Translations under genes and position numbers: made by a program
Notes under the pieces: model-generated
What the model was told of the DNA's origin: nothing
What the model saw: only the letters and a program-made list of their open reading frames with translations
The model's database searches: none
Part shown: positions 1 to 48,715 of the stretch, piece after piece
Position numbering within the stretch: position 1 is the first letter of the stretch
Layout of the letters: each line of letters begins with the position of its first letter
UHGV virus genome: UHGV-0199265
Length of the DNA: 48,715 bases
Reading direction: 5' to 3' (one strand)
DNA from: a virus

Positions 1-54
1 ATCAGGCGGCCATTACGGTGCCGGGCGTTTCACAACCAAATTTCAGGGGAAACC

Positions 55-1023
55 ATGAGCGAAATAATGGATTTAACCGTCATCGAAATAAAACCAGAAC
101 AGGCGCCGACCCTGTACCGGGCTGGCGGTCTTGACGCTTACCTTGAGCAGATTCGGCAGGCCGTGAACGAGGTTCCGGATCTGACCACCAAGAAAGGTCG
201 TGACCGTGTCGCTTCTCTCGCGGCGCAGGTATCACGCAGCAAGACGGCAATCGAGAAGCCGGGGCGCGAGTACCTGAAGCGCCTTAAAGAGGCTGTGCGC
301 CCTGCTGAGGCGGAAATTAAGCGGTTCGTTGACGCATGTGACGAGCTGCGCGATGCGACACGTAAGCCGTTGACCGAATGGGAAGCCGAACAGGAACGCA
401 TTAAGGCCGAAGAAGCCATGCTCGCCCTTCACGTCGAAGCACTGGCCATGAATGAAGAGTTCGATCGGCAGCTGGCTGCTCGGATTGAGTCTGACCACGA
501 AATGGCTCTGCTGATGAATGACGCTTTCGATCGTGAGCAGGCAGATAAAGCGGCTGAGGCTGAGCGCCAGCGCATTGCCCATGAAGAAGAAATTAAGCGA
601 CTGGCAGCAGCTGCAGCAGCCCGCGAAGTTGAGCAGCGCGCACAGCGTGAACGTGAAGAAGCGGCGCATCGTGAAGCTGTGTTGAAAGCACAAGCTGAGC
701 AGGCAGAGCGAGATCGCATTGCAGCCGAGCAGAAAGCTGAGGCTGACAAGCAGGCCGCTATCGAAGCGGAGCGCCGCAAAGCTCAGGAAGAAGCCGATCG
801 CATCCGCCGCGAGGCAGAGCAACGCGAACAAGCCCGCCTGGCTGAGGAGAAGCGCAAGGCCGAAGAAGAATCGCGCCGCGCCGCTGATGTTGAACATCGC
901 CGCGGGATAAATACAGCAGCGGTACAGGCTCTTATCGATCATGGCATCCCTTATGAATGGGCTAAGGCCTGCATCATTGCTGTGGCTCTCGGGAAAGTCC
1001 CTGCGACAACCATCAAATACTGA
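55..1023 (+). CDS. Coiled-coil protein of the recombination module (globular N-terminus, then long Glu/Ala/Arg/Lys-rich repetitive helix); function unknown
   Basis: 322-aa ORF; strongly repetitive EAERQR/AEQ low-complexity segment; first of four translationally coupled genes ending in erf. Confidence 0.5.
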   Translation: MSEIMDLTVIEIKPEQAPTLYRAGGLDAYLEQIRQAVNEVPDLTTKKGRDRVASLAAQVSRSKTAIEKPGREYLKRLKEAVRPAEAEIKRFVDACDELRDATRKPLTEWEAEQERIKAEEAMLALHVEALAMNEEFDRQLAARIESDHEMALLMNDAFDREQADKAAEAERQRIAHEEEIKRLAAAAAAREVEQRAQREREEAAHREAVLKAQAEQAERDRIAAEQKAEADKQAAIEAERRKAQEEADRIRREAEQREQARLAEEKRKAEEESRRAADVEHRRGINTAAVQALIDHGIPYEWAKACIIAVALGKVPATTIKY

Positions 1024-1030
1024 GGTGCTT

Positions 1031-1228
1031 ATGAACATCAAATGTGAATGCACAGACATGCGCACATCTGTAGGCCCGCATAACACGTTAACCGTCGATC
1101 TTGAAGACGTAGTGCTATCGGGGACGGTTAACAGTCGTGAAATCCTCATGCAACTGGATTGGGACGTGGTGATCGAATGCCTGGCGGAGCATGGCTACGC
1201 CATTACTCATCGGGAGAAAGCAGCATGA
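1031..1228 (+). CDS. Hypothetical small protein (65 aa)
   Basis: ATG preceded by GAGGTG RBS (tgaggtgcttATG); stop overlaps next start (ATGA). Confidence 0.4.
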   Translation: MNIKCECTDMRTSVGPHNTLTVDLEDVVLSGTVNSREILMQLDWDVVIECLAEHGYAITHREKAA

Positions 1229-1383
1229 GTGCGGCGGAAAAATGGAATGACGACGAATTCATTCAGCTGATGAGCGATGCGATCGGCGAACGTGATTTCG
1301 ACGATGACGAACCAGTAAACCTTTCTGCGGAACGGCAGAACCCGGTGATCAGCTGGGATGAATTCGCGGGGGATTTTCAATGA
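1225..1383 (+). CDS. Hypothetical acidic small protein (52 aa)
   Basis: ATGA overlap with upstream ORF and with erf start; Asp/Glu-rich. Confidence 0.35.
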   Translation: MSAAEKWNDDEFIQLMSDAIGERDFDDDEPVNLSAERQNPVISWDEFAGDFQ

Positions 1384-2033
1384 CGGATAAAAAAGTATAC
1401 GCCGCTATCAGCGCTGTGGCCGGAGAGCTGGCAGAGAAAGGCATCAGCAAGGCCAGAAAACAGGGCAGCCAGGTCAACTACGCATTCCGTGGGATCGATG
1501 ACGTTTACAACGCTCTTGCCCCTGCCCTGGTGAAGCACAAGTTACTGATCCTCCCGCGGTGTACTGAGCGGTCATGCTGTGAAAGAACCAGTAAAAATGG
1601 TGGCGCGTTGTTTTATGTAACCGTCCGGGCTGAGTTCGATTTTGTCAGCACGGAGGACGGCAGCATTCATACCGTCGTCACCTACGGCGAGGCGATGGAT
1701 AGCGGCGATAAAGCAACGAACAAGGCCATGTCGATTGCGTACAAATATGCAGCCTTTCAGGCGTTCTGCATCCCTACAGAAGAGACGGCTGTGGACCCTG
1801 ACTATGAGGCTCACCAGGTAAGGCCAGCAGACGCAGATCAGATTCTCGCTGATTTCACTGCTTACGCAGGCTCAGAGAACGATCCGAAGGCCCTCCAGGA
1901 TAACTACGGGAAAGCATGGAACAGCCTTCATGGCTTCCCTGAACATCAGACGAAGTGCAGAGACGTTACCGGCATCCGCCTGAGAGAGCTGAAACAAGCC
2001 GCAAGTGGTGGCAGCCATGAAAGTAACAGCTGA
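1380..2033 (+). CDS. erf: ERF-family single-strand annealing protein (recombinase)
   Basis: 217 aa; motifs RGIDDVYNALAPALVKHKLLIL and KATNKAMSIAYKYAAFQAFCIP resemble P22 Erf / ERF superfamily. Confidence 0.7.
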   Translation: MTDKKVYAAISAVAGELAEKGISKARKQGSQVNYAFRGIDDVYNALAPALVKHKLLILPRCTERSCCERTSKNGGALFYVTVRAEFDFVSTEDGSIHTVVTYGEAMDSGDKATNKAMSIAYKYAAFQAFCIPTEETAVDPDYEAHQVRPADADQILADFTAYAGSENDPKALQDNYGKAWNSLHGFPEHQTKCRDVTGIRLRELKQAASGGSHESNS

Positions 2034-2307
2034 GTCAATCCTGTCCATCCTGCGCAAGGACGCGCGGAACAACATTACGGTATTTCATCGCTGGCAGACC
2101 GCAGCGGGCGCCCTTGGGCACAACGCAGGGATAACCCTGAATGTTCATGAACCTTATTACGCCGGGTGGGCGCCAGCACTTGAGATGAAAGAAGTGTTCA
2201 TCTCGGCGCCTGAACTGGAAATGGTTAAGCCATTCCTGACCGTCGAGCGCTGGGGAAACGGGACACTTGGCGGAGAAATTTACCGGTTATCTCGGGAGGC
2301 ACAATGA
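2017..2307 (+). CDS. Hypothetical protein (96 aa)
   Basis: ORF overlapping erf 3-prime end by 17 nt, start MKVTAES; co-oriented in operon. Confidence 0.4.
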   Translation: MKVTAESILSILRKDARNNITVFHRWQTAAGALGHNAGITLNVHEPYYAGWAPALEMKEVFISAPELEMVKPFLTVERWGNGTLGGEIYRLSREAQ

Positions 2308-2609
2308 ATAAGCAGAGCATCACACCAGAGCAATTCCGCGCCGTAGCCGGAACCATGCCTGCCTGTCGCGCAGCGGATGCGCTGGGGATTAGCCAGGCGA
2401 ACTTCTACCGCCTGGCACAGAGCTATTCCATCAGCACAGCGTTTGTCTACAAACCCTGGAAGCCAGAAGAGAAGCAGATCGCCGCTGAACTGCGCGCTGC
2501 CGGCGAGTCGCATAAAAGCATTGCCATGAAGATGGGCCGCAGCGTTGCGTCGGTATCCAGGACTTTAAGCCGCATGAGAAAGGCAGACACGAAAAGAGGT
2601 GCCCAATGA
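2304..2609 (+). CDS. Helix-turn-helix DNA-binding protein (two predicted HTH segments)
   Basis: ATGA overlap with upstream; ALGISQANFYRLAQ and KSIAMKMGRSVASVSRTLSRMR HTH-like segments. Confidence 0.5.
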   Translation: MNKQSITPEQFRAVAGTMPACRAADALGISQANFYRLAQSYSISTAFVYKPWKPEEKQIAAELRAAGESHKSIAMKMGRSVASVSRTLSRMRKADTKRGAQ

Positions 2610-3262
2610 ACCGCTACTCACTTATCTATGCTGACCCGGCCTGGTCTTACGGGAACACGATCAGCAACGGTGCCGCCGCCGACCACTACCCCACCATGAG
2701 CCTTCTAGATATGAAGCGGCTGCCGGTATGGGAGCTCGCCGCGGATAACGCTGCGCTGGCGATGTGGTACACCGGCACCCACAACCAGGAGGCGATCGAG
2801 CTGGCCGAGGCCTGGGGATTTACGGTGCGCACAATGAAGGGTTTCACCTGGGTGAAGTTGAATCAGCTGGCCGAGCTGCGCATTACCAAGGCTCTGGCCG
2901 AGGGAGAGATCTCCGACTTTTACGACTTCCTCGACCTGCTGAATGCAGAGACGCGCATGAATGGCGGCAACCACACCCGCGCCAACACGGAAGACGTGCT
3001 GATCGCCACCCGCGGCGCCGGGCTGGAACGCAAGCACGCCGGCATTAAGCAGGTGGTCTACAGCCCCCTCGGCGCTCACAGCGAGAAACCGTGGGAAGTT
3101 CGCCACCGCCTGGAGCTGCTCTACGGAGACGTGCCACGGATTGAGTTATTCAGCCGCAGCGCAGCACCAGGCTGGAGCCACTGGGGTAACCAGTGCGCCA
3201 CCGCTTCCGTTGAGTTAATCCCCGGCTGCGCCATTGACGTTGTGAAGACGGAGGCAGCATGA
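2606..3262 (+). CDS. DNA N6-adenine methyltransferase, MT-A70 family (phage Dam-like)
   Basis: 218 aa; IYADPAW catalytic motif (DPPW-type); ATGA coupling with neighbours. Confidence 0.8.
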   Translation: MNRYSLIYADPAWSYGNTISNGAAADHYPTMSLLDMKRLPVWELAADNAALAMWYTGTHNQEAIELAEAWGFTVRTMKGFTWVKLNQLAELRITKALAEGEISDFYDFLDLLNAETRMNGGNHTRANTEDVLIATRGAGLERKHAGIKQVVYSPLGAHSEKPWEVRHRLELLYGDVPRIELFSRSAAPGWSHWGNQCATASVELIPGCAIDVVKTEAA

Positions 3263-3480
3263 CGCCAGAAGAAAAAGAAAATGCTCTCCGCGCCCAGGCT
3301 CGTCGCTGCGCAGAAGAGATAACCAAAGCGATGAGCGTAAAGCCTAAACCGAAGTGGAACGCTGTATGCCCCCCCATCCTTCGCAAGCACTACGAGAAGG
3401 TAAAGCCGATGGGTGTCAGCCTGGTGAAATTTGTCAGTGTTATTGGCCGCATGAATGGGCGGTATGGAGTGGAATCATGA
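3259..3480 (+). CDS. Hypothetical protein (73 aa)
   Basis: coupled ORF between methyltransferase and ASCH gene. Confidence 0.4.
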   Translation: MTPEEKENALRAQARRCAEEITKAMSVKPKPKWNAVCPPILRKHYEKVKPMGVSLVKFVSVIGRMNGRYGVES

Positions 3481-4055
3481 AAGAACGCGGAATGATTTTT
3501 AACGGGGAGATGGTGCGAGCAATTCTCGACGGTCGTAAGACACAGACACGGCGCCCAGTGAAGTTCCCTGTGCATGATAAAAACCTTGGGTGCGAGCTGG
3601 CTGGCAATGAACTGGCAGGGGAACTGTCGGCAGGGAACTATCTGAACAGCGCATTTGGCAAGCCAGGCGATCGCATCTGGGTGCGTGAGACGTGGGCGGA
3701 AGCTGGCGCCAGCGCGCCGGACCTAAAGCTTTATCGTGCTAATTATCCTGAGCATGTTCCTTCGATTTATGAAAACGTGCCGCCGGCTGAAGAAATTCGC
3801 TGGACGCCATCCATTCACATGCCACGCACCGCCAGTCGCATTCAGCTGGAAATAACCGACGTGCGGGTTGAGCGCCTACGCAGCATGAGCCAGGACGATG
3901 CACGCGCCGAGGGTGTTATTGCCGCATCTGGCCCTATGGAAGCCGGTTTAGCATTCCGCGAGCTGTGGGACTCAATCTACGGCGAGGAGAGCTGGAAAGC
4001 CAACCCCTGGGTTTGGGTTATCGAGTTCAAGCGTGTTGAAGGCGGTGCAGCATGA
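3477..4055 (+). CDS. ASCH-domain protein
   Basis: start MKERGMIFNGEMVRAILDGRKTQTRR typical ASCH N-terminus; ATGA overlap with upstream stop; the longer 3354 start in the track is probably an artefact. Confidence 0.6.
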   Translation: MKERGMIFNGEMVRAILDGRKTQTRRPVKFPVHDKNLGCELAGNELAGELSAGNYLNSAFGKPGDRIWVRETWAEAGASAPDLKLYRANYPEHVPSIYENVPPAEEIRWTPSIHMPRTASRIQLEITDVRVERLRSMSQDDARAEGVIAASGPMEAGLAFRELWDSIYGEESWKANPWVWVIEFKRVEGGAA

Positions 4056-4243
4056 ACAGAGCCTCTCCCGTTGATTTAAGGAAATGCCTTGAGGCCGCAC
4101 ATGGCCTCGCTCATATCGGCATCCGTTTTGTGCCGATCCCGGTAGCGACAGAGGAAGAGTTCCAGGCACTGTCTGCCGAGCTTTCACGAAAGCTTGAGCA
4201 GATGGCGGTTGAAGCGGAAAAAAGTGAAGGCGGTGCAGCATGA
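4052..4243 (+). CDS. Hypothetical protein (63 aa)
   Basis: coupled ORF; shares a 20-bp junction sequence with upstream gene end. Confidence 0.35.
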   Translation: MNRASPVDLRKCLEAAHGLAHIGIRFVPIPVATEEEFQALSAELSRKLEQMAVEAEKSEGGAA

Positions 4244-4647
4244 AAGTGAAGACAGAAAGCCTTACAGGACTACACCTTGATGTTGCAGTAGCTATCGCGA
4301 TAGGTGGAGAAGTTACCAGGCCGCAAGATGCTCAGGTCTATTTAAATGGAATGCATCAGCTATGTGGTGAGAAAAGCAAACGCCATAGCCGCTATGTATT
4401 TTCACCATCTACCGACTGGAGCCAGTGCGGAGAGTTAATGGAGAGCTTTTCGATCAGTTGTTACCAGTCGGCAGATCCCGCCACAGGAAAAGTCTACCAC
4501 TGGGTTGGCGTGAGCGAGTTAGCGTCTCCAGGTAAGCGACGTGGACTCCTTGCAGACAATCCCCGCGCTGCTGTATGTCGAGCAGTCGTATTCGCGCAGT
4601 TGGGTAATGAAGTTGAGTTGCCTGATGAACTTAAAAGTGAGGAATGA
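4240..4647 (+). CDS. NinX-like / DUF2591-like phage protein
   Basis: 135 aa starting MKVKTESLTGLHLDVAVAIAIGGEV; resembles enterobacterial prophage DUF2591 proteins (from memory, not searched). Confidence 0.4.
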   Translation: MKVKTESLTGLHLDVAVAIAIGGEVTRPQDAQVYLNGMHQLCGEKSKRHSRYVFSPSTDWSQCGELMESFSISCYQSADPATGKVYHWVGVSELASPGKRRGLLADNPRAAVCRAVVFAQLGNEVELPDELKSEE

Positions 4648-4864
4648 GCATGAGCGCAGAAATCATCGATCAGGCCAACGAGCTGGCAGAGCGCCGGCTG
4701 GAAATGACCATCCAGAACATGCGCATCAACCATGCGGCAGTCTCGGCTACTCACTGCCGCGACTGCGGGGAAGAGATACCCGCAGCGGCGCCGGGAACTG
4801 GTGGCGGGCTGCCAGCGCTGCGCTGATTGCCAAGAAGAGTTTGAAGAGCGTGGTAAGCACCTGA
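4644..4864 (+). pseudogene. TraR/DksA-family C4 zinc-finger protein interrupted by an apparent +1 frameshift near 4795
   Basis: frame 1 gives ...CRDCGEEIP then stops at 4826; the +1 frame continues RELVAGCQRCADCQEEFEERGKHL, restoring the CxxC-x17-CxxC pattern. Confidence 0.5.
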
Positions 4865-4872
4865 GGTGATGT

Positions 4873-5007
4873 ATGTGGGTAATGATGAAACTTAAACGCA
4901 CTGGAGAAGTGGTTTATTTCCAGGGTTACGACAGCAAGGAAGCGGCTGAAATGGCGGTTAAGGTTTTGAACTCCGTCGCCAGCGGCTGGGAATTCTATAT
5001 CAGATAA
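4873..5007 (+). CDS. Hypothetical small protein (44 aa)
   Basis: ATG 6 nt after GAGGTGAT; not in ORF track because <60 aa. Confidence 0.3.
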   Translation: MWVMMKLKRTGEVVYFQGYDSKEAAEMAVKVLNSVASGWEFYIR

Positions 5008-5028
5008 AGAGTGCAGCAGAGGTGATGC

Positions 5029-5271
5029 ATGCAGACAATAATCCAGGTAGAGACAAATGATTGGGTTTCAGAAGACCTGTTGATGGCGGTTACAGGCTTG
5101 AAGCGCGGCACCATTACGCGTGCTCGTAAATTATCCTGGCTGCTGGGGCGAGAGTACAAGCATATTTCTTCTGACGGGGATCCAAAGCCCCATTGCGAAT
5201 TTATGTACAACAGAAAAGCGGTAGATGCCTGGATTTATGCCATGAAACAGCCAGGGGTAGTGATCGATTAG
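5029..5271 (+). CDS. xis: Excisionase-like protein
   Basis: 80-aa ORF immediately upstream of int, same strand, GAGGTGAT RBS; size and position typical of lambdoid Xis. Confidence 0.55.
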   Translation: MQTIIQVETNDWVSEDLLMAVTGLKRGTITRARKLSWLLGREYKHISSDGDPKPHCEFMYNRKAVDAWIYAMKQPGVVID

Positions 5272-5318
5272 CATGAAACAGGTAATCTTTCACTGCTCCT
5301 GGACGTCGGGAGGGAACA

Positions 5319-6590
5319 ATGAGTAAAGAATCATACCCAACGGGCGTTGAGAACCACGGAAAATCACTCCGCATATGGTTCATTTTTAAAGGTAAGCGTG
5401 TCAGGGAAAACCTCGGTGTCCCTGACACCGCTAAAAACAGGAAGGTGGCCGGGGAGCTGAGAACGTCAGTTTGTTTCGCTATCCGCATGGGGACCTTTGA
5501 CTATGCGGCCCAATTCCCCAACTCGCCAAATCTGAAAACCTTCGGCATCGGGAAGAAAGATATCACCGTAAAAGATCTGTCTGAAAAATGGCTTGAGCTT
5601 AAACGGATGGAGATCTGCGCTAATGCCATAAACAGGTATGAATCGGTGGTGAGAAGCATGCTGCCGAGGGTTGGCACGAATAAGCTGGTTTCGTCTGTGA
5701 CAAGAGAAGAGCTTCTCTATATCAGGAAGGATATGCTGGCGGGGGATAAAGGGTTGAGTGTGGTGACGGTAAACTACTACATGACCACGATCGCGGGTAT
5801 GTTTCAGTTTGCTGTTGATAATGGCTATGTGAGTGAAAACCCGTTTAACGGCATCAAGCCGCTAAAGAGGGCCAGGATAGAACCAGATCCGCTCACACGT
5901 GATGAATTCGTTCGCTTCATAGATGCCTGCAAGCATCAGCAAACGAAAAACCTGTGGTCAATTGCGGTATACACAGGATTACGTCACGGTGAGCTGGTCT
6001 CCCTCGCATGGGAAGACATAGATCTGAAAACTGGAACGATGACCATACGCCGGAATTATACGAAACTCGGTGATTTCACTCTACCAAAAACCGAAGCCGG
6101 TACCGACAGGGTCGTTCACCTGATCAAGCCAGCCATTGACGCTTTGAGGAACCAGGCGGAAATGACCAGGTTAGGCAAGCAGTATCAGGTTGAGGTACAA
6201 CTGCGGGAGTATGGCCGAACGGTCATTCACGACTGTACATTTGTGTTCAATCCTCAGTTGGTTAAAAAAAGTGGCAGCGTAGGTTACCTATACAAAGCCG
6301 ATTCAGTTGGTGACTCATGGGATGCGGCGCTTAAACGGTCAGGTTTAAGGCACCGCAAGGCGTATCAGTCGAGACACACTTACGCCTGCTGGTCGCTGTC
6401 TGCCGGGGCCAATCCGAGTTTCATTGCCAGCCAAATGGGACACTCCAGCGCCCAGATGGTTTTCAATGTTTACGGCGCCTGGATGGCCGACAGCAGCAGC
6501 GATCAGATTGCTATGTTGAACCAGAAATTATCGGACTTTGCCCCACCCATGCCCCAAGACGCCTGCCATGCGAAATCTTCCATCAATTGA
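5319..6590 (+). CDS. int: Tyrosine site-specific integrase (lambda Int family)
   Basis: 423 aa; N-terminal arm-binding-like region, C-terminal catalytic region with R...HxxR...Y pattern (RHGELVSLAWEDI, HTYACWS, VYGAW). Confidence 0.9.
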   Translation: MSKESYPTGVENHGKSLRIWFIFKGKRVRENLGVPDTAKNRKVAGELRTSVCFAIRMGTFDYAAQFPNSPNLKTFGIGKKDITVKDLSEKWLELKRMEICANAINRYESVVRSMLPRVGTNKLVSSVTREELLYIRKDMLAGDKGLSVVTVNYYMTTIAGMFQFAVDNGYVSENPFNGIKPLKRARIEPDPLTRDEFVRFIDACKHQQTKNLWSIAVYTGLRHGELVSLAWEDIDLKTGTMTIRRNYTKLGDFTLPKTEAGTDRVVHLIKPAIDALRNQAEMTRLGKQYQVEVQLREYGRTVIHDCTFVFNPQLVKKSGSVGYLYKADSVGDSWDAALKRSGLRHRKAYQSRHTYACWSLSAGANPSFIASQMGHSSAQMVFNVYGAWMADSSSDQIAMLNQKLSDFAPPMPQDACHAKSSIN

Positions 6591-6596
6591 CTGCAA

Positions 6597-6947
6597 CTAA
6601 ACAACCCCATTGTCCTGGCGCACATCGCAGATAGTAAACGTCACGACGCCGGCGACAGTGACATCATCCAGAGCCTCGCCTTCAATCGCTTCGCCGTCTT
6701 CGGTAATCAGAGACCTACCTCTCAACGTGGCAAGCTCCGTCCCGCCACCGTGCTGGATCAGAACCTGACTTCCCTGCCTTGGCTTCAGGGAGATATCCAG
6801 TACAACGTAACCACCAGAACGCTCGAAAACTAGCGTGTTTGGACCTACATTGCAGATCGAGTTGACAGACAGTCGCTGCTCGACGTAGTCGGACGCCGGT
6901 GAAGGAAAGCCCATTAGATCACCCTCCCCATGTTGGCCATCATCCAC
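6597..6947 (-). CDS. UmuD-like (S24 peptidase fold) protein lacking the Ser/Lys catalytic dyad
   Basis: GFPSPASDYVEQRL matches UmuD GFPSPAADYVEQRI and C-terminus VAGVVTFTI resembles VFGVVIHVV; GDSM position reads GGYV and the Lys position is Arg. Confidence 0.5.
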   Translation of the reverse strand: MDDGQHGEGDLMGFPSPASDYVEQRLSVNSICNVGPNTLVFERSGGYVVLDISLKPRQGSQVLIQHGGGTELATLRGRSLITEDGEAIEGEALDDVTVAGVVTFTICDVRQDNGVV

Positions 6948-7153
6948 AGCCTGTTTTCGCTATGGTCGGTGGTTTTGTCGACAAAGTACGTCTGCTCTCT
7001 AGATATCCACGCATTAGCCTCTGAGTCGGTAAAGTGCACCCCACGCCGGCGCAGCGCTGACACAAAATCCTTTGTGTGCAGGTACTGAAAACCTTTGGAG
7101 TTGCGCAATACCGACTCGCGGAATGCCTGATTGATGTCTGACGCCCGATGCAT
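6914..7153 (-). CDS. Hypothetical SOS-regulated protein (79 aa)
   Basis: ATG 7 nt after AGGGGG RBS, 19 bp downstream of a canonical LexA box; overlaps UmuD-like gene start by 34 nt. Confidence 0.45.
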   Translation of the reverse strand: MHRASDINQAFRESVLRNSKGFQYLHTKDFVSALRRRGVHFTDSEANAWISREQTYFVDKTTDHSENRLWMMANMGRVI

Positions 7154-7171
7154 GATCTGCCCCCTACTGAA

Positions 7172-7191
7172 TACTGTTTTTATATACAGTA
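7172..7191. promoter_or_regulatory. LexA (SOS) box overlapping the -10 of a minus-strand promoter
   Basis: TACTGTTTTTATATACAGTA = taCTG-N10-CAGta consensus; TTGATC -35 lies 17 nt upstream on the minus strand. Confidence 0.75.
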
Positions 7192-7220
7192 GTTATACTT
7201 CAAAGACAGATCAATAGCTG

Positions 7221-8048
7221 CTACGGAAAGGTGGACGGATTTGTTGGGATCGTGTCGCCATAGTACTTCCCGCCTGAACTGAATCGCCTGTTAAAGATAT
7301 CCTGTTCAGACGCCGTGGCCTCTGCCATGGTCATGCCTGCTGCAGTGAGATCGATAAAATGCCATCTGTAAAGGACGTATGAACGACACAAATTGTTCAG
7401 TAGCGTACCGAAACCGCTAGGTGACCCCCAAACCATATGGTCGTAGTAAGCAGTTGCGACAGCCATATCTGTGCCTGTTTTTGCTGACGCTTGAGATTTC
7501 AGGGCAGGATTACCCGTCAACCCTCCATCCAGACTGGCAATCAGCAACTTGTTACTAGATGGAGCTGAGTTATGCGACATCAACACTTCTGAAGGGTTCT
7601 GGCTCGTCGATGACGGCTTATCTCGAGTAATACGATGATGCACAAATACTGCGAACTGATGATCATTCTGATGTGCAACAACGTACGGCAGGATGCCAGG
7701 GCAGCGGAACCGGGCCAGGTGGCCAGACACCTGATTGACCTGAGAGACTATGCCATGAATACCAAGCTTTGGTGTTCTCTCAAATTTAACTTCAGTGCTA
7801 CCAAGTGTATTTGAATACTTAAAGTCCAGATCGGCCTGCGATACACCAGTTAAGGTGGCGGCTGGGATCGCGGCTAAATTTGGCGTTGTTGATATATCAG
7901 TACCTGTCGCTGATAAATTAAAGTTTTCATCCACTTCATAGGCATCCAGCAGACCAAGAGAGCCATCAGTTAACCCAGGGTACGGATAAAAAATAGGCAT
8001 TCTTGGATCTGTAAAATTAGCTCCATATAAAGGATTGGCGCGACCCAT
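7221..8048 (-). CDS. Hypothetical protein downstream of tailspike (tail-fibre accessory or second receptor-related protein?)
   Basis: 275-aa ORF, Ser/Thr/Gly-rich, last gene of the late operon before the int end. Confidence 0.4.
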   Translation of the reverse strand: MGRANPLYGANFTDPRMPIFYPYPGLTDGSLGLLDAYEVDENFNLSATGTDISTTPNLAAIPAATLTGVSQADLDFKYSNTLGSTEVKFERTPKLGIHGIVSQVNQVSGHLARFRCPGILPYVVAHQNDHQFAVFVHHRITRDKPSSTSQNPSEVLMSHNSAPSSNKLLIASLDGGLTGNPALKSQASAKTGTDMAVATAYYDHMVWGSPSGFGTLLNNLCRSYVLYRWHFIDLTAAGMTMAEATASEQDIFNRRFSSGGKYYGDTIPTNPSTFP

Positions 8049-8058
8049 ATTTTATTCC

Positions 8059-10800
8059 TCAAAAGAAAAAGTTATTGTTAAGCATTCCGGCAAGACCTTC
8101 GCTGGATGATATTGTGGAAAAACCTGCCCCTCCATTAGCAAGCGCAAGACCACCAGAGTTACTAAGGTGTGTCCGGTCTATTGATTTTTCAGACCATACA
8201 CCGCCATTATTGTAAATAATGTTTCCAACGGTTCCACCGCCTATCCTGATGTAGTAATCCATAGAACTACCACCAGTTGGTAATACTGTGTCACTCCATG
8301 TGCCTTTGTATACCAGGTCGTTTGTTGTGAACCCTGTAAATGATCCGCCATTGAAAAATGACCATGGTAAAACGCCATAAGTAACAGCAACTTGTTTTTC
8401 GCTCATGCCCGGGAAAGTAGGATCAATTGCGTCAGTAGCAGCAGAAAGCATATTTTGATATACGTTAAAGAAACGCCCTGGAAATATTCTTCTGTACCAT
8501 TCTCCAAGTTCGTAAAGAACACCTGTTTTGGCGTACTGGTCCTCATGCTGCTGCACAACAATTCGTGAACCGTTCCATGTCTCTGTCCTTTGCCCCATAA
8601 TTGTCAGGAATATATATCTGGCATCCCTGGCCCCAACCAATGCAGCCATTTCAATAGAATCCTGCCTGATTTGTGCAGCATTTAAATCAGTTGTCGGCTG
8701 GTTATTTTGTCCGTGCCAAAAGCAGATGACCTGTCCGGCATAATTATCCCCGTTAACAAGAATTTCCTGCTTTAACATACCGAGGACCTGATCGGAAGTA
8801 GAGCCGCCATAGGAGCGGACCTCCCCGGGCACGCTCACCTCTGAAAGGATTTGGTTGCCGGAATTTCCACTGCCGAACATCGAGTCGCCGATAAGCAGCA
8901 GTTTGCTGGCCAGCGATTTACGGATTGTCGTCATCACCTGAGCTTTCAGCCTTACACCGACAGGGCCAGAGCTCTTATCAGAACGACGAATTTCCCACTC
9001 GTCAGAGTTTTGACTACACCGCAGGCTGATAGAGCTGCCTGCAGCAACAGTAACGGATGCCTGACCTGCTATGCGAATCCACGCGGAGCCATCCCAGAGA
9101 GCGTAATCTCCGGCAGAAAAACTATTTCCTGAAATGGTACCCGCTGCGGATGCCTGATAGACCGAATTACGCAGTGGACTAGCAGGATAACCAGAGGCAG
9201 GAGCAAACTCCCCTGCGTAAACCAGTGCATCACTGGCTGATGACAGCAACACCCATCGTGGAGTCATGGATGCACCACCGGCAGTTTGCAGTCCGGTGTA
9301 CAATAGTTTGTCCCCCGCCTGCAGCGCCATGCCGTTGAACGTCCCAGCAGCAGTCACCTCATACCAGCTATCCGCGATTTTAATCACACCGGTGCCCGGC
9401 CCACGCTGGATGACGAACTCTGTACCATTCCAGACAAGATTGTCGCCGCAGTACAGGCTCTGACTTCCCCAGGTGCCAGGTAGTGTCTCGGAGAGGTTTC
9501 CGTTTGTGTTATAGGCCTCGTAGCTGTAGTAATCACCGACAGCAAACGTCCCTGTCGGCGTGGTAACTGCGGTGGTGAGGAACCGCCCTTTTTTCGTCAG
9601 CGATGGCACCGCGCCTGGTGTAAACACGCCCGCCCGCGCTTTCCCGGTGAACAGCAGCCCGCTGGCCTGCCGGTATTCAATCGCGGTGCCGGTCGTATTA
9701 ATTCCGAATGCGGCCTTACACACATGCGACGGCAGCGGAGACCAGGCAGAGCCGTCGCGTGCATTGGTCCGCACCGCGATTTCGGAGAGCGTTGAGCGCG
9801 TTGCATCCGGGCGGGCATCCACAACATCCTGTGGGTGTGCAATAATTTTATTCTGTACATCTTCAGTCAGTGTTGAGAAGCCGACGATGTCATCACCCAA
9901 CAGAAGACGAGAAATAAATACATCGCCATCTGTCGTCACATAGCTGGACATCCGCTTTGTCACCGGATCATAGTCGACGCTGACATAACCAGTATCAGGG
10001 TCAAGGTCCAGCGGAATGACCTGCTGAACTTCTGTGGAAAGTTGTGAGTTCCCGACGCTATTCTCAGGGACCTGTAACAAGGGAATGAAGACCTGTCCAT
10101 CCGTTGTGGTATATGAAGACATACGTCTGGTTACCGGATCGTAGTTGATTTCTGAAAACCCAGTATCAGGGTCCAGTTCCTGAGATAAAATACTTTGAAC
10201 ATCCAGCGAAAGTTTTTCTGAGCTTACTGAGCCATTTTGAATATTATTTCCAGCGACTGCATTTTCAGATAATTGCAGCAAAGGGATAAAAACACGACCA
10301 TCACGCATAGTGAACTTAGACATGCGCATGGAAACTGGGTCATATTCAACATCAACAATATCGAGACCATCATCCAGCTCAGTTGAGATTAATCCCCTTG
10401 ACGCAAGATCATCGATATATCCCTTGGAAATCATTACCCGGCCAGTGGCAACTAATACTCCTGAATTATTGAGATACTCGTCAGCCAGGGTAATTCCATC
10501 AGAACTACGAACATAGGTGGCGCTACCTTCTGGAATATTCGCAATATCTGCCTGAGCATCTGCAAGGGTCATATACTGCCGGCTGAGAGGGATCAGGTTC
10601 TGCCTCGTTTCCTCAACGACCTTATCCCCTTCCGCCTTAATTCCGTCTACGGTGTAATGCTCACCGCCGAGGCGATCGGTGTATGTCAGGTCGGTACTGG
10701 TGACAACCTTATCCAGCATGGCGCCGGCATAAACTGCGTCACGGATATCCGTGCTCGGAACAGCGTTATCTGTGGGAGTTGGTAACGGTACTTCTGCCAT
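8059..10800 (-). CDS. Tailspike / side tail fibre with C-terminal SGNH (GDSL) hydrolase domain
   Basis: 913 aa; conserved phage fibre N-terminus; three ~45-aa internal repeats (YDPV..RMS.YTTTDG.VFIPLLQ); LLLIGDSMFGSGN GDS(L) esterase motif. Confidence 0.7.
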   Translation of the reverse strand: MAEVPLPTPTDNAVPSTDIRDAVYAGAMLDKVVTSTDLTYTDRLGGEHYTVDGIKAEGDKVVEETRQNLIPLSRQYMTLADAQADIANIPEGSATYVRSSDGITLADEYLNNSGVLVATGRVMISKGYIDDLASRGLISTELDDGLDIVDVEYDPVSMRMSKFTMRDGRVFIPLLQLSENAVAGNNIQNGSVSSEKLSLDVQSILSQELDPDTGFSEINYDPVTRRMSSYTTTDGQVFIPLLQVPENSVGNSQLSTEVQQVIPLDLDPDTGYVSVDYDPVTKRMSSYVTTDGDVFISRLLLGDDIVGFSTLTEDVQNKIIAHPQDVVDARPDATRSTLSEIAVRTNARDGSAWSPLPSHVCKAAFGINTTGTAIEYRQASGLLFTGKARAGVFTPGAVPSLTKKGRFLTTAVTTPTGTFAVGDYYSYEAYNTNGNLSETLPGTWGSQSLYCGDNLVWNGTEFVIQRGPGTGVIKIADSWYEVTAAGTFNGMALQAGDKLLYTGLQTAGGASMTPRWVLLSSASDALVYAGEFAPASGYPASPLRNSVYQASAAGTISGNSFSAGDYALWDGSAWIRIAGQASVTVAAGSSISLRCSQNSDEWEIRRSDKSSGPVGVRLKAQVMTTIRKSLASKLLLIGDSMFGSGNSGNQILSEVSVPGEVRSYGGSTSDQVLGMLKQEILVNGDNYAGQVICFWHGQNNQPTTDLNAAQIRQDSIEMAALVGARDARYIFLTIMGQRTETWNGSRIVVQQHEDQYAKTGVLYELGEWYRRIFPGRFFNVYQNMLSAATDAIDPTFPGMSEKQVAVTYGVLPWSFFNGGSFTGFTTNDLVYKGTWSDTVLPTGGSSMDYYIRIGGGTVGNIIYNNGGVWSEKSIDRTHLSNSGGLALANGGAGFSTISSSEGLAGMLNNNFFF

Positions 10801-10886
10801 TGTGCATGTCGCCCTATAAAAGGCGCACGAAGCCCTCAGAAGTGAATCTGATGGTGTGCGCGAAGGTTGGTAATTACTGCTGTGTG

Positions 10887-13364
10887 TTACGGATAAATCG
10901 AGTCTGAATACTCAGTCAGGGAAAGCGTTTGAGTATCGTCACCATTTGGCTTGGCACTATCGACGCGCCAGATGGTGGAGTTCAGTTCCGAGTCGGTAGC
11001 GATGAAATACCGGCTGGGGTTTTGCACCGTGCTGCGGTCATAAATGTTCAGATCGAAAGTATCGGCTGCAGCCTGGAATGCTTTGGGCTTGCCACTTACC
11101 GGATAAGCTCGCCAGCGCCCGCGGTAATTTCCGAGGCTGTCGGTCATCACCACCCACATATCGCCGAGGGAAAAGTCGATACGCTCAGAGGTCGAGAACA
11201 CATCCCCGGATCGCCCTGTGATGTAGCCGGTCTGCTGCGCGTTGTCGTACATGTCCGGACACTGAACCACCGTACCTCGCACCACCTGCGTCGACTCCAG
11301 CACTTTCACTGTCATGGTCAGGCGTGAGTAAAGGATTTTCCTCGCCTCAAGCCAGGCCCGATCGGTTGCCTGAGTGGCGTTGCGGCAGCCGTCCAAGCTG
11401 ATCTGCATCGCGTTAACCGTGGCGTCCTCAACCTCGGTAATACCGCTGCTGTCGATCTGCAGGTAGATGTACGCCTTCTTGTTCGTCAGCGGGTCGACGT
11501 AATCCAGCGCCACGCCGTCATAACCACCGGGTAGAGACATTTGCCATGCCACTTTGTACTCATCCCAGAACATGTTTGAGCGCGCAAAAACCGCATCCGG
11601 ATTTGTCACTTTCTCATCACGCCAGAATGTCAGCACATCGCCGATGTTATTGCCGTCAACGCGGGCCACATTAGCGATCGTAGCTATTTTCTCACCCAGC
11701 GACTGCTTCTCATCAGAGAAGGTGTAATCGAAATAACCAAGCTGAGCATCCGTCAGTGAGTCAGCAATGGCATACAGAGCGGCGACGTCGATACTGGCCA
11801 CGTCCTGCTTACCCACAACCACCCATTCGTGAAGGATGGCGTCGGCAAAAGAACGACTCGGCCGCAGCGTGTAATCGACCGCGCCAGTCGTCCGGTCGTA
11901 GCTGATGGTATGCCGCTGCGCCAACATGTTGTACTTCTGCTCGCGGTTGCTGTTGCTGTCATTCGATCCTTTGATCGTGATGCGGGCAATCGTGTCTTCC
12001 GGATACACGACGTTTTCGCGTACGTTCACCGCGTGGATCGCCATCAGTGTCACAACGTTAGCGTCATTGCTGTTGTCGAGGCGCTCGATAGTGACCGCAT
12101 AGCGCCCCGCCCCGGCCGCCGGAACGAACTTATGCGTTGTGCGGAAATACCGGGTCGTTACCTGGAAGTCGTTATCGAAGAAATAATCGTGCTGCTCTGA
12201 CGTGCCGGGCACCTGATTGTTGTCGTCATCGACCTGCCAGAGCTTGATCCGGTATTGCGTTGTGCCGGCCGTCGCGCCGAGTTGAACCAGCACATGCACC
12301 CAGACCTGAGTGGAGACGATCGGCGACACTGACGGTCCGATAACCAGAGGGGTCTGGTCATTCAGCGTGAACAGCGTCGCGTTGATAACCGCATTGCCCG
12401 GCAGAGACGTAATTTCACCCGACAGTTCGCCGATATAAAACGTCGTGTACGAAAGCGTGTCTTCGCCGATGAAGCTCTCTGATGAGATGATATTCCCGGC
12501 ACCAGTGACGTTTCGTGTGACGCTTGTGCCGCCATCGTTCCAGGTGGCATTGATGACGAATGACACTGGATGCGGCACCGCCAGCGCAGCGAAGTAGGCA
12601 AAGTTGTCATCGTTCGACAGCACGACAGCCTTTAACTGATTACTCTCGATCGCCACCGATGTCGGCGCCGTCGTGGTCGCGGTCTGAGCCGGGAAGTCCT
12701 GGCTTTCGTTTAACCCGGGGACTGTCTCGTTATCGACATCATCGAACTGATACCCGACTTCAATCGTGCCGATCACGTCACCCGGGTTATAAATCGCAGA
12801 ACTGGCTCCCGCCAGGCTTCCGAGGTTCGATTCCGAGTAGCGAATTGAGGAGATGGTGTACCGGCCGTAACCGACCTCGAACCACTCCGTAAGCTGTTTG
12901 TTATTGTCGACAAACTCGAACAGCGCCTCCTGAATCAGGTCAGGAAAGACACGGCACTGGCCGTAAATGTTCGGGCGCCCCTTGTAGAGTCGCGCGCGGT
13001 TCGTCTGGCCGGTTAAGTCGTTGTTGGGGGATTCGCCTGTCGCCACCGATACCGACGCGCTGGGCTTATTTGACAGGCCGAACACCTTCAGCGCGCCGGA
13101 GAGGATTTTCGTGACCGGGCGCAATATCGTGGTGATGAGCTTTCCCACCCCGCCCTCTGGTTGGTCGAAAACAGCCACGACGTCACCAGATCGCAGTGGC
13201 CGGCTGATATCGTAATCGTCCGGCAGTGCTCGGCCATTCAGTTTTACGACAACATCACGGTGCAGCTGCAGAGAATCCAGCAGGCTCACCAGTGCGGTGC
13301 CTGCATCTACCGTCCCCCGCTGCAGCGGCGCTCCGGGCAGCCTCTGTAACTCATATCGCACCAT
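10887..13364 (-). CDS. Host-specificity protein J-like central tail fibre / tail tip protein
   Basis: 825 aa, position after K/L/M-like genes; no close recognisable motif. Confidence 0.6.
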   Translation of the reverse strand: MVRYELQRLPGAPLQRGTVDAGTALVSLLDSLQLHRDVVVKLNGRALPDDYDISRPLRSGDVVAVFDQPEGGVGKLITTILRPVTKILSGALKVFGLSNKPSASVSVATGESPNNDLTGQTNRARLYKGRPNIYGQCRVFPDLIQEALFEFVDNNKQLTEWFEVGYGRYTISSIRYSESNLGSLAGASSAIYNPGDVIGTIEVGYQFDDVDNETVPGLNESQDFPAQTATTTAPTSVAIESNQLKAVVLSNDDNFAYFAALAVPHPVSFVINATWNDGGTSVTRNVTGAGNIISSESFIGEDTLSYTTFYIGELSGEITSLPGNAVINATLFTLNDQTPLVIGPSVSPIVSTQVWVHVLVQLGATAGTTQYRIKLWQVDDDNNQVPGTSEQHDYFFDNDFQVTTRYFRTTHKFVPAAGAGRYAVTIERLDNSNDANVVTLMAIHAVNVRENVVYPEDTIARITIKGSNDSNSNREQKYNMLAQRHTISYDRTTGAVDYTLRPSRSFADAILHEWVVVGKQDVASIDVAALYAIADSLTDAQLGYFDYTFSDEKQSLGEKIATIANVARVDGNNIGDVLTFWRDEKVTNPDAVFARSNMFWDEYKVAWQMSLPGGYDGVALDYVDPLTNKKAYIYLQIDSSGITEVEDATVNAMQISLDGCRNATQATDRAWLEARKILYSRLTMTVKVLESTQVVRGTVVQCPDMYDNAQQTGYITGRSGDVFSTSERIDFSLGDMWVVMTDSLGNYRGRWRAYPVSGKPKAFQAAADTFDLNIYDRSTVQNPSRYFIATDSELNSTIWRVDSAKPNGDDTQTLSLTEYSDSIYP

Positions 13365-13746
13365 TCACCATGTACTCCACTTTGCGGTAAACCTTCAGTA
13401 ATGCCAGCGGGCTGTCGCAGCGTACGAAACCTAATTCGCCGCGGGCATGCAGGCACTTAACCGGGCTGATCATCACACCGATATGCGCCGGCACTTCGCC
13501 GCGGTAAAAAACGGCGATGCATCCGGTGGCAGCCACCGACACACGCCGCCAGTGGGCGCGCTCCTGTTCGTAGCAGGTGATGAACTCCGCGCCCGATTCG
13601 TAGCCGGCTACGTGATGCAGTTCCAGGCCGAGCACATGCCGGTAATAGAGAACCACCAGGCCCCAGCAGTCCATCTGCTCAAAACTGCAGGCGCGGTTAG
13701 CCCAGGGCTTGCCGTTAACAAGCCCGATAAAGTCGCTCTGTGTCAT
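13351..13746 (-). CDS. Tail assembly protein with NlpC/P60-like Cys-His peptidase signature (lambda K-like)
   Basis: 131 aa; CWGLV Cys and downstream His residues; position between L-like and J-like genes. Confidence 0.5.
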   Translation of the reverse strand: MTQSDFIGLVNGKPWANRACSFEQMDCWGLVVLYYRHVLGLELHHVAGYESGAEFITCYEQERAHWRRVSVAATGCIAVFYRGEVPAHIGVMISPVKCLHARGELGFVRCDSPLALLKVYRKVEYMVNGAI

Positions 13747-14213
13747 ACGGTGATTAGCCCGGGATAGTCTTTCGTGGTGTAAATGATGGAGTTGGCCAGC
13801 GTCAGCGGGTTAGTCTTTCCGGCGGTCACAGTGACGTTGCTGGCATCGGCGGAAATGTCGTTCACGTAAAGCGTCCAGTCTTTCAGGGATGATGCATCAC
13901 CGATCGCGTTCCACTGCTGATACAGGCACTTTATCGGCGTCATGCGAGCCGCCCCGCGCCAGCTTTTAAGCGTCTGCCTCACGTGCTCTGTCGCGGCGAC
14001 AAACGTAATGGTCATGGATATGACCGCCGTTCCGTCCTGCGCCGGCTCGGTCACGCTGAACCGCGCAGGCTCGAATGAGTTTCCGCCGAACGTCGCCGGA
14101 CGAAACAGGTTATTTACCACCCGATAATAACCAAACGCAGGGTGATAAAACTCCACCGTCTGTTTGATGTCGCTCGCCGGCCTCCGCTCTTTCCATTCTC
14201 GTAAAGTCGGCAT
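13743..14213 (-). CDS. Minor tail protein (lambda L-like position)
   Basis: 156 aa, coupled to neighbours in distal tail module. Confidence 0.45.
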   Translation of the reverse strand: MPTLREWKERRPASDIKQTVEFYHPAFGYYRVVNNLFRPATFGGNSFEPARFSVTEPAQDGTAVISMTITFVAATEHVRQTLKSWRGAARMTPIKCLYQQWNAIGDASSLKDWTLYVNDISADASNVTVTAGKTNPLTLANSIIYTTKDYPGLITV

Positions 14214-14704
14214 CAGTCTGCCCTCGGCATCACTTCGGTGATCAGGTAATCCAGCCCGTATCCATAACCAGGCTGAGCCTCAACAATCCAGTCGTCATAG
14301 TCCTCGGTAATGTCCTCGATACCGTTGCTGATGACCGTTGCAGTCCAGGTGACCACGTTGCCGTTTTTGCTGGTCTGCACCGGCATATCGACGAAATGCA
14401 GCGTCTGCTGCTGCACGCCCTGTGTATCACCCAAATCGATCGGCATCTGGAACCAGTTACGCCCGCGGTCGCAGTATGTCGGCGAGCGAAGCCATGACTT
14501 AAACCGCTCGGCCTGGGCCAGCGTGAATATCCACTGCAGCGTCCAGGTCGCTTTCAGGTCCGTGGTGATCGGCGTGATTATCAGGGGGCCGACTGCCGTC
14601 TGCGTCGTCTGCCAGGCTGTATCCTGCGTCATGTTCTGATCGGCACGCTGGGGAAGCGGCAGGAACGGAGGGTATTGAACTGTTGCCACGTTTCCTCCGG
14701 GCAT
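14213..14704 (-). CDS. Minor tail protein (lambda M-like position)
   Basis: 163 aa immediately after tape measure gene. Confidence 0.45.
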   Translation of the reverse strand: MPGGNVATVQYPPFLPLPQRADQNMTQDTAWQTTQTAVGPLIITPITTDLKATWTLQWIFTLAQAERFKSWLRSPTYCDRGRNWFQMPIDLGDTQGVQQQTLHFVDMPVQTSKNGNVVTWTATVISNGIEDITEDYDDWIVEAQPGYGYGLDYLITEVMPRAD

Positions 14705-14730
14705 AAAAAAACCCGCCGGAGCGGGTTTGG
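14704..14730 (-). terminator. Hairpin + U-run (ACCCGC-UCCG-GCGGGU-UUUUUUU) 5 nt after the tape-measure stop
   Basis: perfect 6-bp GC stem, T-run runs into the ATG of the next gene; same core (CCCGCCGGAGCG) as the element at 18198-18223. Confidence 0.5.
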
Positions 14731-14731
14731 T

Positions 14732-17700
14732 TTAGTAAGCGCCTTGCGCTTTACGACTTAATCCAAATGTCTGCTGCATCTGAGAGGATACCGGGCCGCC
14801 TCTTTCTATGTCGGTGATCAGCAAGTCCACAACTGCGCTACCGTCCTGCATGTAGCCATCGGCACTCTGTACAGTGGCACCGGTAGACTGGTTTATGACG
14901 TTCACCTGCACGCTGATCCCTCCTCCTGACTGCATATCCTTATTGCTGATGACCTTCCCGTTATCGCCGGGGATCATGTACTGCTTGCCGGTGCTGGCCT
15001 GGTAAATCTCTGGCTTCCCTTTCTCGCCGACCTGATACAGGCCTCCAGCTGATACCGGGCCGCCGTTGTAGCGAGCGCCGGCTATTGAAAGGGCCTGCGC
15101 CATGCCAACTGTTGAAGCTATTCCTGCCTGAGCGGGGGTAGCGTTAGCGCCAGCCGTGGCAAGGGAGGTCATTGCAGCAGCCGGAGCCATGGATGCGGCT
15201 ATTAGTTGCCCTTGCGCAATAGCCATTCCAGAAGCGGCGGTCATTCCAGCCTGCCCCATAATTACAGACTTCAACCACTCAACTCCCATCTGGACAAAGG
15301 AGTTGATGACGCTGTTAAGTACCGTCGAGCCTAGCGACCGCATAGCTTCGCTGACAGACATGCTGCCAGTGATTATGCCAGTGAGGGCGTTGGAGGCGTT
15401 TCCAGCAAATGAATCAAACGCCGCGGCAGCTACCTCATATCCTGCGTTTTGTTGCCTCCATATCTCCCACTGCGCCGCTATGCGCTGTTGTTCGTACTGA
15501 GTGTTAGCGGCATTCATCAGTTCAAGACCGCGCTGGGTTATCTGCCCCTTCTGCGTTTCGAACTGCTGGATGAGAGCCAACTCCTGAGCGTGCTGGTTAG
15601 CAAGCCGCTGAACTGGATCAATCTCTCCCTGAGCTTGTTGCTGAGGAGTTACTACTTGCCCAGCCCGAATTTTTGCCAGATTAACTTGGTGCTGTTGCTC
15701 AAGCTGCTCGCTAGCCTGATTGTATTGCTGCTGAGAGATGATCAGATTGCCTTGCGCATCTTTAGCATCCTTGAGGGTTTCAAGTTGCGATTTCTGTGCA
15801 TTGTAGTCTGCATTTTCTTTAAGCTCAGGAACGGCATTGCGCGCCTTAATTGCTGCCGCCGTATCCCAAACAGCAGCCGCGTAATTTCTAGCCTGCTGAA
15901 CCTGATCGGCTGATGCGGATTTACCGAGTGACTGCTCGGCCCTTAGCATCGCCTGCTCCCGGCTTAACTCCTGCGTTGAGCCAGCAGCGAGTTCTGATTG
16001 CTGGCGCAGATTTTCAAGTTTTTGGTTTACCGATTCCTGCTGGTTAGCAAGTTTCTTAGCCTCAGACGCCGCAGCATTATCTTCCTTCTTTTGATCCTTT
16101 CTTGCCTGAGTGTTTCTCTCTGTTGCAGCATAATTATCCTGAAGCCTTTTGATTGCTCGCTCATCTGTAACGCCTGCATCCTCAGCATCATAGGCCGCCT
16201 GCTGCCTGGCTTTTGCTTCCCCCTCCAATTTTGACAAGGCAAGTCGGCGCTCAGCCTGCTTAATTAACTTCTCGCCTTCTTTCCCGCCCCAGTTTATTTT
16301 CAGACTTTCTGAGTTGAAGGCTTTCAGGGCCTGCGTTGATTGGCCGAGTTTTTCAGCCAGGAATGCCTGGGTTCCACCGAGGAATGACGCTTGCTTTTCT
16401 GCTTCAGCGATAGCGATAGCGTTATCTCTGGCAGCCCTCATCTGATCAACAATGCCCTGATTAACTTGAATGTTAATTAGGTGTAATGCGTCTTCAGTTT
16501 GCTTAAGAGTGGCTGTCGCTCCATCCAGATCCCTGCGCTTTTTGGCCAACTCGTTTGCGGCATCCTTTGCCTTAATCACGAAACCATTATTTTGATCTTC
16601 GGTAACTCCGTATTGCCTTGCAAGCGTTGTATATTTCTCGTAATCGGATTGCAGACCTGAAATGGTATCTTTCAGATCGCTAATAGCTTCCTTTTGCGCC
16701 TCAATTGAGGTGACCGTATCAGCCCTAACGCCCTGAGCTTGAGCAAGATTCATGTCCTTGAGGCGCTTAATAACGTCAGGAACGGTGTCAGCAAAAGCTA
16801 TTGCCTCTTTTCTGGCCTCGGCCTGTCGCTGTGAATACAGATACCAGCCAGCGGCAACAATGGCTATTACGCCAATGGGTCCACCCAAAGGGGCGGTAAC
16901 CGAATTCACTACCTTCATTGTGTTTGCAAAAGTTATACCCGTAGCGGCCACTTTGGCTTGTGATGCCGCTAGTGCATTATTAGCCAATGCCGCTTCTGCG
17001 GATGTTGCAACGTAAATCCCTCTTAGTCGTATAACGTTCTCAAGCGCAAAGGCTTCAGCAGCAGAGCCTTTTGCTACGTTATACTCAGCAGTTGCCACAT
17101 TTAGAGCGGAAAGAGCAGCATCTTTATCTGCCGCTGCTTTTCTGGCTGTCACTGATGCTGCTGCGGCTTCCTGTTGTGCCGATTGCCTTGTCGCAACTAT
17201 TCCCTGAATGGTTGCTTTAACTCTTGAGGCTTGAGCGGCTGTTGCCATTGCTAACGCGCCAGCAAACCTACCGCCCATTATTGCAGCAGCGCCAATTAAG
17301 GCTGTCCCCAGCGTCTCAAGGTTTTCGCTTATTGTAATAACAGAGTCTCGGAACCCTGCTGCGAATGATTTAACCGTCGAGTTTTCGCCAAAGAACTTCG
17401 TTACGTTGTTACCGGCCACCTGCAATCCCTTGGCGATTGAGACGGTGGTGTTGGCAAATTCTTTGCCGATTGCATCCCCTTGTGACAGAAGCCCCTTAAC
17501 TACAACGTCTGTTGTCAGTTGCCCTTGAGCGGCCATAGCCCTTAACTGACCAATAGAAACACCCATCGAATCAGCCAGAGCGACCATGAGGCGGCTGCCT
17601 TGCTCTGACACTGAGTTAAACTCTTCGCCGCGCAGAACGCCGGAAGCTATACCCTGTGATAGCTGAATGATTGCGTTCTCAGCTTCCTGAGCAGTTGCGC

Positions 17701-18178
17701 CGGATACCGCAAATCCCTGGTTGATAATGGTGGTAAGGCGGGTTAAATCTTCTGCGCTGGTGTTGTATGTTCTGGTTCCGCGCTCAAGCCGGGCGTAAAG
17801 AGTCGCCGTGCCGTTCAGGGATGACTGGGTTGCTTGTGAAACATCAAAGATCCGCTGCATAACTTCGGCCTGCGTCTCTCCAGTACGAACCGAGTTAGCG
17901 ACTTTGTTATTCAGTTCAGTCCAGGCATCGGCATAACTCGCAACCTGTTGCACAGAAAGCGCGGCCAGCAAGCCTTTAGCAACGCCAGAAAGGCTGGACA
18001 TTGTTCGTTCCATCGATCCAATAGAGCGCTCAGTGCGGTTAACGCTGGCTTCAAGGCGGCCCATGCTCCCATTAAGACCGTTCAGTGCCGCATCAACTTC
18101 TCTTCGCGCTGCCAGTAAACGCGAAGTATCCATGTCGACTTCGTAGATAACGCTGCCAGCATCAAACGTTCCAGCCAT
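14732..18178 (-). CDS. Tail tape measure protein
   Basis: 1148 aa, Ala/Gln-rich coiled-coil, lambda-H-like N-terminus, position between chaperone and distal tail genes. Confidence 0.9.
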   Translation of the reverse strand: MAGTFDAGSVIYEVDMDTSRLLAARREVDAALNGLNGSMGRLEASVNRTERSIGSMERTMSSLSGVAKGLLAALSVQQVASYADAWTELNNKVANSVRTGETQAEVMQRIFDVSQATQSSLNGTATLYARLERGTRTYNTSAEDLTRLTTIINQGFAVSGATAQEAENAIIQLSQGIASGVLRGEEFNSVSEQGSRLMVALADSMGVSIGQLRAMAAQGQLTTDVVVKGLLSQGDAIGKEFANTTVSIAKGLQVAGNNVTKFFGENSTVKSFAAGFRDSVITISENLETLGTALIGAAAIMGGRFAGALAMATAAQASRVKATIQGIVATRQSAQQEAAAASVTARKAAADKDAALSALNVATAEYNVAKGSAAEAFALENVIRLRGIYVATSAEAALANNALAASQAKVAATGITFANTMKVVNSVTAPLGGPIGVIAIVAAGWYLYSQRQAEARKEAIAFADTVPDVIKRLKDMNLAQAQGVRADTVTSIEAQKEAISDLKDTISGLQSDYEKYTTLARQYGVTEDQNNGFVIKAKDAANELAKKRRDLDGATATLKQTEDALHLINIQVNQGIVDQMRAARDNAIAIAEAEKQASFLGGTQAFLAEKLGQSTQALKAFNSESLKINWGGKEGEKLIKQAERRLALSKLEGEAKARQQAAYDAEDAGVTDERAIKRLQDNYAATERNTQARKDQKKEDNAAASEAKKLANQQESVNQKLENLRQQSELAAGSTQELSREQAMLRAEQSLGKSASADQVQQARNYAAAVWDTAAAIKARNAVPELKENADYNAQKSQLETLKDAKDAQGNLIISQQQYNQASEQLEQQHQVNLAKIRAGQVVTPQQQAQGEIDPVQRLANQHAQELALIQQFETQKGQITQRGLELMNAANTQYEQQRIAAQWEIWRQQNAGYEVAAAAFDSFAGNASNALTGIITGSMSVSEAMRSLGSTVLNSVINSFVQMGVEWLKSVIMGQAGMTAASGMAIAQGQLIAASMAPAAAMTSLATAGANATPAQAGIASTVGMAQALSIAGARYNGGPVSAGGLYQVGEKGKPEIYQASTGKQYMIPGDNGKVISNKDMQSGGGISVQVNVINQSTGATVQSADGYMQDGSAVVDLLITDIERGGPVSSQMQQTFGLSRKAQGAY

Positions 18179-18197
18179 TTACTTTTCTCCGGGCAAT

Positions 18198-18223
18198 AAA
18201 AAACCCCGCCGGAGCGAGGTTGG
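18198..18223 (-). terminator. Hairpin + U-run just upstream of tape-measure RBS (CCUCGC-UCCG-GCGGGG-UUUUUU)
   Basis: stem with one G-U, T-run then GGAG RBS and ATG of the tape-measure gene; paralogous to 14704-14730. Confidence 0.5.
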
Positions 18224-18268
18224 TGACTACCAGAATGCAAAATTACATTCTGATTTAATTTCAATGGG

Positions 18269-19024
18269 TTATGCCACATCAGCACCGTTAATCAGATGGC
18301 GAAGTGCCTGAACCCCATCGGCGTTGTAGCGAAACGCCTCAACCTGCTTATCTGAGTGTCTCGACTTATCCAGAAAGAACTTGCCGTACTGCTCAGTTTT
18401 CAGGTTGTGTTTATTGGCCACGCGACCGATCTTGTTCGCAGTGCAACCGAGCTGCGCTGCCACTTCACCCGCCGTTGAGTAATGCTCTTCAATCGCAGGC
18501 AGCGGCACAACTTCGTGACCGAGTAGTGGATTAACAAGGGTGGCCACGATCACCTGGTTAGCCGATTCACCAAGCCGCGGGAACATTGACATCAGCTCGC
18601 GGGCCGATGCGATGTTTTTCTCCAGCGCCTGAGCTTTGAGTTGTTCAGCTTTGGCAAGCCGGTATTCAGTAAGCCCTGAGGTGCTTTTGGTCGGCACCTG
18701 GATAGCCTGCATGTCTTCCAGCTTATCAACCAAAGAGCGGCGAACGGCCTTAGACTCGCGTGCGGCCACACGCAGTGCCTGCTTGACCGTCATTTCGATT
18801 ACGACCTGATCGGCGCCGCCTTTAGACTTGTCCATGGGGGTTACAAAAGTTTTGTAACCCTCCCCCTCAAGCTCATCACGAATGCGATCGATGAATACGT
18901 TATTACGTACCGGCTTCTCTCCGCATTGCTTACGCGCCTGATTGACCATTTCAAGCAGCGACTGGCTGTCAATGGTTTTATCAGTGACAATTGAACCTAC
19001 ATTTGCTACATTCTTCTTAGTCAT
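18269..19024 (-). CDS. Antirepressor-like protein (C-terminal KilAC/ANT-like region)
   Basis: 251 aa; C-terminal segment AGEVAAQLGCTANKIGRVANKHNLKTEQYGKFFLDKS resembles phage antirepressor C-terminal domains; sits in the immI-like insertion. Confidence 0.4.
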   Translation of the reverse strand: MTKKNVANVGSIVTDKTIDSQSLLEMVNQARKQCGEKPVRNNVFIDRIRDELEGEGYKTFVTPMDKSKGGADQVVIEMTVKQALRVAARESKAVRRSLVDKLEDMQAIQVPTKSTSGLTEYRLAKAEQLKAQALEKNIASARELMSMFPRLGESANQVIVATLVNPLLGHEVVPLPAIEEHYSTAGEVAAQLGCTANKIGRVANKHNLKTEQYGKFFLDKSRHSDKQVEAFRYNADGVQALRHLINGADVA

Positions 19025-19057
19025 ATACGTTCCTATACGTTGTCAGACTTCAGTAGA

Positions 19058-19088
19058 CCGCCAGCAGCCACTGGCGGTTTTTCTTTTT
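19058..19088 (+). terminator. Orphan plus-strand intrinsic terminator (CCGCCAG-cagcca-CTGGCGG-TTTTTCTTTTT)
   Basis: perfect 7-bp stem followed by T-run on + strand only; no + strand CDS upstream. Confidence 0.5.
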
Positions 19089-19107
19089 GCGCCGTCCAAT
19101 GCGCCTG

Positions 19108-19740
19108 TCAGTGAAGCTCCTTTCTTAATCTTGGTAGCACCCGCGACCAGTTGTCGTCGTTTTGTGGTTCATATGCAATATGCTCAGACGCCTTTGCTAT
19201 AGCCTTTCTCGCTTCTTCAAACGTCCAGCGAAACTCATTACCAAAGTCATAAAACTTACCTGCATACTCTGATTTGATTGTTCGCATTGCTGGGTATAAA
19301 TCTCTTGCAAAGTTTTGCATCCGATTGGTTACATCCCACATCCAAGCGAGTCGACATAGCTCATCATCGGTGAACTGCTTCGCAATCGGCGAATGCGCCA
19401 CTTCCCGATCCAGAATATCCAACACCCAGCGGCGGAACTCTTTGGCGACCGGAGTGCGGGCGAACATTGCTATAAGATGGGCGCCGCGCAAAGAGAAGAC
19501 GCGAACCTTCATTCTGCGGGTAGAGCCATTTATTCCATTGGTCACTGATTCAATGACCATTGTCATTCCCTGAGAGAACTCATCTTCGTACTGAGCGAAG
19601 AGGTTAGAAATTGACTTGGTGCTTTTGTAACCTAGAGCTTTCGCAATATCTGCAGATGTCAGCCAGACACCAGTGACATTTTCTACCGGATTGAGCGTTA
19701 CACCGTGGAAGTTGAAATCTGATTTAGCTACAATGTTCAT
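19108..19740 (-). CDS. ant: Antirepressor Ant (BRO-N domain)
   Basis: BRO-N-like N-terminus MNIVAKSDFNFHGVTL...VWLTSADIAKALGY...RVFSLRGAHLIA; AAGGAA RBS 9 nt before ATG at 19740 (a longer 19821 start with GAGGAG RBS is also possible). Confidence 0.7.
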   Translation of the reverse strand: MNIVAKSDFNFHGVTLNPVENVTGVWLTSADIAKALGYKSTKSISNLFAQYEDEFSQGMTMVIESVTNGINGSTRRMKVRVFSLRGAHLIAMFARTPVAKEFRRWVLDILDREVAHSPIAKQFTDDELCRLAWMWDVTNRMQNFARDLYPAMRTIKSEYAGKFYDFGNEFRWTFEEARKAIAKASEHIAYEPQNDDNWSRVLPRLRKELH

Positions 19741-19812
19741 GTCGATATTTCCTTCGCGGTTATTTTCGATAGAAGCCCCAAAGGTTGCCGCCAATGGGGC
19801 TTCGCTGTTTTT
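19741..19812 (+). ncRNA. Candidate sar-like antisense RNA (~70 nt) covering the ant RBS and the arc-ant spacer
   Basis: TACAAT -10 at 19729-19734 on + strand; perfect 9-bp hairpin GAAGCCCCA/TGGGGCTTC at 19772-19803 followed by T5; mirrors P22 sar arrangement. Confidence 0.45.
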
Positions 19813-19981
19813 ACTGACCATTCATGCGCTCCTCACGCAGGCTTTTTGCCAAACGCTGCACAATTGCAGAGTTAATCGATATCCCATCCATTTCAGCCAT
19901 ACGGCGGATCTCTTCCTTCATTCCTTCTGGCAAACGCAATTGGAAGCTAGAGCTTTTTCTTTCTGTATATAAAGTATCCAT
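19811..19981 (-). CDS. arc: Arc-like ribbon-helix-helix repressor
   Basis: FQLRLPEGMKEEIRRMAEMDGISINSAIVQRL matches Arc/MetJ RHH pattern; 56 aa from ATG with GAGGG RBS; immediately upstream of ant. Confidence 0.7.
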   Translation of the reverse strand: MDTLYTERKSSSFQLRLPEGMKEEIRRMAEMDGISINSAIVQRLAKSLREERMNGQ

Positions 19982-19995
19982 ATCAACCCTCATCT

Positions 19996-20016
19996 ATCAT
20001 GTCACCGTGACATGAT
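19996..20016. promoter_or_regulatory. 21-bp perfect palindromic operator (ATCATGTCAC-c-GTGACATGAT) in the arc/mnt divergent region, plus further GTGAC(A) half-sites up to ~20054
   Basis: perfect dyad just upstream of the arc start; additional imperfect inverted repeat TCACTGTGAC...GTCAATGTGA at 20018-20054. Confidence 0.6.
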
Positions 20017-20080
20017 ATCACTGTGACTCAATTTACGGATAATGTCAATGTGATAGCATCAAGAAAATTTTGAGGTGCTT

Positions 20081-20440
20081 ATGTCAGAAAAACCAGTCCG
20101 CGAATACGATAAATTCATGCTCCGCTTCCCTGATGGTATGCGTGATGCCATAGCTGAGAGAGCCAAGCGTAATGGCCGCTCCATGAACTCTGAGATAGTG
20201 CAGATACTCCAGGACACGCTAGAGGGTGGCTTTTCCCTTCAGATGGATACCGAGTTTGGTAAGGTTTACAACGATCTTATCTCTACAGAAGTAAAAACAT
20301 CTGAAGATTTTGATAAAAACAATGAAAGAATAGACTGGTTGATAGATCAGCTTGTCTGGAAAATCGATACTGACGCGGCAAAACTACGTGAGCTTATGAA
20401 TTTACGTAAAATAGCTAACGAATCTAAAAAACCCACCTGA
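20081..20440 (+). CDS. mnt: Mnt-like ribbon-helix-helix repressor (Arc-type N-terminus plus C-terminal extension)
   Basis: FMLRFPDGMRDAIAERAKRNGRSMNSEIVQIL RHH motif; divergent from arc-ant; RBS tgaggtgcttATG. Confidence 0.65.
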   Translation: MSEKPVREYDKFMLRFPDGMRDAIAERAKRNGRSMNSEIVQILQDTLEGGFSLQMDTEFGKVYNDLISTEVKTSEDFDKNNERIDWLIDQLVWKIDTDAAKLRELMNLRKIANESKKPT

Positions 20441-20451
20441 TGGTGGGTTTT
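20426..20451. terminator. Bidirectional terminator between convergent mnt-like and secreted-protein genes
   Basis: AAAAAA-ACCCACC-tgat-GGTGGGT-TTTT; the mnt-like gene stop codon lies in the loop. Confidence 0.6.
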
Positions 20452-20456
20452 AACGT

Positions 20457-21224
20457 TCATTCATAGTTATGATCTATCTCTGATGGACCACAGCCATAAA
20501 ATTTATCACCAGCCTGAATGACAAATTTGTGTCGAGGTTCACTTGGTACAAATCTAGCCATCATCGATCCACCATTGAAGGTAAAGGAATATTCCCTTCC
20601 ATCCCATCGTGGATTCTTACCCATCATTACACTGCCAGCGATAATCATTGCAGGGTAACGGCCAGTAATCATTGTAACATCCTCCCACACTAGGCAGTTT
20701 GTGGTAAAGGCGTGCTTTTCTTTCATAAAAAATGACTTTGCTTTTGCTCCAGAGAGACTCTCAACCATCCTCATTTCATCTTCTGATTTTTTTTGTAGTG
20801 CCGATGCCTTATCTATTTCGCATTTAGCCCACTGCTCCGTGGTTTTCTTTATTCGGTCAGATACAGCAAAGTTAGATTTGTCCTGGCTGGCGGCAAATAC
20901 CTTTGTTTTATCATCGACGAAAATCATACCATCTTTCTTTTCAGTCAGTGGTGGGCTTACTACATAAGAGCCGTCTGGTCTATATACTGTAAAAGATTTT
21001 CCGTCGAATTTCACATTTGCACTGCCTTTAGTGAGAAGAGTTGGAGGTGAGGAAAAATCCCCAACCGCATACTCACAAACAAGCTTTTCATTAGCCACAG
21101 CCACGCCTGAGGCCATCAAAAGACTAAGCGCAATAAAACCCCTCATATCCCTATCCCCGTTGGTTTGTTTTCGACAGATTAGCAGGGATATGAGGGAGTA
21201 AAAAGACCACCGTGGTTGGCTCAT
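20457..21224 (-). CDS. Secreted / membrane-anchored protein of unknown function (AT-rich moron)
   Basis: 255-aa ORF; ATGA coupling at 21221-21224 supports this start; internal Met at 21146 gives a classical signal peptide MRGFIALSLLMASGVAVA; much lower GC than surroundings. Confidence 0.5.
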   Translation of the reverse strand: MSQPRWSFYSLISLLICRKQTNGDRDMRGFIALSLLMASGVAVANEKLVCEYAVGDFSSPPTLLTKGSANVKFDGKSFTVYRPDGSYVVSPPLTEKKDGMIFVDDKTKVFAASQDKSNFAVSDRIKKTTEQWAKCEIDKASALQKKSEDEMRMVESLSGAKAKSFFMKEKHAFTTNCLVWEDVTMITGRYPAMIIAGSVMMGKNPRWDGREYSFTFNGGSMMARFVPSEPRHKFVIQAGDKFYGCGPSEIDHNYE

Positions 21225-21481
21225 TTCTTCTTCTCTTCACGTTTGCGTCGTCGCTCTTCCCGCAACTCCTCTCGGCGTAAATCATCAAACACCTTTACGA
21301 TCGCTTTCATCATCATGAAATTGACGAAGTGGTGATTAACGCAGCCGTGAATGCGTAACTGCTCGGTGAACTCTTCAGCCGATCGCAGCGCCTCCATCAT
21401 GTTCTTCTCGCCTTTCATGAACTCCGAGAAGTCGCGCCCCGCTCTGGAGGCGCATTCAACGATTCGGTTATTCATGGTCAC
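21221..21481 (-). CDS. Hypothetical protein (86 aa) with Lys/Arg/Glu-rich C-terminal tail
   Basis: translationally coupled (ATGA) on both sides. Confidence 0.4.
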   Translation of the reverse strand: MTMNNRIVECASRAGRDFSEFMKGEKNMMEALRSAEEFTEQLRIHGCVNHHFVNFMMMKAIVKVFDDLRREELREERRRKREEKKK

Positions 21482-22233
21482 GCCGCCGCATACAGCAACT
21501 TCATTTGTCCCTTAACGGGGAACGCAGCCATGCAGCGGGCTTCGAAGTCCTTCTGGTCAATGCTGCAACTGGCAATGTTGGTAACGGCGATCAGTTGCTG
21601 CTCGACCTTCTCCAGTGCATCAGGCTTAAGATGTTGGTGAATCTTCTCCTTGCTGTCCCCGGCGGCTTGTTTGGCTGCCTGATAGACATAATCAGGAAGT
21701 GCTACACCGTACACCCAGCGAGAGGTGATCTGCCCGAACAGAGCCGGGCAACCGCCGACATGACCAAAGTAAGGAAGGCCGGACATTTTCGACAGTGCTT
21801 GATAGAACGGGTCTTTAAAGCGCTTCTCCCAGGACGTTGGTTGCTGGCACACCATCAGGCCGACAATCTGATCCTCGGTGAGCTGGAATTTTTTACTCAG
21901 CAGAAGATTTTTAATGTGTCGGTCACAGGCGCGGGCGAATTTTACTGACAACCAGCGGGCGAATTCCACCGCCAACTCCGGATGAAGCCAGGTCCCGCCG
22001 TTTCGCCCTTTCTCCACTCTGACTAAAAGGGGAGAAAAATCCTCTTTTACGCCAGAGCTAGCAATTCCAAGCTCCTCAGCCAGTTCGGCGATATAAGTTT
22101 TTGTCGCCTCAGTCTTTAGCCAGTCCTTTGGAAGCTTGCCGTGATGCTTTGCAGCAACTGTGGCATTGAACCAGCAATCTGCTGTAAAAGGGAATGAACG
22201 GTCATCGTAATTCATAGGGATGATATTAGACAT
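21478..22233 (-). CDS. KilA-N domain protein
   Basis: N-terminus FTADCWFNATVAAKHHGKLPKDWLKTEATKTYIAELAEELG is KilA-N-like; 251 aa. Confidence 0.55.
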   Translation of the reverse strand: MSNIIPMNYDDRSFPFTADCWFNATVAAKHHGKLPKDWLKTEATKTYIAELAEELGIASSGVKEDFSPLLVRVEKGRNGGTWLHPELAVEFARWLSVKFARACDRHIKNLLLSKKFQLTEDQIVGLMVCQQPTSWEKRFKDPFYQALSKMSGLPYFGHVGGCPALFGQITSRWVYGVALPDYVYQAAKQAAGDSKEKIHQHLKPDALEKVEQQLIAVTNIASCSIDQKDFEARCMAAFPVKGQMKLLYAAA

Positions 22234-22376
22234 ATCGGTAATTACCTTTTAGTGATGAACCTTGTCTCACAGGAATCCGGCCCACAGAAAGGCACCGACA
22301 GCCAGCCGGTATCCTCAAGGGTCATCCTGAAAGGTTCTGTGTGAAATGCGCGTGAGATGCGCGGTGAAATTTGGGT

Positions 22377-22404
22377 ATAAAAAAGCCCCGGACTATACCG
22401 AGGC
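22377..22404 (-). terminator. Intrinsic terminator 4 nt after the tail-chaperone stop (GCCUCGG-uauagu-CCGGGGC-UUUUUU)
   Basis: 7-bp stem with one G-U, U6 tail; separates the late tail genes from the inserted cargo module. Confidence 0.55.
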
Positions 22405-22408
22405 TGGC

Positions 22409-23086
22409 TTATTGGTTAGCTTTGGCCTGCTTCCGTTTGCGTCTTGCAAAGTACGCATCGGCTGCATCGTCATACTCTTCCCTGGTATACCCTTTCTGAT
22501 CCGGGTATTTGGCGATGAGCATTAGGCTGAATTCGGTCATCGTCAGATTTTCAGCTTCCTCTCTGCTGATCCCGAAGTGGTTGCGTGCAGCGATAACGTA
22601 ATCGGCAGCTCTGAACTCACTGGTTTTTTCATTTGTCTCATGGCGCTGAAGTTTGCGTACTTTGGCCTTTCCGATAATGCCGTGCATCATCAGACTTTGT
22701 GCAAGGATGACCATATCCTGCGGATTCATGACGCCCTTATGCCACACAAACGCCCTTCTTTTGGTTTTGCCGGGCTTCATCCAGCCAACCAGATCACCTA
22801 TGTCATCATTGCAGCAAGCGGTGAGGACCGTATGGGCGGCCAGTAGAGATTTCTTATCAAGATGTAAAGCAGAAAGGTGTTTAGCCAGCCATTCAGGCAC
22901 TCTGCCGTACGCTTCGACAACCCTCTGAATGAGAGGTGTTATTTCATCGTTGCAAAGGTCATAGAACGTCTGAACTATTTCTGCTGGCTCGCCAATGCGC
23001 GACATAGCCATGAATGATGGCCGGAAAAAATAATCCCGGTCCCCGACGGTTACCAGGCATTCTCCCAGCTCTTTTAGCGGAACCAT
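22409..23086 (-). CDS. Tail assembly chaperone (G/GT-like position)
   Basis: ATG at 23086 with GGAGG RBS (the longer track ORF overlaps the major-tail gene); between major tail and tape measure; no frameshift seen in this single 225-aa ORF. Confidence 0.5.
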   Translation of the reverse strand: MVPLKELGECLVTVGDRDYFFRPSFMAMSRIGEPAEIVQTFYDLCNDEITPLIQRVVEAYGRVPEWLAKHLSALHLDKKSLLAAHTVLTACCNDDIGDLVGWMKPGKTKRRAFVWHKGVMNPQDMVILAQSLMMHGIIGKAKVRKLQRHETNEKTSEFRAADYVIAARNHFGISREEAENLTMTEFSLMLIAKYPDQKGYTREEYDDAADAYFARRKRKQAKANQ

Positions 23087-23138
23087 TTGCTGCCTCCTGT
23101 AAACAAAATCAAGGGCAGGATCCTGCCCTTTGTTTTGC

Positions 23139-23891
23139 TTACGCCGTGACAGTAACCACGTGGGTAGCCACGAATTCACCATCAACCGTCTTCACAGTAA
23201 TTGTTGCTGTTCCCGCCGTTGCACCTGACGGCGCTGACACGGTTACCGTATTACCAGTGATGGCGACGGTTGCACGTGCCGGCACGGATGAGCTGGCTGT
23301 GAACAGTTTGTTATCAGCATCTTCCGGTGCAATATTCACTGCGAATGTAGTACTGGAGCCAGCAGCAATAGAGCTGGTCGTCGGCGCAACACTTACACCG
23401 GTAACCAGAATGTCACCATCAGCTTCGGTGATCTGGAAAGTCTGACCGTCAGCCAGTTTGAACTCAAAGCTGTAGGTCACGATTTCTTTCACACCACCGC
23501 CGTCACTGGCTCCTGATGGGACCATATAGCCGATGTGGTAATAATCGCCCCAGTGGAAACGCATCCATACACCTGGCTGGCGGCGGGCACGAACCTCATC
23601 GACGATGTATTTCACGAACTGCTGAATGCCAAACTCATCAGTGCGGTCTTTAACGCGAACCTCCCCTTCGATGGAGTAGGTCGGGTCCAGACTGGCAATC
23701 AGGTTTGAACTGAATCCGCCGTTATCAGCATCAGAGGTCAGGGCCTCCGGGCTAAGGTCCCACGTTGCCGATGTTGGCAACCCCATCAGTTTCCAGTCGC
23801 CTTCCGCCGGAAACTGGTCGGCACAGCCGTAAGCCAGTTCCAGCGTCTTAGCGCGACCAATTAGTTGTCCGTTGTCGGAGCAGCCTTGCAT
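23139..23891 (-). CDS. Major tail protein with C-terminal Ig-like (Big_2-type) domain
   Basis: 250 aa; C-terminal Thr/Ala/Val-rich beta-sandwich-like segment as in lambda V C-domain; position. Confidence 0.65.
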   Translation of the reverse strand: MQGCSDNGQLIGRAKTLELAYGCADQFPAEGDWKLMGLPTSATWDLSPEALTSDADNGGFSSNLIASLDPTYSIEGEVRVKDRTDEFGIQQFVKYIVDEVRARRQPGVWMRFHWGDYYHIGYMVPSGASDGGGVKEIVTYSFEFKLADGQTFQITEADGDILVTGVSVAPTTSSIAAGSSTTFAVNIAPEDADNKLFTASSSVPARATVAITGNTVTVSAPSGATAGTATITVKTVDGEFVATHVVTVTA

Positions 23892-23959
23892 CGTTGCTTA
23901 CCTCGCTTCAGATAATAAAAAAGGCCGCTCCAGGCGACCTTATGTGGTTTTATTCGGTG

Positions 23960-24352
23960 TTATCCGCCAAAGAGGCAGGCGAACTGCAGGCGCCATACCA
24001 TACGCCCCTCGGCTGTGATAACAGGCGAAGGAATTCCGCCCATGTTGGATATCTGCCCAAGGCAGGTGTGCGTCATCGGGTTTTGCTGCACGTAATCGAT
24101 TATGGCCTGAGCGTCGTTCTCTGACTGCGCATAGTCAGCAGATGCCTTTCCCTTGCTTATCACGTCCACCATGACGTAGTAATCAGCGGCCATATCACGA
24201 TCTACTGGCGTGCCACCATTTGGTCGGAACACAATAAAGCGGTCAGATGCCTTGCCGGTATCATTCCATGACAGTGACTGAACGATGTATCCGGCAGTCA
24301 ATCCTGACTCAACAAAGACATTTCGAACCCGCCTGTGCATAGGAGGTGTCAT
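23960..24352 (-). CDS. Putative tail terminator / tail completion protein
   Basis: 130 aa, immediately upstream of major tail gene. Confidence 0.35.
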   Translation of the reverse strand: MTPPMHRRVRNVFVESGLTAGYIVQSLSWNDTGKASDRFIVFRPNGGTPVDRDMAADYYVMVDVISKGKASADYAQSENDAQAIIDYVQQNPMTHTCLGQISNMGGIPSPVITAEGRMVWRLQFACLFGG

Positions 24353-24774
24353 AGCTCCATCTCCCTGCGTATAACTGCGTCAACTCTGTCTCTGGCGTTT
24401 TCAGCACCTTTCTCAAGGAATTTTGGCTCGCCTGATGTATCCCATATATTTCCACGGGAGCCGGGCGCTTCGCCTTTTCTTACAGGACGCGGGGTGTTTT
24501 TTCCAAGATGAATACCTTTGGCCTCATGCACGTACGCCGCATAATTTGCAGAATAACCAATTCTCCCGGTTAGTCTGGTGCCCTTGATAACAACCTCTCT
24601 AAACTGAGAGTTAACCAGAGTGCTGGTATCGATAGGAACCAGCACCGCTGACTCCAGCCCAATCTCAAACAGAGCAGAGTAGAGCGCCCGCATGGTTTTT
24701 CGCTTTTCGATATTATCAATCAGCCGGTTGATATTATTGCTGACCTTGGAGACTCCCCGAACTTTAACGCCCAT
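24349..24774 (-). CDS. HK97 gp10-family head-tail joining protein
   Basis: 141 aa; SANYAAYVHEAKG motif typical of the HK97 gp10 family. Confidence 0.6.
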   Translation of the reverse strand: MGVKVRGVSKVSNNINRLIDNIEKRKTMRALYSALFEIGLESAVLVPIDTSTLVNSQFREVVIKGTRLTGRIGYSANYAAYVHEAKGIHLGKNTPRPVRKGEAPGSRGNIWDTSGEPKFLEKGAENARDRVDAVIRREMEL

Positions 24775-24776
24775 AA

Positions 24777-25139
24777 TCAGACTCCCGTCATCAGTGCGAA
24801 ATCGTCCGCCAGTCGCTCGAACGTATCTGCGAACTGGACGATCTGCCGAATCTCATCGGCCTCATCCGGCGGAGCCGCATCGGTCGACGCGCCAATCAGG
24901 ATGTAATCTCCCTCCCGCGCCGTTGCGTACTCGGTCCATATCGTGTTTTTAACAACGAGCTCCCGGCCAAGGTCACCGATTTTTGCAGAGAGTCCGCCCT
25001 GGTAGTCGCAGAGGATAGCGATCGGCGCTTCCCACCCGTAAGGCTGACCTCCGCCGTCGGTATCACTACCGTCAGCATCGCGTATGCGCCTCCAGATTGT
25101 CGCTGTTGCCGTGTATGACCAATTAGCTACCGAAGACAT
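24777..25139 (-). CDS. Head closure / head-tail adaptor protein (hypothetical)
   Basis: 120 aa, tightly coupled in connector gene block. Confidence 0.35.
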   Translation of the reverse strand: MSSVANWSYTATATIWRRIRDADGSDTDGGGQPYGWEAPIAILCDYQGGLSAKIGDLGRELVVKNTIWTEYATAREGDYILIGASTDAAPPDEADEIRQIVQFADTFERLADDFALMTGV

Positions 25140-25312
25140 CAGTCATCCCTCCATCGCAGCACGGCGGCGCCTGTGGCGCGTATGCGGTCGCAGTTAATGA
25201 ACCACTCACCGTCGCTTTTCACGTACGCCGTAGTTTGCTCGCCGGTATCGGTGATCACCCACACCCGGGTAAACGTCCGCGGCAGCCGTTGCTGAACTGA
25301 AACCCACGCCAT
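25139..25312 (-). CDS. Hypothetical small protein (57 aa)
   Basis: TAATG and TGATG overlaps with both neighbours; not in track (<60 aa). Confidence 0.3.
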   Translation of the reverse strand: MAWVSVQQRLPRTFTRVWVITDTGEQTTAYVKSDGEWFINCDRIRATGAAVLRWRDD

Positions 25313-25692
25313 TAGCAGCCCCCGACCACCAGAAACAGGCCCACGCTGTTACCGGCACTTATCGGCAGCTCACTGGTGCAGCCGCTGGTATCAAGCCGGG
25401 CCAACGAATCACGCAGCCAGGTAATGCCCTCATCTCCGTAATCGAACGAGCGGGACGCGCCTGATGGCGCTCCCTGCGATTTTATTCGCCGGGCACCGGA
25501 AGACGTCGCCATGAGCGCAGCGGCATACATCAGGATGAGCTTTGCCGTGCAGTCGTCATATCCCGCACCATCGAGGCACGGGATAATCTTGTTCACCACG
25601 CAGAGAATCGGATCGAGCAGCGAGGAGGGAATGGCGTAACCCAACTCACCGAGGAACGCCTGCACGTCTGCCGCTGTGATTGGGTCAGCCAT
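25312..25692 (-). CDS. Head-tail connector-like structural protein (hypothetical)
   Basis: 126 aa in connector block. Confidence 0.35.
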   Translation of the reverse strand: MADPITAADVQAFLGELGYAIPSSLLDPILCVVNKIIPCLDGAGYDDCTAKLILMYAAALMATSSGARRIKSQGAPSGASRSFDYGDEGITWLRDSLARLDTSGCTSELPISAGNSVGLFLVVGGC

Positions 25693-25694
25693 GG

Positions 25695-25952
25695 TTATTT
25701 CGCCTTCTTCGATTTGCTGGCAGATTCTTCCTGCTGCTCTGCCTGCTCTGCCTGCTCTGCCTGCTCTGCAGCATCATTGCCCGGTGTAGCCACTTCCAGC
25801 GTCTGCTCGTCATCACTAATGATTTCAACCAGACCAGCAGCTACCCAACGCTTAGCGACATCACCGCTTACCGAAACCTGAGCACCAACCTCCAGCTTCT
25901 GGAGATTGGCACCGGAAATCAGGTTATCGCGAACCACTTTTACCAGTGCCAT
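25695..25952 (-). CDS. Small acidic protein with (AEQ)x3 tandem repeat and Lys-rich tail
   Basis: 85 aa; DNA tandem repeat cctgctctg x3 at 25737-25767; directly downstream of the major capsid gene. Confidence 0.4.
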   Translation of the reverse strand: MALVKVVRDNLISGANLQKLEVGAQVSVSGDVAKRWVAAGLVEIISDDEQTLEVATPGNDAAEQAEQAEQAEQQEESASKSKKAK

Positions 25953-25961
25953 AAATACCCC

Positions 25962-27059
25962 TTAGCTATGCGCGTAAATAACGGATTTGCGATTGTTGAT
26001 GTCGGTCTTAACCATAAGGCCCATCGCACCCCAGGTACGCCAGACGTAATCGCTGTTATAGAACTGGCGAGGGTCTGCAACGGTGCCAACCGCCTGGCCG
26101 ACAATCGGAGCGATAACGCCGGCGGTAAGCGGAACAATCAGGATTTGGTTGCCGGACAGTTGCGCATCTTCTTTGATGGCAGCGATGCCGGAGAGCTTCA
26201 GCAGCTCCTGCAGGATGGTGCCAGACTGGTAGTTGTCGCTGAAGTAGCGTTCCAGATTTGAGGTGATCTCGCCTGAAACATACCAGGTCTGCTGTGCATA
26301 CTGCAGGTTGGTCAGCTTCATCACGTCGCGCAGAGCAATGGCTGCATTGCGGATTTGCTCAGCCGTTGCGCTTGAGCTGGTGAAGTCGATATTCAGGCCG
26401 GAATCACTGAGATTGACAATCTGCACCCGCTCATCGGCTTTCACCCCCTTCCAGGTCTTGCCATCAAAAGCGATATAGTTGCCAGCAGAGTCACGGAAAC
26501 CGTTGAAGACGTAATCAACGTACTGACGACGAACATCATCAACAGAGCCGCGCTGAGCATCGGCCAGAGAAGCCAGAGCGGAGCCTTTGTTGAAAATCGG
26601 GTCACGCCACTGAAATTTGAAGCCAGAGTCGTGGATCGGAACCATAGTACCGTCGAAGGTGTACGCGCGCGCATCAAGCGCCGCACCAATCTGGCCGGAC
26701 ATGGAGGTATGCGCCCAGCCGCGGCCACCGGTGCGAGCATACTCGTACACGGACTCTTCAAGACGGACAGAGCGGGACAACGGGATCAGGTCGTTAAGCA
26801 GAGTGAATTCAGTAGTTGGTTCGAATTCAGCCAGCACAGTCTGATCATAAGCGCGATACAGGCGGCGGATATCGTCGACAGCGTTCGTCGCGTCCAGCGC
26901 CGGAGTGTTTGCCGCATCACCACGCCAGCGGGTGCGGGATACGAAATCAGCAACGGCCTGAGCACTCATATTGCGCGCCAGTTGCAGCTCATTGAACTGC
27001 GCCTGGTTCGCTTCGAGGTTGCCCGTCTCAGTCGCGCGTCGGGTGGAAAATACAAACAT
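25962..27059 (-). CDS. Major capsid protein (DUF2184-like)
   Basis: 365 aa; position after scaffold/protease and decoration-like genes; abundant-protein-type composition. Confidence 0.65.
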   Translation of the reverse strand: MFVFSTRRATETGNLEANQAQFNELQLARNMSAQAVADFVSRTRWRGDAANTPALDATNAVDDIRRLYRAYDQTVLAEFEPTTEFTLLNDLIPLSRSVRLEESVYEYARTGGRGWAHTSMSGQIGAALDARAYTFDGTMVPIHDSGFKFQWRDPIFNKGSALASLADAQRGSVDDVRRQYVDYVFNGFRDSAGNYIAFDGKTWKGVKADERVQIVNLSDSGLNIDFTSSSATAEQIRNAAIALRDVMKLTNLQYAQQTWYVSGEITSNLERYFSDNYQSGTILQELLKLSGIAAIKEDAQLSGNQILIVPLTAGVIAPIVGQAVGTVADPRQFYNSDYVWRTWGAMGLMVKTDINNRKSVIYAHS

Positions 27060-27070
27060 TCAGTCTCTCC

Positions 27071-27502
27071 TTACTTGAACACGACGCGAACCAGATCGCC
27101 TGCTGTGGCGGTCAGGGACTTGTCTTCTTCGACATAGGCAAAGATGGTTTCACCCTCTGCCAGTGCTTTAATTTGGCCATTGGCCACAGAAACCGGCTGG
27201 CCCTTGGTGTAGGTACCAGCGGCAGCGCGAACGTTGAGGAAAACGCCCGGCGTTGGCTGGATGTTTACCACCCAGTCACCGATCGCATAGGCATCGTCAA
27301 CCGTTTTGCAGCGCAAATAGTCGTAGTTAGCAACGTAAAGAATCGCGTCTTCAGCGCCATCAACAGACGGTGTAGGCTTGGCTGCACTGAAAAAGATAAC
27401 GGTACCCGGCAGAAACGCTGCGGCCGCAGAACCTTCACGATTAAGTTGCGGGTTGGGGAAAATTCCGCCCGCGTGAATTACGTGTTTCCCGTCTTTAGCC
27501 AT
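27071..27502 (-). CDS. Head decoration / DUF2190-like structural protein
   Basis: 143 aa, immediately upstream of the capsid gene. Confidence 0.45.
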   Translation of the reverse strand: MAKDGKHVIHAGGIFPNPQLNREGSAAAAFLPGTVIFFSAAKPTPSVDGAEDAILYVANYDYLRCKTVDDAYAIGDWVVNIQPTPGVFLNVRAAAGTYTKGQPVSVANGQIKALAEGETIFAYVEEDKSLTATAGDLVRVVFK

Positions 27503-27505
27503 TTT

Positions 27506-28891
27506 TTACTCCGGCATTTCGCTGAAAGAATCGTTGTTGTTGACCGGACGGAATGCACCATTCAGGCCGGTAGAGGTCTGGCACTGAGCAAACAGGCCAT
27601 CAAGGGCGGCGCCGTCAAGCGCATTCACCGCCAGGTCATCCAGCCCGAATTTCGCTTTTACGGCAGCGCGTTTTTCGCCTTTCTCTTTGTCAGCGTTCAC
27701 GGCAAGGCCTGACTTAACGGCTGCCAAATCATCAGCAAATGGCTTAAACCATGCCGGCGCTTCTTCGCTGTTGCTGGCCTGCTCTTTTTTCTTAGGCTTG
27801 CCGGTGGCGGGATCGATTTCGTCGCCGCCATCTTTCTTGGCTGCCGCCTTCTCTGCCGCTAGCTGGTTGTAAGCGTCCATCAGTTCGGCATCGGACTTGC
27901 CTTCAGTCGGCTTACCCGCGGCTTGGAGCGCATTGATAATCAGTTCTTTCATCGGATCGTTCTCTCCGTTGGTTTTAATCTCGTACTCAATGGGTTTGCG
28001 CACGACTTCTACAGGTTCGCCGACGAACACGGCTTTGCCGTCATCATCGATGAGGTACTTCTGCTTTAGGTATCTGGTGTCATCGCGGTAGATGAAGCTG
28101 TCTGGCCACACCGTTTCTGGCCATAGCCACTTATCTTCTGTGTCACCCTCGCGAAGCTTGTCGCTGATAGCGCGTGAAATGTCGTCAAAAGAGAAGTTGG
28201 AGGCATTGGTGAAAAAGAATTTGGTCTTGTTGAGCAGGCCTTCGCGTGTGCAGTCGATACCATCAGCAAGGCGAGCGACCTCGATCTGCTGCTCATGACC
28301 TTCTGAGTTGACGAAGATGCCCACGCCTTCTTCAGGTGTTCCGGCGCCAGGCTCATCGAGCAGCACCGCCACATGGTCAAACATCATGTTGGTGGCGATC
28401 TCGTTGTACTTCTTGCCCTTCGACTCGCCATTAGCGGCAATGCCGGAATACAGCAGTCCTGTGGAGATGTGGATGGGTTCTGAGTTGGTACCGGCGATCA
28501 TCTCATCAAGGCGATTAATCAGGCGCTTGCCCTTCTCGCTTGACTCGGCGTACTGGCGGTTAACGTACATATCACCCGTCACCTTCCCACCTTCGTGGCT
28601 GACGTTCTGCAGCCATGCGCCGACGTGATATTCATTCACCGCCCGGACATCGCGAGCAGACACATGCTTCCCGTCAACCTTCGGGTGGCCCAGCGGCATC
28701 GGGTTACGCTCAAGCGTGTTGTAGGCCTTTTCGATTTCTGCTGCCGGGTACAACTTCCGGTTCATCACGATATCGTCCACGACAGGCGTGATGCCGCGAA
28801 CCACGATATGTGGCTTGCCGTCGATGGTTTCAGTGGTGATGTTTGAAGCGGAGTTGACGACGGTCAGCACGTTAACGCGGTTGCGTTTCAT
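27506..28891 (-). CDS. Prohead protease / scaffolding-like protein (DUF2213-like)
   Basis: ATG at 28891 with GAGGA RBS (the track ORF uses a TTG start at 28921); 461 aa with Lys/Glu/Ala-rich C-terminus; position. Confidence 0.45.
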   Translation of the reverse strand: MKRNRVNVLTVVNSASNITTETIDGKPHIVVRGITPVVDDIVMNRKLYPAAEIEKAYNTLERNPMPLGHPKVDGKHVSARDVRAVNEYHVGAWLQNVSHEGGKVTGDMYVNRQYAESSEKGKRLINRLDEMIAGTNSEPIHISTGLLYSGIAANGESKGKKYNEIATNMMFDHVAVLLDEPGAGTPEEGVGIFVNSEGHEQQIEVARLADGIDCTREGLLNKTKFFFTNASNFSFDDISRAISDKLREGDTEDKWLWPETVWPDSFIYRDDTRYLKQKYLIDDDGKAVFVGEPVEVVRKPIEYEIKTNGENDPMKELIINALQAAGKPTEGKSDAELMDAYNQLAAEKAAAKKDGGDEIDPATGKPKKKEQASNSEEAPAWFKPFADDLAAVKSGLAVNADKEKGEKRAAVKAKFGLDDLAVNALDGAALDGLFAQCQTSTGLNGAFRPVNNNDSFSEMPE

Positions 28892-28921
28892 GCTGGGTCC
28901 TCGTTGGTGGATTTCAGGCAA

Positions 28922-28946
28922 TAAAAAAGGCCGCCGGATGGCAGCC
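28922..28946 (-). terminator. Intrinsic terminator inside the head gene cluster (GGCUGCC-aucc-GGCGGCC-UUUUUUAU)
   Basis: 7-bp GC stem, U6; between the small moron ORF and the scaffold gene. Confidence 0.55.
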
Positions 28947-28988
28947 TGTAATATATTTTTAGGACAGAATTAGAGCCCTGACTTCATG

Positions 28989-29192
28989 CTATTCACCAAA
29001 GCAGCCCATCATTACTGCTGCTTCATGGAACTTTTGAGCCTCGGTCTGTGCTGCCTCTGGCAGGGCTGGGAATCTAGCCTGCGTAATTTTTTCAAATGGC
29101 AGAAAATAATCCCGACTCAGTGTTTCTTCACCATTCTCATCAATAACAGTGAATGAGATGCGGACTGTGTTCTTTGGTTTCGGAATGCTCAT
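28989..29192 (-). CDS. Hypothetical small protein (67 aa), moron-like
   Basis: isolated ORF with its own flanking non-coding regions, lower GC, followed by terminator. Confidence 0.4.
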   Translation of the reverse strand: MSIPKPKNTVRISFTVIDENGEETLSRDYFLPFEKITQARFPALPEAAQTEAQKFHEAAVMMGCFGE

Positions 29193-29286
29193 TCACAACC
29201 TCGTCTTAGTTGCTCGTCAGAATATCAGTGGCAGGCGGTGACGATACCGTTTTTCGGGAGCTACCCTAGCCACTGATGATTATACA

Positions 29287-30294
29287 TTAAGCTGATTCTG
29301 CTTTTGTCCACTGATTCCGCTCTTTAGCCAGCTTATCCGCCAGCCCCTTGTTAAATATGCTGCCGTCGTCGTTAAGCAACACCGGAATCTGGCTGCAATA
29401 GCAGTTGTACCGGTTGCCGTTCTCAGCGTAGAAGTCTCGCACCTGCTCGGTGGTATAAACCTTGCCGTGACGGCTGGCGTGCCAGCTGCGCGTCGTCGGT
29501 TTGAGCGCAGATAGCCACAGCAGGCCGGTATTCAGCCCAAGCCTGTCGGCAGCCCAGTCCGTTTCGTTCCATTGAGCCTGGCGCAGCGCGCCGACCTGCT
29601 CAGTCTGAGCGATAGTCTTTGCGCGGCCCATAGAGACATCAAGGCGCTTGCTTATCACCTGCGCCGTTTCGCGGGGATTCACACCGCGCCCAACGGCATC
29701 CGCGATGATGTTCGCCAGGTCACCGCGCGCCCGGTCAGCTTCCAGCCTCCAGTCGCTATACGTGCTGATGTAGGCACTGGCGATCTGGTTCTGGTATGCA
29801 GGGCTGCTTAAAAGCTGCTGAAGCGTCGTCTGGCTGGCGTACACCTGCGACTGCTGCGAGAGGTTGTTGAAGGCCTCCAGCGTTCCGCGCTGTGCCTCAG
29901 CGGCGACGTAATCCATCGCCCACAGGCTTTGTTCGCCGCCTTCCAGCAGGTAATCGTCGAGAATAACCTGCACCGCTTCGAGCAGGTCGGCCAGTTCCTG
30001 CGCCGACATGTCGTAGATGAACTTGCCGGCGTTGACCTGGTAGAGCGTTGGCTCTGCACCGTTAACGTGACACAGGAAATGCCAGTTGTGGCTGTTAACC
30101 TCTCGCTCTCTCCCGGTCAGGCGCTGGTCGAACAACGCTTTAAGTGCGCGCTTGATGCCGAGATAACGGTCCTCGATATCCCGGTACATCGCGGTTACCT
30201 GCTTGGCCGATCGGGTCGGGTCAACCTTGCTGCGCGGAACTATCGGCAGCCCCACCTTTGCCGTCTGCTCCGGTGTCATCGGCCAGTGGATCAT
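29287..30294 (-). CDS. Head morphogenesis protein (Mu F / SPP1 gp7 family)
   Basis: 335 aa; conserved C-terminal block ...WLSALKPTTRSWHASRHGKVYT; overlaps portal 3-prime end; alternative start at 30279. Confidence 0.65.
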   Translation of the reverse strand: MIHWPMTPEQTAKVGLPIVPRSKVDPTRSAKQVTAMYRDIEDRYLGIKRALKALFDQRLTGREREVNSHNWHFLCHVNGAEPTLYQVNAGKFIYDMSAQELADLLEAVQVILDDYLLEGGEQSLWAMDYVAAEAQRGTLEAFNNLSQQSQVYASQTTLQQLLSSPAYQNQIASAYISTYSDWRLEADRARGDLANIIADAVGRGVNPRETAQVISKRLDVSMGRAKTIAQTEQVGALRQAQWNETDWAADRLGLNTGLLWLSALKPTTRSWHASRHGKVYTTEQVRDFYAENGNRYNCYCSQIPVLLNDDGSIFNKGLADKLAKERNQWTKAESA

Positions 30295-31690
30295 CGGTTG
30301 TCACCTTGTCATTCGGGTTAGGTGGTTGCTTTGGCTCAGGCAGAGGGTCGAGGCCTACAATCTCGCGAAGTTCGTTGGCCGTGAATGGCGGCTCGCCTCC
30401 GTAGAATCCAGAGGTTTTCTGGACGATATCGGCCAGTTTCGAGGCGTTCTCGATTTTCTCCTTCTCGCCAGGCGCCAGCAGGTCAGTCCATGAAATGGTG
30501 ACCTCTCCATTTGTCGGCGGATCGATAATGCCCAGGGTCCAGAAGCGTTCCAGCAAAGCTGTGATTCGGTCAGTCAGGAAGCCGTTGCGGCGGGTATTTC
30601 GGCGAATGGCCCAGTCGGTTTTATCCTCATCACTCGCCAGTCGTCCGGTCTGCTGTCCAAACAGGATAGTGAACGGGATTTGTACTGATGCCGCCAGCTC
30701 GTTGGCGGTGACCTCCCACGTCGGCCCCGGGTCGCCTGGAGTTACGCTCAGAACGTGCATCTGCCCGGCCTGCATAACCGCCGCCGCATCGGTGCCGCGG
30801 TTAAGCTTGTTGACCTTATCGCCCATCGCTTCGCCGAGGTCAGCATAACCAGCTTTCTTCGCCAGATCGGACAGCGTAGCCATGTCTGTTTCTTTGCTGA
30901 ACTCGACCGCGATCTGCCTGCTGGCATTTTTCAGGAAGCCCTCAGCGCCACCGCCGGAAATCTTCTCAAGGTCGAGCCCTTTGTTGTATCCGGCCTCAAG
31001 AAGCGGGATACCAGACAGAACGTTGTCATCTTCCGAGCCTTCACAGAACAGGATCACCCGACTCGGATGAACAGGCTCACCGCGAGTCGGCCCGACGAAA
31101 GCCTCGTCTCCAACCGGCTGCTCGTTGAAGTTGAACATCTTCGGCTGGCCGAAGGTCTCGGACTGGCGATCGTTATCCCATTCGGCGACCGTCAGCTGCG
31201 GCTCCCATACCGGGATAAGTTTTACCAGCGCTGACTCGCCCAGGGATTTCACCAGCCTGGTATCTACTGGATCGCTCCATGGCTTGTTATCTTTCACCTG
31301 CAGCAGCAGTGCGGAGTAACGCCCGACCATATTGCGGCGATCGGCATCCTTCACCTTCGGCCACCATTTCTTCATGAACCTGGTGACTTTCTTTTCCCAC
31401 GGGTTGGTTTTCTTCGCCTCCTGGGACTCATCACCGTCAACGATGACCGGATAGTCCTGCCAGCATCCATCAAGAAGGCGATGCACAACAGCGAAGCCTG
31501 CGGCGTTGCGCCGGTACATGTTGTAAAAGTCATGGAAGGTAATGGTTCGCGGGTAGCCAAACTCCTGATAGAGCGTCGGGCGCTTGGTATTACCCCCGCC
31601 GATACCGATGGCGTTAAGGTAATTCGCTCGCCGCATTTCAGTGGCGAGATTGTTCACAGCCAGTTGAAGGCCGTTATCTTGTTCGCTCAC
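30221..31690 (-). CDS. Portal protein
   Basis: 489 aa directly downstream of terminase large subunit; acidic C-terminus. Confidence 0.6.
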   Translation of the reverse strand: MSEQDNGLQLAVNNLATEMRRANYLNAIGIGGGNTKRPTLYQEFGYPRTITFHDFYNMYRRNAAGFAVVHRLLDGCWQDYPVIVDGDESQEAKKTNPWEKKVTRFMKKWWPKVKDADRRNMVGRYSALLLQVKDNKPWSDPVDTRLVKSLGESALVKLIPVWEPQLTVAEWDNDRQSETFGQPKMFNFNEQPVGDEAFVGPTRGEPVHPSRVILFCEGSEDDNVLSGIPLLEAGYNKGLDLEKISGGGAEGFLKNASRQIAVEFSKETDMATLSDLAKKAGYADLGEAMGDKVNKLNRGTDAAAVMQAGQMHVLSVTPGDPGPTWEVTANELAASVQIPFTILFGQQTGRLASDEDKTDWAIRRNTRRNGFLTDRITALLERFWTLGIIDPPTNGEVTISWTDLLAPGEKEKIENASKLADIVQKTSGFYGGEPPFTANELREIVGLDPLPEPKQPPNPNDKVTTDDPLADDTGADGKGGAADSSAQQG

Positions 31691-31702
31691 TGGCGATGCT
31701 CC

Positions 31703-33001
31703 TTAGAAGAATACTGCGCCGACTTGCGCTTTGTGCTTGATATACCCGTCCAGACCGTACCGGACACCGTCCCAGCAGTGGTTGTTCTTGTCCTCTATTA
31801 CCGGCAAGACCTCGCCAGTGATCCGGTCAGTTTTGTACGAGTAGAGACGAGCTTCTTTAGCCGTCTCCTTGCAGCGTGGGTGAATGATGATTTTCTTAAA
31901 GCCACGCAGGCAAGTTATCCCATCCTCTACGCTGCCCTGCCATTTCTGAGCTGCTGAGATATTGAAACCCTGGCCCTTGATATGGCTGATAGTTTCAGGT
32001 CTGGAGTTGTCGGCTTTGATAGGCCATTTGCGAGCCTCGGGTATGCCGGGGAATTTCGCCTCGTCAGTAACCTTCCAGTCTTCAAGCTGTTTCGGCGTGG
32101 CATCGGTTTTTCCAGCGTAAAACTTCCACATGTCATCAAGCTCTACACCATTGCCGTAGGCCTCGTATTCGATGTAGAGGTTGTTATCCAGGATGAACAT
32201 GCGAATAAGCGTGCTCGGGTCTTTTGCGAAACCGAAGTCGGCGCCGAACAGCAGGCGCTCTGATTTCTTCCAGAGGTCGTCTTCAAAGCTCCGCACGACG
32301 TATTTATTCGCCAGCACCTGCTTGTCTGAGTTCTCCAGATAGGCGCCTTCCCAAATCCACGCATAATCGGCGTAGTCGAGGTTTTCCAGATCTTCGAGGC
32401 GCTCTTCTTCGAGTACATCCGGGAACCACGGATTGTCGCTGTAGTTCATCTCGACAATCATCGAGCTTTTCGGCGGGTTCTTTCTGAAGAGCTTGTCCGT
32501 GGCGCTGCCGTCTTTCTCCGGGTTCCATGTCACCCAGATTTCAGAGCCATTTTCACGCACCGTCGGGCGAAGCTTCTTCCAGGCCGTCGCCGATACCGAC
32601 TCAGCCTCATCTACCCACGCAACCAGAATGCGCGCCTTTGACTTAATACTGTCGAGGTTGTGGCGCAAGCCGCAGAAGACGTAGCTGACGTTGCGGTTTT
32701 TAGTGCGGATGTACTTTTCGCCAATATCGAAGTATTCATCCAGCCAGGGAACAGACCGGATCGCCTGTTTCACTTCCTCCATCGATGACTCTTCGAGGGA
32801 GTTCATAAACTCGCGAGCGCAGAGAATGACGCCGCTTAATCCGCTTTCGGCTGCCTGATACGCTTTAACCGCACTCATCAGCGCGAATGTGCGCGTCTTT
32901 GCAGAACCTCGGCCACCATGCGCGCCACGATAGCGAATGCCCTCTGTCGCGAATACGGGAACGAGCTTCGCCGGGATTTGTAGGTCAACCTGGCTTTCCA
33001 T
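31703..33001 (-). CDS. Terminase large subunit (PBSX family)
   Basis: 432 aa; Walker A GAHGGRGSAKT; C-terminal nuclease-like region. Confidence 0.85.
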   Translation of the reverse strand: MESQVDLQIPAKLVPVFATEGIRYRGAHGGRGSAKTRTFALMSAVKAYQAAESGLSGVILCAREFMNSLEESSMEEVKQAIRSVPWLDEYFDIGEKYIRTKNRNVSYVFCGLRHNLDSIKSKARILVAWVDEAESVSATAWKKLRPTVRENGSEIWVTWNPEKDGSATDKLFRKNPPKSSMIVEMNYSDNPWFPDVLEEERLEDLENLDYADYAWIWEGAYLENSDKQVLANKYVVRSFEDDLWKKSERLLFGADFGFAKDPSTLIRMFILDNNLYIEYEAYGNGVELDDMWKFYAGKTDATPKQLEDWKVTDEAKFPGIPEARKWPIKADNSRPETISHIKGQGFNISAAQKWQGSVEDGITCLRGFKKIIIHPRCKETAKEARLYSYKTDRITGEVLPVIEDKNNHCWDGVRYGLDGYIKHKAQVGAVFF

Positions 33002-33452
33002 TTGTTGGCTCTACTCCTACCAGTCTGATCGTCGTTGGTCGCGGCGACATGCTACCGTCAGGGCTGGTGTGTTCGACTTTTTGCTTATTGCTGTAAGCCT
33101 CACCCACCTCTTTTGCTGCCTGCTCCAGTAGTTGGGCTGTCATACCGATGTTCTTCATGTTCTCAGCAGTCGTCGACATTCGCTGCAGTACGCGCAGACG
33201 GTAGGCCTTGTTGGCGATAGGAATATCGGAAATTTCGTTGAGAAAACGGTCGCGGGTATGGTTGAAGAGGTCTACCCACTTTTTAGCCAGACCCTTGCCG
33301 CTGACCTTCGTCGGATCGTGCGATTCAACTTGCTGAGGGGTGACTTTTATCCCGTAATCTTTTTGGATGGCGTCGACCACAATCGACAGCGTGTCATAGC
33401 ACGCAAGCATTTGAACGATGGCGGCTTTAACTTCCGGTTTTAGTGCAGCCAT
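32985..33452 (-). CDS. Terminase small subunit
   Basis: 155 aa immediately upstream of and overlapping the large subunit. Confidence 0.5.
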   Translation of the reverse strand: MAALKPEVKAAIVQMLACYDTLSIVVDAIQKDYGIKVTPQQVESHDPTKVSGKGLAKKWVDLFNHTRDRFLNEISDIPIANKAYRLRVLQRMSTTAENMKNIGMTAQLLEQAAKEVGEAYSNKQKVEHTSPDGSMSPRPTTIRLVGVEPTNGKPG

Positions 33453-33482
33453 GAATCACCATCCTTCCAAAGCATTCCAGAA

Positions 33483-34118
33483 TTAAGCCAGTTTCAGCAT
33501 GCACGTCCCGCAAGCTCTGGCAACATCGATATGAGCAACCTCCGCCGGCCTGTTCGCCGCATCCACCATTTCCTGCACGTCTTTGCTGGCACCGTAACGC
33601 CGGACCACTCCGACGAATTCCTCGACGTCATGGCCGCGAAGCTTCAGAACCGGCATACCGGTCTCTTTGTTGAACTTCGGCGCGCCATAGTCATCGGTAG
33701 CCTGGGCGATGTGGTAAAGCTCATGCTCAACCAGTGCGCAGAACTCCAAATCGTTACATTGCTCGCAGTAGTCAGCAGCCAGAGTGATGATGAACTTCGG
33801 TATGCGACCGAACCATTCATGCATCTGCTGCTCCATGCGGGACTTCTGCCAACCTCCTGCGCGCATCATTACCTGCTCACATTGACCCAGCACAATGCGG
33901 CCACTTTTGGCGAATGAGCCAGAGGCCCACATGAACGCGACATCAGCATCGAGCAAGTGCACATGATCAGGGTTATGGATTCTGCCGTCTTCAGAGAGGA
34001 TGTTCTGATTTACCCATTCGCCGATTTCGGCAGCAGGGATAAGCCGGGTATACGGCAGCCAGTTTTCGCCAGTGAAGTTGACGGGAGGGTATGGTCTGCG
34101 ATTGTCATTTTCAGTCAT
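33483..34118 (-). CDS. Putative zinc-metallopeptidase-like phage protein (HExxH)
   Basis: ATG at 34118 (MTENDNRR); LVEHELYHIAQ HExxH motif. Confidence 0.4.
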   Translation of the reverse strand: MTENDNRRPYPPVNFTGENWLPYTRLIPAAEIGEWVNQNILSEDGRIHNPDHVHLLDADVAFMWASGSFAKSGRIVLGQCEQVMMRAGGWQKSRMEQQMHEWFGRIPKFIITLAADYCEQCNDLEFCALVEHELYHIAQATDDYGAPKFNKETGMPVLKLRGHDVEEFVGVVRRYGASKDVQEMVDAANRPAEVAHIDVARACGTCMLKLA

Positions 34119-34443
34119 GCAGAACAATCCTCTGGGAACCAAAGATACTTGCTCGGTAATTTCGACACCGATGCATCAACAAACTTATATAAAACTCTGT
34201 CAATGGCGCTTTTCGGACGCCATTTGCAGAACTTTATAATCACGCCTTCTTCTCAATTACAGGGCCAACCCGGATACACTTCTTAGTGAGCCAGCCCCAG
34301 CGCAAAAGCACTGAAAGGATGAGCAGCGGCTTCATGTATGGGCGAAGCGTAATTTCCGCCATTAGGATTCCAGTAGTGCGCATATGGATTACCTCGTTGT
34401 GACATTATCGAGCCACCTCTAAAAGTGGCTCTGTAATGCCCGG

Positions 34444-35175
34444 TCAGTCCTTAATGAACTCTTCCGTGTGAATGCCGATTTCACCAGTAAGCAGATGAGC
34501 ACTGGTTGCGTCGATGTTCACTGATGTATGAGGGTTGGCGTTTTCGTTAAGCCATTTGATTACCGGCTTCACGACGTCTTCGAAGGAGGAGCTGCGAGCC
34601 TTATTAACATCGGGAACCTGGCACTTGCCAAGGCATGGGCCTTTATCGGCAAAACAGTTGACGCAGGAGTGATCGTGGATTTTCTTAGGGACGCTAAAGG
34701 TCTCATGAAAACCATGACCGTTTTGGTACCAGCGCCAACAATCGCGATATTCATAATCGACCGCCTCGTCATGAAACTGCCAAAGCAGATCAGGATTGCC
34801 AATGAGCTCATGGCCGATTTTAGGCTGATAGCCTTCCCCAATGGCCTGCTTGATATATTCAATCATTGCTTCGCGTGAGGGTGGCTTAGTCTGCTCTTCC
34901 TGAGTTCCGTCAGTTTCATCATCATCTTCACACACCGGGAAGCAACGCACACTGTCAACGAGGTGGTCACGAAAGATACGGGTTTCCAGCGAATCGGGTG
35001 CTGTAAACAACTCAATATTTACTCCGGAACCGAGGTTAATTTTCGGTTTATCTTTCGAGTACCCCTCAAACAACTGGCTTTCGACCAGAGTGCGGGCATT
35101 GATAATGCCGGAAATATTGCTGGAGGGCTGAGACAACTGCAGAAGCTGAACTGTCCAATACTTAATAAGTTTCAT
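34444..35175 (-). CDS. Hypothetical protein (243 aa), Cys-rich C-terminal half; moron between lysis and packaging modules
   Basis: lower GC; bidirectional terminator upstream (35291-35320); hairpin GAGCCAC/GTGGCTC just after stop (34411-34432). Confidence 0.5.
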   Translation of the reverse strand: MKLIKYWTVQLLQLSQPSSNISGIINARTLVESQLFEGYSKDKPKINLGSGVNIELFTAPDSLETRIFRDHLVDSVRCFPVCEDDDETDGTQEEQTKPPSREAMIEYIKQAIGEGYQPKIGHELIGNPDLLWQFHDEAVDYEYRDCWRWYQNGHGFHETFSVPKKIHDHSCVNCFADKGPCLGKCQVPDVNKARSSSFEDVVKPVIKWLNENANPHTSVNIDATSAHLLTGEIGIHTEEFIKD

Positions 35176-35290
35176 GCTGTTTTCCTTTTAGATGTGAGCC
35201 TGTCGCATGGCAAAGCCGCCAAGAGTGAACGGCTTGCCCAGGCTCACGACTGAAAGTCTCTCTTCGAAATGCGCATGCGAAGCGCAATAA

Positions 35291-35320
35291 AAAGCCCCGC
35301 TATTGCGAGGCTCGTTTTTT
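35291..35320. terminator. Bidirectional intrinsic terminator after the lysis cassette
   Basis: GCCCCGC-tatt-GCGAGGC with A-run before and T-run after. Confidence 0.55.
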
Positions 35321-35557
35321 CTCTGCTTGCCTGATGTCAGCCTTATCCCGGTTGCACTGCCCAAGCGCTGATAGCAGGCTGACGTTTAAATCCAGGCTCT
35401 GGCCCCACGTCAGGTTGTCGGGGATTTCCGGTTGCGGAGTGTCAGCCGTCAGGCTGGCTGGTAACGGGACCACCGGTACTTTGACGTAGACCGTTCGCGT
35501 ATTGTTGCAGCCGCTTAACTGCGCCAGCAGGCACAGGGCGATTAGTGCAATCATCAT
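35300..35557 (-). CDS. Outer-membrane spanin (Rz1-like lipoprotein), overlapping Rz in +1 frame
   Basis: MMIALIALCLLAQLSGC lipobox, Pro-rich, ORF embedded in and extending beyond the Rz-like gene. Confidence 0.6.
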   Translation of the reverse strand: MMIALIALCLLAQLSGCNNTRTVYVKVPVVPLPASLTADTPQPEIPDNLTWGQSLDLNVSLLSALGQCNRDKADIRQAEKKRASQ

Positions 35558-35852
35558 TCGCAACAGCAACCCGGATATCAGCCGAGGCTCCAGATGCGTC
35601 CAGTGCGATCTGCTCTTTTGCATGCTGATTGGCCTCGACGATGGTGTTGAAGATGGTCATGGTGGTCAGAACGTTGGAGGTGATCGCCTGAGCTGCGTTT
35701 ACCTGCTGTTCCGCGCCATCTGCTCGCTGCCTTTCCTGTTCGGCTTTGCCTTTGTAGTGGCTGGCAGAGATAGCCAGCGCACCAATCAGCACGACCATGA
35801 GCGCCGGCACCCAGAACTTTTTAACCAGCGCCAGAATGGATTCGGCTGTCAT
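35442..35852 (-). CDS. Inner-membrane spanin (Rz-like)
   Basis: N-terminal TM helix then coiled-coil-rich periplasmic region; position after endolysin. Confidence 0.55.
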   Translation of the reverse strand: MTAESILALVKKFWVPALMVVLIGALAISASHYKGKAEQERQRADGAEQQVNAAQAITSNVLTTMTIFNTIVEANQHAKEQIALDASGASADIRVAVANDDCTNRPVPAGAVKRLQQYANGLRQSTGGPVTSQPDG

Positions 35853-36055
35853 TGCGTCTTACTCTGGTTAACCAGCCGACCAACCACACCACATGCGGCG
35901 ATTACCGCTGTAATGGCGCCCATCGCTCCCGGCGGAATTGCGGTCTTGAGGTCTGGCGGTAGCTCTGCCCATACCGTGGGGATAACCCCGGCCAGCACCA
36001 GTGCATGCATGGAGAACCAGCGCCATGCGCTTTTCCAGTCATCAACGAGTTTCAT
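35849..36055 (-). CDS. Small two-TM membrane protein in lysis cassette (function unknown)
   Basis: 68 aa, ATGA coupled between endolysin and Rz. Confidence 0.4.
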   Translation of the reverse strand: MKLVDDWKSAWRWFSMHALVLAGVIPTVWAELPPDLKTAIPPGAMGAITAVIAACGVVGRLVNQSKTQ

Positions 36056-36501
36056 GAGAGAAATACCTCACGCTCTGCCTTGCGGCGATTCGTTAACCCA
36101 GGCATTACCTTGCCGCCTGACCGGTTCCAGCTCAGGAATGCGTCAGCGGCGCCTTTCACATCACCTGCATTCAGCTTCTTCATCAGCGTTGAGGTGGATA
36201 GCGCCCGCGTACCGATGTTGTAGGCCAGCGACACAAGCGCGTCGTACTGGTTCTGGGTAACGGTAACTTTGAGCATCTTGCTTACTGCCTGGTCAAAGCT
36301 CACCACGCCAGTGCGCAACAGGCGATCCGCCGTTGCGTCGTCAATCTTCATTCCGGGCCTGATAGGCTTCCCGTCTACTTTTCCCGTCCAGCCGTAGCCA
36401 ATCGTCCAGGGATCACCACCGGTGCCAGGGTCTGGATATGCGGTTAACCTGCAACCCTCAAATCGCTTAATCAGCGCAATACCGTTATTACTGATTTGCA
36501 T
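36052..36501 (-). CDS. Endolysin, GH24 (T4/P22-type lysozyme)
   Basis: 149 aa; LIKRFEGCRLTAYPD...GYG...ALVSLAYNIG signature. Confidence 0.85.
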   Translation of the reverse strand: MQISNNGIALIKRFEGCRLTAYPDPGTGGDPWTIGYGWTGKVDGKPIRPGMKIDDATADRLLRTGVVSFDQAVSKMLKVTVTQNQYDALVSLAYNIGTRALSTSTLMKKLNAGDVKGAADAFLSWNRSGGKVMPGLTNRRKAEREVFLS

Positions 36502-36805
36502 CTTTAATCCCCGTCAGGCGCTCCCAGAAATAGGTCAACGCTACGGAGCCCATCGCGCCGCTTATCCCCGCGGTTGCCAGAATCATGTAAATGCTCAGTC
36601 CGCTTTCAATGCTCACCAGGCCAGCAATAACGCCGGTAAACCCTGAAACCACCATTTGGGCAAGAGCATTGATCAAGCTCCATGTTGCCTTGCTCTGCTT
36701 CACATCTATCAGGTAGCGGACAAGTCCACCCCAGCAAGCAATGATCAGCAGAACCAGCCAGGACATCCCGGCAATGCTCTCTTTGTCTTGCATACGCTTA
36801 GCCAT
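36488..36805 (-). CDS. Holin (lambda S-like class I)
   Basis: 105 aa, three hydrophobic segments, charged C-terminus, precedes endolysin. Confidence 0.7.
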   Translation of the reverse strand: MAKRMQDKESIAGMSWLVLLIIACWGGLVRYLIDVKQSKATWSLINALAQMVVSGFTGVIAGLVSIESGLSIYMILATAGISGAMGSVALTYFWERLTGIKDANQ

Positions 36806-36996
36806 AGTTACCGCCTCCGATGGAAGATCGGGAAGCTGTGTGTGAGAAGGTCAGGGCCGTCGGGCTGATTTACCAACAAAGCGTCGAGGGTGATACTCGC
36901 GACCCTGAAAATAAAAAAACCCGCTCAAGGCGGGAAGAAACACCAAGGGTAAAAAGTGACGGCGCGGTAGCCGTAATGGTCCCAAGGTAGAGGGAT

Positions 36997-37071
36997 TGGA
37001 GCATCTGGCGGGGATCGAACCCGCATATTCTGGTTGGAAGCCAGACGTAATTACCAAACTACGACAGATGC
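36997..37071 (-). tRNA. tRNA-Gly (anticodon UCC), phage-encoded, between Q and holin
   Basis: manual cloverleaf: acceptor GCATCTG/CAGATGC, D stem GTAG/TTAC, anticodon stem TCTGG/CCAGA with loop CTTCCAA, T arm GCGGG-TTCGATC-CCCGC, discriminator T, CCA. Confidence 0.8.
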
Positions 37072-37154
37072 AATCTGGTTCAGGGCTCTTGCGCGGCGGG
37101 TGTCGACGTGTCGTGCAGCACGTCTCTACCCAAGAGCCCTGACCGGATTGCAGG

Positions 37155-37182
37155 CATAAAAAAGCCCCGGCGGGATGCCGAG
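37155..37182 (-). terminator. tR-prime-like terminator ~95-120 bp downstream of Q (GCCUCGGC-auccc-GCCGGGGC-UUUUUU)
   Basis: 8-bp stem, U6; a candidate late promoter lies between it and the Q stop. Confidence 0.6.
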
Positions 37183-37273
37183 GCTAATTTTACAAACTGG
37201 TATGTGACTATCATCTTTATGCCGCCACTTAAAGTTAAGGCAGCATATCAAAGTAGACTCAAATATGACGCAT

Positions 37274-37957
37274 TTAATTGACTTTTGCAAGACCCTGCTG
37301 CGAAAAAGTCGCTTTTTGTTGTGAACGTGATCGAGAAACAGAGAGCAACGCCTGACTATCAAGTTCCTGGTAGATGTCCATCATGATCTGCCAGTAATCT
37401 GAATAATTGTGGCACCAGTTATCTGGCTTTATCCCCACCATCGCGGCGGGAGAGTAATGATGCCCTTTACCGGTTATTTCCTGCTTTGTATTTTGAGCGG
37501 CCAGCCAAATGAGCTGACGCAGGCGATCGACTGTCTTTTTTGCAATGCGCACGCCAGCCAACTTCTCGCTGAATTGCTCCCACGCCCACTTGGTGATCGC
37601 CACCTGGTGCTCCCAGCAGATATTTTCGCTGTAATTCCACAGCAGCCACGCTTTCTGATGCTCTTCCAGCGACAGCAGAGCCCGGCGCCAGCTTGCCGTC
37701 GAGTACTCAACGGGCAGAACGAGAGCGATTGATGAACCTTTTGCGCGCGACTGCTGCCCGGGGATTGGCGGGCTGGATGGGTTTACCATGCGGCCTGTTA
37801 CCGGATCGGCTACTTTCTTTCTTCCCCGGCTGCGCGCCGTAGCGGTGAATTGTGCGTTCTCTGCAAAAGCAACCAACTGTCCTTTCGTCGCACCGCTCAG
37901 ATCCGCGGTGGCCACTATCAGCTGCTGGCGAACATACTCAAGGTACTGGGTATTCAT
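37274..37957 (-). CDS. Putative late-gene antiterminator Q (non-lambda family)
   Basis: 227 aa; position after the nin region and immediately before the late promoter, tR-prime, tRNA and lysis genes. Confidence 0.5.
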   Translation of the reverse strand: MNTQYLEYVRQQLIVATADLSGATKGQLVAFAENAQFTATARSRGRKKVADPVTGRMVNPSSPPIPGQQSRAKGSSIALVLPVEYSTASWRRALLSLEEHQKAWLLWNYSENICWEHQVAITKWAWEQFSEKLAGVRIAKKTVDRLRQLIWLAAQNTKQEITGKGHHYSPAAMVGIKPDNWCHNYSDYWQIMMDIYQELDSQALLSVSRSRSQQKATFSQQGLAKVN

Positions 37958-38094
37958 GCTTTCTCTCCTGAAGCCTGATAGATGCGGACGAAATTCTTCA
38001 AAATTCGGTAGTCAACCAGTACGGTGCCACGGTGCCGGCATAGACGCAGCTTTTGCCAGCGGTCGCGGATGCGTTCGATAACGTCACGGCTCAT
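37954..38094 (-). CDS. NinH-like small protein (46 aa)
   Basis: ATGA overlaps with NinG stop and Q start; CRHRGTVLVDY resembles lambda NinH CSRGTVRKY; not in track. Confidence 0.35.
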   Translation of the reverse strand: MSRDVIERIRDRWQKLRLCRHRGTVLVDYRILKNFVRIYQASGEKA

Positions 38095-38738
38095 GCGGCC
38101 TCCTGATGGCGGGCGCGGCGCTTTTCCAGCGCGCGGGCTCTGCGGGTGAATATGGATTTGATTCGCTGCAGGTAGGGAATATCGAACCGGCGCGGCTCGT
38201 TATCAGCCTCAAGGCGCTCTACGCGATCCAGGCCAATGCGTTCAATCAGGTGAATGCGATATTCAACAGCGTTGCCGCTCAACTGCCGGTTGCAGCGGGT
38301 GCAGGCGGAGTGGACATTGAACACGTTGAATTTCAGGTGCGACGCCGCACCACGGGAACGGTAATGACTGGCGTCAATTGCGCTGCCGGTCAGGTAGTTG
38401 CTCTTACCAATAAGCGGGTTTCCGCAGCTCACGCAGGGCTTACCTTCATCACGAATGCGAATATACCGGTTAAAGGCTGACTGAGCCTCTTTATCCCATT
38501 GGGCCTTTGTCTTGAATGACTCTCGCTTGGCCCGGCGACGCTGGCGACCTTCCTTTTCGGATTCGCGCTGGCGCTTCACCGCCCTGGCCTTCGCCGCCTC
38601 CCGGGCTTTTGCTGTCTGTTTTTTGCCGATCGCGCTGGCGCATTCAAAACTGCATACCACCTGCCCTTCCCGGGCAGGATGGAACCATTCGCGGCAGTGG
38701 GCGCATTTACGACGTGCAGGTTTACGCATGATCACCAC
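38091..38738 (-). CDS. ninG: NinG (Rap) recombination protein
   Basis: [16 protein letters not shown]...CVSCG...HYRSRGA...[11 protein letters not shown] closely parallels lambda NinG. Confidence 0.8.
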
Positions 38739-39390
38739 CCTGGATCTGCACCAAGGTCAGGCGGCCACAGAATACAGCCCCGGTATCGATATACATCTGA
38801 TTGGCGTACTGGCTTGGCTGATGTGCCGGGGTATGCCCAAAAATAAACAGGTCTGCACCGGATATTTCATTCACAATCCCATCCTGAGCCGCGCTCACTC
38901 GCTCACGATTCCAGATCACCTGTTCTGCATCGACGGGCTTGTCATACGCATATTCGTTATGAGGGTAGTCAGCATGGCAGACCACCACCCTCTTACCCTC
39001 GGTCATTACCTCGATGATGAGTGGCAAACCTGCAACCAAATGGGACAACGCGATAGCCAGGCGTTCTTTGTCGTAGTCAAGGTTAAAGAACCATCCGCCA
39101 CCGTTGGCGAGCCAGTGATTCACGTTCCCGGAGGAGGATAGTCCGTCGAGCATCATCTGCTCATGGTTTCCGCGAACAGCCATGAACCAGGGCATTGTGA
39201 TTAGCTCAAGGCACTCGACGTTCTCCGCCCCGCGGTCGATAAGGTCGCCAACCGAAACCAGCAGATCCTGTGCTGGGTCGAACCCGACAGCGTCCAGCCG
39301 GTTCATCAGGTTGGTGTAGCAGCCGTGCAGGTCGCCAACAACCCAGATATTGCGCCAGTCAGCGCCGTTAATGCGTTGATAAATGCTCAT
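38722..39390 (-). CDS. Ser/Thr protein phosphatase (lambda NinI / PP-lambda family)
   Basis: GDLHGC, GDLIDRG, GNHE metallophosphatase motifs. Confidence 0.85.
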
Positions 39391-39554
39391 GCAATTTTCC
39401 TTCTGGCAGCGCGGCGCAGCCAGCGGACATCTGCCAGGTGAGCCGTATAGTGAAAGGTGGGGATATCGGAAGGCTTAACTTCTACCTTGCGCTTGCGGCG
39501 CGCCGGCACGCGGAAAATACCGCGATCCATTACTTTGGCGAGAAGGCTGCTCAT
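39387..39554 (-). CDS. ninE: NinE-like protein
   Basis: [21 protein letters not shown] vs lambda NinE TFNYTAHLWDIRWLRHRAR; ATGA overlaps on both sides. Confidence 0.6.
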
Positions 39555-40009
39555 CAGGCCTCCTGCTTTTGCTGCAGCTGCTGATATTCGCAACCATGTG
39601 GAATGGTGAGAGCCAGACCAAACTGAGCGCACCAGGCCTCAACTTTGGTCAGGAAGATGTGCATTTCGCCGGTATCAAGATCGGAGGTATGCCGGGGTTC
39701 CCAGGTTGTGGTTTTCTCACCGGTGATGAAGTCGGTGTATGTCACCTCTTCACACCCGAGATAGGTCTTTTTGAGGTTGCGCTTAACCCATTCAGGAGTT
39801 GCGTCGGCACGTCCTGAGTTAATCAGGTATTCGCTGATTTCCGCGTACCACATGTGACTGAGTGCGTTCTGGCTCAGGCTGCGTTTTTCACGCCACTCTT
39901 TGACCTGCAGGCGCAGGCATTTCCCGTCAGAGAGCTGCTCCTGAAGAATCTTGCCTATAGCGCTGAAGTTGCCGCTGTGCAGTTTGATGCCGCATTGAGG
40001 GATGTTCAC
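39554..40009 (-). CDS. ninB: NinB recombination protein
   Basis: [19 protein letters not shown] vs lambda NinB SLDQNRKLWACLGDVS; 151 aa. Confidence 0.7.
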
Positions 40010-40210
40010 GCTTCACCTCCGCAGAGGCTAAGCGCTGAATGCAGAAAATCGCCGGTGGCTTTCGCCATCAGTGACAGGGATTGCTGTAAGGTTTTGTGCT
40101 CCATGTGTCCCCACTTGGCGCCGGAAGTAAGTCGTCAGTTGCTCAGGCTGACGAGGTAATTATCGCCCTTCCCGGGGATAAATGCAAAATGAGCATATAC
40201 GAGAAAATCG

Positions 40211-40468
40211 CTATTTCTTGGCGTTCTGCTCTGCCATTTCCAGATAGCGCGGATCGGATGCGCGGGGGAGCTGGATGCTCTGCTGCCGGTAGTAGCGGAC
40301 GCGCTCCATGAAATACTCGCGTAGGTGTTCAGGCTGCTCTCTGGCTACCACTTCGGCGACTACCGGCATGTTCAGGCGTTCTTTGTAGGCGACGCCGGAC
40401 GCTGCGAGGTCAACGTTGACCTTGTCCTGCTCATCTTTCGATTTGGCTGCAATGTTCCACTGTGACAT
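40211..40468 (-). CDS. Hypothetical protein (85 aa)
   Basis: nin-region ORF. Confidence 0.4.
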
Positions 40469-40707
40469 TAAATTTTTTCCTTATCAAATCCCACCTCAGA
40501 CAGTTTCTTGGCAAGCTTCATAGAATCAGTAAAGAGTGTAACCAACGAACTTTTAAGTCCAATTTCTTCAACAAACTCTTTAGCAGTTACGCCAGTAAGG
40601 TGATGGTAATATTTGATAATCTGAAGCTGAACAGTAACTGTTCTGTCTCCTTTTGGGGCGCAATCGACCGTCTTTCTGATAGTGGAAAAAACATCTGATT
40701 TTTTCAT
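40468..40707 (-). CDS. Hypothetical protein (79 aa), AT-rich moron
   Basis: distinctly AT-rich ORF with upstream AAGGAGG RBS and TATACT -10-like hexamer. Confidence 0.4.
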
Positions 40708-40788
40708 AGGGTACCCTCCTTGGCAGAGTATACCCTACCAGAATACTTTATAATGTCGCGGATTTGCTTACTGCGGTGGGTTTAGGCA

Positions 40789-41028
40789 TCAGTCTTCATC
40801 CTCATCCCAATCGTCATCTTCCTCATCCTCGTCATCATCGCAGGAAGCGAGCAATGGATTCATTCGCCGCCCCACCTGACTGGCGTAGCCGCGGCGACCG
40901 AGGTTGTGCAGCACGCCGTAGATTTCGAACATTTCGGTTCGCTCATCCCCAATATCAAGCTCACAGGCCAGCGCGTGGCATTCAGTGGCGAGTGCCGATA
41001 TCTTCTCAAGCAGTTCGACCTTATTCAC
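40789..41028 (-). CDS. Hypothetical protein with poly-Asp/Glu C-terminal tail
   Basis: 79 aa; last 22 residues almost entirely D/E. Confidence 0.4.
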   Translation of the reverse strand: MNKVELLEKISALATECHALACELDIGDERTEMFEIYGVLHNLGRRGYASQVGRRMNPLLASCDDDEDEEDDDWDEDED

Positions 41029-41530
41029 GATTCACCTCCTGCGGCGCTGCCGGCAGCGGCATCCAGTGGGTTATATTCTTGGCAATGAATTGGTTTGCCT
41101 GCCAAGCACCAAATATGAATGCGTAGGTAGTTACGTAACGATTATCCCAGCAAAGATATGCCCCATCATTTTCCGGCATCCGCTCGCTTACCGGAATCCA
41201 TCTATCTGCGACACTATCGACGCTCTGCACCGAGTTCAGAGCGGGGGTATCATGCGGGGCGGCTGCGAGCTCACTAACAATACGCTTAATGCCGTCGATA
41301 CGGTCATCATCAACAGGGTCTGCCGTTTCAATCCGATCAAGCATCATCAGCGCTGCGTTTGCTTTATCGTTGCATGTCCAACCATCCGGAATTGCCGGAG
41401 AGTTGCAAGCGCTGAGCAATCGTTCCATGATTTCGACCATATCTTCTGGCGGAACCTTGCAGGACTGGCCGATGTGCCTCTGCTGCCTGGCGTATTCGAG
41501 AATGTGCTCCAGTTTGTCGCGGTTGATCAT
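41021..41530 (-). CDS. DUF551-domain protein
   Basis: C-terminal ITHWMPLPAAPQ typical of DUF551 phage proteins. Confidence 0.55.
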   Translation of the reverse strand: MINRDKLEHILEYARQQRHIGQSCKVPPEDMVEIMERLLSACNSPAIPDGWTCNDKANAALMMLDRIETADPVDDDRIDGIKRIVSELAAAPHDTPALNSVQSVDSVADRWIPVSERMPENDGAYLCWDNRYVTTYAFIFGAWQANQFIAKNITHWMPLPAAPQEVNRE

Positions 41531-42492
41531 GACTTACCTCCGTTGAGCATGGCGGCGCGGCAGGCGGAAATAACTTTCAGCAAGCGGTCATTGTTGGATA
41601 TTGCAGCTTGACGATGCGCCTCTGTAGTTAGCTCGCCTTCAACTAAACCACGAGCAACAAGCGCAGCATCCTGAATTGCTAATTTATTCAGGTTATCCCA
41701 GCCACAATGGAATGGGCATCGCACTACCGGCGCTGTATGCGCGTGGCGATAGAGTGGCGCTATGTTGCGCTCGAGGTCGGTGATGACACTCCATATTGGG
41801 ACTGACTCAACGCCTTGTTTCGCCATATCACGATAACTGTCGGCATACGCCAGCACAGGATTGCGATCCGGCTCGGCTTCCATCGTCGCCGACCGCTTAT
41901 TAAGTTCGAGCGCCACCAGGGCAATAGCCGATGTTGTTGGTGAATGCATGTGAGGATTGCTTGCCACGCACTCCAGCCACACCACATCATTAAAACGATT
42001 GAAGTCAAAATCCTCCGGCACTACCGGCGCTTGCGGCGTGGTGTAGAGTTTGGCACCTTCTTCAAGGTTCTTGTGCCATCCGACCAGCAATGCGTCGCCG
42101 ACCTCAATAACCTCTCCCACCGGCTCTCCATCCAGCGGCGGCAGGTCTGGAGTTGTCACGCCAAACAGCGCCGCCAGTGCGCGATAGTTCTGCTCGCTGT
42201 GATAGCGACCTTTGCAGCGGACCAGTTTTTCGGCTGCTGCGTTGATGGCCTGCGCCTTCTCCAGCGCCTCTACCAGCTCAGCGCCAGCAGCTTTCCATGC
42301 CATCCACATGGCTTGAAGCATGAAGTACAATTGCTCGTCGTAAATTTCCCCTTCGGTGTATTCGCCATCTTTAAAGGCTGGGAAGTTTACGTCGGCCCCT
42401 ACAACATCATTTACAAACCACGCTTCGAATTTCTCTCTCTGCGCCAGCTCGGTGATATTAGTCATCGCTGTTCTCCACTCCATAATCCGCAA
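41527..42492 (-). CDS. Hypothetical protein (321 aa); N-terminal domain paralogous to that of the 43107-43610 gene
   Basis: shared motif FEAWFVND...YFMLQAMWMAWKAAG vs IEFVTWFFNE...WFMMMAAMWEGWKG. Confidence 0.45.
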   Translation of the reverse strand: MRIMEWRTAMTNITELAQREKFEAWFVNDVVGADVNFPAFKDGEYTEGEIYDEQLYFMLQAMWMAWKAAGAELVEALEKAQAINAAAEKLVRCKGRYHSEQNYRALAALFGVTTPDLPPLDGEPVGEVIEVGDALLVGWHKNLEEGAKLYTTPQAPVVPEDFDFNRFNDVVWLECVASNPHMHSPTTSAIALVALELNKRSATMEAEPDRNPVLAYADSYRDMAKQGVESVPIWSVITDLERNIAPLYRHAHTAPVVRCPFHCGWDNLNKLAIQDAALVARGLVEGELTTEAHRQAAISNNDRLLKVISACRAAMLNGGKS

Positions 42493-42853
42493 AATACCCT
42501 GACGACATTTTGATGAATCTGTCCTCGGTTACCGTATAGGCCTTCCTGCCTTTTCTCTCTTTCCCCTCAGGGTCAATGAGGTGGCAGGCGTAGATAATCC
42601 GGCGCTGCCACTTTCCAGGCATCTCAGCGACAGACAGAACCTCAAGGATTCTTTTCCCTTCTGCATCAGCTGTGTAAACGGCCTGGTCTCCATAACCGCA
42701 ATCAGCTGGCTCAAATGTCTTTCGGCAACCACCAATCCACCTTTCATCGGTGAATACATTTCCGTCCCATTGCTGATGGTCAGTGCATACGAAAATGAAT
42801 GGGTAAACTGTTTCGAACCGGTCACCGGCGCGAATGTCCAGCGTCTTGCTCAT
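42458..42853 (-). CDS. Hypothetical protein (131 aa)
   Basis: nin-region ORF, coupled. Confidence 0.4.
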   Translation of the reverse strand: MSKTLDIRAGDRFETVYPFIFVCTDHQQWDGNVFTDERWIGGCRKTFEPADCGYGDQAVYTADAEGKRILEVLSVAEMPGKWQRRIIYACHLIDPEGKERKGRKAYTVTEDRFIKMSSGYFADYGVENSDD

Positions 42854-43110
42854 TTGTCGGCCCCCTCGCTGCGGAACATCATGATTGTCAGGTCGCCTTT
42901 AGTGGCCAGGCGAACGGTAGAGCCAGGTTCCAGGCTGTTAAGTTCAAAGGCGTCATAAAACTCATTCACAGCTTTCTGGCGGCGAGATTCCTTACGACGC
43001 TTGTCCCACTGCCTCAGAGCATTTTTGGTAATCCACTGGCCTGTTTTAACCATGATGTATGCCCACCCCAGAATGGCTAAACCGGTATTGAGATAAGTGG
43101 CGATGCTCAT
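42850..43110 (-). CDS. Small membrane protein (86 aa, one TM)
   Basis: N-terminal hydrophobic helix; ATGA coupling. Confidence 0.4.
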   Translation of the reverse strand: MSIATYLNTGLAILGWAYIMVKTGQWITKNALRQWDKRRKESRRQKAVNEFYDAFELNSLEPGSTVRLATKGDLTIMMFRSEGADK

Positions 43111-43610
43111 TTGTCGGCCCCCTCGCGCAGTTGCTCGAAAAACTCCTTACCGCAGTCGATAGCGCCAACAATTACGGCAACTTCATCGCCTACAAAATCA
43201 CCCTCATCGACATGCTGCTGCAGGAGACCAATGAACTCCTCAACCCCATCAGCCTTAATCCCGGCCAGGTAGGCATCGGTAGCGGGGGTTTGTACTGCCG
43301 TCACATTAGCCCGGTGGTCATTCCATCCGCGCGCATATATCGGATTTATGGACATGCCGTCCTTCACGCAGTACCGCTGGCCACCACGATTGATAACTTC
43401 AATCTCTTCCGCAACGGCTGCCTTCAGCGCCATATTCTCCGTAGCCAGCTTATCCATTTCGATGCTACGACCTTTCCAGCCCTCCCACATTGCAGCCATC
43501 ATCATGAACCAGACATTCCCGCACCCCACCTTCTTCTCGTTAAAGAACCAGGTTACGAATTCAATGCTCATATCGTTTTGCAGTGCAATCTGTTCGACTT
43601 CGTTTTTCAT
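43107..43610 (-). CDS. Hypothetical protein (167 aa), paralogous N-domain to the 41527-42492 gene
   Basis: ATG at 43610 with GGGAG RBS; the track ORF uses an upstream GTG start. Confidence 0.4.
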   Translation of the reverse strand: MKNEVEQIALQNDMSIEFVTWFFNEKKVGCGNVWFMMMAAMWEGWKGRSIEMDKLATENMALKAAVAEEIEVINRGGQRYCVKDGMSINPIYARGWNDHRANVTAVQTPATDAYLAGIKADGVEEFIGLLQQHVDEGDFVGDEVAVIVGAIDCGKEFFEQLREGADK

Positions 43611-43909
43611 TTTCTTACTCCCGCCAGGCACTGGTTAAACAGGTTGGTCATTGGGTTTACACCGCCAGGACGCTGGCGATACTGAACAGACGGATCGCTT
43701 TCGGTTACGGCTGTTGTGTCGATCAGGGTGTAGCGGTAGCTCCTGCACTCACCTTCACGCTTAACCTGGCCGTCACGGTGCATCTGCCACAGGGAGGAAT
43801 TGACCACTGAAGAGTCAAGACCGGTACCGCGGCGGATATCCTGAAAGCTGCAGCCAGGATGCTGGCCGATGAAGTTAATAACGGCTTGTTTGCCAGAGTT
43901 CTTTTTCAT
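43607..43909 (-). CDS. Winged-helix DNA-binding protein (100 aa)
   Basis: ATGA overlap with DnaC-like stop; FIGQHPGCSFQDIRRGTGLDSSVVNSSLWQMHRDGQV wHTH-like. Confidence 0.4.
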   Translation of the reverse strand: MKKNSGKQAVINFIGQHPGCSFQDIRRGTGLDSSVVNSSLWQMHRDGQVKREGECRSYRYTLIDTTAVTESDPSVQYRQRPGGVNPMTNLFNQCLAGVRK

Positions 43910-44778
43910 GACCGGTTCTCCCGATAGCTGTCCCAGGTAAACGAAATCGTGCATCCGCCGCCGTCGTTCATGCGGTCGATGACGCGCTCGCCGATAAACT
44001 GCGTCAGCTCATCCTTAGGCAGGTTGCTGATCAGGATCGTCGGCTTCAGGCGCTCGTAGCGGGTGTTGATGATTTCAAACATGATCATCTTCTCGGCTTC
44101 GCTGCCAAACTGCACACCAACCTCATCGACAATCAGAAGGTCTGGCTTCGTGAAGTAGCGGATCACCTCATCCTCAGTGCGCGTGGCTGTTTTTGACCAG
44201 GTCGATTTAAACTCCCGGGCAATCTTCAGCGCCGTCGTGAAAATGACTGAGCTTTGGTGGTGCTCAATCACATGACGGGCAATGGCCAGCGCAAGGTGGT
44301 TTTTACCGGTACCAGGCTTGCCACACATAACCAACCCACCGCCCTGCTGGAGGCGATCAGTCCATTTCGATGCGTAGGCCTGGCAGACCCGTAATGCTCG
44401 CTCAGAATCCTTCCCAACAGGCTTGTAGCTGTCCAGAGTGCACGTGGAGAAGCGCTCTGGTATGTCCAGCTGTCGAAGCAGCCTTTCTGCAGTTTGCTGG
44501 CGAACTCGCTTATCCCAGCGAACCTTTTCATCCTTCAGAAAATTCAGTTCGTCTTCCAGGCAGCCCGGGCAGCGTGTCGGCGGTGATGGCAGATTGATGA
44601 TGCTGCTGCTGGTCAGGATCCGCTTTCGCTGCTCATACTCGCCATGCTTTTCGCAACAGACGCGCTCAATAACCACCTCGCAATTCGGGATGTCTTCCGG
44701 TGGCTTACTCAGCTGATCAAGCATCCGCTCAATGGCAGTGATTTTTTCTTCCAGTTCCATGATCAGTCCCTCGCCCAT
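43906..44778 (-). CDS. DnaC-like helicase loader (replication protein P functional position)
   Basis: Walker A MCGKPGTGKNHLALAIA, DEVG Walker B; follows the O-like gene. Confidence 0.8.
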   Translation of the reverse strand: MGEGLIMELEEKITAIERMLDQLSKPPEDIPNCEVVIERVCCEKHGEYEQRKRILTSSSIINLPSPPTRCPGCLEDELNFLKDEKVRWDKRVRQQTAERLLRQLDIPERFSTCTLDSYKPVGKDSERALRVCQAYASKWTDRLQQGGGLVMCGKPGTGKNHLALAIARHVIEHHQSSVIFTTALKIAREFKSTWSKTATRTEDEVIRYFTKPDLLIVDEVGVQFGSEAEKMIMFEIINTRYERLKPTILISNLPKDELTQFIGERVIDRMNDGGGCTISFTWDSYRENRS

Positions 44779-45617
44779 GATGGGATTTCAGTCTGCCCGT
44801 AGTCCTTCCCTGCGAAATTTTCGGCAACTCGCACCTGTTGACTTGGTTGAGGCTTGGCACCATTTGGCTCAAACAGGCCTTGCCAGCCATTGGCGATGCT
44901 GCGGTTGATAATTTCTTCGGGCGCGTAACCGTTCAGTCTGCAGCGGTCCAGCAGGTTGATAGCCTGGGTGACCGTCTGCTGAGACTTGATCGGCTTTTTC
45001 AGGTCGCGACGATATGCCACCCATGACGACCAGATTTCTGCAGAAAGCCAGTCAGGCAACTGAACAGCTAACGCATCGAACGAAACCGCCCGTGGGGATT
45101 TAGGGGGGTTATTAATATTGTCTTTATTGTCTTTTGTATGTTTGTATTTTGTGTTTACCTGATTCGGGTAATAGGCGTTACCTGATTCTGGTAAACTTTT
45201 CTTACCTGATTCGGGTAATGTTACCTTTTTCAGGTAAGGTTTTTTTTCTGTACCTTTTACGGGTAAAGATGACCATTCGCTGACCGTTTTATTAATCCCG
45301 ATAACACGACCGGTTTGAGTTAATATCCCCCGCTTAACCAGGACGCTTTTTGCAGCTGAGCACTTATGCGGGAGAATGCCGGTCAGCTCCGAGAGCTGCT
45401 CGTTACTGACCCAGTCAGATTTCTTGTTGAAGCCGTATGTTTTGCGCATGACAGCCATGAACACCAAAAGCTGATGCTGCGACAGACCCGCACGCATGAC
45501 AGCTTCAAGGAGCTCATTGGCGATGCGCGTAAACCCATCGTCGAGATCTGCCACGCGCAGCTCCTGTAGTGCCACGACAGGCACAGGGAAATTGATTACT
45601 TCGACAGTATTTGCCAT
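44763..45617 (-). CDS. O: Replication initiator O-like protein
   Basis: N-terminus VADLDDGFTRIANELLEA...LLVFMAVMRKTYGFNK...NEQLSELTGI matches lambda O N-domain; iterons embedded in the gene. Confidence 0.8.
   Translation of the reverse strand: MANTVEVINFPVPVVALQELRVADLDDGFTRIANELLEAVMRAGLSQHQLLVFMAVMRKTYGFNKKSDWVSNEQLSELTGILPHKCSAAKSVLVKRGILTQTGRVIGINKTVSEWSSLPVKGTEKKPYLKKVTLPESGKKSLPESGNAYYPNQVNTKYKHTKDNKDNINNPPKSPRAVSFDALAVQLPDWLSAEIWSSWVAYRRDLKKPIKSQQTVTQAINLLDRCRLNGYAPEEIINRSIANGWQGLFEPNGAKPQPSQQVRVAENFAGKDYGQTEIPSWARD
45155..45237. repeat. Replication origin iterons: four 17-bp dyad repeats TTACC-N7-GGTAA, then AT-rich stretch (45090-45150)
   Basis: TTACCTGATTCGGGTAA at 45155 and 45202, TTACCTGATTCTGGTAA at 45178, TTACCTTTTTCAGGTAA at 45221; spacing 23/24/19 bp. 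Confidence 0.75.
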
Positions 45618-45651
45618 AATTACTCCTGTGAATTTGTTCAGTTAATTCGCA

Positions 45652-45942
45652 TCAGGCCTCAAAGTGTTGCGAGCACTTTGGGGCCATCTCTTTTCTAAGC
45701 AGGCTTGCTACTTCTTTCGCCAGTCGAGACATATCGTCATCGACCACTCCCCACTCCAAGACCGCCAGTAACATCGCTATTTTCGGAATCCAGGTTTCCT
45801 TCCATTTACTGATGCTCGACTTTGTAAGACCCATGGCATTGGCCACATTGGTCGTCCCCTTCATTGCGATTTGGTTATGCAGCCATGACTCAATATTCCT
45901 GGCCTGGTGTTTGTTTCGTGCTGTTGAATTCTCCATCTGCAA
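45652..45942 (-). CDS. cII: CII-like transcriptional activator
   Basis: WKETWIPKIAMLLAVLEWGVVDDDMSRLAKEV vs lambda CII WKRDWIPKFSMLLAVLEWGVVDDDMARLARQV. Confidence 0.8.
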   Translation of the reverse strand: MQMENSTARNKHQARNIESWLHNQIAMKGTTNVANAMGLTKSSISKWKETWIPKIAMLLAVLEWGVVDDDMSRLAKEVASLLRKEMAPKCSQHFEA

Positions 45943-45961
45943 TACTTCCTCTGGTGTTGTT

Positions 45962-46003
45962 TGGAATGGCTGAATTACTCAGTCAGAACCCGCTGACTGC
46001 TCA
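45962..46003 (-). promoter_or_regulatory. Long bipartite RNA hairpin between cro and cII (candidate nutR/put-like or tR1-associated element)
   Basis: GCTGAATT-gag-CAGTCAG-cgggtt-CTGACTG-agt-AATTCAGC; 15 bp of stem. Confidence 0.35.
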
Positions 46004-46015
46004 ATTCAGCTTTGT

Positions 46016-46207
46016 TTAATCAGGATTTCTGTTATGTGGGAAAGGCTTGATCTCTTCAGCCTTAATTTTTCCATCAGGCAGGGTGTTAACGAAAATCTTC
46101 CGTCCTACCCGGATAGCTTTACTAATTGCGGTCTGGTGAACGCCGATGGCATCAGCAGCTCTTGCCTGTCCAACTTCGTCAACGTATTCAGCTAAAGAAA
46201 TTTTCAT
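46016..46207 (-). CDS. cro: Cro-like repressor
   Basis: 63 aa from internal ATG with GGAG RBS; HTH QARAADAIGVHQTAISKAI; divergent from cI across the operator region. Confidence 0.7.
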   Translation of the reverse strand: MKISLAEYVDEVGQARAADAIGVHQTAISKAIRVGRKIFVNTLPDGKIKAEEIKPFPHNRNPD

Positions 46208-46238
46208 GTGGTTAGCTCCTATCAACTCATGAGCAAAC

Positions 46239-46300
46239 AATACCACAAGTATTAAACATTGCAATACCGCAAGCATTTTTAAAATAAGAGCATTGGTATT
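46239..46300. promoter_or_regulatory. OR region: three operator sites AATAC-N5-GTATT (46239-46253, 46263-46277, 46286-46300) with pR/pRM
   Basis: AATACcacaaGTATT, AATACcgcaaGCATT, AAGAGcattgGTATT; 23-24 bp centre spacing; minus-strand TTGCAA -35 for pR. Confidence 0.6.
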
Positions 46301-46311
46301 ACTATTTGAAA

Positions 46312-47022
46312 ATGGAAAAGAAAAAGACACTGACATCGGCTCAGATCGCTGACGCAGAAAGGCTGAAAGCCCTCTATGAAGCCAAGAAAAAAGAGCTTGG
46401 GATCACACAGCAATCAATAGCTGACATGCTAGACATATCTCAGGGTGGCGTTGGGCATTACCTGAATGGCAGGAATGCCCTTAATGCTGCCGTGGCTGCT
46501 GTTTTTGCCAGAGCCCTCCAGGTGGATGTCTCTGATTTTAGCCCCAGCCTTGCGAAAGAAATATCTGCAATGAGTGCTGCCGCTACATCGAATGCCAAGT
46601 ATGTAGGCCAGTACGCCCCAGGCATTAAATACCCTGTATTAAGCAAGATTCAGGCTGGGAATTGGTCGGAAGCGTGCGAGCCGTATGCACTTAAAGATAT
46701 CGATCTATGGCTCGAATCAGACGCTCACATCCAGGGGGAAGCGTTCTGGTTGTTGGTCGAGGGGGAATCCATGACTGCCCCGGTCGGGCTCAGCATACCT
46801 GAGGGTACATATGTTCTTTTTGATACCGGAAGGGAGCCGGTCAACGGAAGCCTCGTTATTGCAAAACTCTCGGAATCAAACGAGGCGACATTTAAAAAAC
46901 TGATCATTGATGGTGACCAGAAGTACCTGAAGGGCTTAAACCCTCAATGGCCATTGGTTCCCATCAACGGAAACTGTCGAATCATTGGTGTGGCCGTAGA
47001 AACTAAGTTAAGGCTTGTGTGA
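46312..47022 (+). CDS. cI: CI repressor (lambda cI-like, HTH + S24 autopeptidase domain)
   Basis: MEKKKTLTSAQIADAERLKALYEAKKKELGITQQSIAD...FWLLVEGESMTAP...TFKKLI parallels lambda CI throughout. Confidence 0.9.
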   Translation: MEKKKTLTSAQIADAERLKALYEAKKKELGITQQSIADMLDISQGGVGHYLNGRNALNAAVAAVFARALQVDVSDFSPSLAKEISAMSAAATSNAKYVGQYAPGIKYPVLSKIQAGNWSEACEPYALKDIDLWLESDAHIQGEAFWLLVEGESMTAPVGLSIPEGTYVLFDTGREPVNGSLVIAKLSESNEATFKKLIIDGDQKYLKGLNPQWPLVPINGNCRIIGVAVETKLRLV

Positions 47023-47080
47023 TCGGCAGCATGCCGCAGACTTACCGAAAACACGGTTGATACAGCAAGGAGTGCAGTTC

Positions 47081-47524
47081 ATGATTGAAGAAAAAATTCT
47101 TATCCTCTATCCCACGCTAGTCCAGGCGGGGCTTGCCATAACAGCCTATATGGCTCCAACGCCACTTATAACAGTAGGTAGCTTTGATTCTCCCTTGTCT
47201 TTTTATATAACTATGGCTGTTTTCCTAGATTCATCAAAAGAGTATGTAACTACCCTTGACGTTAAGCATAACGGTGATTCAGTTTTAGACTCGAACGCAA
47301 ACAATGACGAAAATCATTCGCAAAATTTTATGTTCACAAAACCTGATGAGAACAGTCTCCTTGTTGGAACTCAGTTGCATCTAAAAGGAGTTAAGCCTAC
47401 AACCCCAGGTACATATGACATAACTTTGGAGTTATTTGAAATAGATGAACAAAGCAGGCAGCATTTGGTTGATGAAAAGACTTGCTCTATAGTAATCGTT
47501 AAAACAACGTTGAGGGATCAATAG
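47081..47524 (+). CDS. AT-rich membrane/secreted protein of unknown function at the rexA position
   Basis: ATG at 47081 after AAGGAG; N-terminal hydrophobic segment ILILYPTLVQAGLAITAYMA; beta-rich remainder; GC far below genome average. Confidence 0.5.
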   Translation: MIEEKILILYPTLVQAGLAITAYMAPTPLITVGSFDSPLSFYITMAVFLDSSKEYVTTLDVKHNGDSVLDSNANNDENHSQNFMFTKPDENSLLVGTQLHLKGVKPTTPGTYDITLELFEIDEQSRQHLVDEKTCSIVIVKTTLRDQ

Positions 47525-47616
47525 TGACAGCAAGGATGTACAAGCTGAGGCCTGAAGATGAAGAACGAATCCCTCAACCACATAATAATGATGATGGAGG
47601 GGGCGGAGGAGACGAT

Positions 47617-47826
47617 ATGCTTCAGAGAGTGAAAGAACTTGAAAACAAAGTCGCAACCCTTGTAACCGATGTTGCAATCATCAAAGACAAGCTAGCTTCC
47701 AAGGAAGATATTCAGTCAGTAAAAACAGAGCTACATAAGGAGTTGAATGCTCAAACATGGAAAATCATTACAGCTATAGTGATAACCGTGTTACTAGCTG
47801 TTTTTTCTAAATATTTAATTAAATAA
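47617..47826 (+). CDS. XhlA-like small membrane protein (coiled-coil + C-terminal TM) at the rexB position
   Basis: ATG at 47617 after GAGGAG (the track ORF extends to 47524); LQRVKELENKVATL... then WKIITAIVITVLLAVF TM; AT-rich. Confidence 0.5.
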   Translation: MLQRVKELENKVATLVTDVAIIKDKLASKEDIQSVKTELHKELNAQTWKIITAIVITVLLAVFSKYLIK

Positions 47827-47850
47827 CCCGGCCACCGCGCCGGTTTTTTA
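47827..47850 (+). terminator. Intrinsic terminator after the immunity-region cassette (t-imm-like)
   Basis: CCGGC-caccgc-GCCGG-TTTTTT directly after stop. Confidence 0.55.
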
Positions 47851-47855
47851 TTGCC

Positions 47856-48059
47856 CTACTCTTCCCTCAGCATCAGCACGTCCAGAGCCAGCTCCACAGG
47901 CAGATCTACCTGGTCTCCCTGCCACAACATCTGAATCATCTCTATCAACGCCTCTCTTGATGGCTCGCGCTTCTCAACCAGCAGCTGCATAACCGCTATC
48001 CCGATAATCTGCGCTATCTGCGGATGCATTTCTGCGAAAAACTCATCCTCATTCGACAT
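47856..48059 (-). CDS. Hypothetical small protein (67 aa) between t-imm and OL, transcribed divergently from pL
   Basis: AAAGGGGTG RBS; acidic; no lambda counterpart at this position. Confidence 0.4.
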   Translation of the reverse strand: MSNEDEFFAEMHPQIAQIIGIAVMQLLVEKREPSREALIEMIQMLWQGDQVDLPVELALDVLMLREE

Positions 48060-48159
48060 GCCAACACCCCTTTATGATGTTTTTTTGAGCATAACAGCAC
48101 TCTTTACAAAAATAAATCAACTTTAAAATCATACCTTTAGTAGTTTTATTAAATTTCAT

Positions 48160-48201
48160 AATACTAGCGGTATTGATATAAAATAATACCCGGAGTATTA
48201 T
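48160..48201 (+). promoter_or_regulatory. OL/pL region: two operator sites AATAC-N5-GTATT (48160-48174, 48185-48199) overlapping TTGATA-N18-TATTAT promoter
   Basis: AATACtagcgGTATT and AATACccggaGTATT, same consensus as the OR sites; 25-bp centre spacing. Confidence 0.55.
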
Positions 48202-48280
48202 CATCTCATCCAAACAACAACGTTGGCGCCGGTAATAGGTAACAACGCTCCGTTAGCCGCGACAAGGCAAAGGTGAAGAG

Positions 48281-48388
48281 ATGATCCGCGAAGAAGACAA
48301 GCCTGCATGGCGTAATTTTTGGTTAAAGGTCGTTCCGTTTTTGGTTGCTGTTCTCGCAGTTAGCTATCCGTGCTGGGGTGGCAAATGA
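48281..48388 (+). CDS. Small hydrophobic peptide (35 aa), first gene after pL
   Basis: AGGTGA RBS; FWLKVVPFLVAVLAVSYPCW single TM; <60 aa so absent from track. Confidence 0.3.
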   Translation: MIREEDKPAWRNFWLKVVPFLVAVLAVSYPCWGGK

Positions 48389-48498
48389 GCAAACAAGGCA
48401 TTCGTTCACTGATTTACTGCCTGCTGATCTGCGGCGTTATCTGGACAGCGTTGATTATCAAAATTCTGCACGTTACGGGGGTGTTCAATGGCTAACTC
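48385..48498 (+). CDS. Small hydrophobic peptide (37 aa), Hok/type-I-toxin-like composition
   Basis: ATGA-coupled; SLIYCLLICGVIWTALIIKIL TM. Confidence 0.3.
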
Positions 48499-48682
48499 AA
48501 TTCCTAACAACGGACGCGCCGTGATGATGCGCAATCGCCGCACCGGTGCCGCCTGGCTGGTCAGCTTCGACTATCGCGACGGCAGCTACTGGCATGAGCC
48601 GCAGGGAAATCTGCGCCACATCCGCCGGCCATACGCTTCACGCAGTATCGAACCGAACCTGGTACCAGCCGGGACGCATTAA
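48488..48682 (+). CDS. Hypothetical basic protein (64 aa), possible N-like candidate
   Basis: Arg-rich N-terminal segment GRAVMMRNRRTGAAW; overlaps preceding peptide ORF. Confidence 0.3.
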   Translation: MANSIPNNGRAVMMRNRRTGAAWLVSFDYRDGSYWHEPQGNLRHIRRPYASRSIEPNLVPAGTH

Positions 48683-48715
48683 CCGCGCATATCAGCGCAC
48701 GAATTTAACTGAGCT

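Follow-up and report, generated by a model that had tools for sequence, protein, structure and literature searches.

A Klebsiella lambda-like prophage probably carries a P22 immI-type antirepressor switch among the accessory genes of its tail operon

The Ant antirepressor of phage P22 inactivates the phage's own C2 repressor as well as heterologous lambdoid repressors, and BRO-N and KilA-N, DNA-binding modules of a generic kind, often receive the name "antirepressor" without evidence. P22 Ant is controlled by Mnt (PMC7380047). In P22-like phages, the immI set is often accompanied by unrelated genes in a hypervariable region of the late operon, the already described "ant moron" (Villafane et al. 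2008, PMC2629481), and late transcription runs through this region (PMC2629481).

The DNA analyzed here (the window; 48,715 nt, UHGV virus genome UHGV-0199265) contains genes for CI (HTH_3 and Peptidase_S24 domains), Cro, CII, O, and Q, in agreement with the original prediction of a lambda-like phage with a cI/cro immunity region. The DUF6246 gene (stop codon 22409-22411) and the tape-measure gene (start 18178) flank 4.2 kb of accessory genes, with a GC content of 0.39–0.44 vs approximately 0.50–0.58 in the flanks. Open reading frames and profile searches recovered all of the genes that had been listed for this block, and a terminator scan (15 terminator-like sites in the region vs 5.6 ± 2.5 in shuffles) recovered the intrinsic terminators at both of its ends. 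The block is best explained as two cassettes placed end to end, a late-operon (KilA-N) cassette and a P22 immI-type module, and we consider it probable that this Klebsiella prophage carries a complete P22 immI-type antirepressor switch together with other cargo. The features from the module to the 3′ end of the block are as follows:

20081..20440, plus strand: Mnt-like repressor, 119 aa (PF03869, 5.7e-18)
19982..20080, no strand assigned: divergent control region between the Arc-like and Mnt-like genes (sequence reading and P22 comparison)
20048-20043 (TTGACA), 17 nt, 20025-20020 (CACAGT), minus strand: Pant-like promoter
20015-20020 (ATATCA), 17 nt, 20038-20043 (GATAAT), plus strand: Pmnt-like promoter, overlapping the Pant-like promoter
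19995-20017: perfect 23-bp palindrome TATCATGTCAC-C-GTGACATGATA at the O_mnt position
20012-20027 / 20044-20059: imperfect inverted repeat over the promoter hexamers
19811..19981, minus strand: 56-aa Arc-like repressor, encoded first in the ant operon (PF03869, 7e-12)
19729..19812, plus strand: sar-like antisense RNA, body approximately 19742-19806 (Rfam RF00262, 37.6 bits, E 4.3e-5)
19108..19740, minus strand: antirepressor Ant, 210 aa (Bro-N 7.6e-10 and P22_AR_C 5.3e-19; phrog_245)
19019..19090, plus strand: candidate second antisense RNA (scan stem 19055-19080; z = −3.35)
18269..19024, minus strand: second antirepressor-like protein, 251 aa (phrog_1726 "anti-repressor", 3.8e-89)
18196..18221, minus strand: intrinsic terminator at the 3′ end of the block, upstream of the tape-measure RBS (stem 18221-18202, then TTTTAT)

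The predicted Arc and Mnt-like repressors were borne out by profile searches, with Arc (PF03869) as the top Pfam family for both, and by comparison with P22 (40–48% identity). The Arc-like protein is 40% identical to P22 Arc over 43 aa (E 3e-10), and the ribbon-helix-helix (RHH) domain of the Mnt-like protein is 48% identical to P22 Mnt residues 2–43 over 42 aa, its PDB matches being AmrZ, Mnt, and Arc. The Arc-like ORF spans 19811-19993 (minus strand), and its likely true start is the second ATG (19981), downstream of the RBS GAGGGT; the Mnt-like ORF spans 20075-20440 (plus strand), with ATG 20081 as the likely true start. The N-terminal Arc/Mnt RHH domain of the Mnt-like protein is followed by a C-terminal extension that has no relation to PF11423, the tetramerisation domain of Mnt, which Pfam profiles detected in the P22 Mnt control and not in this protein. 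When compared with the annotated P22 Pant, O_arc, and O_mnt, the promoter and operator geometry proved to be conserved: the −35 hexamer of the Pant-like promoter is that of P22 Pant, and the palindrome lies as far away as P22 O_mnt, its center being 43–44 nt downstream. Other alleles have different palindromes in the same place in the control region. The weak −10 element of the Pant-like promoter (CACAGT) counts against the main reading.

Judged by its sequence, the arc-ant spacer contains a sar homologue that the original prediction had missed. The Rfam match falls below the RF00262 gathering score of 43; the element aligns with P22 sar over a stretch that takes in the start codon of ant as well as the Psar −10, and has 38 homologues according to nhmmer. 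The RNA has complementarity to the RBS and start codon of ant as well as to the arc-ant spacer and ends in a terminator hairpin with a T-run, the 12-pair stem of which shows compensatory changes in five pairs in the homologue alignment. The Psar-like −10 is TACAAT (19729-19734), and the poor Psar −35 is a further point against the main reading. Due to the presence of this RNA in the arc-ant gap, the start of Ant was moved to ATG 19740, its likely true start within an ORF extending to 19821 (19108-19821, minus strand). The profile search agreed with the proposed BRO-N Ant and found P22_AR_C in addition, whereas P22 Ant consists of P22_AR_N and P22_AR_C; the C-terminal domain is 41% identical to P22 Ant residues 214–293 over 80 aa (E 7e-17). 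Its domain content thus marks Ant as a chimera of a BRO-N N-terminus and the C-terminal domain of P22 Ant. Regarding the claimed second P22 immI-type system, the genes, sar, and the promoter/operator geometry were recovered; the chimeric Ant and a Mnt-like protein lacking the Mnt C-terminal domain weigh against it, as does the sub-threshold sar match.

The second antirepressor-like gene was found as an ORF, and its "antirepressor" label derives only from a PHROG name: weaker matches were obtained to Ant PHROGs 130 and 63, and neither a Pfam domain nor similarity to P22 Ant was found in the 251-aa protein. A promoter-like site at 18984-19012 (plus strand; GTGACA, 17 nt, TACATT, with TG) and a hairpin, CCGCCAG-N6-CTGGCGG, located within the scan stem and followed by TTTTTCTTTTT at 19081-19090, outline a candidate second antisense RNA that would span both the RBS and the initiation codon of the 251-aa gene. 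This post-ant hairpin with its T-run is invariant in seven loci, whichever gene lies downstream, and the −10 and −35 elements remain promoter-like in the compared loci despite coding changes.

The other cassette, together with the terminators on either side of it, contains the following features:

22377..22405, minus strand: intrinsic terminator, 5′ boundary shared by the block and the leader cassette (8-pair stem 22405-22384 followed by TTTTTT)
22234..22384, minus strand: pseudoknotted leader RNA, 150 nt, ending at the KilA-N start codon (covariation, 156 bits)
21478..22233, minus strand: KilA-N + P63C protein, 251 aa (PF04383 8.4e-18, PF10546 1.6e-11; phrog_1136)
21221..21481, minus strand: 86-aa protein with a lysine/arginine-rich C-terminal tail (phrog_875, 2.5e-51)
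20457..21146, minus strand: gene of a probable periplasmic protein, 229 aa (start ATG 21146)
20430..20451, no strand assigned: hairpin AACCCACC-TGAT-GGTGGGTT (sequence reading)

The first terminator lies directly 3′ of the DUF6246 stop codon, and its hairpin and T-run are kept in relatives. The KilA-N assignment agreed with the profile search; KilA-N/P63C homologues are found at this position in 24 of the 80 related loci and are accompanied by the 86-aa protein, whose ORF overlaps each neighboring ORF by 4 nt, in 23. The predicted 255-aa secreted protein corresponds to the longest ORF (20457-21224) in AT-rich DNA (GC 0.39–0.44), with a likely true length of 229 aa; it is probably periplasmic, as suggested by an N-terminal signal-peptide-like stretch, MRGFIALSLLMASGVAVA, that was assigned by eye and is followed by two small beta-barrel domains. 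The hairpin at 20430..20451, with T-runs on both strands and partial, terminator-like Rfam matches (P9/sroH), lies between the Mnt-like gene and the secreted-protein gene, which converge on it, and probably terminates transcription in both directions. The leader RNA has a second copy in the window (35176-35294) and, in hundreds of lambdoid phages, lies upstream of KilA-N/Ant/Rha genes. In its outer helix, ACCUUU pairs with the Shine-Dalgarno sequence AAAGGU, and in the pseudoknot, UCUCAC, the loop of a small GCGC hairpin, is base-paired to a distal GUGAGA. Covariation is strong: compensatory changes affect 37 of the 44 pairs, and 85.7% of cells are paired vs 36–50% when slid. No Rfam family matched this RNA, which is widespread and apparently undescribed so far.

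From this arrangement we infer the binding events, the target of Ant, and the transcription pattern, as well as what the three proteins of the KilA-N cassette may do. In a lysogen, the Mnt-like repressor, expressed from its own promoter, would bind the palindrome over the Pant start and keep arc-ant silent. Upon infection or loss of Mnt, Pant would fire, Arc would then close both promoters, and the sar-like RNA would pair with the ant ribosome-binding site, so that Ant synthesis would be confined to a brief burst. Ant, possibly together with the second Ant-like protein, would bind and inactivate a CI-type repressor, either that of its own phage, which would give the module an immunity function, or that of co-resident prophages. 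Transcription of the KilA-N cassette would most likely come solely from late RNA polymerase that, antiterminated by Q, passes the upstream terminator, because no sigma-70 promoter was found for the cassette, and the leader, by sequestering the Shine-Dalgarno sequence, may gate translation of the KilA-N gene, the first in the cassette. Ant would not be needed for SOS induction, since CI carries an S24 autocleavage domain; P22 ant mutants stay inducible too (PMC7380047).

A possible, though distinctly less probable, explanation is that the Ant-type proteins do not act on the phage's own CI but in trans on the repressors of other resident prophages as induction cross-talk, or that they are DNA-binding regulators or anti-defence factors; the control circuit would then be P22-like, yet there would be no "second immunity system" for this phage. 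The autocleavage domain of CI is consistent with this explanation, as are the two different Ant-like genes in tandem, the DNA-binding folds of BRO-N and KilA-N, and the free swapping of Ant alleles within otherwise identical arc/mnt/sar backgrounds, Ant being 50% identical to that of the nearest relatives vs 99–100% for Arc and Mnt; moreover, antirepressors that act in trans are known from Salmonella prophages (PMC7380047). The homology of the Ant C-terminal domain to that of P22 Ant argues against it. Own and foreign targets are not exclusive, since P22 Ant hits both kinds.

It is improbable that the immI-like module is a decaying remnant without current function. The weak −10 elements, the upstream in-frame extension of the annotated Ant ORF overlapping sar, and the degraded ant genes in the HK620 and Scho1 ant morons (PMC2629481) would fit such decay, but all of the ORFs are intact and have good ribosome-binding sites, the 23-bp palindrome is perfect, compensatory changes keep the sar terminator stem across alleles, and the operator palindromes keep their position while their sequence changes from allele to allele, which is what functional specificities would predict. 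It is very hard to credit that the two RHH proteins are partners in a toxin-antitoxin or plasmid-partition-type (ParG/CopG-like) system unrelated to antirepressor control, as the "partition protein ATPase" among the best RHH PHROG names and weak HicB, CopG_antitoxin, and FitA matches might suggest, given their Pfam family and identity to P22 Arc and Mnt, the P22-like arc-sar-ant order, Pant −35, and O_mnt-position palindrome, the fact that no toxin or ParA gene adjoins them, and the same partition mislabel on the P22 mnt record.

The location of the proposed immI-type switch and its companion cassette is ordinary for this lineage. Among 64 related IMG/VR loci, the gap between the DUF6246 and tape-measure genes ranged from 557 to 5921 bp with 50 distinct sizes, and no empty junction, and hence none of the uninterrupted chaperone-tape-measure junctions expected in related phages, was found. 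The smallest gaps contain only one or two lipoprotein genes without a counterpart in the window, and the cargo is wholly different among relatives with 94–100% identical DUF6246 and tape-measure proteins. The junction is filled differently in three Klebsiella phages; in the ES18 GenBank record, gp18-20 at the same junction are annotated as a "possible moron" with terminators; and Oslo and SPN3UB have KilA/Arc/Arc/Ant there. E. coli phage PhiR5_1 carries the same arc/mnt/ant-type module, but in the nin region. The 4.2-kb block is thus best explained as accessory cargo occupying a persistent hot spot for recombination in an ES18-type siphovirus tail module, and the statement that it interrupts a canonical tail-gene order was correct as to cargo at this junction and overstated otherwise, because the junction is never empty in relatives. 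The "tail chaperone" label of the DUF6246 protein is based on gene position only, and no frameshift extension was found beyond the 3′ end of its gene. This missing frameshift partner, the occupied junction in all 64 relatives, and speculation on a +1 frameshift in the ES18 record could point to conserved tail-assembly components, e.g., a missing G/T-type chaperone partner, but with no gene common to all compared loci, the variability of the cargo, and regulatory domains in the block, this is a most improbable reading.

The module shares with P22 immI the divergent mnt and arc-ant transcription units, the related RHH domains, the Pant −35 and palindrome spacing, a sar RNA between arc and ant whose −10 falls within the 5′ part of ant, the homologous Ant C-terminal domain, an S24-type primary repressor, and a position inside the late virion-gene operon followed by a terminator; since P22 itself has this arrangement, an immI region within a virion-gene operon is not unusual. 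It differs in lying in a siphovirus (ES18-type) tail operon instead of the podovirus 16-to-9 interval, in the BRO-N N-terminus of Ant (P22_AR_N in P22), in the 119-aa Mnt-like protein without PF11423, in operator sequences that are not alike, in the second Ant-like gene with its own candidate antisense RNA, and in its neighboring cargo, a KilA-N cassette in place of sieA/orf59a. The HK97 gp15 moron is reportedly also an accessory gene, inserted into the tail operon of a lambdoid siphovirus beside its tape-measure gene, and is said to be expressed from the prophage; unlike the block described here, it reportedly encodes a single superinfection-exclusion membrane protein without a regulatory module. 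Klebsiella phages ST11-VIM1phi8.1 and ST512-KPC3phi13.1 (MK448233, MK448235) cover 84% of the block at 94.9% identity and share the KilA-N, 86-aa, secreted, and Mnt-like proteins, Arc, and sar, with a different Ant allele of 50% identity, a BRO-N protein as the second gene, and an extra VasI-like gene adjoining the tape-measure gene; the module receives no discussion in the publication on these prophages. The Salmonella phages ES18, vB_SosS_Oslo, and SPN3UB have the same tail module, in which the gp17-to-tape-measure interval is the same junction: ES18 has unrelated cargo in the form of a DUF4041 protein; in Oslo the interval holds KilA, an Arc-like regulator, Arc, and an Ant of the full P22 type (P22_AR_N + P22_AR_C); and SPN3UB has all of these and further genes. 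The leader, sar element, and post-ant hairpin occur in both Oslo and SPN3UB. Like the ant moron, the block is a hypervariable accessory region within the late operon, located in the siphovirus DUF6246/tape-measure interval rather than the podovirus ejection-protein/tailspike interval. With possible morons in ES18 and Arc/Arc/Ant in Oslo and SPN3UB at the same junction, and the ant moron in P22-like phages, the immI-type block represents a known kind of arrangement.

The DNA in the window is that of a temperate, lambdoid Klebsiella siphovirus or prophage whose late genes are read from the minus strand. Besides the CI repressor, it encodes Cro, CII, an O-type replication protein, the Q antiterminator, an integrase and the large subunit of a terminase, and its lysis cassette is of the holin/lysozyme/Rz1 type. 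Its tail module is of the Salmonella ES18/Oslo/SPN3UB type, and the nearest records, those of the Klebsiella phages ST11-VIM1phi8.1 and ST512-KPC3phi13.1, cover 84% of positions 18000-22600 at 94.9% identity. Seven further ORFs separate the DUF6246 gene from the tape-measure gene, and one RNA element at the edge of this cargo block recurs elsewhere in the window:

14732-18178, minus strand: tape-measure gene, 1148 aa
22234-22384, minus strand: first leader copy, 150 nt, conserved, reaching from the T-run of the terminator to the ATG of KilA-N
22409-23086/23185, minus strand: DUF6246 gene (PF19759, 1.8e-80)
34444-35175, minus strand: 243-aa ORF (phrog_16206, no Pfam domain), flanked by the Rz1-like gene and a gene for a putative phage metallopeptidase
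35176-35294, minus strand: second leader copy, after the Rz1-like gene and before the 243-aa ORF
46306-47022, plus strand: CI gene, HTH_3 and Peptidase_S24 domains

The gene assignments of the original prediction stood up well: the KilA-N protein with its P63C domain, the 86-aa basic-tailed protein and the AT-rich 255-aa ORF were all recovered, and two divergent Arc-family RHH proteins and a Bro-N Ant were upheld by profile searches. The terminators expected at both ends of the block were found again by a terminator scan and by reading the sequence, and a third hairpin, with a T-run on each strand, lies between the convergent Mnt-like and secreted-protein genes. For the second antirepressor-like gene, the case comes down to the "anti-repressor" label of PHROG 1726, and its 251-aa product is unrelated to P22 Ant and has no relatives in Pfam, NCBIfam or PDB. 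The start codons were reassigned to ATG 19981 for the Arc-like gene (GAGGGT upstream), to ATG 20081 for the Mnt-like gene (GAGG upstream) and, internally to the long Ant ORF, to ATG 19740 for Ant (AAGGA upstream); that of the secreted-protein gene is probably ATG 21146. The 255-aa ORF has a signal-peptide-like N-terminus, as judged by eye, and the GC content, 0.50-0.58 in the neighbouring tail genes, drops to 0.39-0.44 across 19600-21000.

The name "tail chaperone" proposed for the DUF6246 protein agrees with the position of its gene upstream of the tape-measure gene and is kept as a positional assignment only. The frameshift extension was not there: the alternative frames past the 3' end of the gene close within a few codons, and a G/GT-type programmed frameshift extension was accordingly rejected. 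The GenBank record of ES18 goes no further than speculating on a +1 frameshift.

The junction between these two genes is variable in related phages. In the ES18 record, gp18, gp19 and gp20 at this position are marked "possible moron", with terminators; the cargo of Oslo comprises KilA, an Arc-like regulator, Arc, a P22-like Ant and a further gene, to which SPN3UB adds several others, and in the Klebsiella phages 2 LV-2017 and RAH1 the cargo is different. IMG/VR yielded 80 loci with a DUF6246 homologue, 64 of which include the start of the tape-measure gene. An uninterrupted junction was sought among these 64 relatives, where the gap was never empty; it ranged from 557 to 5921 bp (median 3227) in 50 distinct sizes. 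The smallest gaps held just one or two genes, for lipoproteins or secreted proteins with lipobox motifs (L057:10806-11192 and L082:10708-11769, two related phage loci), and these genes are candidates for superinfection exclusion. The cargo occurs in many combinations, in some of which Arc and Mnt match those of the window at 99-100% identity and Ant at only 50%, and it is replaced or absent among relatives with syntenic flanking genes, as is characteristic of a moron. An arc/mnt/ant-type module is also present in the nin region of the E. coli phage PhiR5_1 and, in Stx phages, in the late region, and the "ant moron" of P22-like phages has been described as a high-flux part of the late operon, traversed by late transcription (PMC2629481). 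The block is therefore an immI-type "ant moron" in a tail hot spot of ES18 type, which public phage genomes already contain and in part annotate; the paper on the nearest Klebsiella prophages contains no discussion of the module. The observation itself is real, and the interpretation first given to it is supported.

The half of the block next to the DUF6246 gene is a tightly packed unit of the KilA-N/P63C, 86-aa and secreted-protein genes, the ORFs of which overlap by 4 nt. No sigma-70-like promoter scoring at least 9/12 was detected upstream of the KilA-N, 86-aa, secreted-protein or second Ant-like genes; promoter-like sites were found for the immI half. We therefore infer that transcription of the genes in the KilA-N half comes from late read-through. 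The secreted protein falls in a small enterobacterial family with neither a name nor a Pfam domain, and its AF2 model (pLDDT 85) predicts two small beta-barrels, for which the structural matches were generic only. A PADLOC search of the cargo proteins returned just two weak partial matches, of Ant to PDC-S05 (E 0.0054) and of KilA-N, over 28 residues, to PDC-S22 (E 3.7e-6), both models being uncharacterised candidates, and NCBIfam gave sub-threshold matches alone, for the two RHH proteins.

The part of the finding that may be new is the structured leader RNA in front of the KilA-N gene. With nhmmer it was found in 54 places, including upstream of P22 rha (L008:5487-5641), and with blastn in 328 phage records; the gene behind it is "ant" in Stx phages, Rha in P22-like phages and KilA-N in Klebsiella phages, and in phage BP-4795 it lies between R and ant (L090:2488-2633). 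Because of its location behind the second leader copy, the 243-aa ORF is probably another late-operon cassette. Leader copies also occur in tandem, one for each successive cargo gene, in some phages (L140, 803-954 and 2166-2320; L232, 1051-1202 and 1976-2106), and this arrangement fits a modular terminator-leader-gene cassette. The P22 rha gene is annotated at 5576-6181, and the leader match extends to about 5641, roughly 65 nt beyond the annotated start, which suggests that this start has been placed too far upstream.

A consensus computed by RNAalifold on a broad MAFFT alignment was poor (-9.7 kcal/mol), and the structure was therefore derived from single-sequence folds and column statistics, after which a model-based alignment served to test it. 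The folds have a common architecture of a small GCGC hairpin followed by a long irregular hairpin, in the predicted outer helix of which ACCUUU pairs with the Shine-Dalgarno sequence AAAGGU. The loop of the GCGC hairpin is complementary to a 3' internal loop, and this pseudoknot covaries among the copies, as UCUCAC/GUGAGA, UCGCAC/GUGCGA, UCACAC/GUGUGA and UUCCCC/GGGGAA, and further as CUCGCGU/ACGCGAG, CCGAAA/UUUCGG and CCGCAAU/AUUGCGG. A covariance model built from the nested helices only, with the pseudoknot helix left out, recovered 62 leader copies in 61 sources, and for the Ant and Rha query genes the upstream copies terminate at the start codon of the gene. The model-based alignment contains 54 distinct sequences; in it, pairing holds in 85.7% of cells, as opposed to 36-50% in slid controls, the covariation score is 0.34 against at most 0.105, and compensatory changes are found at 37 of the 44 pairs; the pseudoknot helix itself pairs in 96.3% of cells, with five of its six pairs covarying. 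A conserved small ORF in the leader was rejected, as the frame is open in the window and closed after four codons in copies of Oslo type. Searches of Rfam 15 with the window and P22 copies, at E up to 10, gave terminator-like noise and no family, and keyword searches retrieved no description of the element from the literature collection covered.

The outer helix would sequester the Shine-Dalgarno sequence, and we read the leader as a putative cis-acting translational gate that moves with its cassette. Covariation of both the pseudoknot and a second long-range helix suggests a switch read by some factor or condition. The full proposal, a new pseudoknotted cis-regulatory RNA in a mobile terminator-leader-gene cassette that gates translation of KilA-N, Ant and Rha genes in hundreds of late operons of lambdoid phages, we put at even odds. 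The leader may matter more than the module: a structured element so widespread before KilA-N, Ant and Rha genes, including the "ant" of Shiga-toxin phages, would give a new handle on the control of accessory genes in late operons.

In the other half of the block, the Mnt-like gene (20081-20440, plus strand) diverges across a 99-bp spacer from the Arc-like gene (19981-19811, minus strand), which is the first gene of the ant operon and is followed by Ant. The comparison with P22 immI gave homology to Arc, Mnt and Ant, in the latter two confined to one domain each. The Arc-like protein (PF03869, 7e-12) shares 40% identity with P22 Arc across 43 aa. The RHH domain of the Mnt-like protein (PF03869, 5.7e-18; PDB match 1mnt) is 48% identical to residues 2-43 of P22 Mnt, and its C-terminal 70 aa are unrelated to the Mnt tetramerisation domain: PF11423 (Repressor_Mnt) was not found in this 119-aa protein, whereas P22 Mnt scored 1.6e-20 in the same search. 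The C-terminal domain of Ant is PF10548 (P22_AR_C, 5.3e-19), with 41% identity to residues 214-293 (80 aa) of P22 Ant; PF10547 (P22_AR_N), which the Ant proteins of P22 and Oslo both carry, was not found, and Bro-N (PF02498) stands in its place. A PDB search for Ant returned no solved-structure relatives.

The control region has the geometry of P22 in its predicted promoters and putative operators. In P22, TTGACA and TATATT are spaced by 17 nt, and the distance from the first base of the -35 hexamer to the centre of the O_mnt palindrome is 44 nt; in the window, TTGACA and CACAGT are spaced by 17 nt and a perfect 23-bp palindrome (19995-20017) is centred at 43 nt, with a CACGGTG core in common with O_mnt. 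A candidate Pmnt-like promoter (ATATCA, 17 nt, GATAAT) overlaps the Pant-like promoter back to back, and an imperfect inverted repeat spans the hexamers of both. Other alleles retain TTGACA and have different palindromes at the same position, for example TTGGTTCTAGAACCAA in Oslo, which is the pattern expected of distinct immI specificities. LexA control of the antirepressor genes, in the style of Gifsy, 186 Tum or N15, was rejected, as the control regions of the block contain no CTGT-N8-ACAG box; over the whole window the count is 17, no different from the 16.2 expected by chance. The sole perfect LexA-type box (7174-7189, CTGTTTTTATATACAG) is located about 230 bp upstream of a UmuD-like gene (6597-6947, minus strand; phrog_3469) near the integrase end, which is a predicted SOS-regulated accessory gene unrelated to the ant module.

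An antisense RNA of the sar type is predicted to be present, spanning the arc-ant spacer and the ribosome-binding site of ant. The Rfam scan matched RF00262 at 19742-19806 on the plus strand (37.6 bits, E 4.3e-5, short of the gathering threshold, 43), in the interval bounded by the arc stop (19811) and the ant ATG at 19740, and the layout in P22 is alike, with arc, a 68-nt spacer carrying sar on the opposite strand, and then ant. When P22, Oslo, SPN3UB and ST11-VIM1phi8.1 are aligned, the ant start codon, the -10 element and the terminator hairpin all match up; the Psar -10 is TACAAT in the window and TATACT in P22. By nhmmer, the sar element was found in 38 of the sequences searched, every time antisense to the late operon, and its 12-pair terminator stem is kept in 27 distinct alleles, with compensatory changes at five pairs.

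A second sar-like antisense RNA of about 70 nt is a possible lead at 19019-19090 (plus strand), over the ribosome-binding site of the 251-aa gene. A promoter-like site (GTGACA, 17 nt, TACATT, with TG; 18984-19012) lies on the plus strand within the 5' end of that gene, and in relatives its -10 is still promoter-like (TAAATT, TATAGT) despite changed encoded residues. Immediately past the ant stop, a hairpin CCGCCAG-N6-CTGGCGG runs into T5CT4, on the plus strand alone; neither its stem nor the T-run varies across seven loci, regardless of the following gene, and the candidate RNA folds with z = -3.35.

A circuit can be proposed by inference from P22. In the prophage, the Mnt-like repressor would keep Pant off; upon infection or loss of Mnt, Pant would fire, with Arc and sar restricting Ant to a pulse, and Ant, by analogy, would inactivate a CI-type repressor, a putative target class represented in the window by its own CI with HTH_3 and S24 domains. 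The flanking terminators would shield the tail genes from transcription initiated at Pant and Pmnt, and during late growth Q-modified polymerase would read through them. Since CI carries an S24 domain, Ant should be dispensable for SOS induction, and it is likewise not needed for SOS induction in P22 (PMC7380047). Its role may lie in anti-immunity at infection or in cross-talk with other prophages; in Klebsiella, such antirepressors could couple the induction of co-resident prophages in clinical strains. The immI circuit has now been met in the late operons of podoviruses, in the tail operons of siphoviruses and in the nin region, and comparison of these sequences shows the whole P22 circuit, predicted antisense RNA included, moving as a unit among unrelated virion modules, with Ant domains and putative operator specificities shuffled independently within it.

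What the first reader, a model, noticed from the sequence alone, without database searches (positions are those of the whole stretch)
47081..47826. AT-rich two-gene membrane-protein cassette at the rexAB position of the immunity region
Position: directly after cI and before a t-imm-like terminator, exactly where lambda carries rexA-rexB, sits a strongly AT-rich pair (GC clearly below the ~55% of surrounding genes). Genes: a 147-aa protein with an N-terminal signal/anchor helix and beta-rich body, and a 69-100-aa coiled-coil protein with a C-terminal TM (XhlA-like). Expression context: they would be co-transcribed with the repressor in a lysogen. Neither resembles RexA/RexB, SieB or a known Abi system. 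Hypothesis: a compact superinfection-exclusion or abortive-infection module made of a sensor/scaffold plus a small membrane effector.
Basis: partly seen in the sequence, partly recalled or inferred. Interest (0 to 1): 0.78.

Follow-up and report, generated by a model that had tools for sequence, protein, structure and literature searches.

The report
Two-gene cassette behind the prophage repressor
Right behind its repressor gene, where phage lambda keeps its RexAB anti-phage genes, this Klebsiella prophage carries a widespread but never-studied gene pair (a small antibody-fold cytoplasmic protein plus a tail-anchored, probably trimeric membrane protein) that is a good candidate for a new phage-exclusion module, though no function has been shown.

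Summary
Between cI (46306-47022) and a strong terminator (47828-47851) lie two overlapping genes, orfA (47081-47524) and orfB (47524-47826). They form the most AT-rich 746 bp of the window (GC 0.386 against 0.525). Operator-like sites and a PL-like promoter follow at 48160-48201, so this is the rexAB slot. One detail is wrong: A is not membrane-anchored. It is an all-beta, Ig-like, apparently cytoplasmic protein. B has a disordered N-terminal extension, a coiled coil carrying a canonical trimer-type beta-layer motif (LASKED), and a C-terminal transmembrane helix. The pair is conserved: 55 of 66 loci found through B show cI-A-B, and 24 of 24 loci found through A have B next. Salmonella phage epsilon34 genes 45/44 are homologues, noted in 2008 as unknowns. 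New here: B contains a second, internal start, whose GGAGG is held at a synonymous site in 31 of 34 lineages. The A gene plus the B extension evolve as one swappable module, separate from a strongly constrained B core. There is no match to RexAB, SieB, Pfam XhlA or PADLOC. The phage has its own lysis cassette elsewhere. Best reading: a repressor-co-expressed phage-exclusion module with a variable sensor and a conserved membrane effector. The function is untested.

The parts
46306..47022 (+). cI-type repressor gene, upstream member of the presumed operon (the true start may be ATG 46312)
   Evidence: Pfam HTH_3 1.2e-8 and Peptidase_S24 5.4e-22; phrog_4 2.9e-48
47067..47072 (+). Shine-Dalgarno AAGGAG, 8 nt before the orfA ATG
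   Evidence: read directly from the sequence
47081..47524 (+). orfA: 147-aa all-beta Ig-like protein with no signal peptide or anchor; the variable partner
47512..47517 (+). GAGGGA Shine-Dalgarno-like motif inside the 3' end of orfA, 6 nt before the GTG start of long orfB
   Evidence: sequence; long-form starts abut or overlap the A stop in most loci
47524..47826 (+). orfB long form: 100 aa. The GTG shares one base with the orfA stop TAG (47522-47524). It consists of a disordered N-terminal extension (residues 1-31) plus the core.
47605..47609 (+). Internal GGAGG, 7 nt before ATG 47617, encoded by Gly codons GGA-GGA
   Evidence: the corresponding codon is GGA in 31 of 34 sequence clusters, against 20% GGA at neighbouring Gly codons
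47617..47826 (+). orfB short form / core: 69 aa, made of a coiled coil and a C-terminal TM helix
   Evidence: internal start is ATG in 31 of 34 clusters and GTG in 3 of 34; short-only homologues exist in L042/L043; PGAP calls the 69-aa form on 237 contigs
47692..47709 (+). Beta-layer motif L57-A-S-K-E-D62, the signature of a trimeric coiled coil
   Evidence: K60 is invariant and A58, E61 and D62 are at least 90% conserved; profile hits to PDB 5APX and 5APZ across the 'MATKDD' motif; consensus [aliphatic]-A-T-K-[polar]-[DE] taken from PMC4786415
47758..47805 (+). C-terminal hydrophobic helix W79-F94 (tail anchor), followed by SKYLIK
   Evidence: Kyte-Doolittle 19-residue maximum 2.39 at residues 81-99; the same holds in 46 of 46 homologues; helical in AF2 with pLDDT 79-93
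47828..47851 (.). Bidirectional intrinsic terminator CCGGCCACCGCGCCGG with T-runs on both strands (t-imm equivalent)
48160..48201 (+). OL-like operators (48160, 48185) overlapping a candidate PL (TTGATA-17-TATTAT); this is the right boundary of the slot

Best explanation
orfA-orfB is a self-contained accessory ('moron') cassette. It is most likely transcribed with cI from the lysogenic promoter and most likely protects the lysogen against other phages. Proposed mechanism, marking what is shown and what is inferred. B is a tail-anchored inner-membrane protein (shown: a C-terminal hydrophobic helix in every homologue). Its cytoplasmic stalk is a parallel trimeric coiled coil with one beta-layer (inferred from the LASKED motif and matches to solved trimers). 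B is made in two forms. The long form is translationally coupled to A (shown: the start abuts the A stop, and the extension is under purifying selection). The 69-aa core is made from an internal start with its own GGAGG (shown: conserved at a synonymous site; production of the protein is inferred). A is a cytoplasmic Ig-like binding domain with no conserved catalytic residues (shown at the level of a model and an alignment). A docks on, or co-functions with, the variable N-terminal extension of long B (inferred from covariation of A with the extension). When A recognises a protein of an incoming phage, the conserved B core perturbs the membrane or triggers premature lysis, aborting the infection in a Rex-like way (inferred; untested). 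The core-only form may set the threshold or act as an antagonist, as Esc does for SieB or an antiholin does for a holin (speculative).
For: Position and expression context: the pair lies between cI and OL/PL, with no predicted terminator between cI and A and a strong terminator after B. In epsilon34 the A homologue starts on the last base of the cI stop codon (locus coordinates 2783-3421 and 3421-3891), and that paper already placed genes 44 and 45 in the repressor operon (PMC2629481). Hotspot: the same slot holds rexAB in lambda and bstA in BTP1 (PMC8585504), and unrelated cargo in sister Klebsiella phages. Conservation as a pair: 55 of 66 loci found through B have an A-family gene directly upstream, and 38 of 42 distinct genes upstream of A are cI/S24-type. 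All 24 loci found through A have B downstream. Sensor/effector pattern: A types are 14-43% identical to each other, while B cores reach 83-96% identity at saturated synonymous sites (median pS 0.76, pN/pS 0.10). The B extension covaries with A (rho 0.45), whereas the B core covaries with neither (rho 0.05). Other partners can replace A: a Zn-ribbon protein in L050, L059 and L092. Dual start. Structure: A is an Ig-like sandwich related to Ig-like repeats of surface proteins. The B motif matches trimeric beta-layer structures. Foreign composition: the pair is the lowest-GC stretch of the window. The pair is not the phage's lysis system.
Against: No experiment or database annotation links either family to defence, and PADLOC finds nothing. 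Position in a hotspot is circumstantial, because non-defence conversion genes also sit behind repressors. Three TM helices per trimer is small for a pore, so higher-order assembly would be needed. B with an N-terminal extension also occurs without any A (L009, L033, L061), so A is not obligatory for every B subfamily. The covariation of A with the B extension could reflect physical linkage alone. A shows purifying, not diversifying, selection within types. The AF2 models have only moderate confidence (A pLDDT 71.5; B 64.8 with pTM 0.28). Co-transcription with cI is inferred, not shown.
Confidence: 0.42

Rival explanations
1. Superinfection exclusion at the entry step rather than abortive infection. 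The A3B3 complex would sit on the cytoplasmic face of the inner membrane and block genome or ejection-protein translocation of incoming phages without killing the cell, functionally like P22 SieA, T4 Imm or HK97 gp15.
For: The context evidence is the same as above. A membrane-anchored stalk displaying three Ig-like binding domains near the membrane is well placed to meet ejected proteins. Small prophage membrane proteins are the classic Sie agents (review PMC11436027).
Against: Known injection blockers expose sequence to the periplasm or span the membrane several times (own knowledge of Imm, SieA and gp15). B has at most about 6 residues beyond its single helix, and A has no signal peptide. 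The two-part variable/constant architecture and the dual start are more typical of triggered effectors.
Confidence: 0.2
2. A lysogenic-conversion or prophage-housekeeping function unrelated to excluding other phages. Examples would be modulating repressor cleavage or induction (like 434 Hex), modulating host proteolysis (as reported for RexB), or a membrane or stationary-phase role like the tail-anchored ElaB/YqjD proteins.
For: Genes behind repressors are not always defence genes: 434 Hex is co-transcribed with the repressor (PMC3564112, listed). The size and topology of B (about 100 aa, coiled coil, C-terminal anchor) resemble ElaB/YqjD (own knowledge; not tested). PADLOC finds nothing.
Against: The cassette associates freely with repressors only 7-23% identical to each other. 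A related partner-plus-B pair also occurs away from any repressor, next to tail genes on a phage-plasmid, which argues against a repressor-specific role. The many exchangeable A types are hard to explain for a housekeeping role. No Pfam hit to DUF883/ElaB.
Confidence: 0.2
3. A lysis accessory (an XhlA/holin-like pair) that belongs to the phage's own lysis programme and is merely located oddly.
For: There are weak PHROG matches of B residues 31-99 to families labelled hemolysin (phrog_1193, E 0.005) and holin (phrog_689, E 0.007). Some NCBI and UniRef records name homologues 'hemolysin XhlA'.
Against: A complete holin, endolysin, second holin-like gene and Rz/Rz1 cassette lies at 35300-36805 on the other strand. 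The pair sits on the lysogenic strand behind cI in 55 of 66 loci. None of 46 homologues reaches Pfam XhlA at E <= 0.1.
Confidence: 0.04
4. B alone is the functional unit, a small membrane toxin or exclusion protein. A would be an unrelated neighbouring moron, an immunity or antitoxin protein for B, or a chaperone, rather than a sensor.
For: B occurs without A behind HTH-only repressors (L009, L033, L061) and as a short form alone (L042, L043), and it occurs with a different upstream protein (L050, L059, L092). The B core has its own ribosome-binding site.
Against: All 24 A-retrieved loci have B. The A stop and the long-B start abut or overlap in most loci. The B extension covaries with A.
Confidence: 0.12

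Closest known systems
Lambda RexA/RexB (abortive infection system in the cI operon)
   Same: The genomic slot is the same: downstream of cI, upstream of t-imm and OL/PL, on the lysogenic strand. Both are two genes, with a cytoplasmic protein first and a membrane protein second. A second way of expressing the membrane component alone exists in both: lambda has a promoter for rexB alone (own knowledge), and here there is an internal start for the B core.
   Different: There is no sequence similarity (Pfam and PADLOC). RexA is about 279 aa and RexB is a 4-TM protein (own knowledge). Here A is a 147-aa Ig-like domain and B is a single-pass tail-anchored coiled coil. Function is untested.
Salmonella phage epsilon34 genes 45 and 44 (also g341c and NM-3)
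   Same: These are true homologues in the same order behind the repressor. gp44 is 52% identical to B (E 7e-30). gp45 is 24% identical to A over the full length (E 1e-4) and belongs to the same HMM family.
   Different: They are a different A type, with a B core that lacks 7 residues. They lie in a P22-like podovirus with N directly after PL. [quoted passage not shown]
P22/lambda SieB with its in-frame internal product Esc
   Same: Both are prophage-expressed membrane-associated exclusion genes from which a shorter in-frame protein is also made (own knowledge: Ranade and Poteete 1993). This is analogous to the long and short B forms inferred here.
   Different: There is no similarity to Pfam SieB. 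SieB lies in the PL operon, not behind cI. The dual products of B are inferred from sequence only.
XhlA of Bacillus PBSX-type lysis cassettes (Pfam PF10779)
   Same: The architecture matches the B core: about 70-90 aa, an N-terminal coiled coil and a C-terminal TM helix. There are weak PHROG matches, and some database records use the name.
   Different: No Pfam match in 0 of 46 homologues. B is not in a lysis cassette and carries the Gly-rich linker plus N-terminal extension.
Beta-layer (alpha/beta) trimeric coiled coils; DUF1640 membrane proteins (Hartmann et al. 2016, PMC4786415)
   Same: B has the consensus [aliphatic]-A-T-K-[polar]-[DE] (L-A-S-K-E-D) at a conserved position in its stalk, followed by a C-terminal TM helix as in DUF1640. 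Profile hits to the crystallised MATKDD constructs reach E 7e-5.
   Different: No Pfam DUF1640 hit. There is only one motif copy. The trimeric state is not tested, and the AF2 monomer shows a continuous helix.
BstA of Salmonella prophage BTP1
   Same: It occupies the same slot behind cI and is an experimentally shown prophage defence, which illustrates what the slot is used for (PMC8585504).
   Different: It is a single large DNA-binding protein with an anti-BstA DNA element, unrelated in sequence and architecture.

Membership tests
RexAB | Sequence membership in the RexA and RexB families (Pfam and PADLOC models) | tested here: not met
   No hit at E <= 1 in Pfam or PADLOC for A or B
RexAB | Location in the cI operon between cI and t-imm/OL-PL | tested here: met
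RexAB | Polytopic (4-TM) membrane channel component | tested here: not met
   B has a single C-terminal hydrophobic helix
RexAB | Phage-triggered membrane depolarisation and abortive infection | not testable with these tools
   needs infection and membrane-potential assays
XhlA (Pfam PF10779) | Match to the family profile | tested here: not met
   0 of 46 B homologues at E <= 0.1; only weak PHROG 'hemolysin'/'holin' hits at E 0.005-0.03
XhlA (Pfam PF10779) | Small protein with N-terminal coiled coil and C-terminal TM helix | tested here: met
XhlA (Pfam PF10779) | Location in a lysis cassette next to holin and endolysin genes | tested here: not met
   The lysis cassette is at 35300-36805; B lies behind cI in 55 of 66 loci
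SieB | Match to the Pfam SieB profile | tested here: not met
   no hit
PHROG 6324 (unknown function) | Match to the family profile | tested here: met
   B residues 20-100 against profile positions 19-94 of 94, E 1.5e-29
PHROG 5881 (unknown function) | Match to the family profile | tested here: inconclusive
   A residues 25-127, E 7.5e-4
Ig-like beta-sandwich fold (E-set-like; Pfam PF16403 Bact_surface_Ig-like as nearest sequence relatives) | Seven-to-nine-strand beta-sandwich | tested here: met
Ig-like beta-sandwich fold (E-set-like; Pfam PF16403 Bact_surface_Ig-like as nearest sequence relatives) | Direct match of A to PF16403 | tested here: not met
   Pfam scan of A gives no PF16403 hit. Only the A-family profile hits repeats inside large PF16403 proteins (E 5e-19 to 1e-4)
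Beta-layer trimeric coiled coil / DUF1640-like | Motif [aliphatic]-A-T-K-[polar]-[DE] within a coiled coil | tested here: met
   L57-A-S-K-E-D62; K60 is invariant and A58, E61 and D62 are at least 90% conserved
Beta-layer trimeric coiled coil / DUF1640-like | Trimeric assembly with a beta-layer | not testable with these tools
   Only a monomer could be modelled; needs SEC-MALS, crosslinking or a structure
Beta-layer trimeric coiled coil / DUF1640-like | Match to Pfam DUF1640 | tested here: not met
   No hit among 46 members at E <= 0.1
Known defence systems (PADLOC-DB v2.0.0) | Any component model match | tested here: not met
   0 families at E <= 1 for A, B and the 67-aa neighbour

The most novel reading that the evidence does not exclude
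A previously unrecognised class of prophage defence, widespread in Enterobacterales other than E. coli. Its effector would be a trimeric, tail-anchored beta-layer coiled-coil membrane protein. That effector is wired to interchangeable cytoplasmic sensor proteins (many Ig-like types, or a Zn-ribbon protein) through a variable N-terminal docking extension. It would be regulated by a built-in dual translation start that yields sensor-coupled and free effector forms. Recombination at the conserved Gly-linker/ribosome-binding site would swap specificities.
Probability: 0.3. Interest if true: 0.8.

Novelty: new variant of a known kind. Interest (0 to 1): 0.62.

Why it matters
The rexAB slot behind the prophage repressor is one of the oldest known sites of phage-against-phage defence, yet how RexAB works is still unclear after 60 years. 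This pair fills the same slot in many Klebsiella, Enterobacter, Salmonella, Kosakonia, Serratia, Edwardsiella and related prophages. It is much smaller (147 + 100 aa) and has a clean modular layout: swappable binding domain, linker, constrained membrane core. That would make it a tractable model for how a cytoplasmic sensor switches on a membrane effector. For Klebsiella phage therapy it could be a common, unannotated source of phage resistance in lysogens. Two findings are directly testable whatever the function turns out to be. One is the internal start conserved at a synonymous site. The other is the module boundary inside a gene.

Tried and rejected
1. DNA search of the cassette plus cI against 50,697 phage genomes matched only the downstream terminator and 67-aa gene, in 9 Klebsiella phages.
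2. A tblastn search of A against phages found nothing.
3. The cassette DNA against 5,426 complete E. coli genomes, in distant mode, gave no match.
4. B against plasmids gave one distant hit, on a phage-plasmid.
5. Pfam, NCBIfam and PADLOC gave nothing significant for A or B. The Pfam 'Falstatin inhibitor' hit for A (E 0.014, below the cut-off) reflects the shared Ig-like fold, not a functional lead.
6. PDB sequence search with the A profile gave nothing.
7. BFVD fold search returned only uncharacterised viral proteins. The afdb50 library was unavailable.
8. Rfam on 45800-48715 gave no RNA family, so there is no evidence for an antisense regulator like P22 sas. Antisense promoter and terminator matches inside orfA are no more than chance.
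9. Diversifying selection on A was rejected: within types, pN/pS is 0.04-0.3.
10. A recent sweep as the reason for B-core conservation was rejected: synonymous sites are saturated.
11. The first genome contigs attempt, with the broad alignment, failed because no conserved stretch was available.
12. Six literature searches found no study of either family beyond the 2008 epsilon34 remark.

Full report
**What is there**

The right end of the window is a lambdoid immunity region.
- On the minus strand lie a CII homologue (45652-45942, Pfam Phage_CII 1e-30) and a Cro homologue (46016-46336, Pfam Cro 4e-23).
- On the plus strand lies a cI-type repressor (46306-47022, HTH_3 + Peptidase_S24).
- orfA starts 58 nt after the cI stop, behind an AAGGAG. 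It runs 47081-47524 and encodes 147 aa.
- orfB starts with a GTG that shares its first base with the last base of the orfA stop codon. It runs 47524-47826 and encodes 100 aa.
- A five-pair, all-GC hairpin with T-runs on both strands follows at 47828-47851.
- No terminator is predicted between cI and orfA.
- Operator-like sites AATACYnnnnGTATT occur twice between cro and cI (46239, 46263). They occur twice again at 48160 and 48185, overlapping the best promoter match of the region (TTGATA-17-TATTAT, 48173-48201, plus strand).

The pair therefore lies between cI and OL/PL, the position of rexAB in lambda. One difference from lambda is a conserved 67-aa gene on the opposite strand (47856-48059, phrog_3946) that shares the terminator.

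The pair has GC 0.386. That is the lowest of all 746-bp windows in the 48.7 kb (window mean 0.525).

**Are the genes real?**

Yes.
- B has 77 homologues in the 5.8-billion-protein collection. They come from Klebsiella, Enterobacter, Salmonella, Kosakonia, Edwardsiella, Cedecea, Serratia, Yersinia, Pantoea, Pluralibacter and Cronobacter.
- B belongs to phrog_6324, a family of unknown function (E 1.5e-29).
- A at first seemed nearly orphan, with 3 homologues. I then fetched 66 loci through B and extracted the gene in front of it. This gave 35 distinct proteins that align end to end with A at 14-43% identity and all match one HMM.
- An exhaustive profile search found 108 representatives: stand-alone proteins of about 130-150 aa, plus repeats inside giant surface proteins.
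- Close pairs show purifying selection in A (pN/pS 0.04-0.3), in the B core (about 0.05-0.10) and in the B N-terminal extension (about 0.2).

**Conserved arrangement**

- In 55 of 66 loci the order is repressor, A, B on one strand, with the A stop abutting or overlapping the B start.
- 38 of 42 distinct genes upstream of A are cI/S24-type.
- In the reverse test, 24 of 24 loci retrieved with three different A proteins have a B homologue directly downstream.
- Salmonella phage epsilon34 has the same trio (gp46 repressor, gp45, gp44, then OL/PL and N). gp44 is 52% identical to B, and gp45 is 24% identical to A. [quoted passage not shown] I found no later work on them.
- The identical cassette sits next to repressors that are only 7-23% identical to the one in this window.
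- In sister Klebsiella phages that share the downstream 67-aa gene, the slot holds other cargo. One carries a ParA-like ATPase; another carries small unknown ORFs.
- The slot is a recognised mosaic hotspot that also houses the BstA defence (PMC8585504).

**Protein A**

AlphaFold2 with a 45-sequence alignment gives an eight-strand beta-sandwich (pLDDT 71.5, pTM 0.70).

The N-terminal hydrophobicity of this particular A (Kyte-Doolittle 1.62) is not conserved in the family, and the N-termini are acidic. A is therefore most likely cytoplasmic.

The only near-invariant residues are Pro, Gly, Tyr and Ile. This points to a binding or scaffold domain, not an enzyme.

**Protein B**

- Residues 1-29 are predicted disordered, and residues 30-99 form one long helix.
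- The last 19 residues are strongly hydrophobic in 46 of 46 homologues. B is therefore a tail-anchored protein with at most about six residues beyond the membrane.
- The family profile matches crystallised GCN4 fusions that carry the 'MATKDD' beta-layer motif (5APX E 7e-5, 5APZ). B has L57-A-S-K-E-D62, with K60 invariant and A58, E61 and D62 at least 90% conserved.
- Hartmann et al. give the consensus [aliphatic]-A-T-K-[polar]-[DE]. They show that all such structures are trimers, and note the motif in DUF1640 membrane proteins (PMC4786415). I infer a parallel trimeric stalk for B. This is not tested.
- None of the 46 homologues reaches Pfam XhlA or DUF1640. 'XhlA-like' is therefore a resemblance of architecture, backed only by weak PHROG hits.

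1. B has two starts.
   - The long ORF is kept open from the A stop in every lineage, and its extension is under purifying selection.
   - At the end of a Gly-rich linker there is a conserved internal Met: ATG in 31 of 34 sequence clusters and GTG in 3.
   - This Met is preceded at a fixed 7-nt spacing by GGAGG. The Gly codon that supplies the A is GGA in 31 of 34 clusters, whereas neighbouring Gly codons use GGA only 20% of the time (binomial P about 1e-18; the lineages are not fully independent).
   - Conservation at a synonymous site argues for a working internal ribosome-binding site and so for a 69-aa core product.
   - Short-only homologues exist where A is absent (L042, L043).
2. The evolutionary module boundary lies inside B.
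   - Pairwise identity of the B extension tracks that of A (Spearman 0.45; 0.36 without near-identical pairs).
   - The B core tracks neither A nor its own extension (0.05, -0.01).
   - 112 of 630 pairs combine at least 85% identical cores with under 30% identical A.
   - These cores differ at most synonymous sites (median pS 0.76, pN/pS 0.10). The core is therefore old and strongly constrained, not recently spread.
   - In a few loci A is replaced by a Zn-ribbon protein (L050, L059). That pair also occurs on an Enterobacter phage-plasmid away from any repressor, next to tail genes. So 'partner + B' is a mobile two-gene unit.

**Interpretation**

The pair is not the phage's lysis system. A holin, an endolysin, a second holin-like gene and Rz/Rz1 lie at 35300-36805. 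It matches no known defence model and no RexA, RexB or SieB profile.

The following features fit a prophage-expressed exclusion module with a sensor and a membrane effector, working like Rex without being related to it:
- the slot it occupies;
- its likely co-expression with cI;
- its foreign base composition;
- its free association with many repressors;
- its architecture: variable binder, linker, constrained membrane core.

I rate this reading at about 0.4. The rivals are rated as follows:
- exclusion at the entry step, 0.2;
- a non-defence lysogenic function, 0.2;
- B acting alone with A as modulator, 0.12;
- a lysis accessory, 0.04.

All functional steps are inferred, and nothing here shows activity against phage. 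The dual-start and module-boundary results stand on sequence evidence regardless of function.

**Verdict**

The feature is real and mostly correctly described. It was known only as an unexplained gene pair in epsilon34. It is a new variant of a known kind: accessory cargo of the repressor operon with a sensor-plus-membrane-protein layout. Interest is 0.62.

Noticed in passing
window 47856-48059 (minus strand): A 67-aa ORF (phrog_3946, E 8.5e-38, unknown function) converges on the same bidirectional terminator as orfB and lies between it and OL/PL. This stretch is 90-95% identical in four Klebsiella phages whose cI-proximal cargo differs, so it marks the right flank of the variable slot. Lambda has no gene here.
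   Followed up: partly
window 46239-46277 and 48160-48201: Operator-like half-palindromes AATACYnnnnGTATT occur twice in the cro-cI intergenic region and twice about 1.9 kb to the right. The latter two overlap a 10/12 sigma-70 match on the plus strand (candidate PL).
   Followed up: partly
window 45155-45244: Four iteron-like repeats (TTACCTGATTCGGGTAA-type, spacing 19-24 nt) lie in an AT-rich dip (GC 0.355) inside the ORF 44763-45617. From its position beside cII and its resemblance to annotated sister phages, this is the O-like replication gene (not scanned against protein families here). The repeats probably mark the origin of replication.
   Followed up: partly
L050 (about 1912-2271), L059 (about 4101-4451), L092 3049-3417: In these loci the gene in front of the B homologue is not an Ig-like A but a protein of about 116-122 aa with CPxCxS...CKxC (Zn-ribbon-like). 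In L092 (Enterobacter asburiae phage-plasmid NZ_CP083846) this pair lies away from any repressor, between a P22AR-C antirepressor-like gene, a lipoprotein gene and the tape-measure gene. There RefSeq names the B homologue 'hemolysin XhlA'.
   Followed up: partly
L002 2579-3950 (Klebsiella phage ST11-VIM1phi8.2) and L003 3077-3983 (vB_Kpn_RAH1): The same cI-to-67-aa-gene slot carries different cargo here: a 49-aa ORF plus a 358-aa 'ParA-like' ATPase (weak NCBIfam ParA match, far below the cut-off) in one phage, and small unknown ORFs in the other. These may be further exclusion candidates.
   Followed up: partly
L043 about 6232-6438: Directly after a short (69-aa) B homologue comes a second small ORF (68 aa) with a similar coiled-coil-plus-hydrophobic-tail look. 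It may be a tandem paralogue.
   Followed up: no
window about 18270-22230 (minus strand): The second most AT-rich patch of the window (about 20240-21000) lies here. It includes a 255-aa ORF (20457-21224) with no Pfam match, flanked by a KilA-N/P63C gene (21478-22233) and a Bro-N/P22AR-C antirepressor-like gene (19108-19821). It sits just upstream of the 1148-aa ORF 14732-18178, which I take by size and position (not tested) to be the tape-measure gene. This looks like a second moron hotspot, in the same kind of place as the B-like pair of L092.
   Followed up: partly
window 35300-36805 (minus strand): A complete lysis cassette lies here: holin (phrog_785), endolysin (phrog_7), a second small holin-like protein (phrog_1356), Rz-like i-spanin and an embedded Rz1-like o-spanin with a lipobox (LSGC).
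   Followed up: yes
cassette 47081-47826 against the E. coli genome collection: Cassette DNA has no match, even in distant blastn mode, in 5,426 complete E. coli genomes, although homologues occur in many other Enterobacterales genera. Protein-level absence from E. coli could not be tested.
   Followed up: partly
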